64,000 nucleotides of DNA from Cyanobacteria bacterium P01_A01_bin.123 (GCA_039815185.1 JBCBZT010000007.1:96001-160000); one strand, 5' to 3'. Positions 1-64,000 are shown, numbered from the stretch's first letter. Notes: a model not told the origin generated them from the sequence alone. Numbers and translations: made by a program.

Positions 1-128
1 TGCTAACGACTTTAGTACTGTCAATTCTAATCACAGACGGTTCCAATCGCTTATTTACTCTGCGAAATGGTTACTCTATACGAACTTTCTTGTTGTTTTT
101 TAAAGTTCAGGCTAGCCGATGGCAGAAC

Positions 129-1571
129 TTAATCAGGCTGAAAGGGTTGAATGTCAATGCTTTCAGCTTCAGGAGGCTGATCTGTAGCAGGCGGAAAATT
201 GAGTGTCGGAGAGACGTCTATTTGACCGACCTGAACGGTACTAAACACCACTTCCCCCTGACTTAAGGCCAACAAGTCGACCCGCAATGGCCCAGTGGTA
301 AAAATCGGTTCAGAAGCGACGGCTTGTAACGTCAGGGGTTGCCCATAGGTTCTGATTCGATTGATGAATTGGCTGACAGGGACCACTTCACCATTGGCAA
401 TTTGCACGACATCTCCGACGACGCCATCCTGGACGGCTCGAAATTGGCTAGAAGCCAAAAGGAGATTGATCTGTTCAAAGATAGCTGGGGCAGAAGGATT
501 AATGGCCGTTACGCGAGTGGTTGCGAGGAGTTCCCCAGGCTCGTAAATTAGCCGATTTTCAAAGACCTCGAAAAAAACTTGAATACAAGCCGTACGATCG
601 CGCACAACACAAGGCTCCCCCACCACATAATTGGCTGCAGGCAGTAGCCGGACAAGATACTCATCTCCATCGCGAATCTGATTGATCAAACGGTTGACCT
701 CTGAGTCAGAAATTTGGATCACCCGTCGATCAAATTGATCAATTCCGGCCGAGATTCGCTCCAGGGCAACGCGATTGGCACGCTGTAGCAGTTGCTCCAC
801 CAATCGCTGCGCTTGATTCATGTCGTCAACCCGCACTAAACCAGCCAGGATTGGTTCATTGCGACTCAGCGCTAAGCTGCCCTGACGCAGACCGATAAAT
901 TCCCGTTCAAGACGCAGAATTTCCTGTTCCAGAAAAATTTGTTGGTCTTGTAGCCCTGCAAGTCGTTCTTCTTTTTGGGCAATTTCTGTATCGCGCTGGG
1001 CAATTTCTGCATCACGTTGCTGAATTTGAGCTCGGACTGATGCCTGCTGGCTCAACAGTGTCTGACGCTCCTGTTGGAGGGATGCAATCTCAGATCTGAG
1101 TTCCTGGGCCTGGTTAGATACGCCTTGCAGCTGCGATTGGGTTTGTTGGAGTTGCGACTGAGTTTCTGCTTCCCGGTCAATAGCTGTTTTCAGAGAGCGG
1201 TTAATTTGAGTTAAACGCTGTTTGGCTTGGGCCTGAGCTTGGGTAGATTCGGCTAGGGCTTGTTCTACATCTGCTTGGTCTTGTTGCGCTTGGGTAAGCT
1301 CACTGCGTGTCGTGTTCAGATCGCTTTGCAAATTCTCTAGCTGAAATACCCCCGTTCTCAGCTGATCGCTAATGATAAACAGTAAGCCGAGGGTCGTTCC
1401 AGAGACAACACTCCCCGTGAGTACACTGATGACGGTGGCGGTTTGTTTAGGCCGTAGGTTAAACAAGCTTAACCTGGCTTTGCCAACACGCATGCCAATG
1501 CGATCGCCAACGGTTGCAATCACACCGCCCAGCACTAGTACCGCAACAATTAAAAGATACCCAGTTGTCAT
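129..1571 (-). CDS. DUF3084-like membrane-anchored coiled-coil protein
   Basis: N-terminal TM with 'GGVIATVGDRIGMRVGKARLSLFNLRPKQTA', long Q-rich coiled coil; typical position downstream of ntcA. Confidence 0.85.
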   Translation of the reverse strand: MTTGYLLIVAVLVLGGVIATVGDRIGMRVGKARLSLFNLRPKQTATVISVLTGSVVSGTTLGLLFIISDQLRTGVFQLENLQSDLNTTRSELTQAQQDQADVEQALAESTQAQAQAKQRLTQINRSLKTAIDREAETQSQLQQTQSQLQGVSNQAQELRSEIASLQQERQTLLSQQASVRAQIQQRDAEIAQRDTEIAQKEERLAGLQDQQIFLEQEILRLEREFIGLRQGSLALSRNEPILAGLVRVDDMNQAQRLVEQLLQRANRVALERISAGIDQFDRRVIQISDSEVNRLINQIRDGDEYLVRLLPAANYVVGEPCVVRDRTACIQVFFEVFENRLIYEPGELLATTRVTAINPSAPAIFEQINLLLASSQFRAVQDGVVGDVVQIANGEVVPVSQFINRIRTYGQPLTLQAVASEPIFTTGPLRVDLLALSQGEVVFSTVQVGQIDVSPTLNFPPATDQPPEAESIDIQPFQPD

Positions 1572-1619
1572 CTGCAGCCCGCAGCAGGTTAGCTTCCAGA
1601 CTACTGCAACTTAACCCTA

Positions 1620-2300
1620 TCAGGTGAACTGCTGACTCAAATTCACAGGATTATGCACCGTAATTTTTTTCTTATGGATGGATATCATGCCTTCTTGACG
1701 TAAATCGCCCAATAGTCGAGTCACAGTAACCCGTGTAGAGCCAATAGCTTCTGCGATCGCTTGGTGGGAAAGCTTTAGATCAACCGTAATGCCATCTTGA
1801 CTCGGAATTCCAAAATCGCGACAGAGAATCAGTAAAAAGCTAACCAGCCGGGATCCCATATCTCGGTGCGCCAAGGTCTCAATCATCATCTCCGTCTGCA
1901 AAATACGAGAGGATAGTCCCTGCAGCATGAGCATCGATAGTTCTGGATTATTTTCTAGCGCCTGCTCAACTTGTTCAATAGGCACTGACAACAGCTCAAC
2001 TGGCGTAAAGGCCACGGCATGATAAAAGCGATCAGACCGATGCCCCGTAATCAGCGAGAGAACACCAAAGACACTATTTTCACGCAGCAATGCGACTGTA
2101 ATCTCCTCCCCAGCCTCGTAGACCCGCGACAGCTTGACAGCGCCTTTAATCAAAAAATAAACCCGCTCTGCCGGATCTCCAGGAAAGAAAATTGTCTTTC
2201 CCCGCTCAAAGGTTTCCACCACAGGTGGGAATGCCCCGCCAGAAATCTGGCGGAACACATTAGCCAATGGCTTATCTTGGGCCACAACATTACCTACCAT
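1620..2300 (-). CDS. ntcA: global nitrogen regulator NtcA
   Basis: '[15 protein letters not shown]...[19 protein letters not shown]...[25 protein letters not shown]' is the NtcA signature; divergent from fabI. Confidence 0.98.
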
Positions 2301-2374
2301 TGCTAAAAAGTCCAGATAGTCTGGAATCCATTACATCTCTATAAACGCTCGTCTATAGCACTGACAAGAAATAC

Positions 2375-2388
2375 GTATCTAAAATTAC
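2375..2388. promoter_or_regulatory. NtcA box GTA-N8-TAC (proximal)
   Basis: GTATCTAAAATTAC upstream of ntcA. Confidence 0.6.
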
Positions 2389-2456
2389 AAACGAATACCA
2401 AATGCCAGAGAATTTTAACTTTAGAACACTTAACCTTAAGTCCTCACTGCTTTTTT

Positions 2457-2470
2457 GTATAAGAAAATAC
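2457..2470. promoter_or_regulatory. NtcA box GTA-N8-TAC (distal)
   Basis: (T)GTATAAGAAAATAC upstream of ntcA. Confidence 0.65.
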
Positions 2471-2727
2471 CTAAAGTCTTCAAACCGGATATAAAGTTTG
2501 AGAATTCATAGGTTTTGCCCTATGCTTGCGTCCGCTGGAGTGTCTCAAGGCACTCCTAAGATGGCTTAGCTCAAGCCCCAACCCCCTCTCCAATGATCAG
2601 ATTTTGTGTCCCGAGGTTAGTTAAAGTCCCTACCAAGTTCACTCTTTTTTAGGATTCTGGCTATTCCCCTACCTCTAAGTCCCCGTTTTTGAGTATTCTC
2701 CATAGGTGCGCCTCTAAGAGAATAACC

Positions 2728-3504
2728 ATGCTAGACCTGACTGGAAAAAACGCGCTCGTAACGGGAATTGCGAACAATCGCTCGATTGCCTGGGGCATTG
2801 CCCAACAACTCCACAAGGCTGGAGCTAATTTGGGGATCACTTATTTGCCTGATGATCGAGGACGCATGGAGAAAAAGGTGGCTGAATTGGTAGAGCCGCT
2901 AAATCCTGGTCTTTTTCTACCCTGTAACGTGCAAGACGAAGCTCAGGTGGCGATCACCTTTGAAGCGATTAGAGAGCAGTGGGGTAAGCTAGACATCTTG
3001 ATCCACTGCTTGGCTTTTGCCAACCGGGATGATTTGACTGGCGACTTTAGCAATACTTCTCGTCAAGTATTTCAAACGGCCCTAGATATTAGTGCTTATT
3101 CGCTGGTTCAACTGGCATCACAAGCCAAAGCGCTAATGACGGATGGGGGCAGCATCGTGACTTTAACCTATTTAGGTGGGGCGCGCGTAGTCCCTAACTA
3201 CAACGTGATGGGAATTGCCAAAGCTGCGCTGGAAATGAATGTCCGTTACCTGGCAGCAGAACTCGGCCCTGAGAAAATTCGCGTCAACGGCATCTCTGCG
3301 GGCCCAATTCGCACCTTAGCCTCTTCCGCGGTGGGTGGGATCTTAGACATGATTCACCATGTTGAATCTGTTGCTCCCCTACGTCGCACAGTAACCCAGC
3401 TGGAGGTTGGCAATGCGGCAGCTTTCTTATGCAGCGATTTGGCCAGTGGCATGACAGGTCAAATCATTTATGTAGATTCGGGTTACGCAATCATGGGAAT
3501 GTAA
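2728..3504 (+). CDS. fabI: enoyl-ACP reductase FabI
   Basis: 'GIANNRSIAWGIA', 'YNVMGIAKAALE', 'AGPIRTLAS'; ATG 2728 preferred over the ORF-track start 2689. Confidence 0.97.
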   Translation: MLDLTGKNALVTGIANNRSIAWGIAQQLHKAGANLGITYLPDDRGRMEKKVAELVEPLNPGLFLPCNVQDEAQVAITFEAIREQWGKLDILIHCLAFANRDDLTGDFSNTSRQVFQTALDISAYSLVQLASQAKALMTDGGSIVTLTYLGGARVVPNYNVMGIAKAALEMNVRYLAAELGPEKIRVNGISAGPIRTLASSAVGGILDMIHHVESVAPLRRTVTQLEVGNAAAFLCSDLASGMTGQIIYVDSGYAIMGM

Positions 3505-3715
3505 TTGGATACCATAATCAGCAACCACTGCAGTAAGGGAGCTAAACCGTACCCATGATGGCAGTTAATGACTGATAAAAGTGGTGACCGATGACAGCAG
3601 TGAGGTGTTCTCCACAGGCATCGCTCAGTAATAACCTATTGATGCGCTGAGCGGCTCTGGATTATTTCGCCAGAGAAGCATCCCGAGAAGCATACAGCAG
3701 AAAATATTTCAAAAA

Positions 3716-3783
3716 AGCAGAAAAGGCATCGACGACTGGCCGTGTTTCGTCTCGATGCCCTCTCTGGTTCGCTCCTCACACAC
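3716..3783 (-). ncRNA. Yfr2-family small RNA (probable)
   Basis: Minus strand reads GTGTGTGAGGAG...GGCATCGA-GACGAAACACGGCCAG-TCGTCGATGCC-TTTT: 5' GUGUGAGGAG motif, GAAACA in the loop, stem followed by a U-tract, own promoter. Confidence 0.72.
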
Positions 3784-3790
3784 AAGAGTT

Positions 3791-3819
3791 AGTATAGGGA
3801 AGCAAAACCGCTTTGTCAC
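3791..3819 (-). promoter_or_regulatory. sigma70-type promoter of the sRNA
   Basis: -35 GTGACA (3819-3814), 17-nt spacer, -10 TATACT (3796-3791). Confidence 0.7.
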
Positions 3820-3873
3820 TACTTTTAACGGTGTTTATTGGTTAGACTTACTTATGCAATTTCGGCTGATTGA

Positions 3874-4947
3874 TTACAGTTGTATGGGGGCAGCTTTGCC
3901 GATCGCTGTAGTCAATATATGTTGCAGGCTGACCTGGACAGCACGCACAACCCCGCAACTGACTTGGCTATGGGGGAGCGTGCGCGTAGTATTTCGTTTG
4001 GGATTTCCCACTATCATTGGGTATAGACCGTACGGTGCTTGACGTTGGTCGATCGTCTCAAACCTTTGGTAAAGCATTTCTAGGCATCTGATTAGAGCCT
4101 TGCCCTGCTGGTTGCTGTGGGAAGCCACCGACGCATCCCAGAGGGCAATTACAGCGTGAATTAGAGTGCAATAGTTTCTCAGGTAAAGGTGTCTCACCTC
4201 AGACTCGATTAACCATGGTACTGGGTCGGGGCTTAAAATTTGCAGGTACGATGGCCCCCCCAATTCGGTCTGGAATCCTCGCGCTGATTGCTTATTAAGG
4301 GTAATCAAACCCAGTTGTTGGGCGATCGCGAGGCGAGAGCAACAGCGTGCATGAAGATGCTGCCAGGGGAAGCTGGTTGCATCAGTTGGTGTTGAGCCTG
4401 GTTGGATAGTGGTTGGAGCGATCGCCCTATTGTCTCGAACTCGATCCGTTAGGGCTAGATGCATGTCTGATTTGGGTACGGCTGATGCCCATTGTTGGTC
4501 ATCGTTGAGAAAGCTTAACCAAATGCCCAGAGATTGAGGGGTGACAGCACAGTGCATCCAGCCAGACTCTAGAATTGAGACCTCGATGCAGAGGTTAAGG
4601 GTGGAGGTAGGTGTGATACTGCATTGACTGCCTTCAGAGTCATTCGCTAAATGCTGCCGCAATAACGCAACGATGTCTTGGAGGGGTCGCTGCCAGCGCG
4701 ATTGCAGTTGATGCGCGATCGCAGCACGGTAGCAAATTGGAAAGGAATCATCAACTCTGTGAATATCAAGCGCTGTGATCGGTTGTTGTTTATTCCAATT
4801 TAGCCGCTGTTGACGTTGAGAAAACTCATCTGAAGTTTCAAGCGCTATGATCGTGCTTTGGACTAAATCAATAATGCATCTTTTAATAGATGTCTGTACC
4901 TCAACATATCGGGCTATCGAATTTAAATGACCTGACGGGTCAGCCAT
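3874..4947 (-). CDS. cyanobacterial ArgRS-fragment-like (DALR anticodon-binding-like) protein
   Basis: 'YRAAIAHQL', 'GWMHC', 'WQHLHARCCSRL' resembles the YxQYAHARxxS motif; C-terminal 'LQHILTTAIGKAAPIQL'; start uncertain. Confidence 0.55.
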   Translation of the reverse strand: MADPSGHLNSIARYVEVQTSIKRCIIDLVQSTIIALETSDEFSQRQQRLNWNKQQPITALDIHRVDDSFPICYRAAIAHQLQSRWQRPLQDIVALLRQHLANDSEGSQCSITPTSTLNLCIEVSILESGWMHCAVTPQSLGIWLSFLNDDQQWASAVPKSDMHLALTDRVRDNRAIAPTTIQPGSTPTDATSFPWQHLHARCCSRLAIAQQLGLITLNKQSARGFQTELGGPSYLQILSPDPVPWLIESEVRHLYLRNYCTLIHAVIALWDASVASHSNQQGKALIRCLEMLYQRFETIDQRQAPYGLYPMIVGNPKRNTTRTLPHSQVSCGVVRAVQVSLQHILTTAIGKAAPIQL

Positions 4948-4978
4948 TAGAATAGTGCACTGGACATTAATTCGACCG

Positions 4979-5053
4979 TAAACCACATCCGATTAGGAAC
5001 TTGAGTTTTTAGCTCGGGGAAAACTATGAATCTGCAGGTGGCAAAGGTTGAAA
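4979..5053 (+). repeat. dispersed ~75-bp repeat, copy 1
   Basis: TAAACCACATCCGATT...AGTTTTTAGCTC..GGAAAACTATGAATCT; similar to 41421-41498 and the reverse complement of 23665-23740. Confidence 0.8.
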
Positions 5054-5386
5054 CGAATGCAATTGACTAGCAATTTCTCGATAGTTCATTCCAGCAGCAG
5101 TTTTTGGATATTTTCTGAATGAAAACATCAACCATAGTGATCATGTTTTACACTAGACCGTTTGCTCCGTAACATAAATATAAATGATACGCCGTGTATA
5201 CTGAGTCAGCTCTGTCTTGAGTATTGCTGGTTCAGTAGTACACTAGCTCGTGAGGAATGTTCTTAAAGTATCGTGTAGATGTTCAAATGCGATTTTGAGA
5301 ACGGTTACAGATTCCTAGGATTGCATATTGTGTGATTGATTGTCCGGTTCTAGCTATCCAATCTCTTTCTACTTGAGTTGTGTGCC

Positions 5387-6094
5387 ATGTATTCATCACC
5401 TTCCGCCGCCAATAGTGCACGTCCCTTTCTTACTTGGCAAAGAATTCTAGATTGGTCTCAAGAACATTATCGATATCGAATTTTTGGTCGTGATGAGCGT
5501 ATTCCTGCCCGATCAGGTTTACTCTACCTCGTGCACCATGGTGCAGTCCGCTTGGTAGGACATTCCCAAGTGAGTGCGAGTATCCGCCAGAAAAGCGGAA
5601 GTTCTCGCCCCCCCTTAATTGCAGCTGAAGAAGCGTTCTTGGGATTTGTAGGAGCAGGGCAACCCTTTGAAATTGTGGCTCAGTCGCCTTTTACCCTACA
5701 AAGTTTTTCCCACGTTGACCAAACGGCTGTTATCTGGCTCTATTGGAATGATTTAGACAATTGGCCCCACTTCCGTCGCGAAGTCTTAGGTGCCTTTCGC
5801 TATCAGCATCAGCGTAAGCTTTTATGGTTGAGTACCTTAGGGCAGCGTCGTACTATTGATCGCTTATTGGGTTTTTTGACCCTACTAGTTGAAGAATATG
5901 GCGAAGCCTGCGATCAAGGCTACTATCTACCTTGGCCGCTCACCCATGCTCAGATTGGTAGCGCGATCGGTTCAACGCGGGTTACGGTGACACGCTTGAT
6001 GGGTAAGTTACGCCAAAGGGGGCTAATTCAAAGTTATGGAGACAACTTGATTTGCCTACCGCTAAACTCTACAGAAAAAATCCAACAGGCATAA
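5387..6094 (+). CDS. Crp/Fnr family transcriptional regulator
   Basis: C-terminal HTH '[25 protein letters not shown]'; degenerate cNMP-like N-domain. Confidence 0.9.
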   Translation: MYSSPSAANSARPFLTWQRILDWSQEHYRYRIFGRDERIPARSGLLYLVHHGAVRLVGHSQVSASIRQKSGSSRPPLIAAEEAFLGFVGAGQPFEIVAQSPFTLQSFSHVDQTAVIWLYWNDLDNWPHFRREVLGAFRYQHQRKLLWLSTLGQRRTIDRLLGFLTLLVEEYGEACDQGYYLPWPLTHAQIGSAIGSTRVTVTRLMGKLRQRGLIQSYGDNLICLPLNSTEKIQQA

Positions 6095-6174
6095 CGTTTA
6101 AGGATGTAGGGACGTATAGGCAAAAATAGATCTGAAATTATTGATGAATTGACTACGAAATCAATACTGGACTC

Positions 6175-6210
6175 GATGCACCCAAATTAATCATTTGGGT
6201 GCATCTTTTT
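6175..6210 (+). terminator. intrinsic terminator
   Basis: GATGCACCCAAAT-taatc-ATTTGGGTGCATC followed by TTTTT. Confidence 0.85.
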
Positions 6211-6358
6211 GGCAGATTGATATTTTTACAGTTGACGGACAGGGTACTTGACATTCTCATCATGTTCTTAGGGTTTACTCATCTCAGCTCTATGGTGGTT
6301 GCCGCACACTCAGAAGAAATAGCCTAAGCTGTAATTTCAAATAAAATTCTCAAGGACT

Positions 6359-7366
6359 ATGGTTCAAGCGCCCAATCTTACGTCGATCTCCAACGTTACA
6401 CCGTTCGATCAAAAACTCGATACGCCCCTTGCCAAAACTGCCATTAGCGTTTTGCAAATCAATCTAGGGCGCCGCTGCAATCTCGCGTGCACCCACTGTC
6501 ATGTAGAGGCAGGGCCAAATCGTACTGAAGAGCTGACCCCTGAAATCTGTGATCAACTGATTGAGCTGATCCACCGTTTTCCCCAAATTGAAACGGTAGA
6601 TTTAACCGGGGGGGCACCGGAGATGAATTATGGTTTTCGTCCTTTGGTAGAAGCGGCTAAGCAGACTGACAAAGAAGTAATTGTGCGCTCTAATCTGACG
6701 ATTTTCTTTGAACCAGGCTTTGCAGATCTGCCCGAATATTTTGTGAACCAGCAGGTCAGAGTGGTGGCTTCCCTACCCTGTTACCTGCAGGACAATGTTG
6801 ACAAACAACGGGGAGCTGGAGTTTATGATGCATCTGTACATGCCATTCAACGCCTCAATGCTCTAGGCTATGGCAGAGATCCGGCCTTGATGCTTGACTT
6901 GGTTTACAATCCGCCAGTGCCTCGCAATGATCAGTTTTCGTTGACGCCTGACCAAGTTGGTTTAACCCAAGACTATCGCCGTTATCTGGCTGAACATTTC
7001 GGCATTGTGTTCAATCAACTGTTTACGATTACAAATTTGCCCATCGGTCGCGTGAAGCAATATTTGCTATCGAAAGAACTGTATCAGCCTTATCTCCGGT
7101 TTTTAGAAGCGAATTTTAACAGCGATACAGTAGGCCACCTAATGTGCCGCAATGAGCTATCGATTGATTATCTAGGCAATGTATACGATTGTGACTTTAA
7201 TCAAATGGCTCAGATTCCTGCAATGACGCCCGCAGGACAGCCGATGACGGTAAAAACCCTGCTAGAGGCAGACAGTCTAGATTTGATCGAAACGATTAAA
7301 ACGGCTCCCTATTGCTATGGATGTACCGCTGGAAGCGGTTCTAGCTGTGGTGGTTCACTGGTTTGA
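6359..7366 (+). CDS. arsS: arsenosugar biosynthesis radical SAM protein ArsS
   Basis: 'LQINLGRRCNLACTHCHVEAGP' CX3CX2C, 'DLTGGAPEMN', C-terminal 'CYGCTAGSGSSCGG'. Confidence 0.88.
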   Translation: MVQAPNLTSISNVTPFDQKLDTPLAKTAISVLQINLGRRCNLACTHCHVEAGPNRTEELTPEICDQLIELIHRFPQIETVDLTGGAPEMNYGFRPLVEAAKQTDKEVIVRSNLTIFFEPGFADLPEYFVNQQVRVVASLPCYLQDNVDKQRGAGVYDASVHAIQRLNALGYGRDPALMLDLVYNPPVPRNDQFSLTPDQVGLTQDYRRYLAEHFGIVFNQLFTITNLPIGRVKQYLLSKELYQPYLRFLEANFNSDTVGHLMCRNELSIDYLGNVYDCDFNQMAQIPAMTPAGQPMTVKTLLEADSLDLIETIKTAPYCYGCTAGSGSSCGGSLV

Positions 7367-7452
7367 GTAGGACTTACCGCGTCAACCAATGTACTAGTGG
7401 TTCGTTAAAATGCCCATCGAGGGATATTTCTCAATTGCCAAGCTTTTTAGAC

Positions 7453-7731
7453 CTATTCTGCTGGCTTGGGGCGGAAGATCCCTTTTCGGGTGACGAAATC
7501 TAGAATGAGTCCTACGGCAAAGGCCACGATCATGGCCCCGACCACCAGCATCAAAATCGTGAACTTGGGATAGTAATAGCCATCAAACAGTTGAAGTTGC
7601 CACTCAACTAGGTAGGCTGCTGGATACTGCTGGACAAACATGCCATAAATGAGCCAGCCTGATAAGCTCAGCCAAAGTAAAATCACAAGTTTACGAGCGA
7701 ACGGGCTAAAGATGGATTGTGATTGTGCCAT
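7453..7731 (-). CDS. small two-TM hypothetical protein
   Basis: Two hydrophobic segments; GGAGG upstream on the minus strand. Confidence 0.7.
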   Translation of the reverse strand: MAQSQSIFSPFARKLVILLWLSLSGWLIYGMFVQQYPAAYLVEWQLQLFDGYYYPKFTILMLVVGAMIVAFAVGLILDFVTRKGIFRPKPAE

Positions 7732-7897
7732 GGCAAAACCTCCGCTATCAGTCTAAGGTGCCCTTTTAACCACAGGAGTTAGCGCAGTGATTTCAGACAG
7801 TGGGCCAATTGACCCATATTGAATTGCCGCAAATTACCTCAATCAGGCCAGAATAAGGGGGCACACATGCTGTCGTGACCGTTTTAGGAGGCTTGCT

Positions 7898-8491
7898 ATC
7901 TACGCCCGTCCCCTTGCTCGATTAATTGAAGAGTTTCAAAAGCTGCCTGGCGTTGGGCCAAAAACTGCCCAGCGTCTTGCTCTACACATACTCAAACGCC
8001 CTGAAGCTGAAGTTAAAGCTCTGGCAATGGCCCTAATGGAAGCTAAGCTGCAGGTGGGCCAATGTTCAATATGTTTTCATCTGTCGGCAGAAGCGGTGTG
8101 CGATATTTGTCGTTCAACCAGCCGCGATCGCCATACGCTCTGTGTCGTCTCAGACTCTCGTGACGTGATTGCTTTAGAAAAAACCCGTGAGTACAGAGGT
8201 CGCTACCATGTCCTGGGCGGGTTAATTTCGCCAATGGAGGGGATTGGGCCAGAGCAGCTCAACATTAGCCCTTTAATTCATCGCGTCAATAAAGAAGACA
8301 TCCAAGAAGTCATTCTCGCCATTAGCCCTAGTATTGAAGGCGACACCACGACCCTATATGTCGGGCAGCTACTCAAGCCCTTTACACGGGTAACCCGCAT
8401 TGCCTTTGGCTTACCCATGGGCGGCGATCTCGAATATGCTGACGAAGTTACGCTGGCAAGAGCTTTGGAAGGTCGGCGGGAATTAGATTAA
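7898..8491 (+). CDS. recR: recombination mediator RecR (probable ATC start)
   Basis: In-frame upstream of the track ORF (8027): (I)[28 protein letters not shown]4 zinc finger; TOPRIM '[14 protein letters not shown]', '[12 protein letters not shown]'. Confidence 0.95.
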
Positions 8492-8494
8492 CCC

Positions 8495-9052
8495 CTACTT
8501 CAGCTTCTGCTTAACAAAGGCAAATACCTTGCCCAGTTGACCTCTGAGCTGAGCCACGTCAGCTTCCAGCTTGGCGACTTTGGCCTTGAGGGCTGCAATC
8601 TCAGCAGCAGATGCGCCATCCCCTGCGACGGCAGTAGCTGCGCTGACGGTAGCTGAGGCAGCTTTGGTGCGGGGCTTACGAGCTTTGACCATAGCCCTTT
8701 TAATGGCTTCGATCAGTTCTTTCTGCTCAAATGGCTTTTGGATAAATTCAAAGTACTCGAACGGTTCCGAGATTTTCTCGGTAACTTCTTCCCGACGTCC
8801 CGACATGACCACAAGCGGAATCGTTTGTAAATCGGGCTGTTTTTGGACTTCTTGAAAGACTTCCCAACCACTCATGCGGGGCAATAGGAAATCTAACATG
8901 ATGAGATTTGGCCGCTGATTGCGAATATTATCAAGCCCTTCAACGCCATCTTTGGCTTCCAGAACTTCAAAGTTGCCCTGGGGAAGCATATCTCTAACGC
9001 GCATCCGGATAACACGGCTATCGTCAATGACCAGAATCTTGTGACTTGCCAC
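8495..9052 (-). CDS. response regulator (receiver domain + C-terminal coiled coil)
   Basis: 'ILVIDDS', 'LIMLDFLLPRMSG', 'FIQKPF'. Confidence 0.9.
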   Translation of the reverse strand: MASHKILVIDDSRVIRMRVRDMLPQGNFEVLEAKDGVEGLDNIRNQRPNLIMLDFLLPRMSGWEVFQEVQKQPDLQTIPLVVMSGRREEVTEKISEPFEYFEFIQKPFEQKELIEAIKRAMVKARKPRTKAASATVSAATAVAGDGASAAEIAALKAKVAKLEADVAQLRGQLGKVFAFVKQKLK

Positions 9053-9410
9053 AACCGACTCCTCTAAGGGGTGACTGAAAAATTAGATGGGTGAGCTAGG
9101 AACACCGCATGATTAAAGGGTTTGCCTAATGAATGGTAGCTTGGGTTGAACCAAAACCGCTGTCAGCATAGAAAGTTAATCTAACGCCAAACGATTGCTC
9201 AAATGCTCCCTATCCATCAGGATCTTAAACCCGTACGAACCATTGTCGCCCATGATATCCATTCTTGGAGATAACAGGAACTAGATTCTATAAACAGTAT
9301 GCCCATTTTCCTTAGACTCTAGACTGCCAAGGGGGACGGGGTTACTTCTGATCTGAGCATTAACCTCTGAGTCCTGATTAGAATCAAAGACAGCTATCAA
9401 TTTATTGCCC

Positions 9411-10355
9411 ATGTCTCAGCGGTCAAATAAGTCGTCTACTCCCGGTACTCAAGTCCAACAACGCCCTGATATTGTTCAACTGCCGCCTTGGTTGAGACGT
9501 TCTGTTGGCAAGGCGAGTGAACTATCTACGGTGCAGCGCATTATCAAGCAGCGTAATATCCATACGATTTGCGAGGAAGGGCGTTGTCCAAATCGGGGAG
9601 AATGTTATGCCAATAAGACAGCGACATTTTTGTTGATGGGCCCAACTTGCACCCGTTCCTGTGGCTTTTGCCAGGTCGATAAGGGTCATGCCCCGATGCC
9701 CCTTGACCCCCAAGAACCCAAACAAGTAGCAGAGTCTGTGCGCTTGCTGGGTTTGAAATATGTGGTGTTGACCTCTGTCGCACGGGATGACCTACCCGAT
9801 AAGGGAGCGAGTTGGTTTGTGAAAACAATGGTAGCGATTCGAGGGGTGGAACCCGATACCCAAATTGAAGTGTTAACACCCGATTTTTGGGGTGGCAATA
9901 CTGATCAAACACGCCAGTCGCTTGATGTTGCTCAACAGCAACGGGTCAAAATCGTAGCACAGGCTAAACCGACTTGCTTTAACCACAATATCGAAACGGT
10001 GCAGCGGCTTCAGGCTCCGGTGCGGCGAGGGGCTAAATATCAGCGATCGCTAGCGGTACTCCAGACTGTTAAAGCGGTTGATCCAAACATGCCGACTAAA
10101 TCAGGCTTGATGGTGGGACACGGTGAAACGGAATCCGAGTTGATTGAGGCTATGCAGGACTTAAGAGCCGTGGACTGCGATCGCCTCACGATTGGTCAAT
10201 ACATGCGCCCCTCTCTGGCCCATTTACCGGTGCAAAAATATTGGACGCCGGAGGAGTTTGATCACCTCGGTGCGATCGCTCGTGAATTAGGCTTTTCCCA
10301 CGTTCGATCGGGGCCGTTGGTGAGGAGTTCCTACCATGCGGGCGAAGCGGGGTAA
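9411..10355 (+). CDS. lipA: lipoyl synthase
   Basis: [12 protein letters not shown] (CX4CX5C), CTRSCGFC, C-terminal 'RSSYHA'. Confidence 0.96.
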
Positions 10356-10386
10356 CTGAGAGATGAGGATAGGGGGGGAATGAGGT

Positions 10387-10515
10387 CTAAGATCGATTGC
10401 GATCGCGGCGGGATGTCCAGGGCCATCGGGTTCCCATTTCAGTCAGGGCTGAGCAGATTAAATAGACAATTAGCAGCCCTACTCCGATGAGAAAAGGCAT
10501 CAGGTCGTTTGGCAT
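10387..10515 (-). CDS. putative 42-aa single-TM small protein
   Basis: MPNDLMPFLIGVGLLIVYLICSALTEMGTRWPW...; ATG at 10515 avoids overlap with the next gene. Confidence 0.5.
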   Translation of the reverse strand: MPNDLMPFLIGVGLLIVYLICSALTEMGTRWPWTSRRDRNRS

Positions 10516-10606
10516 TGTGTTTATATTGGGCAGGTGATCTAAGACAGGTCTGATAGGCTTAGCTATTAATTCAACCTTGAACTCACATTTCAACCTTCCG
10601 TTGTCT

Positions 10607-12370
10607 ATGCCTTTATTGTCTACTCCCTTGTTACTGACACCCAAGGTGTTTCACGCTGCAGCTGCCCCGCTCCTTTGTGCTTTGTTGATTGTTGGCTGTG
10701 GTTCGGGTCAGCAAAATGTAACGGACGCCACCCCAGAGGTTAGCGCTGATAGCCAGGACACCACGCTGAAACTGCTATATTGGCAGGCACCGACGATTTT
10801 AAATCCCCACCTCACCAGCGGGTTCAAAGATTCTGAAGCCAGCCGCATCACCTTAGAACCCCTAGCCAGCTTTGATTCGGAGGGAGACATTGAACTGTTT
10901 TTGGCCGCAGAGGAACCCACGTTAGAAAACGGCGGATTGTCTGAAGACGGTAAATCAGTCACCTGGAAGCTGAGGCAGGATATCACCTGGTCAGACGGAA
11001 CGCCCTTCACGGCTGAGGATGTGGTCTTTACCTACGAATTTATTAGCAATCCAGAAGTTGGAACGACTACGGCGGGCAGCTATGAAGTTGTGGAAGTTGT
11101 AGAAGCTCTAGACGAACACACGGTGAAAGTCACCTTTCAAGACGTCAACCCTGCCTGGTATCTAGTATTCATGGGTACTGAGGGCATGATTTTGCCCAAA
11201 CATCTCTATCAGGATTATCTGGGGGCAAATGCTCGCGAAGCGCCCGCAAATCTGATGCCTGTGGGTACTGGGCCGTATCGTGTAACGGAGTTTAAACCTG
11301 GAGATACGGTAATTTATGAAGCCAATCCTGATTATCGTGACGCAGCGGATCTTTTCTTTCAGCGAGTGGAGTTGAAAGGTGGAGGTGATGCCACGTCGGC
11401 AGCGCGGGCAGTGTTGCAAACAGGCGATGCTGATTTTGCCTACAACATTCAGGTAGAAGCCCCGGTGCTGAAGCAGCTTGAATCGGCAGGGCAGGGGCAA
11501 GTGCTGACGGCATTTGGATCTCTGGCCGAACGCATTGTGTTGAATTTTACTGACCCGAATCAAGAAACTTCAGAGGGTGAGCGATCTAGCCTGGCGTTTC
11601 CCCATCCTTTTTTTAGCGATATTCAGGTGAGACAGGCGTTTAACCTGGCGATCGATCGCGAGACCATTACAGAACAGCTATATGGCTCTGCGGGACAAGC
11701 CACGGCTGATTTCTTAGTTGCCCCCGATCAATTTCGGTCTACGAATACTGACTATCAGTTTGACTTAGATCTGGCGGCAGAACTGTTGAATAAAGCGGGT
11801 TGGGTGGATACGGATGGTAACGGTATTCGCGATCAAGATGGGGTAGAAATGAGCGTGGTATTTCAAACCTCCGTGAATCCGGTACGGCAAAAGACTCAGG
11901 AAATCATTAAACAGTCCTTGGAATCCATTGGCGTTGAAGTCGAACTCAGAAGCATTGATCCCACCATTTATTTTTCTGGAGATCCAGCCAGTACAGAAAC
12001 GGTGGAGCATTTCTACGCCGACATGCAGATGTTCATGACGGGTAACACCAACCCTGACCCGAGCGCTTATATGAAAGCCTATACCTGCGATGAGGCTACT
12101 CAGAAGGCCAACAACTGGTCAAAGCAAAACTATGCTCGCTACTGTAATCCGGTGTACGACGATTTGTGGCTCCGATCCACGACAGAACTCGATCCTGACA
12201 AGCGCGCTGATTTATTTGTTCAAATGAACGACTTGTTGGTTCAAGAAGCAGTTGTGCTGCCTATCGTTCATCGGGCCGATGTTGATGCCGTTAGCGATCG
12301 CCTCACAGGCGTCATCACCACCCCTTGGGATCTACATACCTGGAAGATTGGAGAATGGGCCAGACCGTGA
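10607..12370 (+). CDS. peptide/nickel ABC transporter substrate-binding lipoprotein (family 5)
   Basis: Lipobox LIVGC, 'WSDGTPFTAEDVVFT', 'PVGTGPY', 'VRQAFNLAIDR'; start uncertain. Confidence 0.92.
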   Translation: MPLLSTPLLLTPKVFHAAAAPLLCALLIVGCGSGQQNVTDATPEVSADSQDTTLKLLYWQAPTILNPHLTSGFKDSEASRITLEPLASFDSEGDIELFLAAEEPTLENGGLSEDGKSVTWKLRQDITWSDGTPFTAEDVVFTYEFISNPEVGTTTAGSYEVVEVVEALDEHTVKVTFQDVNPAWYLVFMGTEGMILPKHLYQDYLGANAREAPANLMPVGTGPYRVTEFKPGDTVIYEANPDYRDAADLFFQRVELKGGGDATSAARAVLQTGDADFAYNIQVEAPVLKQLESAGQGQVLTAFGSLAERIVLNFTDPNQETSEGERSSLAFPHPFFSDIQVRQAFNLAIDRETITEQLYGSAGQATADFLVAPDQFRSTNTDYQFDLDLAAELLNKAGWVDTDGNGIRDQDGVEMSVVFQTSVNPVRQKTQEIIKQSLESIGVEVELRSIDPTIYFSGDPASTETVEHFYADMQMFMTGNTNPDPSAYMKAYTCDEATQKANNWSKQNYARYCNPVYDDLWLRSTTELDPDKRADLFVQMNDLLVQEAVVLPIVHRADVDAVSDRLTGVITTPWDLHTWKIGEWARP

Positions 12371-12385
12371 TGATACTTGGTCCCT

Positions 12386-15300
12386 TCACTGAATCACGCG
12401 CGTGCCCAAGTGAGCAATCAATGGCTCTTCTAACTGCTGCTGCTTACCCGCAAGCAAGGTGTCTAAGTGCTGGGCTAACCGTTCTGCTTGATCTGGGTTG
12501 GGCACATAGGTCTGTCCGCCCTGTTTTGTAAATAAGGGCTGACTGACTAAGGAGCGATACAACTCTATTTCTGCAGGGGAGGCGCTGAGCAAGGCTTGAT
12601 CGGCCTCTGTGGGCACCATGCCAGGTGGTAGGTGGCCTTCGAGTAAGGCCAGCAGATGCATTTGGCATGCTTGAGTATTCAGACCTTGTTGTTCCAAACG
12701 ATGCATGATGCCGCTCACGGGCAAGGGCATTTCAGGCAGATGACGCAGCAGTTCCCGCAGGAGAAAATAATCGCTGTACTGCTGGCGGGTAATGTCAAGT
12801 ACGTTAGGATAGCGAGCTAGATTTACCAACCCGTAGGCTACGCGGCTACAGCTGGCTGGGCGATCGCTAGGATAGGTATCTTGAATAATGGTGGCGTTGG
12901 GGAATTTTTGTCGTAGCCAGCGGGCAAAAGCCGGTAATGAAGCCGAGCCGCCAGTGCAAATGACTTGATTGATGCCCTGGGCTGACAACCCAGTTTTGGT
13001 CAACAGCATATTGATATGGCGATTAACGTGTTGAATGTAGGGCAAAAAGATCTGGCTTTCTAATTCGCGTCGTCGAATGGTCCAACGCTGATTTCCGAGT
13101 TCGAGCTGAAACTGGCCTTGATGCTGCAAAATCAGCTTCAGGTAGCGGGCCGCCTCCATCAGACTTTGACCTAGTAGGGATCCTTCGAGGTGCTGTTGGA
13201 GTTGCCGCCGCCGAATTAAGTCGGGTTCACCGGCTCTAGGCAGAGTCAAATTCTCAAGCTGGAGACTGTCCCAATCTGCCTCTGTAATTGTGGGTAGGTT
13301 GGGTTGCCAATTCCAGCCCCCTGAAGCGTAGCGGTTGAAGGGGTTGGGGGGGGTATCTCCTCGACCATTACCAGTTTGACGATTGCCTGCAGGCAATAGC
13401 AGTTGGCAGATGATGTCTTGGTCAATGGCATCCCCAGCATAGTTAAGCGTTTTGAGGGCAAAGTCTGAATAGGCTAGGGTACTGAGTTGATTAGGCAAGT
13501 CAACTAAGGCAAGTTCGGTCAGCGTTGCCCCGGCACAAATTACGACCGTACCTCCCTGCCAATTGGAGTTGTAGAGGGCTTGTTGACGCGCTGGGCTAGT
13601 GGATGCTTCTGCCTCGACCTTGGCTGGATTGGGTAGCCCAGAGAGTACCGTCGCGATCGCCTCCTCAATAAAAAAGATTTGATCGGGTTGGGTCACCAGC
13701 CCTGTGGCCAAAATTGCCTCGCGCAGATTGAACCCATAGGTGTCGGGCCAGTTAGGTGGATACCCCACAATAACGCCAGTCAGCTGTTGCAGAACCATTC
13801 GCAGGGGCATTGCCTCTAACCCCAGAGCGGCACAGGTATTGGGAGTTTGTAGGTTTTGCAATAAATCGCTGAGCCCGGCTTGGACAAGCTGTAACGAAAT
13901 CTGATGCTCAGGCGACCATTGCACGGTTGGCTGCCAATCGCTACTACTGCTTGACCGATGGGGAATGCCAACCTTGAGCAGCGGTTTTAGCTGCCGCAGA
14001 AGCAACCCGCCAGAGGCCATTTCTGTCGCAGGTTGAGCACTGCGCTGCCAAGCGGTCTGAATCGCGGCCAGCCCCGAGGCTTGAATCTGCCACTGGCTTG
14101 ATGATTGCGCTTGGGCTGGTGTCAAGTCAACAATGGCAGGCAATCGGAAAATTCGCTCTGGGGCATCTGCCTCTGGGCTTAGGTTGTGCCAGTATATCGG
14201 ATACACTTCATCGGTCACCTGATCAAGCAACACCACTGATAGCCCCGTCGTACCAAAATCAATGCCTAAAAACCAGGCATGGTTTGGATCAACAGTCCGA
14301 GCCAGAGGCGCAGGCGGTTCCGCGATCGCGGGTTCCATGGTACTTTCAGTTGCCGCTGCGATTGCCTCCACGGGCAGGTCTAGTCCTTCAGGGGCAGCTA
14401 CGCCAATGTCCATCGCGTTGGGCGCTGCTTCTGGGGAAAGTAGAGAATCCGTTTCTGTTGGAATGGTGTCTTCTACTTCTGGTAAATCCAGGGGAGGGTT
14501 GCCAACTTCAGGCAGGGGCGTTCTTAACTCAGGCGCGAGTTCAGCGTCATCTAAAGCTGCTGGCGGTGTAAGGTCAAGGTCAGTGGTTTGAGACGGATCG
14601 GGTGAGTTGTTCCCCAATTCAATTGGTTCGAATTCGATCGGTTCGTCTGTTGCTAAGGTATCGCCCAAGGGAGCGATGTCAATATCTTCGATTTCGATGT
14701 CTTCAATTTCAATATCTTCGATCTCAAACTCAATCGTCGGACTGGTAAGGTCGCTAAAGTCAGGGTCTGGCAAATCGGTGAAGGGACTTGTCAGTGTGTC
14801 CTCGTCGAGCGATAGATCCTCAAAATCTAGATTATCTAGGCTGGGTGTCGTGGGCGGAGCAATGTCTGTAGTCTCAAGCTCAGAAACAGACTGATTGGCC
14901 TCGTTAAAATCAGGCAAATCTGTGGGTGGAGGGGCTACATCAGGTGGATTGACTTCAACCGTTTCAAGATCCGTCAGAGCTTCAAAGTCAGGCAGATTTA
15001 ATTCAGTGGTGGCAGACTGATCCGTATCATCAAAGTCAAGCAAGCTCTGATCAGCATCCGTCGATTGATCGATTTCATTCTGGTCAAAGTCAGGCAGGGT
15101 TAATTCAGGGAGCTCAGCTAGTAAATCATCTGCATTAGGCTCTGTAGATAGTCCCTCAGACCCCACGGAGAGTTCTTGGGCTAGTTCTGCTGGTAACTCC
15201 AGATCAGTGGAGAAATCGGCCATGACATCGTCAGGAATGGTAGGTTCAATGACCTGCTCATCTAGATCGTCTGACGGCATGATGTCGAGGTCTGAGGTAT

Positions 15301-18300
15301 CTCCCAAAGACTCAAGGGAAAAGGCTGGCGCTTCACCCGTATCGTCTAGTGGACTGTCGAGATCTGGGTTCTCTTCCAAAGACTCAAGGGAAAAGTCTGA
15401 CACTTCATCGGCATTGTCTGATGGAATGGTGTCGAGATCTGGGGTGTCTTCCAAAGACTCAAGGGAAAAATCTGACGCCTCATTTGTGTCGTCTGGTGGA
15501 AGGTCGTCTGGTGGAATAAGGTCGAGATCTGAGATGTTTTCTAAAGACTCAAAGGAAAAGTCTGGCGCTTCATCTGTGTCGTCCGGTGGAATAACGTTGA
15601 GATCTGTATTCTCTTCCAAAGCCTCAAGAGAAAAGTCTGACGCTTCATCGGCATTATCTGATGGAATGATGTCGAGATCCGGGGTGCCTTCCAAAGCCTC
15701 AAAGGAAAAGTCTGGCGCTTCATCTGTGTCGTTCGGTGGAATAACGTCGAGATCTGTATTCTCTTCCAAAGCCTCAAGGGAAAAGTCTAACGCTTCATCT
15801 GTGTTGTCTGATGGAAGGTTGTCTGGTGGAATAATGTCGAGATCTATGTTCTCTTCCAAAGACTCAAAGGAAAAGTCTGGGGCTGTTCTTTCCTCAGGTG
15901 AGATATCATCTGACTCACTGGCAGCAGGCTGCTCGGAGATACTGATGGGGTCATCTAGACCTACAGACTCGATGGTTTCTGATGCACCATCGGCACCAAA
16001 GGGATCAAGATTATCGAGATCAAGATTATCCAGAAGATTCGTGATTTCTGCCTCGGACTGCTCATCCGTATCTGACGGGCGATCGCTATCAGCCAAATCA
16101 AGATCGGGTAGGGTAAAGTCGCTGTCGTCTAACCCCTCTAGGGATAAATCGGGCAGATCATTGGCATCCCCTACAGAATCGGGCTCTAAAGTTTCTTCAT
16201 CAGTGTCGTTACCCTCTGTGTCAGAGGCTTCTGCGTCAATTAACGCTTGAAGCGTCAAGCCTTCTGATTCAAGGGGGAATGATGATGCCTCTACTGGCGC
16301 TTCTGTCGTTAACGCATCTAACAAATTGGCGACATTGTCTTCAGTAGAGATCGATGGATCATCAGTGGAGTCTGACTCAAAAGCTGCTTCCTGAGATACT
16401 TCAACTTCCGAGATTTCTGGTTCGATTAGGGCTGAAGATCCAGTTTCGAGTAAATCTGGCTCAAAATCCTCAAAATCTAAGAGATCGGCTGCTGCGGGAA
16501 TTTCATCAGGTACTTCAGACTCGGTATCAGGGATCAAATCACCGAGATTGAAGGGCTGATCGCTTGCTTCGATAGCGCTGGGTTCAGTGAGGTCAGCTAG
16601 CAAATCACCCCCTTCATCTGCTAGGGGTGATGCCAAATCTGTCTCAGCGTCTGTTTCGATTGGCAAATTGTCTAGGCTAAAAGACTCATCAATCTCTTCG
16701 GACGGAACCTCTACATCAGTGTCTGAAAGTGCCGCTTCTGAATCAGTTAAATCTGAAAGCGTCCAGGTTGCTTCATTGGATTCTACGCCGAGGGTTTCAG
16801 ACACCAAGGTTTCTGATGTGAGTGCCTCTGGTTCTAATGTACCGGGTTGCACTGTTTCTTGGCGAGCTTCTGGAACGGCGATGGCGTTATCGTCCCCATC
16901 ATCATTATTCTCAAAGTCGACTGGGGGCGCTTCACTAGAACTATCGGTAATCCCGCCCTCATCGTCAAATTCGAGTAGATCACTGTCGAGGTTGGCTAAG
17001 TTTTCTGCAATCGGATCATCGGTAAAACGCTCTTCTTCTAAAGACTCCAGTGGATGGTTATTAAGGTCTACTAAAGGTTCCTCTGAAGACTGAGCTGGCT
17101 CAACTGCTTCATCGGTAGGCTGAGGTGCTTCAAAAGTTTCACCCAAAACGTCGGCGTCGGTGTCTAATGGGTCAACAACAGGCGGCTCAGTTGGTAAGCC
17201 TAACCCTTCAAATCCTGGTTGCTCTAATTCTTCTAACCCTTCTAAACCCAATAGATCTTCGTTTAGAGCCTGTAATACTGACTCATCAAGGGAAATATTG
17301 AGATCAACATTCTCGTCATCATTGGAAATTGCATCATCCGAGAGCAACCGTTCTTCTGGTGGCGCAGGAATGAACCCTTCTTCCGTCCAAGATTCTTCGC
17401 TGGGATCTGTGGATAGTTCAGTGTCTAAAGCATCTAGCAGTTCCGTCGCTGAGAGCAAACGGTTGCCGGAGTCTGCATCCGCATTTTCTGGGAGTAAGTC
17501 GGTCAATGATTCGATGACCTCCGAAGGTGGAGGTACGGTTTCATCGAGGGGCGTATCTGCCCCAGCCTCGCCGAAGAAAGAGTCTATCCCTGTGGTTTCA
17601 AGGGGCGTCTCGATGTTCGCCTCAGCGGATGCGCTCTCAGTGACAGGGGCTTCTTCTGCTTGAACACCGTCGAATAAAAGGGTATCCAATGCGGGAGGAG
17701 AGACTAATTCATTGTTTATTGCGCTAGAATCATCGATTTTGATTTCTGCAGCTTCAATTTCCGCCGTTTCCAAGGAGGGCTCTAATGGCGCATCATCCTC
17801 CTCAGAGTCTGAATTTTCAACCAGGGGCAGTCTCAAATCATCGGTTTCGACTCCCAGGGTTTGGGTATCCGTTAGATCTGATGGGTCGGAGTCTGGGAAT
17901 AGGGTTTCATCGCTCGCTTCAGCGGTACTCGGGATATTCGAGCTGCTATCTTCTGCTACAGAATCATCGGTGGGCTGAGTTTGAGGGTTAGGTGCGATCG
18001 CCGATGGGCCAAATAAACTTTCATAGAACGCATCAATATCTTCAGTTTGTTGGGCATCCCTAATGTCCGGGGGAGTCCCGATTTCGATGACGGTTTCGTC
18101 GTCGTCATCTTGATTCAGCAACGACAGAAGTGTGTCGTCCTGTTCCGCTTTTGCAGTCTCGTCACTGCTTTGACGGACGACGCCTTCATCGCTCACTTGG
18201 AAAACGGTAATGTCTTCGTCATCATCGAGCTGAAACTGGGTGATTTCTTCATCGAGTTGAAGCAACGTCATGTCTTCAGTCTCGATGTCAGCATCAAGGT

Positions 18301-19255
18301 CAAGGTTATCAAGGTTGAGCCCTACTTCATGCGCTGCAGGTCCAGCCATAGCGTTATCGCTAACCTCAGCCTCAGCCCCGTAAGCTTGAGGTTGGGCCGC
18401 CGAGAGCGCGGCCTGCTCTTCCTGAGAGAGACGGTTGGCTTCTATATGGGCAGAGGCGTCTTGGCTCAACTGTTGAGCCAAGTGGTTAATCAAGGCTGTA
18501 AAGATAACTTCTCCTTGTTGACCGAGGTCATGCATCTTATCAAGACCTTGAACCAAGGAGTCTTGGTAGCTTTCAATGCTGCTTTGTAGCGATTCAAAGA
18601 CAACGCGGAGGGTTGAATCTAGCTTTAACAACAGTTGATCGGATTGGGACTGAAGCGCTTCAAACTGCTTCAAGCGGTTGGCTGGACTCAGCCGCGGTGT
18701 ATCGGATGTGACGCTATCGCTTGTCCCTTGGAGCAGATACGCATTAGCACTGTCAGACTCTAGCTGAGTCAGGGTTTGTCGAATTTGTTCCGACAAAGTC
18801 GCTTGCAATCGCTCCATCAACTCTTGCATCAAATCTGCGGCGGGTTGTGGGGATAGACTGCTTTGCTGCTGGAACTGCTGAATTTCCAAGGCTTTGACGT
18901 CTTGCAACAGTTGGTCACGTTGTTGTTGCAGAGAACTAACCTCGGTGCGCATGGGTTGAACTAGCTGAGTGCGGAGATAGGTCATCTCTTGCAGCACGGC
19001 CTGCAACACTTGCTGTGCTGATTCCGTTGGGGTTTGTCTAGAGTCTCCAAGCCCTCCGCTGGCATCTGTGCCAAACGCTAAAGGTGCCTCCATCATCTGC
19101 TGGACAGACACTAAATAGCTGCGGGTCTTCTCCAGCAATTGGCGCTGCTGGTTGACTTCACCAGAAACCACCCATGGCAAACGGGGGCTGGCTTTGTTGA
19201 GCGCAGTATCAATTTCAGCAATCAGGTTTTGAATCTGGGTCTTCTGAGAAGTCAC
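12386..19255 (-). CDS. giant protein: N-terminal coiled coil, ~1300-aa acidic disordered/repeat linker, C-terminal Hsp70/actin-like domain
   Basis: 'WFLGIDFGTTG', 'FIEEAIAT', 'YAGDAIDQDI', 'VICTGGSA', 'VAYGL' follow the order of Hsp70-superfamily motifs. Confidence 0.8.
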   Translation of the reverse strand: MTSQKTQIQNLIAEIDTALNKASPRLPWVVSGEVNQQRQLLEKTRSYLVSVQQMMEAPLAFGTDASGGLGDSRQTPTESAQQVLQAVLQEMTYLRTQLVQPMRTEVSSLQQQRDQLLQDVKALEIQQFQQQSSLSPQPAADLMQELMERLQATLSEQIRQTLTQLESDSANAYLLQGTSDSVTSDTPRLSPANRLKQFEALQSQSDQLLLKLDSTLRVVFESLQSSIESYQDSLVQGLDKMHDLGQQGEVIFTALINHLAQQLSQDASAHIEANRLSQEEQAALSAAQPQAYGAEAEVSDNAMAGPAAHEVGLNLDNLDLDADIETEDMTLLQLDEEITQFQLDDDEDITVFQVSDEGVVRQSSDETAKAEQDDTLLSLLNQDDDDETVIEIGTPPDIRDAQQTEDIDAFYESLFGPSAIAPNPQTQPTDDSVAEDSSSNIPSTAEASDETLFPDSDPSDLTDTQTLGVETDDLRLPLVENSDSEEDDAPLEPSLETAEIEAAEIKIDDSSAINNELVSPPALDTLLFDGVQAEEAPVTESASAEANIETPLETTGIDSFFGEAGADTPLDETVPPPSEVIESLTDLLPENADADSGNRLLSATELLDALDTELSTDPSEESWTEEGFIPAPPEERLLSDDAISNDDENVDLNISLDESVLQALNEDLLGLEGLEELEQPGFEGLGLPTEPPVVDPLDTDADVLGETFEAPQPTDEAVEPAQSSEEPLVDLNNHPLESLEEERFTDDPIAENLANLDSDLLEFDDEGGITDSSSEAPPVDFENNDDGDDNAIAVPEARQETVQPGTLEPEALTSETLVSETLGVESNEATWTLSDLTDSEAALSDTDVEVPSEEIDESFSLDNLPIETDAETDLASPLADEGGDLLADLTEPSAIEASDQPFNLGDLIPDTESEVPDEIPAAADLLDFEDFEPDLLETGSSALIEPEISEVEVSQEAAFESDSTDDPSISTEDNVANLLDALTTEAPVEASSFPLESEGLTLQALIDAEASDTEGNDTDEETLEPDSVGDANDLPDLSLEGLDDSDFTLPDLDLADSDRPSDTDEQSEAEITNLLDNLDLDNLDPFGADGASETIESVGLDDPISISEQPAASESDDISPEERTAPDFSFESLEENIDLDIIPPDNLPSDNTDEALDFSLEALEENTDLDVIPPNDTDEAPDFSFEALEGTPDLDIIPSDNADEASDFSLEALEENTDLNVIPPDDTDEAPDFSFESLENISDLDLIPPDDLPPDDTNEASDFSLESLEDTPDLDTIPSDNADEVSDFSLESLEENPDLDSPLDDTGEAPAFSLESLGDTSDLDIMPSDDLDEQVIEPTIPDDVMADFSTDLELPAELAQELSVGSEGLSTEPNADDLLAELPELTLPDFDQNEIDQSTDADQSLLDFDDTDQSATTELNLPDFEALTDLETVEVNPPDVAPPPTDLPDFNEANQSVSELETTDIAPPTTPSLDNLDFEDLSLDEDTLTSPFTDLPDPDFSDLTSPTIEFEIEDIEIEDIEIEDIDIAPLGDTLATDEPIEFEPIELGNNSPDPSQTTDLDLTPPAALDDAELAPELRTPLPEVGNPPLDLPEVEDTIPTETDSLLSPEAAPNAMDIGVAAPEGLDLPVEAIAAATESTMEPAIAEPPAPLARTVDPNHAWFLGIDFGTTGLSVVLLDQVTDEVYPIYWHNLSPEADAPERIFRLPAIVDLTPAQAQSSSQWQIQASGLAAIQTAWQRSAQPATEMASGGLLLRQLKPLLKVGIPHRSSSSSDWQPTVQWSPEHQISLQLVQAGLSDLLQNLQTPNTCAALGLEAMPLRMVLQQLTGVIVGYPPNWPDTYGFNLREAILATGLVTQPDQIFFIEEAIATVLSGLPNPAKVEAEASTSPARQQALYNSNWQGGTVVICAGATLTELALVDLPNQLSTLAYSDFALKTLNYAGDAIDQDIICQLLLPAGNRQTGNGRGDTPPNPFNRYASGGWNWQPNLPTITEADWDSLQLENLTLPRAGEPDLIRRRQLQQHLEGSLLGQSLMEAARYLKLILQHQGQFQLELGNQRWTIRRRELESQIFLPYIQHVNRHINMLLTKTGLSAQGINQVICTGGSASLPAFARWLRQKFPNATIIQDTYPSDRPASCSRVAYGLVNLARYPNVLDITRQQYSDYFLLRELLRHLPEMPLPVSGIMHRLEQQGLNTQACQMHLLALLEGHLPPGMVPTEADQALLSASPAEIELYRSLVSQPLFTKQGGQTYVPNPDQAERLAQHLDTLLAGKQQQLEEPLIAHLGTRVIQ
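15254..15881 (-). repeat. coding tandem repeat, 8 units of 72-90 bp (24-30 aa)
   Basis: Unit xDFS(L/F)E(S/A)LEEnxDLDxIPxDxTDEA; recurrent 'gactcaagggaaaagtctg' on the plus strand. Confidence 0.9.
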
Positions 19256-19662
19256 GGCGGGAAACCCTGAACAGGAAGGTATATAAGGGCGATCGCGGCC
19301 TTTGGAAGAGGCTAAGGCACTAGTGTATTAGATTGACTACATAATGCCTACTTGCAATCATTTAGGATTCTGTTGCCCAAAGTTTAGGCCAGGCTACGCT
19401 AAAAGTCACAATTAGATAACCCCTCATCCGAATCAATTCTTTGGTGTAACAGTTTATGAAGTTTGTGCTACGTCATTGAGAGAGATGTGGAATTGCTACG
19501 TGCTATATTGATAGCCTCATAGGGGCATACTATCCTATGGTCAAAGGGTTGATGCTATTCATAGTTGATGCCATTTAGGTTTAAGTGGCTGAGTTATGGG
19601 CTGTTATTTAATAGCCCAAGGTCTAGTTCTGCCGTATATTCTCAAGTTTAATCAACACCATT

Positions 19663-20367
19663 ATGGATGTTCGTTACGGCTCACGAGAGAATCAGGTTGA
19701 TAGCGCTTTGATTCGCTCAGCGCCTTTTTTCGCAGAGCTACCTGAAAGTGCCGTAGAACGGGCAACAGCTCAAGTTGTAACCCGCCGTCATCCCGCTAAT
19801 CAGGTGATCTTACTGGAGAATGATTGGGGAAGTTCTGTCTACTTTATTTTGGAAGGTTGGGTCAAAATTCGCACCTATAACCTTGATGGTAAGGAAGTCA
19901 CCCTCAATATCATCGGTAAAGGAGAGCTATTTGGGGAAATGGCCCCCCTTGACGAAGTGCCACGTTCTACAGACGTGATTACCCTAATGCCGACGGTGAT
20001 TGGCAATATGCCTGCCAATGACTTTGTCCATTTGATTCATACTGAGCCCTTATCGGGAATTCGGTTGGCGCAGCTAATGGCTCGTCGACTCCGCCAAGTT
20101 AATCGGCGATTGCGATTGCGAGAATCAGATAGCATGTCGCGGGTCGCTGATATTATTTTGTTTTTGGCTGATGGTCAGGGTATGGTGCGAGAACAGGGAA
20201 TTGAGATTCCCAACTTACCCCATCGAGAGCTAAGTAGCTTAAGCGGTTTGGCACGGGAAACAGTCACTCGGGTTTTGAGTAAGCTTGAAAAGAAAGGCAT
20301 CATCACCCGCGATCGTGATAATTTATGCATTCCCGATATTGATGCGCTAGAACGACTATTGGTGTAG
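19663..20367 (+). CDS. crp: cAMP receptor protein (SyCRP1-like Crp)
   Basis: cNMP pocket 'FGEMA...PRST'; HTH 'LSGLARETVTRVL' with the RE...R recognition helix. Confidence 0.85.
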   Translation: MDVRYGSRENQVDSALIRSAPFFAELPESAVERATAQVVTRRHPANQVILLENDWGSSVYFILEGWVKIRTYNLDGKEVTLNIIGKGELFGEMAPLDEVPRSTDVITLMPTVIGNMPANDFVHLIHTEPLSGIRLAQLMARRLRQVNRRLRLRESDSMSRVADIILFLADGQGMVREQGIEIPNLPHRELSSLSGLARETVTRVLSKLEKKGIITRDRDNLCIPDIDALERLLV

Positions 20368-20406
20368 CCGTTTCTGGCCCCGCTGTTCTGGCCTGTCTGT
20401 GACGAT

Positions 20407-21243
20407 ATGGAAGAAAATCCAGCTGATCTGAAACGCGCCCGCGAGGCGCAGGCGTCCCAATCTGAGAACCTATCGGGAATGATCTATCCTGGCAGTCAGG
20501 AAGGAAGTGATGTCTCTTGGCAAGACGATTTCTTCCAAACGCCTCCGGCTGAGGCTAAGCCTAAGGCCTATGGGTCTAAGCCTAAGTCGACTGCTCACCG
20601 CCTTAAAGCAGGGCCGTTGATGATGGTTGAAACTGCTTTTCTTGCCAGTACAGCCAGTTTGATTTGGCTAGTCAATTACTATTTTCCACCGGGGCCCATT
20701 TTAAGGATTTTCTTTCCGGTACCCACGGCTTTGATTTATTTACGCTGGGGTCCCCGTGCTGCATGGATGTCTGCTCTCGTTACGGGTTTACTCCTGGCGA
20801 TTTTAATGGGGCCACCCCGCAGTGTTTTGTTCATCATGCCCTATGGATTCTTAGGGGTACAGCTAGGTTTTATGTGGCGACGGGGAGCCAACTGGTACAG
20901 TGCAATCGCTTTGGGCTCTTTGCTCGGTACTTTGGGGTTCTTCTTCAAAGTTTGGTTACTCTCGCTGATGTTGGGGGAAGATTTGTGGGTCTATCTCACC
21001 ACCCAAATCACCGAGTTTTTGACTTGGCTGTTGAATCGTTTGATCGCCTTTGGGTTGCTTGAACTGGGCAGTGTCGGGCCGCCTAATCTGATCACGATTC
21101 AAGTCTTATCTGTGGGACTGGTTGTTGTCAGCGATGTCGTTTACCTGTTCACGGTTCATTTAGCGGCTTGGTTCTTGTTTGAGCGCTTGGGCACGGTGAT
21201 GTCTGCCCCGCCCAATTGGGTACAAGTGTTATTGGATGATTAG
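20407..21243 (+). CDS. DUF2232-like membrane protein
   Basis: 'MVETAFLAST', 'PVPTALIYLRWG', 'GPPRS'; multiple TM helices. Confidence 0.8.
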   Translation: MEENPADLKRAREAQASQSENLSGMIYPGSQEGSDVSWQDDFFQTPPAEAKPKAYGSKPKSTAHRLKAGPLMMVETAFLASTASLIWLVNYYFPPGPILRIFFPVPTALIYLRWGPRAAWMSALVTGLLLAILMGPPRSVLFIMPYGFLGVQLGFMWRRGANWYSAIALGSLLGTLGFFFKVWLLSLMLGEDLWVYLTTQITEFLTWLLNRLIAFGLLELGSVGPPNLITIQVLSVGLVVVSDVVYLFTVHLAAWFLFERLGTVMSAPPNWVQVLLDD

Positions 21244-21300
21244 TGGTCGGTCAAGTCAGAGCGATCGAAGGACTAACAGGATCTAGTTAAGGGTCAAGGT

Positions 21301-22494
21301 GTGAGGGGCGAGGGAGTCAATCATCAGCTGACAGGAGCAGAGCGACAGCGTGATCAAGCTCGATTTTATGGGGAGTGGATTCAGGTTTACACCCAGGTTA
21401 ATCAGGGGTTGGCATGGTTGGAGCGACATCGAGGCTACTGCCCCACATTTGCCTGTGTGTTGGGGTTTACTGAAACTGGCTTGATTCCTGGCATCTCTGC
21501 GGCTGGGGCAACGCCAGCAGATCGCCGCTATACGGCGATCGCTGATGCTGAGTTTCTCTATAATGGCCCCTGTGCTCAGCCGCGTTATTCCCTGCCGCCC
21601 CTCCAGGCTGGTGCTTCTCCGGTCATGATTAGTCGTGCGGTTTTAGCTAATCAAGATATTCCCCTATGGCTGTTCAATGCAGGCTTGCCTGTGGCCCCTG
21701 CAGTACCTTGCTTAGATCTCGGTGGCAGACCTGCAGCCTGTCTGAGTCGTGGGCAAGCGCTTGCCCCAGCAATGGTTGAGCATCTATTCAATCAGGGATT
21801 GGTATGGGGCAAACGCCTGAGTCAGCGTGATCCCCGTCATTATTTGATTTTGGCTGAATGCGTTGTTGGCGGAACGACCACAGCCCAGGCACTCTTGTCG
21901 GGGTTAGGCATTAATGCCACAGGTAAGATCAATAGTAGTCATCCCATTTGTAACCATGCTCAAAAGCTGGCTGTGGTGCAGCAAGGATTGACCATGGCTA
22001 AAGCACGACTTGGCAACAGTCTCCATCCAGATCCGATGGCTTGGGTGGCAGCGGTGGGTGATCCCATGCAAATCACCGTGGCTGGCATGGCTTTAGCGGC
22101 TAGTCAGCACGGTGGTGTAATGCTGGCAGGGGGCACTCAGATGTTAGCGGTGTTTGCCCTAGCGCGCGCGATCGCGCAGTCCCAGTCTTTACCTTGGCAT
22201 CCCGAAAACATAGTTGTCGGCACAACCAGTTGGGTAGCCGAAGATCGCACAGGCGATACAGTGGGTTTGGCTAGCGCGATCGCGGACGTATCCCTGCTAG
22301 CCTCTCAGCTAAGCTTTACAGAAGCCCGCTTTAGTCAACTTCGTGCCTATGAACAGGGATATGTGAAAGAAGGCGTGGGTGCTGGCGGGTGCGCGATCGC
22401 CGCCCATCTTTACCAAAACTGGGGGCAAACGCTCCTGCTCAAAGCAATTGAGGCATTACTCGAACATTATGCTTACATCGATCAACGAGACTAA
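21301..22494 (+). CDS. cobT: CobT-like nicotinate-nucleotide phosphoribosyltransferase (TIGR00303 type)
   Basis: 'IPGISAAG', 'ECVVGGTTTA', 'GDPMQ', 'LAGGTQM', 'YEQGYVKEGVGAGG'; true start probably later. Confidence 0.85.
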   Translation: MRGEGVNHQLTGAERQRDQARFYGEWIQVYTQVNQGLAWLERHRGYCPTFACVLGFTETGLIPGISAAGATPADRRYTAIADAEFLYNGPCAQPRYSLPPLQAGASPVMISRAVLANQDIPLWLFNAGLPVAPAVPCLDLGGRPAACLSRGQALAPAMVEHLFNQGLVWGKRLSQRDPRHYLILAECVVGGTTTAQALLSGLGINATGKINSSHPICNHAQKLAVVQQGLTMAKARLGNSLHPDPMAWVAAVGDPMQITVAGMALAASQHGGVMLAGGTQMLAVFALARAIAQSQSLPWHPENIVVGTTSWVAEDRTGDTVGLASAIADVSLLASQLSFTEARFSQLRAYEQGYVKEGVGAGGCAIAAHLYQNWGQTLLLKAIEALLEHYAYIDQRD

Positions 22495-22748
22495 ACCATC
22501 TATGGGGTTGAGATTCGAGGGCGATGGGAGCGATCGCGCATTCAATGACCTAAATGAGTTTGGCAGGTGAGCCTTGAAATGAGTGGGGCGTAAGGGTCAG
22601 CCACCTGTGTCCTAGGAGCAAGCAACTGCTTAGACCTAAATCTTGAACAAGATATCCATCTTGAGTTTTAGAGGAAATCCTAGTCAGTAACCCTGGATGG
22701 AACATCCAAAAACTCTAAAAGGTAATGTTCACCCAGAAATGCCTTGAC

Positions 22749-23120
22749 CTAGTAAACGCGAGACGCCAAGAGCTGCTCTTCCAGGGCGGCGATGCGGTTG
22801 TAAGCTGCGGTTAATTGAGCGGTCAAACGCTGAATTTGAATTTCAGGCGCTAGATCGCGTTCAGAGCTCCGTGTTTCTAGCTCTAGGTAAGTATTATCGA
22901 GCAGCACATCTTTGTGATCAACAGTTGCATCAAGACCCCGATGAACGATTGAGCGCTCACCCCGACCGTTACCTGGGGAAGTGGCATTAACCTCATCTAG
23001 CAGGGCACTTTGGGAACTGGCTAATGCTTCTGAGATGCGCAGATTGACCTGATCAATAACCTGGTGTAGCGCATCAACCTTGCCCGTCAAAAGAACAACT
23101 TGTTCTTGCAGGGAATCCAT
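22749..23120 (-). CDS. conserved cyanobacterial coiled-coil hypothetical protein
   Basis: 'HKDVL', 'PEIQIQRLTAQLTAAYNRIAALEEQLLA'. Confidence 0.8.
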   Translation of the reverse strand: MDSLQEQVVLLTGKVDALHQVIDQVNLRISEALASSQSALLDEVNATSPGNGRGERSIVHRGLDATVDHKDVLLDNTYLELETRSSERDLAPEIQIQRLTAQLTAAYNRIAALEEQLLASRVY

Positions 23121-23664
23121 AAAATTACACTCAAACGATTAGTTCACTATTTATCCTAGAAACTTTGTTGCAAAATACCGAGTTATCCCTAAATCATTTA
23201 ACCTTTGTTGACGCTTGTCGGAACAAAGTTTACAACTGCTCTCATAAAAGCTGATTGATGTCTTATCAGGGCACTATTTTCTAAGGATTTAGGCGTGTTC
23301 AAAACGGTGGATTGTGCCGGAGTGATTCAATGAATCAGGGTCATTTTAGATTGACATCAACAATCTTACGAAAAGATAAAAACTCGTTCTGAATTGAGAA
23401 TAAATACTCAGCATTAGCCTAAAAAGTACTTTATTCCCTTAGAAAGGCTGTGTTTCAACCGTTGGAACCATGATTAAACCTTGGCTTTGCTCAGATCTAC
23501 AGTTTCCCTTGTAGGCACGCAAGGCTTTGTACGATGAGTCAAGTCTTTAAATCGACTGTGATTCACCCCATTAAAGCTATGGGGATCTTAAGCTTGTGAT
23601 CATGACTGATCTGAATTCAGCGAAAATACAGAATATCTAGCGTTACGCTGTATTTGAAAAATAA

Positions 23665-23740
23665 CGTTAACCCTCGACCAAATCTAGATCTATAGTTTTC
23701 ACGAAGCTAAAACTACAGCTTTCAATCGGATGTGGTTTAG
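23665..23740 (-). repeat. dispersed ~75-bp repeat, copy 2
   Basis: Reverse complement CTAAACCACATCCGATTGAAAGCTGTAGTTTTAGCTTCGTGAAAACTATAGATCT. Confidence 0.75.
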
Positions 23741-23908
23741 TGCTGTTGTCCTTTTAGATTCATAACTGATGTCAAACTAGGAATTGAGGTTTGAGCATGG
23801 CAGAACCGGTAAGCTTCACTCAATCCCAGACAGGGACATGATCCCGAAACAATTGCTTTAGGAAAATCATGTCAACAGTTCCTTGAATTGACCTTAAAAT
23901 GAAACGCT

Positions 23909-25219
23909 ATGGATCGAAGAAAGTTTTTAGGAACAGCTGCCGCCCTCGCCGTCTGTCAAGGACTATCTGCCTGTGGTGGGGCCGCTGCTGATGGCGTTGT
24001 CAGAATTTCGCTCTTAGATCACACGATTCCGGATCAGCTGATTCGGGCTTTCCGGCAGCAATATGAGGGCAATTTGCCGCTGAAATTTGAGGTGGCTGAC
24101 CAATTAGCGAACCTTTACGAGCAACTGCTGCTGGTACGCTCTCCTGCCCCCCCCTTGGATTGGCTTAATCGGCGGCGAAGGTTTTCAATGCGATTTTGGC
24201 GCAGGCAGTCTAAACCCGCTGACCTGGTTAGCCTAAACGACTATTGGCTGGCAGCTGCCATTCGTCAGAAACTGATCCTCCCCTTGGATACTGACTCACT
24301 CGACCGCTGGTCAAACCTTGCGCCCCGGTGGCAAGCTTTAGTGCGTCGTGATGCTTCGGGAATGCCAGCGGCAGATGAACCTGTCTGGGGGGCCCCCTAT
24401 CGCTGGGGCAGCCTGATGATGGTTTATCGCGATCGCCCTTTCCAAAGCTTCGCTTGGACGCCGACGGACTGGGGAGATCTTTGGGCATCAGAGCTGGCAG
24501 GGCAGATTTCGTTGCCAGCTAATCCGCGTCTTGTTTTAGGTCTTGTGCTGAAAAAACTGGGTAAGTCAGCGAATTCTAGGAATCTTGACGCTCAGTGGCC
24601 TGAGATCGAAGCTGAGATGAAGCAGCTGCACCGGCAAGTCAAGTTTTATAGTTCAGACAATTATCTCCAGGCGCTGGTGACTAAAAGCACAACCCTGGCT
24701 GTGGGATGGTCAACAGACATCTTACCGGCGCTAAAACGTAATCGTGACCTCAGAATTGCGATTCCGAACTCTGGAACGCTCTTGTCAGCAGACGTTTGGG
24801 TTAAGTCCAGACCCCAAAGCCAATTTAGCCTGCCAAATGAGCTTGGATCGGGCCTCAACTCACCGCGTAATTTCCGCAAACCGCTCCTAAAACCTTGGAC
24901 CAATTTTCTTGAAGAAATTGAGAGTGCACCGCTAGAGACGGCACTACCGACACCGCAGGTCCTCGAATATCCTTTGGCTAACTGGATTGATTTTTTTTGG
25001 GATGCTCAGGCGGCAACACAGCTTTCAGTGAGTAATCAAGGTTCTTCGCCACTCTATACCAGCCGAGACGCCCCAGAGCTACCTGAACCGCTTCGAGATA
25101 ATCTAGCGTTATTACCCACGACAGAGATTTACAAGCGCAGCGAATTTCTATACCCGTTAGACTACGCTGATCAAAAACGCTATCGTGACCTGTTAAATTT
25201 GCTGCATGATGCTGACTAA
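23909..25219 (+). CDS. extracellular solute-binding protein (PotD/polyamine-like), Tat lipoprotein
   Basis: 'MDRRKFL', 'LSAC', 'PYRWG', 'W.DLW..EL.G.I', 'AVGWS.D'. Confidence 0.8.
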   Translation: MDRRKFLGTAAALAVCQGLSACGGAAADGVVRISLLDHTIPDQLIRAFRQQYEGNLPLKFEVADQLANLYEQLLLVRSPAPPLDWLNRRRRFSMRFWRRQSKPADLVSLNDYWLAAAIRQKLILPLDTDSLDRWSNLAPRWQALVRRDASGMPAADEPVWGAPYRWGSLMMVYRDRPFQSFAWTPTDWGDLWASELAGQISLPANPRLVLGLVLKKLGKSANSRNLDAQWPEIEAEMKQLHRQVKFYSSDNYLQALVTKSTTLAVGWSTDILPALKRNRDLRIAIPNSGTLLSADVWVKSRPQSQFSLPNELGSGLNSPRNFRKPLLKPWTNFLEEIESAPLETALPTPQVLEYPLANWIDFFWDAQAATQLSVSNQGSSPLYTSRDAPELPEPLRDNLALLPTTEIYKRSEFLYPLDYADQKRYRDLLNLLHDAD

Positions 25220-25241
25220 GACTACGATGCTGGTGGTTTGC

Positions 25242-26174
25242 CTAAGGATCGCTCAGGGGTGTAGACCCACTAATAGCCCCCCGACCTTGAGCTGAAAGCA
25301 GGAGTAGGCAAGGAATTTCTAAATTTTCTGCCCGGGGTAAATCGCGACTGCTAGATACCCCCAACGGGGTAGTAGATCCCGAATTAAAATCACAAACATA
25401 GAGACTGACTGGTTGATCACCAGAAAAAACCCGCAGGTTGTAGCTAAACTCCTGGGTTGAGGTGCCAAATTGTTGAACTAGGGTATATCGCTCTAGATAA
25501 GTGAGCTGATTCCAGATACGGCTGTTGATCACTAAGTCCACCCGTCGAGGATGTTGGGGGTTACCCCGATAGGCGATCCAGGTGTCGATGACGGGCGGTA
25601 GGGGGGGTAAGGGGGCCGTTTCATCGGCATCGGCATTATCTTGGTCGGTGTTAACAGTCCGGGTTGGGGCAGTTTCGCGATCGCCGTCGAACCGCTCAAT
25701 TAAGGCTTGATGAATCCACCACAGGCTGGGTAGGGTAAAGGTCGTGGTGGACGTAGTTCTATCGGTAACCACTAATTCTTGTTGAATCAGGTTCTCAATC
25801 TTCTCTCGATCTGTCTCTAGGGGGGGGCGCACTTGACTATCGGGCTGGTCAAAGCTGCCCGCATGATTAATCAATGCTCTCAGCTCGTCTCGAAACTGGG
25901 CTGGCTGTTGCTGAATGAACTGTTCACGGCGGTTTGGGGCAAATGATGATGAAGGGGGATCCGATTGAGCCATCACGTCAGTCACAAAGACACCAATGGT
26001 CACCCCAAAAGTCCCAAACCCAAGGATGCTAAGCCATCGACCCCAACTGCGATGGACCCCAAGATTAGATCCAATTCCTCTAGGCCGGTTAAGCCCATGA
26101 TCAACGCACTGCAAATGTTGCTGCCGAGAGAGCAACCGGGGCAAATTAGGGGGTAGAGTCGGCAAGATTCCCAT
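25242..26174 (-). CDS. conserved cyanobacterial hypothetical protein
   Basis: One TM; 'PSLWW', 'RVDLVIN..W..L.YLERY..V..FG......YNLRVF'. Confidence 0.65.
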   Translation of the reverse strand: MGILPTLPPNLPRLLSRQQHLQCVDHGLNRPRGIGSNLGVHRSWGRWLSILGFGTFGVTIGVFVTDVMAQSDPPSSSFAPNRREQFIQQQPAQFRDELRALINHAGSFDQPDSQVRPPLETDREKIENLIQQELVVTDRTTSTTTFTLPSLWWIHQALIERFDGDRETAPTRTVNTDQDNADADETAPLPPLPPVIDTWIAYRGNPQHPRRVDLVINSRIWNQLTYLERYTLVQQFGTSTQEFSYNLRVFSGDQPVSLYVCDFNSGSTTPLGVSSSRDLPRAENLEIPCLLLLSAQGRGAISGSTPLSDP

Positions 26175-26184
26175 AGCATGCCTC

Positions 26185-28944
26185 CTATGATTCTGTGAGG
26201 ATAAGGCGGTGACGGTGGGTCTGAATCAGCTGAATGGGGCGTTGAGCGATTTGTTCCATCATGATGGCAAACTGCTCTGGCCGCAGCAGCGTTCCGTCAT
26301 TGCGACAACTGCCTACATATCGGAAGGTGGCTTGATGGGCACCAGACGCCGGATTGGTCGGCAGAGTCGCTGGGGGTGAGGCAGGATTAAGCTCAAGCTC
26401 AAACAAGCGATCGCGGAGGTTGACCTGTCGCTGTTTCCCAGACTTTGAAGTTTGGGTCATCCAGAGTTCCTGACAGTCCCAAAGTTGATGGTGCCAAGTG
26501 GCCCAGTCCTGGTTAGTAACGTTGTCATCAATAGCGTATTCACTAGTCGGTGTTAGGGCAGTTTCGGAACTTGTCGTTGTTTCACCCCCACCCTCTTCTA
26601 AGTCAATACAATCTGGAGCAGACCCGTCTTGTCTCGGTATGAGTTGCAGCGTTACATAATATTCAGCTTGATCAAGTGATTTGGTTGCCGAGGGGTCACT
26701 CAGGGGCACCTCTATGACTTGGTAGATCGGCATATCTAGAGGCAACTGCGCCTGAAGCTGCTGCTGAAACTGTTCAGGGCCAATCCATTGGGTCAATTCA
26801 AAATCGACAATTTCACCAGTACTGGTTGCCCCTAAAGCCAGGGCATTCGCCGGAGAAATCCGTGGCCCTGGATGATAGCCCCCGGTAAAGGCAATGGGCA
26901 ATCCGGCACGACGCACGGCACGATCAAACAAGCGAACCAGATCTAAGTGGCTGACTAGGGCCATTTCTCCCAGCTTGCCCAAGGTGACACGTAGGCGCTG
27001 AACCCGCTCGGTATTGGGTTTAAAGTGGCCTTCAAACTGGGGAATGGGTAGCGGTGGCACCACCACATTGTGACCAAAATCAGTGCCGCAAACGCCACAG
27101 TGAGAGCATCCTTCAAAGGAACAATCGGGTACTGTCGCAGCAGCGAGTGCCCGTTCTAGGTCGGCTTGCAGCCATCCTTTATCGATCCCGGTGTCGAGAT
27201 GATCCCAAGGTAAAGGGGCGGCTAGATCTAAACTGCGATCGCGAGTCGTTTCCATCACATTCCATTCGCCGCTTTCCACCTGGCGGTACTTCCAGGTCAG
27301 TCCAGCGTCTTCAATGGCTTGGGTCCAAGCTGCAAAAGCTCGATCTAGACTTTCCCACCAGGCATCCATCCCGGCCCCCAGTTCCCAAGCGCGGCGAACA
27401 ACTGCTGATAAGCGCCGATCCCCCCGTCCGACAAAATCTTCCATAGCGGAGATCCGCACGTCAGTAAAATTGACCTTGATGCCGCGCAGGGTGCGAAATT
27501 CTTCCCGCAGTAGCGTCTGCTTGCGTTCAAATTCGGTGGTTGATACTGAATGCCACTGGAACGGGGTATGGGGTTTGGGCGTGAAGTTGGAGATCGTAAT
27601 ATTAAAGCCTAGGGGACGGCGACCGTTCAGGCGACAGGCTTGCCGTAGCCAGCGCACTGTTTCAACGATGCCGATCACATCTGCATCCGTTTCTCCCGGT
27701 AGACCGATCATGAAATAAAGCTTGACCTTGTCCCAACCCTGTTCGTGGGCTGTTTTCACCCCACGCAGTAGTTCTTCATTAGTCAACCCTTTATTAATGA
27801 TGTCCCGCATCCGCTGGGTGCCGGCTTCTGGGGCGAAGGTTAACCCTGTCTGTCGTGTACCCCCGATGATGTGGGCAATGTTTTCATCGAAGCGATCGAC
27901 CCGTTGACTCGGTAGGGAAAGGGAAATATTCTCGTCTTTCAAGCGATTTTTGACTTCAACGCCCACTGCTGGTAAAGCTAAATAATCAGAACAGCTTAAC
28001 GACAGCAGGGAAAATTCGTTGTAGCCTGTCGCTCTCATGCCCCGTTCAATGGTGTCTACGACCTCATCAGGGTCAACATCTCGGGCGGGGCGGGTGAGCA
28101 TGCCGGGTTGGCAAAAGCGGCAGCCCCGGGTGCAGCCCCGGCGAATTTCAATGGTGAGTCGATCGTGTACGGTTTGTATATAAGGCACAAGGCCAATCGC
28201 GTAATCCGGCATCGGCGTCGCGACCCGACGCAAGATTCTCTGGGGCACATCCGGTCGATTAGGATGGACTGAACCATCCTCAGCCATGTCGTAAAACTGA
28301 GGGACGTAAACCCCAGGAATTTGCGCTAAATCTAGCAATACCTCAGTCCGGTTCAGCCCTTGGGCTTTGCCTTCTTGGAGGACAAGGCCAATTTCTGGCA
28401 GCAATTCTTCTCCATCGCCCAGGGCAATGAAATCAAAAAAGTCAGCGTAGGGTTCTGGATTTGAGGTGGCCGTTTGACCCCCGGCAAAGATTAAGGGCCA
28501 ACTGTCTTGCTCGACATGCCAGGGCTGCTCGGGCTGTAAGCGATCTTTCCAGGTTAGGGGAATCCCAGCCAGATCGAGCATTTCTAAGATATTGGTTGCC
28601 CCCAATTCATAGCTGAGGCTAAAGCCCAAAATATCGAAGTCTGTTACGGCACGACGAGATTCTACGGCAAACAGAGATGTTTTACTCTGGCGTAGCTTTT
28701 GGGCCAGATCCAGGGCGGGTAAATAGGCGCGATCGCAGAGTTGATGAGGCTGAGCATTCAAAATGCTGTAGAGGATGATATGCCCTAAATTCGAAGCCCC
28801 GACTTCATAAATCTCTGGGTAAGTCAGTACCCAGCGCACCTCGGCCTCATGCCAGGGTTTATGAATAGCACCCAACTCATTGCCCAAATATCGAGCAGGT
28901 TTGGCAATATCAGGGGTGAGAAAATTTTCAACTGCGATCGCCAC
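26185..28944 (-). CDS. B12-binding radical SAM protein (TIGR03960-like) fused to a TIGR03936/DUF2344-like domain
   Basis: 'KPARYLGNE', 'RGCTRGCRFC', C-terminal 'SHLDL.R.F.RA.RRAGLP..F..G.HP.P'. Confidence 0.9.
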   Translation of the reverse strand: MAIAVENFLTPDIAKPARYLGNELGAIHKPWHEAEVRWVLTYPEIYEVGASNLGHIILYSILNAQPHQLCDRAYLPALDLAQKLRQSKTSLFAVESRRAVTDFDILGFSLSYELGATNILEMLDLAGIPLTWKDRLQPEQPWHVEQDSWPLIFAGGQTATSNPEPYADFFDFIALGDGEELLPEIGLVLQEGKAQGLNRTEVLLDLAQIPGVYVPQFYDMAEDGSVHPNRPDVPQRILRRVATPMPDYAIGLVPYIQTVHDRLTIEIRRGCTRGCRFCQPGMLTRPARDVDPDEVVDTIERGMRATGYNEFSLLSLSCSDYLALPAVGVEVKNRLKDENISLSLPSQRVDRFDENIAHIIGGTRQTGLTFAPEAGTQRMRDIINKGLTNEELLRGVKTAHEQGWDKVKLYFMIGLPGETDADVIGIVETVRWLRQACRLNGRRPLGFNITISNFTPKPHTPFQWHSVSTTEFERKQTLLREEFRTLRGIKVNFTDVRISAMEDFVGRGDRRLSAVVRRAWELGAGMDAWWESLDRAFAAWTQAIEDAGLTWKYRQVESGEWNVMETTRDRSLDLAAPLPWDHLDTGIDKGWLQADLERALAAATVPDCSFEGCSHCGVCGTDFGHNVVVPPLPIPQFEGHFKPNTERVQRLRVTLGKLGEMALVSHLDLVRLFDRAVRRAGLPIAFTGGYHPGPRISPANALALGATSTGEIVDFELTQWIGPEQFQQQLQAQLPLDMPIYQVIEVPLSDPSATKSLDQAEYYVTLQLIPRQDGSAPDCIDLEEGGGETTTSSETALTPTSEYAIDDNVTNQDWATWHHQLWDCQELWMTQTSKSGKQRQVNLRDRLFELELNPASPPATLPTNPASGAHQATFRYVGSCRNDGTLLRPEQFAIMMEQIAQRPIQLIQTHRHRLILTES

Positions 28945-29132
28945 GGTTATCTGTCAACACTAGACTAGTTTACCCTCACAACTATAGCGCCATCCCCAAG
29001 TCCCCTATTCAGTTCCCTTAGAGATGGCGCAGGAGTTTATCGCTTAAGTTCGGCTGCGAGCCAGATTGCCTGTGGATTAAGCACTCCAGTGATACTCAGT
29101 GCATTAAGCAATCTCGCTAGCGCTACCAATGC

Positions 29133-29170
29133 AAAAGTCGTCGGACCTAAGAGATCCGGCGACTCAGAAA
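29133..29170 (-). terminator. probable terminator of the STAS gene
   Basis: Imperfect stem GTCGCCGGAT/GTCCGACGAC followed by TTTT on the minus strand. Confidence 0.55.
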
Positions 29171-29180
29171 ATTCGATGAA

Positions 29181-29225
29181 CCTACGTAGTCGTAATCTAC
29201 ATAGTCATAATCTACGCAGCTATGG
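29181..29225. repeat. three degenerate 15-bp tandem repeats
   Basis: cctacgtagtcgtaa / tctacatagtcataa / tctacgcagctatgg. Confidence 0.6.
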
Positions 29226-29315
29226 TTTATCTAGAAAACCCTGAAATGCCTGCACCGCAACCAATCTTGGGCTACCTGATGCCCACACTTGTGGGGCAAG
29301 CAGCAAACTGCCAAC

Positions 29316-29648
29316 TTATGCAGCCTGAGGGACAGCTTGACCAGACATGTCCACAATCTCAAATGCGCGATCGAGTTGAGTAAGTTCCAACACAATCCGA
29401 ATAGAAGGTGGTATGCACCGTAAGCTAAACCCTTTGCTGGATGCTTGAGCAGCCTTGAGTGCAGTTACCATGGAAGCCAGCGTGGCGCTATCGACCAGCT
29501 CAACTTGTTCCAGATCTACCACCAAGCCTTCAACTTGTTCAGACTTAAGTGCAGAGACCATTTGGGTCTGGAAATCCTTGGCATTTGATGCATTCAAAAC
29601 GCCAGAGGGTTTGATCACAACTACGGTAGAACAATAACCCTTACTCAC
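29316..29648 (-). CDS. STAS-domain anti-sigma factor antagonist
   Basis: 'VVDLEQVELVDSA', 'IVLELTQLDRAFEI'. Confidence 0.88.
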   Translation of the reverse strand: MSKGYCSTVVVIKPSGVLNASNAKDFQTQMVSALKSEQVEGLVVDLEQVELVDSATLASMVTALKAAQASSKGFSLRCIPPSIRIVLELTQLDRAFEIVDMSGQAVPQAA

Positions 29649-29855
29649 TTTTCACACTCCTTAGTTACAAAAGCGACGATTAGTCCCAATGGTTAATCCA
29701 CTCGACGGTGCCCCGTTGATGAACCCAAATTAAACTTGAGCGCTTGGGATGCCCATCAAAATCACCCTGCTTTGCAGAATCTTAATCAAGCTTCTCCGTA
29801 CATAAAGTTTCAGGTAAGTGTTTCTACTTAAAAGTGTTTGTTTATACAAACTAGG

Positions 29856-29871
29856 CGTGACTTGAATCACA
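29856..29871. promoter_or_regulatory. CRP-type box
   Basis: CGTGA-CTTGAA-TCACA, one mismatch to TGTGA-N6-TCACA, in a divergent intergenic region. Confidence 0.65.
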
Positions 29872-29990
29872 CTCGACAAGCGGCTGAGATCACAGTCTAC
29901 CTAAGAAGTAGATCACTGGAAATCCAATCATTTTTATGGATTATAGTGTTACCCGAAACATACCCTTAGAAAAGCCGAGGAGATCTCGCA

Positions 29991-30185
29991 ATGCCCTCAC
30001 ACTTCTCGATTCGTACCCTCGTTGAGAAGGCGATTCATATTCGCCAACTGACACCCGACATCGAAAACGAGATCAACTATGTGCTGACCTATTTGGGATA
30101 TGTTTCTGATGCCGATTACGAGGCTTTAGAGCTGCTTATGTCTGAGATGGACGCGGGCCGCATCAGACTTGTTCCAAGCCATTAA
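29991..30185 (+). CDS. small cyanobacterial helical protein (64 aa)
   Basis: GAGGAG RBS; pattern shared with 50558-50776. Confidence 0.75.
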   Translation: MPSHFSIRTLVEKAIHIRQLTPDIENEINYVLTYLGYVSDADYEALELLMSEMDAGRIRLVPSH

Positions 30186-30615
30186 GCATTAGATTTACGA
30201 TTCTTGAGGCGATAATTCGAGTCAGGCTAATGCCAATATCTTGAGAGCTAGGGCTGAACGGGGAGTTAGAGGGTATGTTGATCTCCCTTGTTTGAGGTTT
30301 GTGTTATTAAGTGAGAAATCTGTTAATGCATAACAGATTTTTGTCGATTTGGATTTCACAGTTATCGGTGTTGCTGTGTTGGCTCATAGCTACTAACTGA
30401 GCTGAACTCCAGCAGGAATATAGGATATTGCAGCACTGCATAAGCTGGAGATTCCTGTGTGTTCATGGCAGGTTTACAGCGCGATGCTTTAGCCTACGTG
30501 AACAAATGCCTACGTGTTTTCACGGATGCTGGTGTTAACCAAGTGTTTGACATCAGCTGCCATTAACCGAGCAAATTTAGCAGCAGGATAGCAAGACTGT
30601 CGGTGGCTGGATTGC

Positions 30616-31041
30616 CTATGATGCTGATGGATGGCTAAAGTGTTCTGGATAAGCTGCCCATAGCTGATGTACAAATCGCTGCATGTGTTGAATGCCAGCG
30701 CTTTGGCTAATACTGGCGTCTTTTCTTTGCAAGTTTGACAGGAGTTGAAAGACCTCGATGTCTAGTGCGGGTTGAAACAGGCAAAGGGGCCAGATAATAT
30801 CTGGACTGTCTTTGAGATTGTAAAGTTCTTCTAAAGCTAATGTTGAAATATCGGCCCAATTCCCTGTCAGCGCTTCGCTTGACACAACCAACATCAGCGG
30901 TCTAGCCCAGCACAATTGTCTGGTGTGCACGATATCGATCACTTCTGCGTAGAGCCGGGTGGTGCCATGTTCTAAGTAGACGATTTGGTGGGGCGTAATC
31001 ATTGGCTTAGGGGAGGAGGAAATGGGGCTTACGCAGAGCAA
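30616..31041 (-). CDS. conserved cyanobacterial hypothetical protein
   Basis: 'QIVYLEH...RLYAEVI.IV..RQLCWARPL', 'D..WP..LF.PALD.EV'; start may be the ATG of MITPH. Confidence 0.7.
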   Translation of the reverse strand: MLCVSPISSSPKPMITPHQIVYLEHGTTRLYAEVIDIVHTRQLCWARPLMLVVSSEALTGNWADISTLALEELYNLKDSPDIIWPLCLFQPALDIEVFQLLSNLQRKDASISQSAGIQHMQRFVHQLWAAYPEHFSHPSAS

Positions 31042-31657
31042 TTAAATGGACAGTTCTTCCAAACAACGCGCTGGGGAAGCTGCTGTAAGAGACAACTTTG
31101 TCTTTTGGGGAGGGATACGATTCAATTGTAAAGTGCTGATGAACGTCCTAGAATTCTTATGGATCTTTCCGGCCAGTACAGGTGTTTGAACCAGGGAACG
31201 GACTAATGCCGAGCCAATGGCTAATGTTTGGTCGAGGATACTGGCCTTCTAGTGTGTAGCTGACGTGCGAACACTGCCAGGTTCCTGATTGAATAACCCT
31301 ACAATGCGGGTTGCCAACTGGGATTATCTTCTATTAGCCTTTGAAAAGGTGATTTAGCATGCAGCGTCTGATTGAGGTTGAGAAGCTCGGTAGATAAGGT
31401 ATTCAGGTTCAGGAGCCAAGAGAGAAATCAGGGGTCAGGAGAGCTATAGACTAAATTCTGGAGTCTGAGTTCTTGCTCAGTAGTTCCTCGGTTATGGATT
31501 CTGAAACTTAGCTTCTCGAAAATGAGTGCGAATTATTCCCTTTTGAATTCTGGATTCTCAACGCTGGATTCCCTTCCGGGGGTAATTTCTAACTTACATT
31601 AGATAGGCGTCTTTAATTATTTGTTGGTGTTCAGGTCATGTAGGGAAGGACTATATC

Positions 31658-31939
31658 GTGTCGGTTGAAACCATTGAAAAGCGTTCAACAACGCGTAAGC
31701 TTGCACCGCGTTATCGGGTGTTGTTACACAATGATGAGTACAACACGATGGAGCACGTGGTGGAGTCGTTAGTACAAACTGTTCCGAGTTTGACTACTCC
31801 CCAAGCGGTAGACATTATGATGCAAGCTCACACCGCGGGGACTGCCTTGGTCATTACCTGTGCTTTAGAGCATGCCGAGTTTTATTGTGAATCGCTGAAA
31901 AGTAAAGGGTTAACGAGTACGATTGAACCTGACGATTAG
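31658..31939 (+). CDS. clpS: Clp protease adaptor ClpS
   Basis: 'YRVLLHNDEYNTMEHVV', 'MMQAHTAG', 'EHAEFY'. Confidence 0.96.
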   Translation: MSVETIEKRSTTRKLAPRYRVLLHNDEYNTMEHVVESLVQTVPSLTTPQAVDIMMQAHTAGTALVITCALEHAEFYCESLKSKGLTSTIEPDD

Positions 31940-32037
31940 GGCTAAAATGCGCTACTGAATTGCAACTTGGTGTTGGCAGCAGGAGTCCTCAGCGCTATGG
32001 TTTATGACGGCAGTCTGGGGATTGGGGAGGCAGGGTT

Positions 32038-32934
32038 GTGCGTCATCGATTAGCAACGGCGATCGCCCGTCAATCGGCTCCCATCCGTATCGTGGTTTTC
32101 CTGGGTCTGCTGCTGCTCATCTGGCTACCCTTTGCAGCGCCCATCCAGTGGTTGGCCTGGCGCTTGAATTCAGACCAGATTCCGCTGATTGCTCTCGGAA
32201 TTCTTTACGTTGAGTTTTTGCTGTTGCTGCGAGTTTGGCGACAGGAGTTGTACCATGAGCCCCACCCTTTGTATCGCTGTGGCTTTAAGGTCTCTCGTCG
32301 GTTTATGAGGCTAACCTTGCAGGGCTTTGCCATGGGCTGTCTGGGAGTAGCAGTGTTGTTTGGGGTAGAAGTGCTATTGGGATGGGCAACGCTAGCTGCA
32401 CCAGGGCGAAGTTTACTTGGTCTGGCTTTGGAAGGGTTGGTGACGGCGATCGCGGTGGGATTTTGTGAGGAGTTGTTCTTCCGGGGTTGGTTGTTGATCG
32501 AGCTAGAGCAAGACTATGGGACGTTTGGGGCGCTTGTTGTCAGCAGTGGTCTGTTTGCCATTGCCCACTATATCCGACCCTTAGCGGTGATTCTGGCGAC
32601 TTGGCCCCAGTTCTTAGGCTTATACCTACTTGGGATAACACTGGTGTGGGCCAAACGGGCATCGCGTTCTCCACGCTATGTTCAGCAGACAAAACGAATC
32701 GGGGAATCTTTGGGTGCACCCATGGGGCTCCATGCTGGCTTGGTGTGGAGCTATTACGTGGTCAATGTGGGTAGCCTGATTGATTATTCTCCAGCGGTGT
32801 CCCCCTGGATCGTTGGAATTGACGGCAATCCCTTAGCGGGGCTATTGGGGATCATCTTGCTGGGTGCGATCGCAATTTATTTTCGCATCATAGCTGAACA
32901 GAGACTTAAAACTGCTGGATTGAGCGATCGCTGA
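32038..32934 (+). CDS. CPBP (Abi/CAAX) intramembrane metalloprotease
   Basis: 'EELFFRG', 'FAIAH', 'GLHAG'. Confidence 0.9.
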   Translation: MRHRLATAIARQSAPIRIVVFLGLLLLIWLPFAAPIQWLAWRLNSDQIPLIALGILYVEFLLLLRVWRQELYHEPHPLYRCGFKVSRRFMRLTLQGFAMGCLGVAVLFGVEVLLGWATLAAPGRSLLGLALEGLVTAIAVGFCEELFFRGWLLIELEQDYGTFGALVVSSGLFAIAHYIRPLAVILATWPQFLGLYLLGITLVWAKRASRSPRYVQQTKRIGESLGAPMGLHAGLVWSYYVVNVGSLIDYSPAVSPWIVGIDGNPLAGLLGIILLGAIAIYFRIIAEQRLKTAGLSDR

Positions 32935-32938
32935 GCTG

Positions 32939-33862
32939 CTAGGCTACTCCCAAAACTAGGGCAAGAAGCGCCTTTTGGGCATGCATCCGGTTTTCAGCCT
33001 GATCCCAAATGCGAGAGGCTTTGCCCTCCATCACTTCAGCGGTGATTTCTTCGCCTCGATGGGCCGGAAGACAGTGGAGGATGATGGCATCTGGTTCGGC
33101 TTTGTCCAAGAGAGCCTGGTTGATTTGGTAGGGCTGAAACACGGGTAGGCGAGCATCTGCTAAATTTTCCTGGCCCATACTGGCCCACACGTCGGTATAG
33201 AGAATTTGAGCATCGGCAACGGCCGCTTTGGCATCGGTGATGACGCTTACCTTGCTGCGATCGCCCGCAAGTTTTTGCGCTTTTTCAAGTACGGTTGCGT
33301 CGGGTTCGTAACCTTTGGGGCAGGCAAGGCGGATGTTCATGCCGACTAGGGCACACCCCAGCATTAAAGAATGAGCCACGTTGTTACCGTCACCGAGGTA
33401 GGTCAGCGTCAGACCAGATAGGGTGCCAAATGCTTCTTGTACTGTTAGTAAGTCAGCCAAGATTTGGCAGGGATGTTCTAAATCGGTTAAAGCATTGATG
33501 ACCGGGATATCAGCGTAGTTAGCAAATTCTTGAATTTCTGATTGTTCAAAGGTACGAATGGCCACAACGTCTAGATAGCGGCTCAAAACCCGGGCCGTGT
33601 CAATCGTCGGCTCCCCCCGACTGACTTGGGTAACGCTGGTGTTCAAATCAAGCACCTGTCCCCCTAGCTGATACATCGCTACGGAAAAGCTAACCCGAGT
33701 TCTGGTGGACGCTTTCTGAAATAGCAACCCCAAAACCCGAGTTGGACATTCCGCCTGAACTTTGCCAGCTTTCATATCTGCTGCCAGTTGCAAAATCGAA
33801 TAGATTTCGTTGCTGTTGAGATCTGCCAGGCTTAGTAAATCCCGACCTTTCAAAGACTCCAT
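32939..33862 (-). CDS. argF: ornithine carbamoyltransferase
   Basis: 'STRTRVSF', 'HPCQILAD', 'HCLPAHRGEE', 'QAENR'; ATG 33862 preferred. Confidence 0.97.
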   Translation of the reverse strand: MESLKGRDLLSLADLNSNEIYSILQLAADMKAGKVQAECPTRVLGLLFQKASTRTRVSFSVAMYQLGGQVLDLNTSVTQVSRGEPTIDTARVLSRYLDVVAIRTFEQSEIQEFANYADIPVINALTDLEHPCQILADLLTVQEAFGTLSGLTLTYLGDGNNVAHSLMLGCALVGMNIRLACPKGYEPDATVLEKAQKLAGDRSKVSVITDAKAAVADAQILYTDVWASMGQENLADARLPVFQPYQINQALLDKAEPDAIILHCLPAHRGEEITAEVMEGKASRIWDQAENRMHAQKALLALVLGVA

Positions 33863-34530
33863 AGTTATCCCTGATGTCAGCCATAAAAATAACAACCTAC
33901 CAGATTTTCCTTGACCCCACTGTAAAACTGCAAGCGTTCGCAGCGCTATCAAGCGGTGTCATCAGCAACAGCGGATCTAAAGGCGACTATCTCGACAGCC
34001 AATCGCGATCGCCGAGCCCCCGATATGCGGTATAACAGTCCTAGGTGCGGTATCGAATCAAGTTGTAGATCTACTTTTACCGAAGCATTATTCTTGTATG
34101 GAAAGCTTTCAGTTTTCCCCGGTTCTCATTTGCCAGAGGCTTCAGCAGTGGGTTAGTGGTGCTGCAGATGGTTTAGGTGGTTTGCAACCAGTTCAGGCAG
34201 CGATGTACCGCATCTCCCGCCAGAGGCATCTCAATCCGAGCCCAAGCATGGTGAATTCAAGTTCTTCGATTCTGAGGTCAAGATTAGGTTGTCATCGACA
34301 CATCAGGTTTTATCCTGTCTTGAATCCTTTGATAAGAGCACCATGGGTTCGCACAACGGGAGTTTCCCTGATTTTAGGTATAAGGCGTTTTAGACTAACA
34401 TCTAGAACGCTTTTTCTCAATTTAAGCGTGGCCCATCTAGCGTCAGAGGGTATGGATTTTGTGGGCTTCGACTCAACGCTTGGCGACGGCGCGGCTAGCA
34501 TCTGCTGTTATCGTTTGGGGTTGAGCGCTA

Positions 34531-36144
34531 TTGTCTGCTAGTTATCCCTTAACCCGGCATTTGGGTGGTGGGTCTTCGGGCTCAGCGCCACTCAGGCTCC
34601 TGTCTCCAACGCGTTCAGATGCGGCGACTGATCCTTATTGGTTGACGGATCAGATGCTGTTTCACTACCAGCGGTGTCCGCGACGGGCGTTTTTAGATCG
34701 CTATGGCGATCGCAGCCTACGTGATGCCCCTAGCGACTATCTGCAAAAGCTGAAACAAGATAGCGCTGACCACCGCAAACAAATTTTGGCCGATTATCAG
34801 CCCCTCCACTCTCCTCATTATCCCTTTCGAGATTGGCGAGCTGGCGCGATCGCGACAGCGGCATTAATGCAGCAAGGGGTTGACTATATCGGTCAAGGGG
34901 TTTTGATTGCTGAAACGGCAACTAACGTGGTTTTGGTGAGCAATCCCGATTTGCTGATTCGGATGCCGGGGGAGTCGATTTGGGGTGACTGGCAGTATAT
35001 TCCTGCCGATATCAAATTTGGCAAGAAACCCAAGCTGGATTATCAGATGGTCGCTGCCTTCCATGCCCTGGTACTGATGGATGGGCAAGGCACTTGGCCA
35101 GCGGCGAGCTGGTTGATTTTGCGAGAAGGCAAAAGTTATGCCATTGATTTGGATAAACAGTTGACGCGGTTAGACGAATTGCTCTATGCCTGCATTGAAG
35201 ATTTGCAGGACAGTGAACCGCCAGAGGTATTCATTGCCCATAGTCGTTGCGACTTGTGCCATTGGTTCAGCCAGTGTCATAGTCAAGCCAAGGCGACTAA
35301 GCATCTGTCATTGCTACCTGGCGTTACCCCAGCGCGATATGTACACTTGCAACGATTGCAGCTAACCACCGTTGCGGCCCTGGCCACGGCTCGCCCTGAG
35401 CAGCTTTCGTCTTTACCTGGATTTGGTGAACAGGTGGCTGAGAAAATTGTTCACCAGGCTCAGTCGGTGTTAAATGATACGGCGATTGCCCGGGTCTCTG
35501 TACACACCGCTCGATTCCCGCTAACGCCAGAGACGCTCCCCTCGGCAGCAGTAGAGCTGTATTTTGACATTGAAGCTGCCCCCGATAAACAGTTGATTTA
35601 TCTCCACGGCGTTCTAGTGGTTGATAAAGTCGCAAATACAGAGACCTTCCATCCGCTGTTAGCAGAACATCCCGAGCAAGAAGCTGAAGCTTGGACGGCA
35701 TTTGTGATGTTGATGCAGCAACATCCGACTGCGCCCGTTTATCACTTTTGCCCCTATGAAGCCCAAACGGTACGGCGTCTGGCGGCAGAATTTGGCCTCC
35801 CTGAAGGGGCTGACGTTGACCGCTTGTTGGATCGCTTTGTGGATGTCCACAAGTGCTTTACAGATGCTGTCACCCTGCCCACTGAAAGCTATGCCCTCAA
35901 GCACATTGCCCGCTGGATTGGATTTGACTGGCGCGATGCTGATGCCAATGGAGCTCAATCGATTTGCTGGTATGACGACTGGTTAACCACAGGCGATCGC
36001 CAGTATCTAACTGCTATCCTGCGCTATAACGAAGATGATTGTCGTGCAACCTATCAGATTAAAGAGTGGTTGGTCAATTTTGCTCAACCTTTCTGGGATC
36101 AAGATGGGGGTGATGATGTTGACGCAAGGGCGGATGGGGTTTGA
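34531..36144 (+). CDS. TM0106-family RecB-like putative nuclease with RNase H-like domain
   Basis: 'YQRCPRRAFLD', 'PDLL', 'DIK', 'CDLCHW..C', HhH, 'YFDIE', 'SYALK', 'YNEDDCRAT'; start probably later than the track start. Confidence 0.85.
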   Translation: MSASYPLTRHLGGGSSGSAPLRLLSPTRSDAATDPYWLTDQMLFHYQRCPRRAFLDRYGDRSLRDAPSDYLQKLKQDSADHRKQILADYQPLHSPHYPFRDWRAGAIATAALMQQGVDYIGQGVLIAETATNVVLVSNPDLLIRMPGESIWGDWQYIPADIKFGKKPKLDYQMVAAFHALVLMDGQGTWPAASWLILREGKSYAIDLDKQLTRLDELLYACIEDLQDSEPPEVFIAHSRCDLCHWFSQCHSQAKATKHLSLLPGVTPARYVHLQRLQLTTVAALATARPEQLSSLPGFGEQVAEKIVHQAQSVLNDTAIARVSVHTARFPLTPETLPSAAVELYFDIEAAPDKQLIYLHGVLVVDKVANTETFHPLLAEHPEQEAEAWTAFVMLMQQHPTAPVYHFCPYEAQTVRRLAAEFGLPEGADVDRLLDRFVDVHKCFTDAVTLPTESYALKHIARWIGFDWRDADANGAQSICWYDDWLTTGDRQYLTAILRYNEDDCRATYQIKEWLVNFAQPFWDQDGGDDVDARADGV

Positions 36145-36174
36145 GGAAGCGGTAACCTGCTGGCATCCAGCATC

Positions 36175-36206
36175 CCGAAGTCAGCCTCTACCGAAGTCAG
36201 CCTCTA
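36175..36206. repeat. perfect 16-bp tandem duplication
   Basis: CCGAAGTCAGCCTCTA twice. Confidence 0.85.
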
Positions 36207-36536
36207 AAAGAGATAGACTGATAGTCTCCGAAGACAAGCACCCAGCAAGAAAAGAGATCACTCATGGCTTTAAAAATTGAGAATTCGGGAAAAAGCTATT
36301 CTTCTAAGTTCTGATTTCTAGATTTTTGTGACGCCTTGCCTAGACAAAATCATTTGGCTTCAGTTGATCCCCCTTGATCGGCTGGGCAGTTTCGTGAACA
36401 GTTGGGAAACCTTAAACTTAGACTGAACTTGAATTAGCCTGCTGTTATTGTTTCGGGATCGCTTGGAACTTTGCAGGCTAGGGTAAGTCGAGCAGTATAG
36501 CAATGTCATTGTCCATCAGTGGGCATCTAGAATGCG

Positions 36537-39164
36537 GTGGCTCAAGAGTTTCACATTTCAATCACGACCGTTGGGGAAGCGAAATACCTGATTCGCACAG
36601 AGCAGGTTGAACCTGGTGTTCCCTTAGCTGAGACCCAATTAATTTGGGATGTGGAGACTTGGCTAGAACAGGCACAACGGCTAATGCATGGCCCGTTGGC
36701 TAGGCTTTTGCAGGGGTCATCAAAATCATCTGGTCTGCGATCGCCTACGGATTTTTCTGAATCCGATTTGGCTCCTGAATTGCTTGACCCTAGCGTTATG
36801 ACGCTGGGCAAGCAGCTCTACGATGCCTTATTTCAAGACTTGATTCGAGATAGTTGGGTGACAGCCCAAGGTGTCGCTCAAAATCGCCGCCAACTGCTCC
36901 GGTTACGGTTGGGGATTAAAGATCATCGCCTACAACATCTGCCTTGGGAAGTCATGAATAGCGGTGATCGCTCTCCCATCGCCACGGGAACTAACCTCAC
37001 ATTTTGTCGTTATCATCCCAACTTGCTAACCCCATTGCGGGCTGTTACGTCGTCCCAAAAACAGGCTCACCAACTGATTCAAGTTTTGATGGTGGTGGCA
37101 GGGCCTGACGACCAGGAAAGACTGGCTTTGAGTCGCGAAGTCCGGCAGTTGCAGCAAGAACTGGGCCGATCTGATCAGAGTCAGCGTCGACCTAATGCGA
37201 TCGCAAATGCAGTGCCTATCCAGGTCACCCTCTTAGAACAACCGGGCCGCACTGAACTTACCCAAACCCTAGAACAAGGTCACTTTCACGTGTTGCACTA
37301 TGCTGGTCACAGCAACCTGGGTGAAACGGGGGGAGACTTATACCTAGTGAGTCGTCAAACGGGGTTGACTGAGCGTTTGAGCGGTGACGATTTAGCGGGT
37401 TTGTTGGTCAACAACGGAACTCAATTAGCCATTTTCAATTCTTGTCGCAGTGCCTATGCTACGGCTGCAGATATTGCGGGCTGGCGAGAACAGAACTTAG
37501 CCCAGGCTCTAGTGAATCGTGGGGTTCCTGGGGTGATTGCCATGGCTGAGCGTATTCCCGATGAGATTGCAATTACCTTCACCCAATTGTTTTACCGGAA
37601 CCTGAAGGCTGGTTACACCATCGATCTCAGTCTGAACCGCGCCCGACAAGCATTGCTGTCTGTGAAAGGGTCAGATCAGGTGTATTGGGCATTGCCTGTG
37701 TTGTATATGCAGCCTGGGTTTAACGGCTATTTGGGTGAGTCGGATCCAGCGTCAGATTTACTCCATTCACTGCTTGAAGATGATGGGGATGAGTTGTGGT
37801 CAGATGAGGCAGAAATTTCTGACGCGATACCGTCTGTGGTGGTTGCTCGACCGAACCAGTTAGATGATCGTGATCTGCCCTCTTTGGGTGGGTTGGACGA
37901 GGGTGATGATGATTTTTGGGATGATGATGAAGAAATCGATTTAGACGCGATCGCCGATACCCTAGATGCCACTGCCGACGAAGAATATGCCGAAGATAGT
38001 GCCTTTGTTGGCAGCATTATGCAACAGCTAGCCAATCCGGCTACCGCTGCCGCCTTGGCTTCAGCTCCCCCCGGTGACTCGCTACAGAGTGATTCTTTGC
38101 GCAATGAAGCCTTACAGTCGGATAACATCACGTCACGGTCGATTAGCAGTTATGCTCAGCCCACCAGCAGTCCTGATCGAGCGGCTGGTGACCCAGCCAT
38201 GACTGGTAGTCAGGCAACCCTCCAGACGTCAGACTTACCCCGACCCTCCGTTAGTAGGGTGTCTCAACAGTCAACCTTTGTTGAACCTGATTTTTCGACC
38301 CCGCATCCCCGCTCCACCCCAAACTTCACGCGTTTGTTGAGGCGTTTTTCCCTCGGTAACTCGGCCCAGCCCTGGTTATGGCTGGCGTTAGGGATGGTAG
38401 CTGTAGGGTCTGTGGTTGGGGTTAGTCGTCTCAACAGACCGAAGCAAACTGAGCTGTTCCCAGCACCCGTGCAGAGTGGTGGTGGTCTTGCTGAAGCAGT
38501 GCTCGCATTGAAACGTGATGACTTGGTGGCAGCAACCAACACAATAGAATCTTTGTTAGACAGCGATCAGCTATCCATTGCGCAAGAGGCGCTTGATGCT
38601 GCTTCACCCAGGCAGCTTACCAACCCTGAAATTCTCTATCTCCGAGGTCGATTGCAGTGGCAACAGGGGCAAAAAGACAACCTTGATTTTGATCTGAATG
38701 ATGTCTTGCGATCTTGGCAACAGGCTGTCGCAGACACTCGAAAGACCAAGGAAACCTTAACCGCGCGTGTTAACTACAATACCGCTTTGGGATTTGCTTA
38801 CTATGCCCAAGGCGATTTCCCTGCGGCAGTTGACACCTGGAAGGAAGTGATTAGGTTAAACAATGAACGATACCGCCAATTGGCCCCAGACGGATCGGAT
38901 GAGGATTTTGCTGTTCAAGAACTTCCCTTTGATGCCTATGCAGGCTTGGCGATCGCGCTTTACAACATGGCTCAAACAACACCCGATCCGAATCAGTCTG
39001 ACTTTATCAGAGATGCTCGCAAATCTTACTGTCTAGTCGTGACCAGCGATCCAAGTCGATTTGGGACTGCAAGCGGGTTGAGCGGTGACTCAAATTGGCT
39101 ATGGGGGCCAGCGCAGATCAAGGATTGGCAAACGATTGGGCCAAAGCTGGCAAGTTGCCAGTAA
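36537..39164 (+). CDS. hetF: HetF-like CHAT (caspase-like) protease with TM segment and C-terminal TPR-like region
   Basis: N-terminus 'MAQEFHISIT.VG...YLIRTEQV.PGVPLAE' recalls HetF; His/Cys dyad in 'LHYAGH' and 'FNSC'. Confidence 0.82.
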   Translation: MAQEFHISITTVGEAKYLIRTEQVEPGVPLAETQLIWDVETWLEQAQRLMHGPLARLLQGSSKSSGLRSPTDFSESDLAPELLDPSVMTLGKQLYDALFQDLIRDSWVTAQGVAQNRRQLLRLRLGIKDHRLQHLPWEVMNSGDRSPIATGTNLTFCRYHPNLLTPLRAVTSSQKQAHQLIQVLMVVAGPDDQERLALSREVRQLQQELGRSDQSQRRPNAIANAVPIQVTLLEQPGRTELTQTLEQGHFHVLHYAGHSNLGETGGDLYLVSRQTGLTERLSGDDLAGLLVNNGTQLAIFNSCRSAYATAADIAGWREQNLAQALVNRGVPGVIAMAERIPDEIAITFTQLFYRNLKAGYTIDLSLNRARQALLSVKGSDQVYWALPVLYMQPGFNGYLGESDPASDLLHSLLEDDGDELWSDEAEISDAIPSVVVARPNQLDDRDLPSLGGLDEGDDDFWDDDEEIDLDAIADTLDATADEEYAEDSAFVGSIMQQLANPATAAALASAPPGDSLQSDSLRNEALQSDNITSRSISSYAQPTSSPDRAAGDPAMTGSQATLQTSDLPRPSVSRVSQQSTFVEPDFSTPHPRSTPNFTRLLRRFSLGNSAQPWLWLALGMVAVGSVVGVSRLNRPKQTELFPAPVQSGGGLAEAVLALKRDDLVAATNTIESLLDSDQLSIAQEALDAASPRQLTNPEILYLRGRLQWQQGQKDNLDFDLNDVLRSWQQAVADTRKTKETLTARVNYNTALGFAYYAQGDFPAAVDTWKEVIRLNNERYRQLAPDGSDEDFAVQELPFDAYAGLAIALYNMAQTTPDPNQSDFIRDARKSYCLVVTSDPSRFGTASGLSGDSNWLWGPAQIKDWQTIGPKLASCQ

Positions 39165-39170
39165 CCCTGA

Positions 39171-39650
39171 TCAGGACACTTTAACCAGCACTAAATCGCC
39201 GTCAATTTTGGCTTCAAATACGTCAAGGGGTGATTCTGCGGGGCCTGCAGTGACGCTGCCATCAGGGTTAAACTTTGACCCGTGGCAGGGGCAAGCAAAG
39301 ACAGAAGTGCCATCCCACTCGACAGTGCAGCCTTGATGGGTACAGAAGGAATTGACGGCGATTATTGATGCGTTGTCTGTGGGGTCGCGGATGACGGCCA
39401 CTTGCTCTCCCTGAAAGGATTTGTCAGCAACAAATCCCATCTCATCCAATTCCGCGACGGTGCCGACAGCGGCAAATCCGTCTTCACGCGGCGTCGAGTC
39501 AACCTCGGTAGGCTCAGCAGCGGTTTCGTTCTCAGTCTCGCCTTCTGGGGCAGAAGCGGTATCGTTAGGTTGACAGGCCGCGATCGCGACGGGTAACGAA
39601 CTCGCTAATACGCCTAATCCGACCCAGTTGATAAATTCACGTCGTTTCAT
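39171..39650 (-). CDS. small Rieske [2Fe-2S] protein, Tat lipoprotein (PetC3-like)
   Basis: 'MKRREF', 'IAAC', CTHQGC and CPCHGS. Confidence 0.93.
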   Translation of the reverse strand: MKRREFINWVGLGVLASSLPVAIAACQPNDTASAPEGETENETAAEPTEVDSTPREDGFAAVGTVAELDEMGFVADKSFQGEQVAVIRDPTDNASIIAVNSFCTHQGCTVEWDGTSVFACPCHGSKFNPDGSVTAGPAESPLDVFEAKIDGDLVLVKVS

Positions 39651-39663
39651 CGATTTTCAAACC

Positions 39664-41379
39664 CTACAAATTTTCAGCCGGTGCTAAAGTGCCCGGACGC
39701 CGCAGCCAGCCATGATGACGTGCTGCCGCGATCGCCACAAACAAAAGATCCACACCCACTACGCCAGCAATCAGCAGCTCGGATCCGCCTGTGCCGAAGC
39801 CGTAACTGTGCAGCCCTGTACCTAGCACAAAGTTCACCCCATACCAGGCCATGAGCACAGCATTGAAGGCAACCACGCTAGCCACGTTGATGCCAAAATC
39901 GCCAATCCAGCCCACGAGGCGACCATGCAGGGGAGCCAAATAGCACAGTAGGGCAATCAGCGCCCAAGTTTCCTTAGGATCCCAACCCCAGAAGCGTCCC
40001 CAGGAGAAGTGGGCCCAGATGCCGCCGAGAATAATCCCTGCTGTCAGCAATAGCACGCCTACCTGCAACACTCGATAGTTCAGTTGCGACAGGGTTTTGA
40101 TGCGCTGCTTAGCATCGGCGGCAAACAGGTAGTTCCCCAGGGCAACATGACCTAGCCCCAAGGCCAGGGCGAAGCTGGCATAGCTCAGGGCAATCGTGGG
40201 GACGTGGATACTCAACCAGAAGTTATCTCGTAGCACCGGCACCAGTGGGGCAATGCTGGGGTCAAGTACGGCAGGCAGACTATCTGCCAACAATAAACAC
40301 ATGACTGACAAGGGTGCGGCTGCCAGCAGGTAGTAGCGAGCCCGGGAAACGAGTTCAAAAGTAAGCGCGATCGCCGCGATGCCAAACCCAACCCAAACCA
40401 CCGACTCATACATATTGGTAACTGGAGGGCGACCGGCAATCTGCATGCGCAAAAAGAAACCATAGCTTTGCACCCCAATGCCCGCAGTAAATAGGCCAAT
40501 GGCGCTCCAGTAAAGATTCCAGTTACTATCTCGGGCGTTTATCAAGAGGCTAACCAACAAAATCCCAAACGCCAGCCCATAGAGCCACCAGGCCTTAGCA
40601 AAAGGATGGAAATGGTTAAAGTGCACTTCCCGCTGTAGAACAGCATCGGTGGGATAGATTGCGGGACTGAGCTGCTGTAGGCTCGCCTTTAGTTCAGCGG
40701 CAAATGCCCCCACCATTGGTACATGGGTAATGCCACCATTGAGTAGCGTTTGCTGCGTCATGGCAAACTGAGCTATCAGCGGCGCCACAGTTTCTGGCGC
40801 GTAAAGCTGCTGGGCATCATTCAATCCGGCCCATTTGCCCTTGATGTCATCAGGGTGGGGCACGATGGGCAGATTGTTATCGCCAACGGATTGATACAGC
40901 AGGTTAAGGCGATCTTCAATGGTCAGTGCTTCGCGCTCATCGCGGTCGAGCGCTTCGTCGTTGAGCGCCTTTTGATGGGCTTGGCGTACGATCGCGCTCA
41001 AATCCTTATTGGTCATCAGCTCTCGAAACGTGAAATGCTTTCGTTCTAAATCAAGACCGACCGCTGCTTTCAGGGGGCGATAACTGACCAGTACAAAGGG
41101 TTCCTCGTTCCAATTGCGGTTGTTTAGCCACATCCCCAAGAAGGTGCTGAGGTAGTCCTCTTTTTCACCGTCAGCCTGTTTGTAGGTGGTGGCACCGTGA
41201 ATTTTAGCGACGGTTTCTTTGGCCACAGTGTCTAGGGGCTTTTTGCGTCCGTCAAGCTGTACGGCTAGGGTTCGCAATTCCTCCAAACCATCAGGCTGAA
41301 ACTGGCTCAAGGGCATCAGCAATAAGATGCAGCCCAGGCAGAAGCCCACGAAGAATTTAATCAGGTTTATACCTTTCAT
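39664..41379 (-). CDS. ccsA: system II cytochrome c synthase, CcsA-type with N-terminal extension
   Basis: WWD domain 'WAHFSWGRFWGWDPKETW', 'WLSIHV', 'GLHSYG', 'PVTNMYES'. Confidence 0.9.
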   Translation of the reverse strand: MKGINLIKFFVGFCLGCILLLMPLSQFQPDGLEELRTLAVQLDGRKKPLDTVAKETVAKIHGATTYKQADGEKEDYLSTFLGMWLNNRNWNEEPFVLVSYRPLKAAVGLDLERKHFTFRELMTNKDLSAIVRQAHQKALNDEALDRDEREALTIEDRLNLLYQSVGDNNLPIVPHPDDIKGKWAGLNDAQQLYAPETVAPLIAQFAMTQQTLLNGGITHVPMVGAFAAELKASLQQLSPAIYPTDAVLQREVHFNHFHPFAKAWWLYGLAFGILLVSLLINARDSNWNLYWSAIGLFTAGIGVQSYGFFLRMQIAGRPPVTNMYESVVWVGFGIAAIALTFELVSRARYYLLAAAPLSVMCLLLADSLPAVLDPSIAPLVPVLRDNFWLSIHVPTIALSYASFALALGLGHVALGNYLFAADAKQRIKTLSQLNYRVLQVGVLLLTAGIILGGIWAHFSWGRFWGWDPKETWALIALLCYLAPLHGRLVGWIGDFGINVASVVAFNAVLMAWYGVNFVLGTGLHSYGFGTGGSELLIAGVVGVDLLFVAIAAARHHGWLRRPGTLAPAENL

Positions 41380-41420
41380 GGTTAATGGCTAAATCGTCAA
41401 TGGACGGTAGGAATGGATGA

Positions 41421-41498
41421 CTAAACCACATCCGATTTGAAACTTGGAGTTTTAGCTCAAGGAAAAACTATGGATCTGGATGTGGACACGGTTTGAAA
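41421..41498 (+). repeat. dispersed ~75-bp repeat, copy 3
   Basis: CTAAACCACATCCGATTTGAAACTTGGAGTTTTAGCTCAAGGAAAAACTATGGATCT...GGTTTGAAA. Confidence 0.8.
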
Positions 41499-41512
41499 AG
41501 AGAAGACGAGGT

Positions 41513-43324
41513 TTATTTACCAAACACAGCCAAAATCGGAATTGTGGCCGCGTCTTCATCTGTGGAGATTTCAGTTTCAGGGACTTCAACCCCAAGGACT
41601 TCAGCTTCAGGCGATTTTCGATTAGACAATCGTCGATATTTTTTGACTAGTCCAGGCCCATAGAACATCACACCAATGCCCAAGACTATCATCAGCGAAC
41701 CACTCCAAGTCAGCGCCGTTACCCACCAGGGTTCGCGCTTGAGTTGCAGGGTAGATTGCTGCAAATCACCAGGGTTCCAAGACGCTTGGGCCAGCTTCCA
41801 ACCCCGAAACCAAGTCGGATGGTTCATCCAAACAGACCGATGTACGGCGGTGTCAGTTTGCGGATCGAACAGCGTCACGTTGCTCGTCCACATCGCAACG
41901 GACTCACTGCCCTCGTTACGTTCCACAATGAAGTCGTTGAGTTTGACGTAAAAAGGCAGCTGTAGCAGCTTGGGGCTAAAGGCAGTGAAGTAATCCCCCG
42001 AAGCGGTTTCTAAGTGGGTGGGTTCACCCCAGGGGAGCCAAAAATCTTGACCATCGGCTGTTGCAACCTGTAGCGCTGGCGATCCTTCGTTCGCCAGTGT
42101 GCCATCAGCTACGGGAGCCATTGGCACGACCTGTCGCTGTACCTGAGCCCGATCTAACTGCTGAGTGACCGAAATCTGAAAGTCTGCCCAACCGGGCGCG
42201 ACGGGTTGACCTGCCTGCAATTTCCCAGACTTGAAACCTTTAGAAGACCGAGCCGCATAAAAGAGCTGATGGTCAGCAGCAGCAACGATGCGAAAGTAGT
42301 CAGCGTCGTCAATCGGGGGCGCGTTGTAATGAACCGTTAGGGCAATGTCATCCCCGGTGCGCACGGTATCCAACCCAGGCTTGGCAAAAACGAACCAACG
42401 GGCTTGGGAACTTCCCTGAGTCAATGCTAGCTGTACGGCTGGGTTGCGAAACTGGCTAGAAGCTGATGTCGGTTGATTATTAGCCCCTAAGCGGAAATCG
42501 GGCCAGACGTTGACCACTTCGACTGTGGTGCCGTTCTGCATTTGTAAAGATCGGCCCAGCTTTTGGTTCACATCTACGACGGTATCGCCAATCTGCAGGG
42601 TCCCAAAGTCTGCGAAGGAGTCTTGGGGAGGACTGAGTAACTGCTTCAGTTCTGCTGCGTTCTCAGCTTGGACAATTTCTAAATGGGCTGGGCCGATATC
42701 CATTTGGCGATAGCCTGTAGGGGCTATGGCTAACCAGCGGTCTAAGGTTTGCCCCATGCGATCGCTGTGGAGCCTCACCTGCACTGCCAGATTGTCTACC
42801 ATCCCTTCATTGGTGAAGCGGACGGTTTTAATGGCGCGATCGCTATATCCCAGTAAAGACAAGCCAGCAAACGTTTGGGGATACACTGTGCCATTGGGCT
42901 TAATGAACACATCTGTTTGCTGTTGTAATTGATCAGGGGCGACAACTTCCATTAATTCGCCTGCGACTCGGATTTGGTTGTTTGGGCCGCTGTCGGTGCG
43001 TACTAACAACATACCTTCAGTACTGAGGTGGATGACAGCGGCAGAGCCTGCAATGATTACAATCAAACCCCAGTGGGTTAGGGCAAATCCGACCTTGCGG
43101 GGGCCTCGCCAAGGGAAACGACTGAGGGTAGAAATGCCTAAGTTGACGGCCAAGAGAAACATCAACGCACCAAACCAGACGCTCTTATAAATTTCCCTTT
43201 GAACTGTGGCTGAGCCAACTGTCGATTCATAAAATGTGGCTCCAATTAGAATAGCTGCGATCGCAACCAGCAAGGGCACCGCTAGTCTAATAGAACCTAA
43301 AAACCGCACGAAATTAGATGTCAT
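41513..43324 (-). CDS. ResB/CcsB-like cytochrome c biogenesis protein
   Basis: 'FLGSIRLAVPLL', 'IY.S.WF', 'THWG', 'LPF.VKL.DF', 'WMNHP', three N-terminal TMs + one C-terminal TM. Confidence 0.85.
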   Translation of the reverse strand: MTSNFVRFLGSIRLAVPLLVAIAAILIGATFYESTVGSATVQREIYKSVWFGALMFLLAVNLGISTLSRFPWRGPRKVGFALTHWGLIVIIAGSAAVIHLSTEGMLLVRTDSGPNNQIRVAGELMEVVAPDQLQQQTDVFIKPNGTVYPQTFAGLSLLGYSDRAIKTVRFTNEGMVDNLAVQVRLHSDRMGQTLDRWLAIAPTGYRQMDIGPAHLEIVQAENAAELKQLLSPPQDSFADFGTLQIGDTVVDVNQKLGRSLQMQNGTTVEVVNVWPDFRLGANNQPTSASSQFRNPAVQLALTQGSSQARWFVFAKPGLDTVRTGDDIALTVHYNAPPIDDADYFRIVAAADHQLFYAARSSKGFKSGKLQAGQPVAPGWADFQISVTQQLDRAQVQRQVVPMAPVADGTLANEGSPALQVATADGQDFWLPWGEPTHLETASGDYFTAFSPKLLQLPFYVKLNDFIVERNEGSESVAMWTSNVTLFDPQTDTAVHRSVWMNHPTWFRGWKLAQASWNPGDLQQSTLQLKREPWWVTALTWSGSLMIVLGIGVMFYGPGLVKKYRRLSNRKSPEAEVLGVEVPETEISTDEDAATIPILAVFGK

Positions 43325-44018
43325 ATCTCGCCCTCAATTGCGATCAGAATTAGGCCTAAAGTGCATTCAACCAGAATCCCTGGAGATTAAAAGCGCATTT
43401 GTATCGTCGGATTCAAAAAAAACAGCTTTATGCAATAAACGAATAAATTTAATGCTTGATCTGCATTGATTTATCCTGCCAATAAAATAGGCCATAGCTT
43501 AGATCTAAAATAAATTGTCCACAGAGAAAAATAAAATCTGTGCTTTTCGCTACGAATTTTAGTGATTTAAGTCTTTGTTTTATCTATTTGAGTCCGCGAT
43601 CTTATGAGGTCTAAGAACAAAATCTTCCTATGCAAAAACGTCATTGATCTGGTGCGTAAAACGAATTGACAGGTTTGTTTTAGTATTTGGAGCTACAAAA
43701 TAACTTGATTTATCCCCATAGTCTGAACAATGTTTACGGTATCTCGTGTAGTTCAAGTATGTCTTGAAAGTTAGATTGTTCTGAAATCTTGAATCATTTC
43801 CATCCACCCATGACATCAAGATTGTGGATCGTGATTGCAGCTGCTTTTAGGATCTGTGTTCTTTTGATTGACATTGGCGGTTGTACTAAATCGTCTCTGA
43901 CGAATGGCTTTTTCAGGTTAATTGTCTCAATGGAATGGGTTGGAATTTAGTCAGCCCTTGACTACTTAAAGATTGCCTAGACTCTGTGTGTTTATTTGCT
44001 AGGAGCTGTGAAAAAAAC

Positions 44019-45062
44019 ATGACCGCAAATCCTGATGCAACGTCCCAAGAAGTTGGGCTGCAGGTTGAGCTACTGGAAGACAGTTTCGAGCTGGTAAAGC
44101 CTCAAGCTCAGGCATTCTCAGTTAGCTTTTATGAAAACCTGTTTGCCGACTATCCAGCGGCTCAGCCGCTGTTTACAAGCACCAATATGGCTGAGCAAAG
44201 CAATAAGCTGCTGACCTCCCTGGTGTTTGTCGTTGAGAATTTGAAAAGGCCTGAGGCGCTCACTGAAGCGCTGAAAGGCTTGGGCGCGCGTCACGTCAAG
44301 TACGGCGCGCTTCCTGAGCACTACCCTCTAGTTGGCAATACCCTACTCAAAACCTTTGAGCAGTATCTGGGTGCAGCTTGGACGTCTGATACGAAGCAAG
44401 CTTGGGTAGATGCTTACAGCGTGATTACAGAAGTGATGCTGGATGGCGCTGATTATTCTCAAGACGACGTACAGCTAGGTGCTGACGCCGCGGATAATTT
44501 GGATGCGGTGGATGAAGCCACTGGACTCAAAATTGCTTTGCTAGAGCAGAGCTTTGAAAAGGTAAAACCCCACGCGAACGATTTCGTCACCAGTTTTTAC
44601 GGCAATTTGTTTACTGATTATCCAGCGGCCAAGCCCCTGTTTGCCCACACCAATATGAAGGAGCAGGGTAATAAGCTGCTGATGTCTTTGGTGTTTGTGA
44701 TTGAAAATTTGCGTAAACCTGGTGAGTTGACCGGGGCTTTAAAAGGTTTAGGGGCGCGTCACGTCAAGTATGGGGCCCTGCCTGATCACTATCCTCTGGT
44801 GGGTAACTCTCTGCTCAAAACCTTTGAACAATATTTGGGTGCAGATTGGACTGCCAGTACCAAGCAAGCCTGGGTTGATGCCTACGGTTTGATTACAGAA
44901 GTCATGTTGGAAGGGGCTGACTATTCCCCTGAGTCGGTGCAGCTTGAGTCTGCCACATCGGCTGGTGTGGAGAAGCCTGAGGGCAGCATCGGTACCGGGA
45001 CTGCGGCAGGCATTATTGGGGGCAGTGCTCTCCTTTTGGTGCTGCTAATTCTGCTGGTGTAA
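44019..45062 (+). CDS. tandem di-globin with C-terminal membrane anchor
   Basis: Two near-duplicate globin domains ('FY.NLF..YPAA.PLF', 'EQ', 'LGARHVKYGALP.HY', 'AW..AY'); hydrophobic tail. Confidence 0.92.
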   Translation: MTANPDATSQEVGLQVELLEDSFELVKPQAQAFSVSFYENLFADYPAAQPLFTSTNMAEQSNKLLTSLVFVVENLKRPEALTEALKGLGARHVKYGALPEHYPLVGNTLLKTFEQYLGAAWTSDTKQAWVDAYSVITEVMLDGADYSQDDVQLGADAADNLDAVDEATGLKIALLEQSFEKVKPHANDFVTSFYGNLFTDYPAAKPLFAHTNMKEQGNKLLMSLVFVIENLRKPGELTGALKGLGARHVKYGALPDHYPLVGNSLLKTFEQYLGADWTASTKQAWVDAYGLITEVMLEGADYSPESVQLESATSAGVEKPEGSIGTGTAAGIIGGSALLLVLLILLV

Positions 45063-45092
45063 ACGCTGAGACGAACTGAGGATATAGAGTCG

Positions 45093-45740
45093 ATGGCGTT
45101 GAATGGAGGTCGTTCAGTCAATTGGCGTTCGTTTATCAGCCTGAAAACGGCGATCGCGATCGCTTGTATTGTCCTAATTGGCTGGTTTGCAGCAGCTTTT
45201 GCGATGGATAATAAGCAGGTGTTTCTACCCGGGGAAACCTCGGTGGGGCACTATCTGTTTGAAACCTCCTGCAATTCCTGTCACGAGGGCTTCAAGCCAG
45301 TCTCAAATGATACATGTATGCGCTGTCATGAGGCTGAGTTGGTCGAGGATGAACACGGGACTCAGAAGTTTTTGGATCCCCGCTGGGCTGAAGACTTGGC
45401 CAAGCTCGAGGTGCTGACCTGTACGACTTGCCACAACGAGCATGTCCACATGTTCGGTCGGGGCGTCAACCTCCAGCCTGACATTTGTATGACCTGTCAT
45501 GAGGGCATCATTACCGGTGACCTCAAAAGTCATGACGGCTTTGCTGCCGATGGCTGCTGGACTGCCGGATGTCATAACTATCACGATCATCGTTCTATTT
45601 CCACAGGTTTCTTGCGTCAAAACCTTGATCAGCCGCCAATGCTACCCGTACAGCAACTCCCAAATCGGGTTGTGTTGAGCGAATTGGATGCCGCACCTAA
45701 CCCAGATCTTGCCCAGGAATTCTTGGGAGGTAGCTTGTGA
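45093..45740 (+). CDS. membrane-anchored multiheme cytochrome c (4 CXXCH + 1 CX4CH)
   Basis: CNSCH, CMRCH, CTTCH, CMTCH, CWTAGCH; N-terminal TM/signal. Confidence 0.9.
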   Translation: MALNGGRSVNWRSFISLKTAIAIACIVLIGWFAAAFAMDNKQVFLPGETSVGHYLFETSCNSCHEGFKPVSNDTCMRCHEAELVEDEHGTQKFLDPRWAEDLAKLEVLTCTTCHNEHVHMFGRGVNLQPDICMTCHEGIITGDLKSHDGFAADGCWTAGCHNYHDHRSISTGFLRQNLDQPPMLPVQQLPNRVVLSELDAAPNPDLAQEFLGGSL

Positions 45741-46546
45741 AGTTCTTGCTCCCATGGATGTTGGCTATTGTGATGTTATTTGGCTGGGCAGCTCCTGCTT
45801 GGAGCGATGGTGTTGATCAGGCCAAGCTGGATGAAAGTACTCAATTATGGCGGAGCAGTGCCCATGCACTAAATGACGTGAACTGTTCTAGTTGTCACCA
45901 GAATACCGAGACCCAAACATTTGTAGCCCGTCCCAACCACGAAAGTTGCCAGTCTTGCCACGAGCAATCGGTGGATACCTTTTTATTGGGTAAACATGGC
46001 ATTCGCCTACTAGAAGGTGAACCGCCATTGACGCCATCGTTAGCGCGATTACCCATGCAGCCTGATGCCCATGATTTGCAAATGACCTGTGCGACCTGCC
46101 ACGATGCCCATTCTGTGAATACGGTGCAGGCAGCTGTAGAGTCTTGCCTGACCTGCCACGCTGACACCCACTCCTTAAACTACGAAAATTCTAGCCACGC
46201 TCAACTGTTTGCCGATGATCGCAACTTACCTCGGCCATCAAGCAGTTCGGTGAGCTGTGCTACCTGTCACTTGCCGCGCCATGAAGTGAAGCGCGGAGAG
46301 ATCATGACCGCCTTAGTGAATCACAACAATACCTATACGCTGCTGCCGCGCGATCGCATGGTGCAGGAAGTGTGTATGAACTGCCACGGCGTTGAGTACA
46401 GCTACAACAGTATTTTTGACGACGACTTGGTGGAGTCCAACTTTGATAAACCCCCCACCTTATCCCTAGAGACCTTTGATCTGGTGCGCGACCTAGAGAA
46501 TCGCCGCGGCGGTCAGCCTGATGCGGCCCCTGACGACAGTGAATAA
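45737..46546 (+). CDS. exported hexaheme cytochrome c
   Basis: Signal peptide '...PAWS'; CSSCH, CQSCH, CATCH, CLTCH, CATCH, CMNCH; GTGA overlap with the upstream gene. Confidence 0.92.
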   Translation: MKFLLPWMLAIVMLFGWAAPAWSDGVDQAKLDESTQLWRSSAHALNDVNCSSCHQNTETQTFVARPNHESCQSCHEQSVDTFLLGKHGIRLLEGEPPLTPSLARLPMQPDAHDLQMTCATCHDAHSVNTVQAAVESCLTCHADTHSLNYENSSHAQLFADDRNLPRPSSSSVSCATCHLPRHEVKRGEIMTALVNHNNTYTLLPRDRMVQEVCMNCHGVEYSYNSIFDDDLVESNFDKPPTLSLETFDLVRDLENRRGGQPDAAPDDSE

Positions 46547-46669
46547 GGCTAGGGCAAGGCCTTCGTCAAACCTCCCGTTCGGTTTACGAACATGGCTTAT
46601 GCCATCTGATCACAACAGTACACGTGTAAACGCAATGCAGTTCACGCTTTCAAGAAGGAGACCCTGTCA

Positions 46670-47323
46670 ATGACACTTGTAAATCGATGGATGAGTACCC
46701 TCCGCACCCGCACTGTGGCATTTATTGCCATTGTGTTGGCGATCGCGGTTACGGCTGTTTCTTGCAGCGGTGGTGGTACCACAGCCCAAGCACCTGCGGG
46801 CGTTGCTCCCGACTTAGTTGCTGACTATATTCACACTGTGCTTGCAGCTGATCGCACGGCTTACACCAAGCACGTGGTTAACCGCTCCCAAACATTAGAA
46901 GGTAAAGCCAAAGAAGACGGCGTCTTGGCAGTTGAGGCTACCGAAGGCTGGCAGCAAACGGATGGTATTCCCCTCCCAGCTCAGATGTTCCGTTTGGGGT
47001 CTGAGATTGCCAATGAAGCAGGCTACTTTACCTACAACCTGATTTCTCCCTGGTACATCAATGACAACCATGCCCCCAAGGGTGAATTTGAAGAAAGTGC
47101 GATTCAAACCATGATCGATTCTGGAGAACCGGTCAAAGATTACCAGGAAGTTAACGGGCAGCAGTTTTTCTCAGCCATGTACCCTGACAGGGCCGTAGCT
47201 GAAGCTTGTGTCACCTGCCACAACGAGCACCCCATTCACCTAGAGCGCTATCCCGACAAACTGTTTGTCATGGATGAAGTGATGGGCGGTGTTGTGATTA
47301 ACATCCCCCTTGAGGGAGCGTAA
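46670..47323 (+). CDS. Tll0287-like (DUF3365) monoheme c lipoprotein
   Basis: Lipobox 'AVSC', 'R..YT..VV', 'PLPAQMFR', 'ACVTCHN', 'GGVVI.IP'. Confidence 0.85.
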   Translation: MTLVNRWMSTLRTRTVAFIAIVLAIAVTAVSCSGGGTTAQAPAGVAPDLVADYIHTVLAADRTAYTKHVVNRSQTLEGKAKEDGVLAVEATEGWQQTDGIPLPAQMFRLGSEIANEAGYFTYNLISPWYINDNHAPKGEFEESAIQTMIDSGEPVKDYQEVNGQQFFSAMYPDRAVAEACVTCHNEHPIHLERYPDKLFVMDEVMGGVVINIPLEGA

Positions 47324-47354
47324 GCGCTAGTCATCCAGCGCTGGCTGATGGGGT

Positions 47355-47381
47355 AATAGGGGTGATGCGATCGCCCCTATT
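47355..47381 (+). terminator. hairpin after the DUF3365 gene
   Basis: AATAGGGGTGAT-gcg-ATCGCCCCTATT; weak U-tract. Confidence 0.5.
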
Positions 47382-47634
47382 GCTTGAGTAGAAGTCCAGC
47401 AGTCTTTATTCAATTGGTTGCTACACGGGGTCATATCAGCATTGGGATGACCGACGGCTTGTAGAAGCGTTGTTAAAAATACGACATCTCTGCTGCCAGC
47501 CTTGTTGTATAAAGTTAAGTAAAGGGCTGTTCTGCAACCAGATCTGATTTGAAACCTTTGGTTTCTGGGTTCAGCGAAAGCGATGAACCCCAGATACTGT
47601 AAGAGATTTAGTCTTCTAGCCTTGATACCAATTT

Positions 47635-48390
47635 TTGATTCTCCCTAGGGTAATGAGCCAATTTAGCCACCAACATCACGCGCTCGACTCCCAAGACTCA
47701 ATCAGACCCAGTCTTGATGCCGACACTCCAGCGATGCCGATGCCAAATATGGAAGCAATCGCTCCTCAGCGACGGTCGCCCCTGAAACCCCGTGGGGTTC
47801 AGCCTGGTTTCAAAGTCCTGATTGGCTTGACGCTGCTAACGGCTTTACTGCTGTTACCGTTTGCGTTTAGCCAGGGTTATCTCGACTGGTTACGGGCTCA
47901 GTCTTTTGATCTACATCGCTTTTTGCGAGGGGAGTGGTACAAGCAGATCACAGGCTTTACGGCTTTAACCTTGGTCTTATTGGAAGTGATGCTGACGGTG
48001 CGTAAGCGCAGTCGTAGCTGGATCGGCCGGATCAGAATTCCAGGGTCTATGCAACTTTGGCGCAGCATCCACATCTTTGTCGGCGTGGGATTGGTTGGGT
48101 TGGTCTTGATCCACACGATGGGGGCCAACGGTCTCAATTTTAACGCCGTTTTTCTTTGGGTGTTCTTTGCTACGTCCCTCACTGCGCTGGTTGGGGTTGT
48201 GGCTGAAACCGGCATTTTAGAGTCTACCCGCAACTATTTTGGCAAAATACCCGGCAGCGACAAAATTTTGACTAAAGGCCCTTTGATCCGTGGACTCAGG
48301 GCAGTGTGGCTCGTCAGCCATATTTTCTTTGTCTGTGTGTTTGCTGTCATGCTGGTGTTTCACATTATCCTGGCTTACTACTTCCAGTGA
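47635..48390 (+). CDS. integral membrane protein, putative di-heme b (ferric-reductase-like TM)
   Basis: About 5 TM; His in 'WRSIHIFVG', 'LIHT', 'WLVSHIF', 'FHII'; start uncertain. Confidence 0.65.
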   Translation: MILPRVMSQFSHQHHALDSQDSIRPSLDADTPAMPMPNMEAIAPQRRSPLKPRGVQPGFKVLIGLTLLTALLLLPFAFSQGYLDWLRAQSFDLHRFLRGEWYKQITGFTALTLVLLEVMLTVRKRSRSWIGRIRIPGSMQLWRSIHIFVGVGLVGLVLIHTMGANGLNFNAVFLWVFFATSLTALVGVVAETGILESTRNYFGKIPGSDKILTKGPLIRGLRAVWLVSHIFFVCVFAVMLVFHIILAYYFQ

Positions 48391-48473
48391 TTACTGCCAC
48401 TGAGGATTTTCGTTGTGGCTTGAGTGGATGACAGCTTTACCTAAGTTAATCATGGTCAAATCAGGGGAAACAT

Positions 48474-48977
48474 ATGACTGCGGATCGGTTGACTGAAAAC
48501 TTGGTGAAGCGCCAAAAGAGTCTGATTGCGATCGCAGTAGTGGTTATTTTCGCGATCGCGGCTGTTTTCCTCACCCGGCCTCAGACCTCTACCACTGGTC
48601 TTTCGCCGGTGTCTGGCTTAATCACGCTCAAAGCTTCAGCCCAGTCGGCCATCAGCTATGACTTAGCCATCGCGAATGGCAATCCCACACTGGTTGAGTT
48701 TTATGCCGACTGGTGTACCACCTGTCAGGCTTTGGCCCCTGCCTTACAAGCGGTTCATCGCCAGTTTGGTTCAGATCTCAACTTGGTCATGCTCAATATT
48801 GATGATCCCCAGTGGCGATCGCAGATTCAGCAGTTTCGGGTAAGCGGAGTGCCCCACCTCGTTTTACTCAACCCTGACCAAGCGATCGTCGATAGTTTTA
48901 TTGGTGACGTCCCTCGCCAAGTCCTGGCCAGCCGTATTGAGGAGATCGTGGCGGATGCTACACCCGTCTCCCTTTAA
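48474..48977 (+). CDS. membrane-anchored thioredoxin (TxlA/ResA-like)
   Basis: N-terminal TM, 'VEFYADWCTTC', 'SGVPH'. Confidence 0.88.
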   Translation: MTADRLTENLVKRQKSLIAIAVVVIFAIAAVFLTRPQTSTTGLSPVSGLITLKASAQSAISYDLAIANGNPTLVEFYADWCTTCQALAPALQAVHRQFGSDLNLVMLNIDDPQWRSQIQQFRVSGVPHLVLLNPDQAIVDSFIGDVPRQVLASRIEEIVADATPVSL

Positions 48978-49035
48978 GTCAGCCCTTTCAAATTGGTTCA
49001 GCTAATGCCGTGTAACCCCTTTAGGAGCTGTATTC

Positions 49036-49254
49036 ATGGCTATTTTAAATCGGTTTCTCCGACTGTTGAAGCTGCTAGAACAAGCGGCTGATTTAACTGA
49101 ATTTTTAACCTCGCCCACAGGCATTGCCCTCAGCCTTTGTTTATTGAGCTATCAAGCATTTTTATTAGTGGGTTGTGACGCTCCATCGGCTGCTATTTTG
49201 GCCAGTGTTACAGTTTTAACCCTGCACTGCGCCTTCAATCACCCTGAGCGTTAG
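49036..49254 (+). CDS. small membrane hypothetical protein
   Basis: AGGAG RBS, two hydrophobic segments. Confidence 0.55.
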   Translation: MAILNRFLRLLKLLEQAADLTEFLTSPTGIALSLCLLSYQAFLLVGCDAPSAAILASVTVLTLHCAFNHPER

Positions 49255-49265
49255 AGGCACTAACT

Positions 49266-50189
49266 TCACGATATATTGAGTGCGCCGTTTCGCCGAAGCC
49301 ACTGCTTTTGCTCACGAGATAGACCAGTGGTGTCGGTGAATAAAGCCCCTTCTACCCGGCAATGGTCAAAACAGGCACCGTTGAGCTGAGCGTTTTCTAG
49401 ATTAGCCTCACGCAGGTCAGCACCGCTGAAATTAACGTCGCTGAGATTGGCGTACTCCAGGGTGGCATTGTAGAGTGAGGCTCCCTGTAAATCAGCTTCT
49501 ACCAGCACTGCATGCCAAAAATCAGCCCAGTCTAACTGGGTCTGTCGCAGGGTTGTTCCCGTTAGGTCAGCTTGCTCAAATTTAGCGCTGAGTGCATTGG
49601 CCTCCGACAGGTTAGCCCCCACTAAAATTGCCCCGGTTAAGTCAGCCTGAGTTAAATCAGCAGCAACAAAAGCAGTACCTGAGAGAGTCGCTTGCTGCCA
49701 CTGCGACTGACCCAACTGTGCGCCTTCAAAACTCGATTGGCTAAAGTTAGTCCCGGTCAATTGTGTCGCGACGAAACTGGCATATTTGAAGCGAGATTGA
49801 GGCCCACTGGCAGTACGGCAATCGGCTCGATCTAGGCGGGCATAGGAGCCATCGATATGGTCTAGGCAGGCCCCATAAAGTTGAGCGCCAGCAGCCTGAA
49901 CCCGCTGAAAATTCACTGCTGCTAAATTGGCCTGGGTTAAGACAGCGTGGTTGAGATCAGCTGCCTCTAAGCAACTCCCAGATAAATCTGCGAGAGTCAG
50001 TGTTGCATAGGACAAGTTAACGCCACGACAGGACGACCAGTTTAAGCGCGTGCGTCTCAAATAAGCTTCTGGGAAATCTCCCTGATCCAGGCAGGCTCCA
50101 CTTAAATCTATGCCGCTCAGTTCAGCCTTGCCTAAAGACTGGCCTGCTTGTACTCGAGCCAAAACGTCAGAAATAGTGAGTTGAGCCAT
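49266..50189 (-). CDS. pentapeptide repeat protein
   Basis: A(D/N)LXX repeats throughout. Confidence 0.92.
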   Translation of the reverse strand: MAQLTISDVLARVQAGQSLGKAELSGIDLSGACLDQGDFPEAYLRRTRLNWSSCRGVNLSYATLTLADLSGSCLEAADLNHAVLTQANLAAVNFQRVQAAGAQLYGACLDHIDGSYARLDRADCRTASGPQSRFKYASFVATQLTGTNFSQSSFEGAQLGQSQWQQATLSGTAFVAADLTQADLTGAILVGANLSEANALSAKFEQADLTGTTLRQTQLDWADFWHAVLVEADLQGASLYNATLEYANLSDVNFSGADLREANLENAQLNGACFDHCRVEGALFTDTTGLSREQKQWLRRNGALNIS

Positions 50190-50421
50190 AGGACGACTTG
50201 ATCAATGTGGATACCATCATAGATTCTTTCTGTATCTAAAAATACAGAATAAACCCTGATTTCCCCAAAGATTTTCGATTTCTTTGGAATTCATTCATTA
50301 ATCTAAGCGGCAATGGGGAAGAACTGGGGAAGCCAACGGCCATCCCAAAAGCCATTCTGTATATGGGCGACCCTCCATCTTTTGGTGCCTTATTCCAGGC
50401 AGCAGATGTCATGCCACTACT

Positions 50422-50437
50422 TGTGACCTGCGTCACA
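50422..50437. promoter_or_regulatory. perfect CRP box
   Basis: TGTGA-CCTGCG-TCACA in a divergent intergenic region. Confidence 0.75.
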
Positions 50438-50557
50438 GAATAGTCTGATATGGGTTACTAAATCTTGCTCGTACAATCACGCAGGCTGGGTTGTGGTGTC
50501 ACGGGAAGTTGGCTGATTACTGGCGATACTGTATTTAATCGCACTAAACGCTTTGCC

Positions 50558-50776
50558 ATGACTTCTCTTGTTTCTCTTCTCCCCGGCGCACTTTCTGAAC
50601 TATTTGCCCGGAGCTCAACCACTGGACAGATTACCCTTGCCGATCGATATGGGTTGATGGCTGCCTTACTAGAAGACGCGCTGACCGAAGAAGATCAGCG
50701 CGTCTTAAATCGCTTGTTGAGAGCCATTTGTAAAGGTCAAATTGCTATCGTAGATGACTTGTCTAACCTGGCGTAG
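50558..50776 (+). CDS. small cyanobacterial helical protein (72 aa)
   Basis: 'LLPGALSELFA....GQITLADRYGLMAALL...L.EED...LNRLLRA...G.I'. Confidence 0.75.
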   Translation: MTSLVSLLPGALSELFARSSTTGQITLADRYGLMAALLEDALTEEDQRVLNRLLRAICKGQIAIVDDLSNLA

Positions 50777-50825
50777 GCATTCAATCTGCCGCTAGTCACG
50801 GACAAATTCTGTTGTGCGATTTCCT

Positions 50826-50858
50826 ATGGCGACGTTGTGATCATCACAACGTCGCCAT
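50826..50858. terminator. hairpin between convergent genes
   Basis: Perfect 15-bp stem ATGGCGACGTTGTGA-tca-TCACAACGTCGCCAT then TTCTTTT. Confidence 0.8.
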
Positions 50859-50875
50859 TTCTTTTGGACTTAGAT

Positions 50876-51184
50876 TTAGACGCTCGGGGCAACCACATGA
50901 CGTGCAAGGGGAGAGTCTTGGATCAACAGTGCCAGATTGTGGCGACCTACCACACGAACCCGATCGCCAGGTGCTAAATCCATCTGGGGGCCCACTGCCC
51001 GAGCTTTCCAAAAGCTAGCTTGATATCGGACTCGCCATTCTTTACCGGGATGAACGACCCGGTCGATGACTGCCTCAGCGCTGATATTGCCGGGTTGAGA
51101 GGGTGTGAGACGGAACCCTTGAACTGTTTGTTGTGATTCTGACTCAGCAGCGAAAAAATGAAGCAGATTGTTCAAACCAAGCAT
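50876..51184 (-). CDS. NfeD-like C-terminal OB-fold protein
   Basis: 'WRVRYQASFWKAR...L.PG..V.VVGR....L.I'; GGAGG RBS. Confidence 0.8.
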   Translation of the reverse strand: MLGLNNLLHFFAAESESQQTVQGFRLTPSQPGNISAEAVIDRVVHPGKEWRVRYQASFWKARAVGPQMDLAPGDRVRVVGRHNLALLIQDSPLARHVVAPSV

Positions 51185-51329
51185 GACCCTGACCTCCAAA
51201 TTAGTGACGTGTTCAAAGCGTAGTGGCCGTGCAGACTTCCAGTGACAGCAGCACACATAAGCAAAGCGATAACTAATCAGACAACGTTGGATCTCCAGAT
51301 AGATGGGGTAATATACAGATAAGCGTTAT

Positions 51330-51359
51330 TATCTTTAGGGAGCTATTTCCCTAAAGATA
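51330..51359. promoter_or_regulatory. 12-bp inverted repeat, candidate operator
   Basis: TATCTTTAGGGA-gctatt-TCCCTAAAGATA between divergent genes. Confidence 0.55.
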
Positions 51360-51598
51360 GTATCACTTCTTAGAAATATCAATACTTCGAATGAATTAAA
51401 CCAGTCCAAAGACCCCAAATACATCTCAGTGATCGGGCTGTATTGCCCCATGTCAGGGAACTTTACGGGTTGTTCAAATTCCTACAAGGAATTTGAAGCT
51501 GAAACAAACCGTTAAGAACTTTAGGCCCAGGACTGCCTAAAGTGTCTTAATCTTTACGAAAATCTATTTGCTGTGTGAGTACTCTTGGAGGAGCGATT

Positions 51599-52018
51599 AT
51601 GGTTGATACCCATGTCAAGTTAGATCCCCTGACTTTGGGCCGTGGAAAGCGTCCGAGGCTGAACAACCAAACAATTGGTATGCGCATGTCAGCCAAGACC
51701 CGACAGAATTTGGAAAAGATTGCCCAAAGCTATGATTGCTTGTACGGGGGTAAGCCCTGGATTGCTGGTCTACTTGAGAAAATTGCGGCTGGACAGTTAA
51801 TCGTTGTGCCTGCTCCCCCGCTGTTGTCCGACGACTTAAATGCTGAAGCTGTGAATTCTAAAACGCCGCAGTCCTTAAATCGAATTAACCCAAAGCAGGG
51901 TATGAAGAATCGGCTGAAGAATAAACACTACAATTCTCCAATGCCGAGCGAAGGTGCATCTCCCAACAGTTATGAAGACGATTCCGCGAATTTTGATTTG
52001 TCTGGATACCCTAGTTGA
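51599..52018 (+). CDS. putative ribbon-helix-helix-like DNA-binding protein
   Basis: 'TIGMRMSAKTRQNLEKIA...G.KP.IAGLLEKIA' beta-alpha-alpha pattern; GGAGGAG RBS. Confidence 0.55.
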   Translation: MVDTHVKLDPLTLGRGKRPRLNNQTIGMRMSAKTRQNLEKIAQSYDCLYGGKPWIAGLLEKIAAGQLIVVPAPPLLSDDLNAEAVNSKTPQSLNRINPKQGMKNRLKNKHYNSPMPSEGASPNSYEDDSANFDLSGYPS

Positions 52019-52508
52019 TTTGGTCTTAGGGCCTGGTTGGAACGGGGACTATAGCCACTTAGATATTCGATTAGATGGGATTCATCGGCTGCGTGAGTTG
52101 GTTGAAACCGATCGCTTAGTGATTTATGTGCCTCCGCCTTTGGTCTCAATCGTTCAGCTCACCGTCCAGCAAGGCTATGGGGTTGAACAGGCTCATCACG
52201 CGGTTCAAAAAATCTTGAAGTTGTGTAGTACAAATCTAGGCATTGATCACGATCGCATTTTAAGTCAGGCAAATGACCTACTCCTCATTTCAAAAGGGCA
52301 TCTTGACCTTTACGAGGTGATTTTATTACCCGTTGCCAGCGCGTTAAAAATAGATGCTATTGTGGCTCACCGGCCCTCCTTGCTAACCCAGGTATGGATG
52401 GCAGACGATCAAGAGATACCCAGTGTTGATTTTCCAGTGGTAACGGTCAGTGGGTTTATACGCCTGATGGCTGAGCCTCGAACCGGATCGACATGGTCTC
52501 ATTATTAA
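51972..52508 (+). CDS. PIN-domain-like protein (degenerate)
   Basis: 'ILICLDTLVD', 'DLYEVI...A..LKIDAIV.H.P', 'PVVT...F'. Confidence 0.5.
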   Translation: MKTIPRILICLDTLVDLVLGPGWNGDYSHLDIRLDGIHRLRELVETDRLVIYVPPPLVSIVQLTVQQGYGVEQAHHAVQKILKLCSTNLGIDHDRILSQANDLLLISKGHLDLYEVILLPVASALKIDAIVAHRPSLLTQVWMADDQEIPSVDFPVVTVSGFIRLMAEPRTGSTWSHY

Positions 52509-52659
52509 CACTGTGGTTTCTAGAGAGTTGGGGCATGGGTGTACCCAAAAGAAATTCGCTGTAGTCGGCCAGGGTGTCTAGACCAATCGTGGAAAGCACG
52601 ATTTCAGCTAAAGCCCACACAATGACTCTGATCCAAAGTCTTTTCCACTGAATGCCCAT
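52456..52659 (-). CDS. small cyanobacterial hypothetical protein
   Basis: 'W..L.....VW..AEIVL..IGLD.LADYSEF'. Confidence 0.65.
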   Translation of the reverse strand: MGIQWKRLWIRVIVWALAEIVLSTIGLDTLADYSEFLLGTPMPQLSRNHSVNNETMSIRFEAQPSGV

Positions 52660-52750
52660 GATGATTGATCCTGAGAACTCAACAGTGAGCTAAATTCCTC
52701 ACTATTAAATTCATAGGTCTAGGTCTTCCAGACTTATGCAGGCCTTCAGA

Positions 52751-53641
52751 TTATTCGCTGTACCAGAGAATATCCGCGATCGCGCCTTCATTGCCCTCAA
52801 CGACAACTGGAGCCGGATTGAGCAACACGATTTGCTGGGTTATCCCTTCTCCTAATCGTCGGCCTACTCGGTCAGGAATACCGTAGCCGTAAACTACATG
52901 TCCTTGTCCTGCCAGGACAACAACCTGAGTATCTGGATGGGTTTGTCTAAATTCGGCAATGCCCATGGCCATCGTTTCATCCCACACCACTTGGGCGGCA
53001 AAGAAGTTGTCAAAGTTAAAATTTCCATGACTGCCGTGGGCGCCAAAAGCAGCTTTGACATAGTTTTGGTAGTCGCGGTTGCTGGTGTCAATGTCAGTGA
53101 TTGGCGGAATGTATTGCAAATCTTCACCTGCCAAGCTGTCTAGCCCTTCACGGGCAACTTTACGGGTCACTTCGGCAGGCGCATTGAGAGCAAGGACGGG
53201 AATTTGGTGGGTTTGAGCAAACCGTAAAATTGGCGCGTAATGCTCCCAGGGGAAACCCCACCGTGTTTCATACTCGCTTTGCTCAATCAGGTCAGCTTCA
53301 CTAATTTCTCCAGAGAGGTAGCGATCGAGCACGGGTTGGAAAGGACGTTGAAACATCTCCATACCAATCGCGAGGTTGGGATTTTCCTGGTGAAGGGCTG
53401 TAATAATGGCCAACTGGGCAGCGTGATCGTCAGTACTATCATGGCGTTCACCCAAGTACATCACATCCGCTGCCACCAAAGCCTCAAAATCCTCAACCTG
53501 TTGAGGAGACAGGCTGTGGGGTGAACTGTCTAAAGCCGTCGCGCCTTGGTCAGCATAGGAGCACCCCACAGCTGAAAATATTAGCAAGCTGCTGCTGAGT
53601 ACCGTTAAGCCTAGATTTAACCACCGCGATCGCTGTTCCAT
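52751..53641 (-). CDS. ChaN-family (heme-binding-like) lipoprotein
   Basis: 'YLGERHD...H..QL', 'GMEMF', 'AQVVWDETMA', 'AGQGHV.YG.GIP'. Confidence 0.88.
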   Translation of the reverse strand: MEQRSRWLNLGLTVLSSSLLIFSAVGCSYADQGATALDSSPHSLSPQQVEDFEALVAADVMYLGERHDSTDDHAAQLAIITALHQENPNLAIGMEMFQRPFQPVLDRYLSGEISEADLIEQSEYETRWGFPWEHYAPILRFAQTHQIPVLALNAPAEVTRKVAREGLDSLAGEDLQYIPPITDIDTSNRDYQNYVKAAFGAHGSHGNFNFDNFFAAQVVWDETMAMGIAEFRQTHPDTQVVVLAGQGHVVYGYGIPDRVGRRLGEGITQQIVLLNPAPVVVEGNEGAIADILWYSE

Positions 53642-53784
53642 TAATTCTTACTCTAACCCCAACGACTGCTGGTCTCAGATACCAATGTAACTCGGGAAAG
53701 TATGCTCGTAGGAGAAACAAGGATTTAGGAGCCGTAACCTGGAGTTGAAGCGACTTCTTCAAGCCTCTCTCTTACTTTCTCACG

Positions 53785-55212
53785 CTATCCAAATCGCAAA
53801 GTAGTAAACGCAAAGCGAAGTACAAAAACCGCCGCCAGAATCCAGGTCACTACAGGCACCTCACTAGCGCGACCGCTGACGATCTTAGTAAAGGGATAGA
53901 GAATTAAGCCTGCAGCCAACCCCTCTGCGATTGAAAAACCAAAGGGAATAAAGAAAATAGTGACAAAGGATGGCACTGATTCAGTCAGGTCTTCCCAGCG
54001 AATGCTGGTGATGCTAGACATCATGAGTACTCCCACGATCATCAGCGCCGGAGCTGTGGCAAAGGCGGGAATGGCCTCAAAAATTGGCACAAATAGCAGC
54101 GCGATTAGAAACGCGATCGCGGCCACCACTGCCGTCAAACCCGTACGCCCCCCCTCAGCTATCCCAGCGGCTGACTCAGCAAAAGTGGTGACCGTAGAGG
54201 TGCCCATAATCGCCCCGGTTGTGGTGGCAATTGCATCGGCGGATAAAGCTTGATTGGCCCGGGGCAATTCGCCATCTTGATTGATGTAGCCAGCCTGGGT
54301 ACCCACGCCCATCAAGGTACCAATGGTGTCGAACATATCGACGAATAAGAACACGAGCAACACCGCGAGAAAGTCAATAAGATTACTCCCGTTAATTCCG
54401 CCTAATCCAGTAAATGCTGCGCCAAATAAATTGCTAGGGAAAGCTGGGATTGCTATGAAGCCCGAGGGAGGGGTGGCTACCCCTAATATCCAACCTAGAA
54501 TGGCAGTTCCAGCAATGCCCCATAGCAATGCCCCCTTGATGCGCCGAATCATGAACAGAACGGAGATCAAAATCCCGAAGGTGGCCAACAAAGTAGCGGG
54601 TTCTCGGAAACTGCCAAAGGAGGTTTTGGTGACCTCGTTGCTGATAATTAGCCCTGCTCCGCCGATCTCCGTCGCACCAGACAAGCCAATGTAGGCCAGG
54701 AATAATCCAATTCCGACGGTGGTCGAGGCTTTGATACAGTTTGGCACTGCTGTAATCAGATGTCGCCGGATGTCGGTAACGGTCAGCCCAATAAAAATGA
54801 TGCCCTCGATGAGTACACAGGCCATGGCGACTTTCCAGTCAATGCCAAGTCCCAACACAACGGAGTAGGCAAAAAAAGCATTGGTTCCCATGCCAGGGGC
54901 CTGGACAAAGGGATACTTGGCATAAAGCCCCATGACCAGACTGCCGATGGCAGCGGTGATACCAGTCACCACCACCAACTCTCGAAACAAATCCCCAGAC
55001 TCGTTGAGGAACACGGCATCAGACATGATCAGCGGATGCACGACCAGGATGTAAGCCATGGTCATAAAGCTAGTGAGCCCAGCCAGGATTTCGACACGGA
55101 AGCCCGTTTTATAGGTTTCAAATTGAAAATATTCGGCGATCGCAGCCTGCCAACCCGAATAGGGCGGCGGCGGCGGTACAGTTTGTTTCAGGTTGATATC
55201 GCTTTGGCTCAT
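53785..55212 (-). CDS. NCS2/AzgA-family purine permease
   Basis: 'AGLTSFMTMAYI', 'APGMG.NAFF', 'DMFDTIGT', 'ESAAG..EGGRTGL'. Confidence 0.92.
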   Translation of the reverse strand: MSQSDINLKQTVPPPPPYSGWQAAIAEYFQFETYKTGFRVEILAGLTSFMTMAYILVVHPLIMSDAVFLNESGDLFRELVVVTGITAAIGSLVMGLYAKYPFVQAPGMGTNAFFAYSVVLGLGIDWKVAMACVLIEGIIFIGLTVTDIRRHLITAVPNCIKASTTVGIGLFLAYIGLSGATEIGGAGLIISNEVTKTSFGSFREPATLLATFGILISVLFMIRRIKGALLWGIAGTAILGWILGVATPPSGFIAIPAFPSNLFGAAFTGLGGINGSNLIDFLAVLLVFLFVDMFDTIGTLMGVGTQAGYINQDGELPRANQALSADAIATTTGAIMGTSTVTTFAESAAGIAEGGRTGLTAVVAAIAFLIALLFVPIFEAIPAFATAPALMIVGVLMMSSITSIRWEDLTESVPSFVTIFFIPFGFSIAEGLAAGLILYPFTKIVSGRASEVPVVTWILAAVFVLRFAFTTLRFG

Positions 55213-55510
55213 GACAAAACCCCAGGTAGGAAATTGCGCTTTCAACCTGCGTTTTGCCCTGAGAAAATCTAGCGCAGGCTGCAGGCCCATGCCCCATAAT
55301 TGGTGCTAGAAAAATCCCTAGATCCTTTAGCGTTGTAGGACATCGAAGCGTTTTCATGACACTATCGGTCAGTTCCGATCCATTGTGTTGCAATGAACAC
55401 ACTTTTGGATGCTGTAGAGGATCCCGTCTGTTTCTGGGGGCTATCTACACTGGGACAGTTAGGTCATAACTGTCACTATAAGGATGACGCATACATCCAG
55501 CAGGTAACCC

Positions 55511-55801
55511 ATGAAAAATCTAGTCCAAGCTTTTTATACGTGGTATCGCAACACGCTACGAAACACAAAATATCGTTGGCTAATTGTGGCAGGGACGCTC
55601 GTTTACTTGTTGAGCCCCTTTGATATTGCCCCTGATTTTATCCCCATCATTGGTTGGATCGATGATGGTATTTTAGTTACGCTACTGGTGAGCGAAGTGT
55701 CTTTATTGATGACGGACTTTCTAAAAGGCCGCAGCCGCTCTGTCGCTAATCAAGAGGCTGAAGTAGTGGTAGATCAGGTAATTGACGTGCCAGCGCAGTA
55801 A
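55511..55801 (+). CDS. YkvA/DUF1232 family protein
   Basis: 'YLLSPFDIAPDFIPIIGWIDD'. Confidence 0.9.
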   Translation: MKNLVQAFYTWYRNTLRNTKYRWLIVAGTLVYLLSPFDIAPDFIPIIGWIDDGILVTLLVSEVSLLMTDFLKGRSRSVANQEAEVVVDQVIDVPAQ

Positions 55802-55883
55802 AGATTAGCTTTGAACCAGTGAAGACAGAATTTCACTAGGCAATAAAAGATTTGAGTCTCCTCTCTCAATAACCAAAGTGATC

Positions 55884-55920
55884 GCATTTAAAAAAGTGGT
55901 GCGATGGCTTTTTTAAATGC
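55884..55920. terminator. inverted repeat between convergent genes
   Basis: Perfect 13-bp stem GCATTTAAAAAAG / CTTTTTTAAATGC. Confidence 0.55.
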
Positions 55921-55973
55921 CATTGACTGATAAGCGAAGTCTTGATGTTTACCTATCGTAGTGATTTATTCTC

Positions 55974-56528
55974 TCATAGCGCTTCTTCCCTTTTCGTCTG
56001 CAATAGCTGCACGATCGGATCCGCTTCACCTCGCCTTAGTGCATAGTCTAGAGCGGTACGATGCCATTGATCTCTAACTGTTGTATCAGCTCCGTGGTCG
56101 AGCAAAAGTTGGACTAACTCGATATGACCTTTGAACGCGGCCAAAATCAGTGGTGTGACGCCTTCACCATCAATCCAGTTGACATCAGCACCAGCGTCAA
56201 TCAACACGCGAGCAATGTTTGTAAAACCATCTCGGGCCGCATAAGTTAGGGCGGTGTTGGTGGCGTAGATCAAATTGGGGTCGGTGCCTGCTTCGAGCAG
56301 CGATTTCACCGTTTCTACATCCCCTGCTAGGGTCGCCTCAATCAGGGGTGGTGGGTTAGATGCAGGTCTTGTCTCAGAGGCAGAAGATGCTGAGGATTGG
56401 TAAGTTTGATGGCACCCAGTTGGCCCTAATAGCATCAAGGGCACGATCGTTAAAACGCAACTCCACAGACCTATTGCAGCATACAAATGATGGGTTAACT
56501 GTGATCTTTTTTCGATATTTCTAGCCAT
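55974..56528 (-). CDS. ankyrin repeat protein, possible lipoprotein
   Basis: 'TALTYAA', 'GVTPLILAA..GH', 'TALDYA'; hydrophobic segment ending 'PTGC'; start uncertain. Confidence 0.85.
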   Translation of the reverse strand: MARNIEKRSQLTHHLYAAIGLWSCVLTIVPLMLLGPTGCHQTYQSSASSASETRPASNPPPLIEATLAGDVETVKSLLEAGTDPNLIYATNTALTYAARDGFTNIARVLIDAGADVNWIDGEGVTPLILAAFKGHIELVQLLLDHGADTTVRDQWHRTALDYALRRGEADPIVQLLQTKREEAL

Positions 56529-57049
56529 TTCTCTTGAGTTAAAACCCATCGATTGACAGTTTGATGAAAGTTGATCCATCCAGGCGTGGTGTCGTACGTT
56601 TTAACCAATTCAAACCCGACCTTAGGCAAAATTCGATTGGGGCCAGGATTCATCGCATAAGGCTCACAAAATAAGTTTTTTAGCTTGAATTTCTCGAAAT
56701 ACCCAGTAATGCAGGCTTTAATGAAGAATTTTCCATGGCCACTCCGACGTTGTATGGGTTGCCAAAGATGAAGATGCATGTAGGCTTCAATGCCAAAAAT
56801 GATCTGGTTAATATTGGAATGCCCGATTGGATCATCCTCTAATTTCCAGATTAAGTAGTAAAATTCTTTGTTTTGAATCGAGCGTTCAAAATCTTCAAGT
56901 AAGCGTTGCCGCCATTCAGCTAGGGATGGAAGTTTATTTGGGTCTGCACCCATGCCTTTTAAGAAATCAGGCTCTGCCTGTAAGAAATAATTGATCATGA
57001 GGTCAACATCATTTGACCCCATTTCTCGGATAGTTCGTTTCAAGAACAC
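56495..57049 (-). CDS. GNAT (RimJ/RimL-like) N-acetyltransferase
   Basis: 'PIGHSNI', 'RRSGHG', 'N.GPNRIL.KVGF'. Confidence 0.8.
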   Translation of the reverse strand: MFLKRTIREMGSNDVDLMINYFLQAEPDFLKGMGADPNKLPSLAEWRQRLLEDFERSIQNKEFYYLIWKLEDDPIGHSNINQIIFGIEAYMHLHLWQPIQRRSGHGKFFIKACITGYFEKFKLKNLFCEPYAMNPGPNRILPKVGFELVKTYDTTPGWINFHQTVNRWVLTQEKWLEISKKDHS

Positions 57050-57051
57050 CT

Positions 57052-60000
57052 CTACTTGCTGATTGCCTCAACAGCATCACTCACTCGATAATCCTCGGGA
57101 TCTTCGCCAATGTCGCCTACAAATGAAAAGGAGCGGAGCAGGTTGAAAATTTCGTGGGTCATGCCTTCTAGCGTAAGCGCTGGCGGCAAGATGGTAGTTT
57201 GTAGGGCATCGTGTTTAAGGTGGTCAAATTCTCGTCGCAGATAGCGATCGCCGGGTGGGCGGTAGTGCTTGAAGCAGTCCTGGAGTGGACTCTCTAGATG
57301 CAGCTTTTGACCTGACTTTTCAGCCTCTGCTTGGGTGCGTTGTTCTTCGTAGCAGTTCTCGATGTCGTCGAAAATACCCCGCATTAGGTCTGGATAATGT
57401 CCGGAGAGTGCCAAGAGCGCCAAAATAGCCTGCTGTACTTGAGGGCTGGGTTTGGTGCCTCGGGTGCGGCAGACAATTTTGAAAAGCTTGTAGATGTTGA
57501 TCAGGCGTTTAAGGGTGCGGGGAGAGAGGTCGGTTTGTTTGCAGCATTCCAGCAGCATGTTGAATTCTTGACGGCTGAATTCGTTAAATTTGGCACTACC
57601 CGTAGCATTGTCTTGAATCACGACCTGGGAACGCAGATAGGTTTCCAGCGTGTTGGCCATGATCGGTCGTACCCGATAGGGGAGCTGAATGATTTTTTCG
57701 AGATAGTCGGTGCCAGAGGGGCTGCCGTGGCGCAGCAGAATCCCCTTATAAAATTGTTCTAGAGCCCGGGTGATATAGCGCTCATCAATGGCAAGTACGG
57801 CAATGAATAGCGGTGTTTTGACCAAGAGCTGCACGGCTTCGAGCACTGCAACCACGCGATCGGGCGGACACCGATCGAGGTCGTCAATATAGACGATGAT
57901 GCGGGCTGGACCTCTGGGGAAGATTTTCTGGAGTTGTTCCACTTTTGAGCGAAAGGCTTGGCTGGCTGCCGGGGGCGGTAACAGCCGTTGACTTAGGTCG
58001 GCTAGATCGCCTTTTACCTGCTGCATCAACCCTAAATGTTTTTCATAGCTGCCTGCCTGGAGGCGATCGCTAACGAATGCCTCTAGCGATTCATAGACGT
58101 TTTCAGGAATGCGCTGGCGTTGAGTATCGATCTTGTCCTCTAAAACCTTAATTTCGGTTTCTAGCTCACTAATGGCTTCGACTTCGTCCAACTGATTTTG
58201 AAAGATTTCTTCTCGTCGTTTTTCCAGTTGTTGCGAAATCGCCCCGATCTGGATTTCATATTCTTTGACTGCCAGCTTGGTCTCTTCAAACCACTGGTGA
58301 AAACTCTTGAACAAGGCTTGAACACTGACGATACCGGGTGTGAGTGGAGCTAGAAATGCAATCAGCCTGGAGGAAAAACTATCTATGCTTACATCTAGCC
58401 ATGCCAAAGTCTGCTCAACGGCTATCGGCAAGACAATCGCCAACACCATCAAGATCAGAACAAGCCCCAGCAGGCGTACATTTTTCCGGCACCATGTCCA
58501 GAAACTAAAGAAGTCGATTTGTCCATATCGCCTTTCCATGACGTCAGCCGTCACCAATCGAATCATTGCCTTAAGATGATTGGTATCAATTGGTTCTAGG
58601 GTTTCTGATGCGGCGTCGCTATCGAGTTGGGCTTTGATCTTGCGGGTGATTTCTTGGTTAATCTGCTCGAAGACGGTTTTGCTAACACGATTAGACAACA
58701 AAATTGAAATCGGCCCCGTCAACTTATTGATCAGTTGATAGAACTGATCGTTATCGATTTTGCTTCTAATCGCCTGGGTTTCTTGCTGGAGTGCTGCTTG
58801 TTTGCGTTTGAGTTCTGCCTCAAGTTCTTTGAGCTTCTGATTTTCGGCTTGATAGGTTTCCCCAAGCTGTTGCCAGAGGGCGTTATCTACCTCTTCCTGG
58901 TTGTTGATGTCTTGAAATTGGGCCAGTTGTTCTGGGCTTAAGACCCGTTCTAAAAACCACTGTCGATCTTCATCACCTGATTTGTAGAGCACGGGCCAAT
59001 ATTGCCCTGCTGCACACAACACCTTGGCCCGTGATTCAGCGTTATTGGGTTGCTCGGCCAGAACTCTAGCGAGCTTCTGTTCAAGGGAAATCTGGCGATT
59101 TAGCTCCAAAAAGATGGTCTGCATTAAGCTGGCCCAGAGATCAGACTTGGCAAAAGTCCAAGCATCAAATTTAATTTGATACACATGGCCGACGTAGGGG
59201 GAGAGCCTTTCGTGATTGGGATCTAGGTTCCAGGCTTCAGTGTCCGGGTGGATAGGGCGACTACGTATCTCAGTCATGCGCGATTGCATCAAGTGCATGA
59301 TGTAAGATTTGCCGCCCCCCCAGCCGCCCAGAATGCCAACCGTCATTGGGGGTTCTAGGTCTCGCATGAGCAGCAGATCGGTCAAGGCGTTGACCTCGTC
59401 TTTGAGGTTGAGCAGGTCTTCATCTTGGGCCGATTCGTTGCGCAAGCTGCCGCCCTTGAGGGCATCGCGATACCCCCTAGCCATCAGATAGAGGGCACGT
59501 TGCCAAAGTTCAATGGTGATCGGCTGACCTAGGCGGTGCTCCCGAGTGACCTCTCGGTTAATGCGCATGGGGAGATGGGGGCTTAGGGCAACCAATGTTT
59601 TACCCCGAGCTAAGGGCTGCTCAACTGTGGCGGCGATGTCTGTGACTTCGGGCAAAATTTCTGGCATTTCGATAGCCAGGGTGCTGAGTTGTTCAACGCT
59701 TTGCACGAGGTTGCTCAGTTGCTGGGCGCTAGTTTTGGCTTCGCTGCGAAACTCTGGAAATTTGCAGGCTAGGGCAACTAGGGCAGTTGTACGGAAATAC
59801 AGCTCGCCAATTTCGCGAATGACGTTGGCTGCTTCTAAACGCTGATTGTGATGCAATCTGGGAATCAGGCGTTTGAGGCATCTTACTTCTAAGTCATGAT
59901 TACCCAAGCCTCGAATTTGGCGGAGTGCTGCGGGTTGATATGCATGACCGCTGGGGTGACTGGCTATTTCTACCAACGCTTCGGCTTTGCGATGGGGGCT

Positions 60001-63000
60001 TTGAATTTGACTGAGCAGTTGGGCGAGGGTTGGGCGATCGAAGCTACTCAGGGATGCTGTGCGTACCTTAATGTTGAGCCAAGTCCGGTAATCATCGCCG
60101 TTAAATGATGCGAGGCATTGATTCACTTGCACCAGCAAATCAGTGCTGCCAATCCTGGCAACGGCACTCAGCACCTGAGCTTGATAGGCGGGGTCTTGAA
60201 ATTGCTGTACCGCTTCAAAAAAGATTTGTCGCTGGGGTATTTCCAGATAGGTGAATGCGGGGGCTAAGCGGCTGAAGATCTCTGCTGCGGCTTTGTCATA
60301 AGCAAACTCAGGTTGCGGATATGCTTTGAGGTGTGGGGTCACAGTTGCGATTTGAGTCGCTAGCTTTGTAATGACATCGGTAGGTGCTTTTGGGGCAGAG
60401 TCTTGGGCTGTTTGGGATGCTAAAGCCGTTGCAATGCTGCTGAGGATGCGGGTTTGGAGCATGGGCAGCTTAATGGTTTCTAGTTTGGGGGAATCGGCGA
60501 TCGCGGCTGACGCTGCCACCGTTTCGAATGGGGATGAAGTTTGGATTGATTCAGTAAGGGTTGAGTTTTCTCCTGAAACCTCTTGATAGACTTCGATCAG
60601 GCTCAGAGCGTCTGTGAGGGTATTAATCGACAAGAGAGGAATCAAGCTTTCGAGGGCTTCTGTCCGGGGGTATGGCGCAGGGATCGATTGAACAATCAGG
60701 TTGAGGGTGTCTGGCAATTGATCTGTGGGCAAGTAAGGCAGCAAGTTGCAAAGGGTTTCTACTTTGTCGCGATCGCGACTAAAGGCCGTCTCAATCAACC
60801 GCAGGGCGTTGGGCATCAACCCGATGGAGAGCTTTGGAGCTAATTCGCTGAGCAACCAGGTTTTGTCAGTGTCTTGGGGTAAGTGGGGCACCAGAGCTAA
60901 CGCAGCCGCCTGTTGGTCGGTCACCGCCGCAATTGTCAGGTGAGGAGCAATATCTTTGAGGGCATAGGGAAGTTGCTGCTCATTGGGAATGGTCTGTAAC
61001 TCAGCTAATGCCTGCTTGATGATGATCAGGCACTGAGGTTCTGGCAGGTGAGGGGCAATCCGCATGAGGGCATGAACGCGGTTGATTGGCTCTGGGATGG
61101 CTGCGGTGGCGTCGAGGGCTTCTGTCCAAGCTTGATCTGCTGGGTTGGGCAGTTGGGGTGCAATCTTAACCAATGCATCAAACCGAGCTGAATCATCGGT
61201 AAGGGATCGAGCAGCATTGAACGCTTCTGTCCACGCCTTATCGCTTGGGGTCTCGGGTAATTGGAGCGCGATCGCCATGAGGGACTCAACCCGCTGCTTT
61301 TCGTCTTGAACGATAGATGCAGCCGACAAGGGCTGTTCAGACGCTTCGGAAAGCTCGGTTGCTGGCAAAGTGGGGGCGATTGCCGCTAGCGCATCAGCAC
61401 GGATTTGTTCATCTTGAATCGTCTGCGCGGCAGTTAAGGCGGCTTCTAATAAATGGGGTGTGTTTGGCGGCAGATAGGGGGCGATCGCCTGCAAGACAGT
61501 GGCCCGGTACTGTTCGTTACGGATAGCACTAGCAATCTGCAGGATTGTTTCGAGCAATTGCAGTTCCGTATCAGGTGACTGAGGCGCAGGTTGCGCTAAA
61601 AGTCCTGCTAGCCCAAGTCGCTGTAAGAGTCCGCCGCGCTGGTTTTCATCCCGAATGTTGGGGGCCACAGATAAGATCTCGGCTAAGACTTGCAGCCGCT
61701 CAGGTTCGGGAAAATAAGGGGCGATCGCCAGCAGGGTGTAGCCCTGATCCGTTGGATTGTCCATGGCTCGCCCCATTGCTAATGCCTCTTGTAAGGCTTG
61801 ATTGCACTCAGTGGGGGGTAAGTGGGGGGTGATCGCAGCTAGGGTTCTAGCCCAGGCTTGTTGATCTGTCATCACCCGCACAACGGTCAGAATACGTTCG
61901 AGGACACTCAGGCGTTCTGCGGGATCTGGAAAATAAGGGGCGATCGCGGTCAAGGTTGCAGCCCGGTATTTTCCATTTTGAATGGTCTGGGCAATATCCA
62001 ATGCCCGTCTAAACAACTGAGGTACTGTTGCGGGCAAATAGGGGGCGATTGTCGCTAAAGTTTCAGCACAAGATTGTTGATCATAGTCGCCTTGTTCAGC
62101 CCCTACAAGCTGCTCCAAGGCTTGAATAACATACTCTAGGGTTCGCAGGTGAATGGCTGGCGGTAGCTGAGGAAGTAGCTTGGCTAAAACTTCAGCCCTG
62201 TGGGATTTGTCGGAGAGCGCCTGCACCACAGCAGCCAAGGCTTGCTCTAGCAGTTGTGATGCTGTTTCTGATAAATGGCATAAGAGGGTGATGAGTATGT
62301 TATGGCAATACCAGTCGTTTTCGATGGTTTGTGAAAGGTCTTGGGCAACATGCAATGCCCGTTGGAAAAGTTGCGGTTCGGTATGGGGCAATTTGGGAAT
62401 GATCTCGTACAAAGCGCAATTGGCATCGTATACATCTCCCGCTCGGGTTTGGGTGATAGCGGTTAACGCCTGTTCAAACGCTTGAAACCGCTCTGTCGCT
62501 GGCAAATGGGGAGCAACCGCCGCCAAAGCTTGAGTACGTGGCAACTCAGACTGCACGGCATAAACCGTGGTTAAAATCTGATCGAGGGCTTGAAAGCGCT
62601 CTTCCTCAGGCAGATTGGGAAGCCCTAGTAAGGCATAGCCTCGACGTTCTGGATCTTGAATCGTACGCGCAGCCGTCAAGGCTTGATCTAACAGGGGTGT
62701 TGCCGTAGTTGGTAGGTGAGGGACGATCGCCATCAGCATTTGAGCGCAAATGGAGTCATCTTGGATGGCGGCAGCGATATTTAGGATTTGTTCAAGGATG
62801 CGCGGTGCGGTTTCGATGCTGTGCAGGGCAATGGCTATGAGCACATCAGCTCGAATCGTGTCCTCTTGAATTGAATTGGCAATGGAGAGGGCCTGTTCTA
62901 GGGCTGGGGGGTGCTTAGCTGCTGTAAATCGTGTTGCAATCTCAGCTAATAGAACAGATCTAGTCTGTTGATCGTGAACGTGATGGGCGGCAGCCAGCAG

Positions 63001-63909
63001 TTGTTCGAGCAGTGGAACTGCTGTGGCGGGTAACCGACACGCGATCGCGGTTAAAGCTCTGCCTCGGTTCCCGTCATCTTCTATGGTGGGTGCAATTGAG
63101 AGCGCAGCGCTTAATTGCGGCAGATGTGTCGTTTCTGTCAAGTGGTGTATGGTCCCCGTCAGGAGTTCATCCCGGTGCTTTTCATCTGGCAAGGCCCCCA
63201 CAGCAGTGATGAGTGGATCTAATAATTGCGGGTCTATTTTCGCCAACTCACTGGCGAAAATAGGGATTTCAAAAGTCTCTAAAAAGTCTCCGCTTGCCAA
63301 AGTCTGCGCTAACGATTCAACCGCTTGCGCCATCTTCTGCGTGCTGGCTGGCTCCGGCAGGCGATGGGCAATGATGGCCAGAATCTGAGCTGGAAACAGA
63401 CCATACTCACCGAATTTCATCGCCTGGGCAGCGATTACCGCTTGTTCTAAGGTTTCTATGTGTTTGAGGTCAGGCAGTTCAGGCGCGATCGCGACTAGGG
63501 CTTGGGCACGAGAGCTTGCTGATTCAATCCCATCGGCCAGACTCAAAGCCTGCGCTAGGGTTTCAGTACGCTTTGGTTCGGGGAGTTGGGGTGCGATCGC
63601 GATCAGCGCTTTAACCCGCTTAAAGGCATTTTCAATAGACTGGACAGCGGTTAACGCGTGTTCTAAGGCTTGGGTACGTTCTGGGTTAGGCAGACGGGGC
63701 GCGATCGCAAGTAGCTGTTTACCCCGTTCGTCGGCATCGATAATGGCCTGTGCTGCATCCCAGGCTGCTTTTAGCACATCCAAGCGGGACGGTAAGACTT
63801 CAGAAGCGAGTTGAACTAATGCTTCACCCTGCTCAACCGGATCTTGAATGCGCTCGATCTCGTTTAAACGCGCTGCGATCCAATCATCCCTGTTTGCCTG
63901 TTCGCCCAT
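57052..63909 (-). CDS. KAP-family P-loop NTPase with a very long N-terminal alpha-helical repeat region
   Basis: Walker A 'GILGGWGGGKS', 'FDAWTF', TM insertion, Walker B 'VYIDDLDRC', 'YLEKIIQLPY', 'PRTLKRLIN'; repeats 'LEQAL.AA..IQDE..RA..L.AIAP.LP'. Confidence 0.9.
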   Translation of the reverse strand: MGEQANRDDWIAARLNEIERIQDPVEQGEALVQLASEVLPSRLDVLKAAWDAAQAIIDADERGKQLLAIAPRLPNPERTQALEHALTAVQSIENAFKRVKALIAIAPQLPEPKRTETLAQALSLADGIESASSRAQALVAIAPELPDLKHIETLEQAVIAAQAMKFGEYGLFPAQILAIIAHRLPEPASTQKMAQAVESLAQTLASGDFLETFEIPIFASELAKIDPQLLDPLITAVGALPDEKHRDELLTGTIHHLTETTHLPQLSAALSIAPTIEDDGNRGRALTAIACRLPATAVPLLEQLLAAAHHVHDQQTRSVLLAEIATRFTAAKHPPALEQALSIANSIQEDTIRADVLIAIALHSIETAPRILEQILNIAAAIQDDSICAQMLMAIVPHLPTTATPLLDQALTAARTIQDPERRGYALLGLPNLPEEERFQALDQILTTVYAVQSELPRTQALAAVAPHLPATERFQAFEQALTAITQTRAGDVYDANCALYEIIPKLPHTEPQLFQRALHVAQDLSQTIENDWYCHNILITLLCHLSETASQLLEQALAAVVQALSDKSHRAEVLAKLLPQLPPAIHLRTLEYVIQALEQLVGAEQGDYDQQSCAETLATIAPYLPATVPQLFRRALDIAQTIQNGKYRAATLTAIAPYFPDPAERLSVLERILTVVRVMTDQQAWARTLAAITPHLPPTECNQALQEALAMGRAMDNPTDQGYTLLAIAPYFPEPERLQVLAEILSVAPNIRDENQRGGLLQRLGLAGLLAQPAPQSPDTELQLLETILQIASAIRNEQYRATVLQAIAPYLPPNTPHLLEAALTAAQTIQDEQIRADALAAIAPTLPATELSEASEQPLSAASIVQDEKQRVESLMAIALQLPETPSDKAWTEAFNAARSLTDDSARFDALVKIAPQLPNPADQAWTEALDATAAIPEPINRVHALMRIAPHLPEPQCLIIIKQALAELQTIPNEQQLPYALKDIAPHLTIAAVTDQQAAALALVPHLPQDTDKTWLLSELAPKLSIGLMPNALRLIETAFSRDRDKVETLCNLLPYLPTDQLPDTLNLIVQSIPAPYPRTEALESLIPLLSINTLTDALSLIEVYQEVSGENSTLTESIQTSSPFETVAASAAIADSPKLETIKLPMLQTRILSSIATALASQTAQDSAPKAPTDVITKLATQIATVTPHLKAYPQPEFAYDKAAAEIFSRLAPAFTYLEIPQRQIFFEAVQQFQDPAYQAQVLSAVARIGSTDLLVQVNQCLASFNGDDYRTWLNIKVRTASLSSFDRPTLAQLLSQIQSPHRKAEALVEIASHPSGHAYQPAALRQIRGLGNHDLEVRCLKRLIPRLHHNQRLEAANVIREIGELYFRTTALVALACKFPEFRSEAKTSAQQLSNLVQSVEQLSTLAIEMPEILPEVTDIAATVEQPLARGKTLVALSPHLPMRINREVTREHRLGQPITIELWQRALYLMARGYRDALKGGSLRNESAQDEDLLNLKDEVNALTDLLLMRDLEPPMTVGILGGWGGGKSYIMHLMQSRMTEIRSRPIHPDTEAWNLDPNHERLSPYVGHVYQIKFDAWTFAKSDLWASLMQTIFLELNRQISLEQKLARVLAEQPNNAESRAKVLCAAGQYWPVLYKSGDEDRQWFLERVLSPEQLAQFQDINNQEEVDNALWQQLGETYQAENQKLKELEAELKRKQAALQQETQAIRSKIDNDQFYQLINKLTGPISILLSNRVSKTVFEQINQEITRKIKAQLDSDAASETLEPIDTNHLKAMIRLVTADVMERRYGQIDFFSFWTWCRKNVRLLGLVLILMVLAIVLPIAVEQTLAWLDVSIDSFSSRLIAFLAPLTPGIVSVQALFKSFHQWFEETKLAVKEYEIQIGAISQQLEKRREEIFQNQLDEVEAISELETEIKVLEDKIDTQRQRIPENVYESLEAFVSDRLQAGSYEKHLGLMQQVKGDLADLSQRLLPPPAASQAFRSKVEQLQKIFPRGPARIIVYIDDLDRCPPDRVVAVLEAVQLLVKTPLFIAVLAIDERYITRALEQFYKGILLRHGSPSGTDYLEKIIQLPYRVRPIMANTLETYLRSQVVIQDNATGSAKFNEFSRQEFNMLLECCKQTDLSPRTLKRLINIYKLFKIVCRTRGTKPSPQVQQAILALLALSGHYPDLMRGIFDDIENCYEEQRTQAEAEKSGQKLHLESPLQDCFKHYRPPGDRYLRREFDHLKHDALQTTILPPALTLEGMTHEIFNLLRSFSFVGDIGEDPEDYRVSDAVEAISK

Positions 63910-64000
63910 CCTTAATGACCCAGCTGATTGTTTTCACTATCCTAGGGGTCGAATCGCGTCTAGTCGTCCGTAGGCATCAGCTCTTTTGAGAGATGCCATC

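Follow-up and report, generated by a model that had tools for sequence, protein, structure and literature searches.

In the general view, multiheme chains belong to anaerobic respiration, and cyanobacteria work with monoheme cytochromes. NOX, ferric reductase, MsrQ and cytochrome b561 are di-heme transmembrane conduits, and both the single-domain and the truncated globin families include NO dioxygenases. In Bradyrhizobium, the narK-bjgb-flp-nasC genes provide a single-domain globin (Bjgb) and an NAD(P)H flavoprotein (Flp) which, according to the excerpt of PMC4724949, are co-expressed with nitrate assimilation via NasS/NasT and serve NO detoxification. The undecaheme Uet cluster of Tenderiales comprises a porin, triheme c7 proteins and NHL proteins, with no adjacent globin, Cache heme or cytochrome b listed in the available part of its description (bioRxiv 10.1101/2022.05.06.490989). 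Members of the Cache-heme family bind NO, although binding by a stand-alone protein is weak, and the accessible portion of that preprint (bioRxiv 10.64898/2026.02.01.703092) does not mention the operon studied here.

The module described below resembles Bjgb-Flp, as excerpted, in that its single-domain flavohemoglobin-type globin sits in a predicted nitrate-assimilation regulon. However, Bjgb-Flp is a two-protein cytoplasmic pair (PMC4724949, same excerpt), whereas the module adds a di-heme b cytochrome, 11 c hemes, a Cache heme and a maturase; moreover, its cyanobacterial version has no flavoprotein, carries two membrane-anchored globins and appears to be under NtcA/NtcB control. A gene for a cytoplasmic NAD(P)H flavoprotein of the Flp type is absent from the module in our window, and the gammaproteobacterial counterpart occurs only as a cytochrome b fusion. 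The hexaheme component aligns in sequence and fold with HAO, octaheme nitrite reductase and NrfA and keeps their Asp/His pair, but it has neither CxxCH nor CxxCK for heme 4, its C-terminus is much shorter, it is joined by an extra pentaheme N-terminal domain, and its regulation is assimilatory rather than respiratory. With two pairs of His spaced by 14 residues, a basic loop on the cytoplasmic side and, in its gammaproteobacterial version, fusion to an NAD(P)H-flavin input, the b cytochrome recalls the NOX/ferric reductase/MsrQ/cytochrome b561 group, yet here the input is a NirB-type FAD/BFD unit or a globin and the output is a multiheme cytochrome. The PF11845 protein is stand-alone, exported and equipped with CxxCH like Tll0287 and the sCache_heme proteins, but differs from them, as the partial text presents them, in lacking the distal Cys and in having an invariant set of Met, Arg and His. 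Eleven hemes and a dedicated CcsAB are shared with Uet as partially described; identity with it was set aside on gene content alone, and in contrast to Mtr/Uet porin-cytochrome conduits neither a porin gene nor any outer-membrane beta-barrel is encoded among the window's module genes.

The architecture thus departs from the defining features of each known system considered (Uet being set apart by its description) and is apparently undescribed, while its likely job has a known analogue in Bjgb-Flp. In agreement with the initial annotation, which knew of no characterisation in cyanobacteria, our full-text search of literature outside subscription found no description of the module, and the locus tags AM1_4406-4409, Pse7367_266x and XM38_0245xx gave no literature match. 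What we describe is a 12-c-heme trans-membrane chain in the predicted nitrate-assimilation regulon of two phyla, which appears to work in oxic cells.

A conserved module in host-like DNA

The window, i.e., the whole 64,000-nt stretch analysed, comes from Cyanobacteria bacterium P01_A01_bin.123 and carries nine open reading frames of the module at 39171..48977. As first noted, two arms diverge from an AT-rich spacer of about 690 bp: 43325-43985 measures 661 bp to a GTG start of the di-globin gene, and 694 bp separate the arms if the likelier ATG at 44019 is used (GC of the 43001-44000 bin, 0.40). Pfam bore out the Rieske, Cytochrom_C_asm, ResB, double Globin, Tll0287-like and Thioredoxin assignments, and the estimate of about 12 c-heme motifs agrees with our total of 12 (pentaheme 5, hexaheme 6, Tll0287-like protein 1). 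The pentaheme and hexaheme genes are the only open reading frames with at least three CxxCH in the 8.09-Mb genome, in which no NO synthase gene was found.

HIP1 sites do lie inside the locus, 13 in 9.8 kb where the genome average predicts about 11, and the locus is therefore ordinary host-like DNA. Recent horizontal insertion was rejected on the host-like GC and HIP1 density; no plasmid matched the region, and Rfam gave nothing credible for 39000-50500.

The genes co-occur in other genomes. Among cyanobacterial loci long enough to show each gene, the globin-pentaheme-hexaheme-Cache-heme-di-heme-b core was intact in 41/41 to 44/44. Besides the source genome, the module was present in 3 of 400 sampled cyanobacterial genomes and in 23 of 400 gammaproteobacterial ones, so it is not confined to cyanobacteria and is commoner in the Gammaproteobacteria sampled. 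Most of the named cyanobacterial hosts come from marine, saline, mat or biofilm settings.

Predicted NtcA and NtcB sites precede both arms

Predicted control by NtcA and NtcB had been missed in the initial annotation. The NtcB consensus is ATGC-N7-GCAT-N7-ATGC-N7-GCAT, located about 15 bp upstream of the NtcA site at the spacing of the nirA promoter (bioRxiv 2022.10.10.511513). On the plus strand, in front of the right arm, a predicted NtcB box (43630..43666, 3 mismatches in 16) is followed by a predicted perfect NtcA site, GTA-N8-TAC (43683-43696), and by a -10 hexamer (43719-43724) 22 nt further downstream. On the minus strand, the left arm has a predicted NtcB box (43430..43466, 1 mismatch in 16), which belongs to a set of only 4 genomic sites with two mismatches or fewer, and a predicted NtcA-like site (43401..43414, 1 mismatch), behind which no good -10 hexamer was found. 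The NtcB-to-NtcA spacers, 15 nt on the left and 16 nt on the right, correspond to the published spacing.

These sites are conserved. The right-arm NtcA site and -10 hexamer hold the same position in 20/20 aligned relatives, 28 of 32 right-arm promoters combine an NtcB box with an NtcA core at the published spacing (0.12 expected), and 14 of 28 homologous loci have an NtcB box ahead of resB (0.12 expected). A genome-wide scan with the right-arm arrangement returned only nirA, a second NrtP-type nitrate/nitrite transporter and the module. The sigma70 scan did not recover NtcA-type promoters, and a zero-mismatch NtcB pattern, too strict to discriminate, matched 9 of 25 genomes, with and without the module. 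Judged by its predicted promoter sites, the module belongs to the nitrate-assimilation (NtcB) regulon. As the sites define when it should be induced (ammonium absent, nitrite or nitrate supplied), its function can be tested directly in strains in culture, e.g., Acaryochloris marina MBIC11017 (AM1_4406-4409).

A proposed role in NO and nitrite handling

We give about an even chance to the module being a branch of nitrate assimilation that handles NO and nitrite, in which a globin would act inside as an NO dioxygenase and reduction would take place at a heme site outside. It would be expressed under ammonium scarcity with nitrate or nitrite available, and the NO would arise as a by-product of nitrate/nitrite reduction or come from neighbours. 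The membrane-anchored globin would combine NO, O2 and one electron into assimilable nitrate. A cytoplasmic reductant (in Gammaproteobacteria NADH, entering through the fused NirB-type flavoprotein; in cyanobacteria ferredoxin or plastoquinol) would pass electrons over two b hemes and the 11-heme wire to the Cache-heme lipoprotein, which would reduce nitrite, NO or related species outside; ResB, CcsA and the thioredoxin would mature the 12 c hemes. Since a globin and a flavoprotein would be enough for NO removal, the Bradyrhizobium precedent does not explain the outer chain. The module also matters for the recovery or emission of NO by microbes that assimilate nitrate. From the initial interpretation we retain a trans-membrane heme chain that is conserved, provides its own maturation and probably serves nitrogen-oxide chemistry; the microoxic setting and sulfur chemistry are not supported.

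The di-globin gene (43986..45062, plus strand; two Pfam Globin domains) was present in 41/41 loci. Its product consists of tandem single-domain, flavohemoglobin-type globins, with single-domain and flavo-hemoglobins as best PDB matches, and ends in a membrane anchor (TM 340-358). The distal pockets contain Tyr49/Gln71 and Tyr205/Gln227, which we take to be the B10/E7 positions, and the protein is predicted to be an NO dioxygenase.

Expression in Acaryochloris marina rises with oxygen

Published A. marina RNA-seq, which varies O2 only, has two module genes in its differential-expression table. Under control, microoxic and hyperoxic conditions the globin gene gave 109/42/215 and the Cache-heme gene 416/70/1567; their expression rises with O2, and it tracks glnN. 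No nirA appears in that table ('nitrite reductase' gave 0 matches), and N2 bubbling of the microoxic culture may have shifted the C/N balance. The initial idea of microoxic mat respiration or sulfur chemistry would suit the marine, saline, mat or biofilm hosts and the Tll0287 family membership. It is nevertheless largely disfavoured and has in our opinion very little probability left: the two genes fall in microoxia and rise in hyperoxia, the promoters are of the nitrate-assimilation type, and sulfur chemistry is unsupported because the distal Cys of Tll0287 is missing and the regulation is nitrate-type.

The gammaproteobacterial form has a predicted NADH input

In Gammaproteobacteria, the pentaheme and hexaheme are a single 11-heme protein, and the b cytochrome is fused to a NirB-type NADH/FAD/[2Fe-2S] flavoprotein that aligns with positions 1-469 of the NirB model, the half for NADH input. 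The NADH-binding flavoprotein is found in 20 of 21 loci, and the globin slot holds a single-domain globin in 13/21 and a truncated one in 4/21. A nasT-like gene lies in 10/21 loci and nrtA/nrtB in 8/21. Sigma54-like sites occur in 9 of 19 leaders (0.76 expected), and a NasT-type leader motif, defined by eye on these same leaders, occurs in 11/19 and in only 3/9 nrtA leaders. The two phyla would thus use unrelated regulators, NtcA/NtcB versus NtrC/NasT, the latter by context and motif. nirB was present in 21/24 module genomes (3/24 lack it at the cut-off) versus 26/80 without the module and 24/47 among control genomes of at least 2.3 Mb, a comparison confounded by differences in genome size and kinship.

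The pentaheme-hexaheme pair looks like an electron wire

The membrane-anchored pentaheme cytochrome c (45093..45740, plus strand), recognised by heme motifs and homologue alignment, has four CxxCH and one Cx4CH, with C155/C160/H161 kept in 41/41 homologues. Cx4CH was dropped as a mark of a catalytic heme; among the long representatives listed, 12 have 11 plain CxxCH instead. The hexaheme (45737..46546, plus strand) has six CxxCH and six non-motif His kept in 120/120 sequences. Because 11 hemes are matched by 11 conserved spare His across the pair, it looks like an electron wire.

Alignments to 6h5l and 4qo5 and a fold search assign the hexaheme to the HAO-family fold. Its sequence profile matches 6h5l at E 2.4e-11, and the top four fold matches are HAO-family chains with middling Z of 7.0-7.8 (4n4j: Z 7.8, rmsd 3.9, 193 residues aligned); Foldseek gave no match at E 0.001 or better for the hexaheme or b-cytochrome model. 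The hemes match HAO hemes 2, 3, 5, 6, 7 and 8 (HAO numbering). The motif of the catalytic heme 4 is absent at the aligned position in both alignments, and CxxCK occurs in none of 68 representatives of at least 380 aa; with the HAO catalytic heme motif missing, no set of catalytic residues was recognised on the outer side. The Asp/His pair D143/H145 is kept in 120/120 sequences and aligns with the same pair in 6h5l.

As the cyanobacterial form has no NADH domain, sequence leaves the direction of flow unfixed there. Electrons might run inward: most plausibly hydroxylamine would be oxidised outside at the Cache heme or the HAO-like domain, the electrons would re-reduce the globin via wire and b hemes, and the NO formed would be dioxygenated to nitrate, a self-powered hydroxylamine/NO route to assimilable nitrogen. 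The HAO-family fold with its Asp/His pair speaks for this, as do the missing NADH domain and a globin that is membrane-anchored and once fused in that domain's place. We nonetheless consider inward flow unlikely, for the flavoprotein in 20/21 gammaproteobacterial loci argues for outward flow, the motif of the catalytic heme is lacking, completing the 11-for-11 ligand count also requires the conserved His, and NtcB/NasT respond to nitrate/nitrite, not hydroxylamine.

The membrane protein is a putative di-heme b cytochrome

The five-helix di-heme b cytochrome (47635..48390, plus strand) was assigned from invariant His and weak Pfam matches. The suggestion of a 4-His membrane protein with possibly two b hemes gained support, as all four His are invariant in 62/62 aligned sequences. 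His146/160 and His229/243 form two pairs 14 apart on two helices of a four-helix bundle (helical model, pLDDT 89), and in one record (P0367) a globin is fused N-terminally. The Pfam matches, prokaryotic cytochrome b561 in 23/62 and ferric reductase in 5/62, are all weak and below every cut-off shown. Structurally the model tied among helical bundles, including the superoxide oxidase CybB (Z 9.8, rmsd 3.2, 130 aligned).

This tie, albeit undiscriminating, would agree with an electron valve or capacitor, in which surplus reductant is stored or dumped (on O2, superoxide or a terminal oxidase), or electrons are buffered for the globin, during nitrate assimilation and no nitrogen oxide is reduced outside. 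All hemes look six-coordinate, a class I monoheme cytochrome follows in 8/21 gammaproteobacterial loci, and expression is up in hyperoxia. However, nitrate assimilation is already an electron sink, a nitrate-specific activator would be odd for a general valve, and conservation of the Cache pocket between phyla is unusually high; we judge the valve distinctly unlikely.

The Cache-heme lipoprotein is a candidate substrate-binding end

The Cache-heme c (Tll0287-like) lipoprotein (46670..47323, plus strand; PF11845) is encoded in 44/44 loci. It has three Cys only, those of the lipobox and CxxCH, and the alignment of 30 sequences from two phyla has no other conserved Cys; His/Cys ligation as in Tll0287 is therefore impossible. 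The same alignment shows invariant residues, a Met, three Arg and one His after CxxCH, and 5B82 is only a distant match (E 0.53). The protein is a candidate for the substrate-binding end of the chain, and the module bears on the role of stand-alone Cache-heme proteins.

Complex prediction lent weak support to the pairing of components. The 11-heme/Cache-heme pair scored 0.44 versus 0.01 for the best control (at least 87% agreement between runs and a partner pLDDT of 85 or more); the score mark is reached by 116/157 solved and 2/215 mismatched pairs, and scores up to 0.60 are more often wrong than right unless the pairing is likely beforehand. A more specific and rather doubtful extension is an extracytoplasmic nitrogen-assimilation branch, in which the NADH-input half of NirB would be rewired through the membrane to the 11-heme wire, ending on a catalytic Cache heme docked at the place of the HAO catalytic heme; nitrite, NO or hydroxylamine would be converted outside the cytoplasm and NO trapped as nitrate by the membrane-bound globin. 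If true, extracytoplasmic nitrogen-oxide capture would be a nitrogen source common to marine Gammaproteobacteria and cyanobacteria, and a Cache domain would have its first enzymatic role.

Neighbouring and maturation genes

Outside the interval first annotated, a ChaN-like heme-binding lipoprotein gene (52751..53641, minus strand; PF04187) is single-copy in the source genome and lies within 11 of 19 full loci. This neighbour, the multiheme wire and the ferric-reductase matches of the di-heme b domain (5/62) would fit a role in extracellular electron transfer or in the reductive acquisition of metal (iron), induced together with nitrate assimilation on account of the latter's high iron demand. 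We hold this to be very unlikely, since the window's module has no porin gene and gammaproteobacterial loci, as clustered, have a porin-family gene in only 2/21, the constant globin is left unexplained and the promoters are nitrogen-type.

On the minus strand, the CcsA/ResC cytochrome c synthase (39664..41379; PF01578, TIGR03144 below cut-off) is a long form with a WWD motif at residue 460, and a separate ccsA-like gene lies on contig C43. It and the ResB/CcsB-like protein (41513..43324; PF05140) are each encoded in 19/19 full loci and are, by predicted function, a maturation pair dedicated to the module. The membrane-anchored CxxC thioredoxin (48474..48977, plus strand; Pfam Thioredoxin; 33/38 loci) is more simply read as a maturation factor than as a member of the electron chain, and is probably an apocytochrome thiol reductase of the ResA/HCF164 type. 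The Rieske lipoprotein (39171..39650, minus strand; Pfam Rieske), which we take to be a small PetC3-like paralogue, is an accessory part of the module, present in 16/19 full-length loci. It has a Tat-type RR signal and a lipobox Cys26, which is kept with the Cys/His ligands in 21/21 homologues, and a paralogue of 43% identity is encoded on contig C41.

Conservation of the module across two phyla

The nine-gene module (39171..48977) is real and conserved across two phyla, and it is apparently undescribed: no earlier description was found in the open-access literature searched. An ORF check of the window recovered the nine ORFs of the initial annotation as described, Pfam and profile matches upheld their family labels, and the roughly 12 c-heme motifs it had proposed were counted as 12, one being Cx4CH. 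Besides the module cytochromes, no further ORF with at least three CxxCH motifs was found in the whole 8.09-Mb genome. HIP1 sites in the module are at genome-average density (13 observed, ~11 expected). Since separate, more distant paralogues of ccsA, the Rieske protein and thioredoxin lie elsewhere in the genome, we regard the left arm as a dedicated maturation set. A pentapeptide-repeat gene (49266-50189) adjoins the module; a gene of this kind is present within 8 of 19 full-length loci, and as the family is common, its link to the module is uncertain.

A survey of GTDB genomes yielded 46 loci: one from Sulfuricaulis, and 45 whose labels are cyanobacterial or unclassified. Within these 45, each gene was scored only in loci of sufficient length to show it: the pentaheme cytochrome, globin and membrane protein were each present in 41/41, the Cache-heme protein in 44/44 and thioredoxin in 33/38. 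All 19 full-length loci carry resB and ccsA, 16 the Rieske gene and 11 a ChaN-like gene, the orientation of the resB-ccsA arm varying among several arrangements. The module is uncommon in cyanobacteria (3 of 400 other genomes), and within the family of P01_A01_bin.123 it occurs in 14 of 24 genomes. A second, single globin gene, not present in the window, directly follows the b-cytochrome gene in 12/45 loci (L003, L004, L010, L014-L016, L018, L020, L023, L032, L045 and L046).

The Sulfuricaulis locus begins with nasT, a globin gene, a fusion of an FAD/BFD flavoprotein with the membrane protein, a 451-aa fusion of the penta- and hexaheme cytochromes, and the Cache-heme gene, followed by two nrtA-like genes, nrtB, nrtC, nirB and nirD. 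The fused 11-heme cytochrome was found in 23/400 other Gammaproteobacteria, and its family comprises 164 representatives (50% clustering, E ≤1e-30). In 21 gammaproteobacterial loci (L043 and 20 of the 23 matches, some stopping at contig borders) we counted 20 flavoprotein-cytochrome b fusions, 19 Cache-heme genes, 13 single-domain and 4 truncated globins, 8 monoheme cytochromes, 10 nasT-like genes and 8 cases of nrtA/nrtB. The nirB gene is present in 21/24 module genomes versus 26/80 controls (25/79 without the unpublished genome G441; 24/47 at ≥2.3 Mb, by hand count), a comparison confounded by kinship and genome size. In two loci (L056, L057) the truncated globin gene is followed by a gene for a [2Fe-2S]/FAD/NAD oxidoreductase, a candidate reductase dedicated to the globin. 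In a divergent form (L064:10573-13095), next to a Ser/Thr kinase gene, cNMP-binding, BFD and FNR-like domains are joined to the b-cytochrome; a search of its genome found no nirB at the cut-off.

NtcA and NtcB sites in the cyanobacterial promoters

Regulation is the strongest functional clue to the module. In the right-arm promoter (43630-43724), a perfect NtcA site is followed 22 nt further on by a -10 hexamer; a perfect site precedes the globin gene in 18/33 loci (7.2 expected), and a relaxed one occurs at one aligned position in 20/20 relatives, the leaders being otherwise unalignable. The alignment of these 20 leaders showed a second footprint, ATGC-N7-GCAT-N7-ATGC, which was identified afterwards as the NtcB box defined, with its 15-bp spacer, in an NtcA-NtcB cryo-EM preprint (bioRxiv 2022.10.10.511513); according to the same preprint, NtcB boosts the nirA operon upon the switch from ammonium to nitrate. 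NtcB and NtcA sites at the geometry published there were found in 28/32 right-arm promoters (0.12 expected from shuffles), including those of Acaryochloris, Pleurocapsa, Coleofasciculus and Roseofilum, and, under a looser NtcA rule, in 14/28 resB promoters, all from related genomes and hence not independent trials.

A genome-wide scan for this combination returned three sites in all: the nirA-nrtP-narB promoter (0 mismatches), the own promoter of a second NrtP/NarK-type MFS transporter gene on another contig (C92:170025-171889, L071; 1 mismatch) and the module right arm (2 mismatches), the last match being partly by construction and the other two not. The transporter gene is thus a predicted third member of the NtcB regulon. 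Four copies of the full 37-bp NtcB box (≤2 mismatches) were located: two lie in the region preceding nirA, a third is close by on contig C67, and the fourth, at 43430 in the window, is predicted to drive the left arm. Taken together, we hold with high confidence that the module belongs to the NtcA/NtcB nitrate-assimilation regulon. Near the nirA operon (C67:27179-32394), an NtcB-like box with 2 mismatches precedes a cluster of ABC transporter genes that includes a Tat-like substrate-binding protein; a 2OG-Fe(II)-oxygenase-like ORF is oriented divergently from the cluster (labels assigned by eye from translations).

The gammaproteobacterial leaders contain sigma54-like sites (9/19 versus 0.76 expected) and a hairpin-loop motif (11/19 versus 0.125 expected) that was derived from the very leaders in which it was counted. 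We take this motif to be a putative NasT/ANTAR site. It often overlaps a terminator-like hairpin, even without an adjacent nasT, and occurs in 3/9 nrtA leaders. NasT antitermination at leader hairpins is documented (PMC5424462).

Expression in Acaryochloris marina

The initial annotation had suggested a microoxic setting for the module, with sulfur chemistry among its options. Published A. marina data (PMC5295598, supplementary Tables S1 and S3) speak against this setting: under control, microoxic and hyperoxic conditions, respectively, the values were 109, 42 and 215 for the globin gene AM1_4406 and 416, 70 and 1567 for the Cache-heme gene AM1_4409; the coordinates agree with our A. marina locus, L027. 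The glnN gene follows the same pattern (251, 67 and 532); the differential table lists neither nirA nor any further module gene. The data oppose microoxic induction and fit nitrogen-status or O2 control, being no proof of co-regulation with nirA. We consider microoxic or sulfur chemistry highly improbable.

In L027 the module's NtcA promoter is immediately followed by a short transcript (7863-8057, AM1_4405 region) that is among the most abundant of the cell (10,120 control, 1,755 microoxic, 8,134 hyperoxic; ~90-fold above the globin gene) and is possibly an attenuated leader or a small RNA. The corresponding leader in the window (~43730-44018) shows no sequence conservation. The Cache-heme gene is separated from the b-cytochrome gene by 311 bp (47324-47634); an inverted repeat rich in G/C surrounds a HIP1 site there and could account for the higher Cache-heme transcript levels.

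Properties of the cytochromes and globins

The fused cytochrome is modelled as a confident fold (pLDDT 92.9). Its C-terminal domain retrieves HAO-family chains at middling scores in a fold search (Z 7.0-7.8), and its six hemes align in sequence to what we take to be HAO hemes 2, 3, 5, 6, 7 and 8. At the position of the catalytic heme-4 motif there is a Cys-free segment instead, which sets the module apart from HAO/NrfA enzymes. Inward electron flow from hydroxylamine is an unlikely reading. Eleven non-motif His residues are conserved (49-56 of 56 sequences) for eleven hemes, which is most simply read as an all-bis-His wire. One open heme site is nonetheless conceivable, since the eleven include the His from the Asp/His pair of HAO, and a Met residue too is nearly invariant (53/56). 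That the chain acts as a valve or capacitor seems to us rather improbable. The module also lacks a defining feature of porin-cytochrome conduits, and we judge metal reduction or extracellular electron transfer decidedly improbable.

The membrane protein combines an invariant basic loop with two His pairs of 14-residue spacing, and matches di-heme cytochrome families weakly. Its cytoplasmic N-terminus in Gammaproteobacteria bears the input half of NirB; an FNR-like domain (one divergent locus) or a globin (one record, P0367) can take this place. The globins are of flavohemoglobin type with Tyr/Gln distal residues.

The Cache-heme protein retains 37-42% identity between phyla, with 32 invariant columns. 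No distal Cys is found in the cross-phylum alignment, by which it differs from Tll0287-type cytochromes. According to a preprint (bioRxiv 10.64898/2026.02.01.703092), which gives +123 mV for a stand-alone member, this protein behaves in a redox-like manner and binds NO weakly. The predicted complex with the 11-heme cytochrome (score 0.44 versus 0.01 for the control) weakly supports a pairing of the two. In one record, possibly an artefact, a shortened cytochrome is fused to a Cache domain (P0394).

A possible role in nitrogen oxide metabolism

Because regulation, context and interchangeable globins point there, we place the module in the field of nitrogen oxides during nitrate assimilation. 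In Bradyrhizobium, according to PMC4724949, the assimilatory nitrate reductase produces NO, which is countered by a co-expressed globin and flavoprotein (Bjgb-Flp). The module lacks a defining feature of that pair; its globin would do the same job inside the cell, while the wire would carry electrons to an outer Cache-heme site reducing nitrite, NO or related species. We hold this two-sided scheme with moderate confidence. As a speculation, the cyanobacterial electron source would be plastoquinol, a hint being that loss of the flavoprotein accompanies gain of the Rieske lipoprotein; ferredoxin is the alternative.

Two records (P0391, P0393) are tandem double Cache-heme proteins of ~400 aa from the same subfamily. 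An ESM Atlas cluster contains a family of 372-aa proteins in which paired CxxCH motifs are fused to Tll0287. It is most frequent in the nitrite-oxidising Nitrospinota and may represent a further case of multiheme and Cache-heme parts combined in nitrite metabolism.
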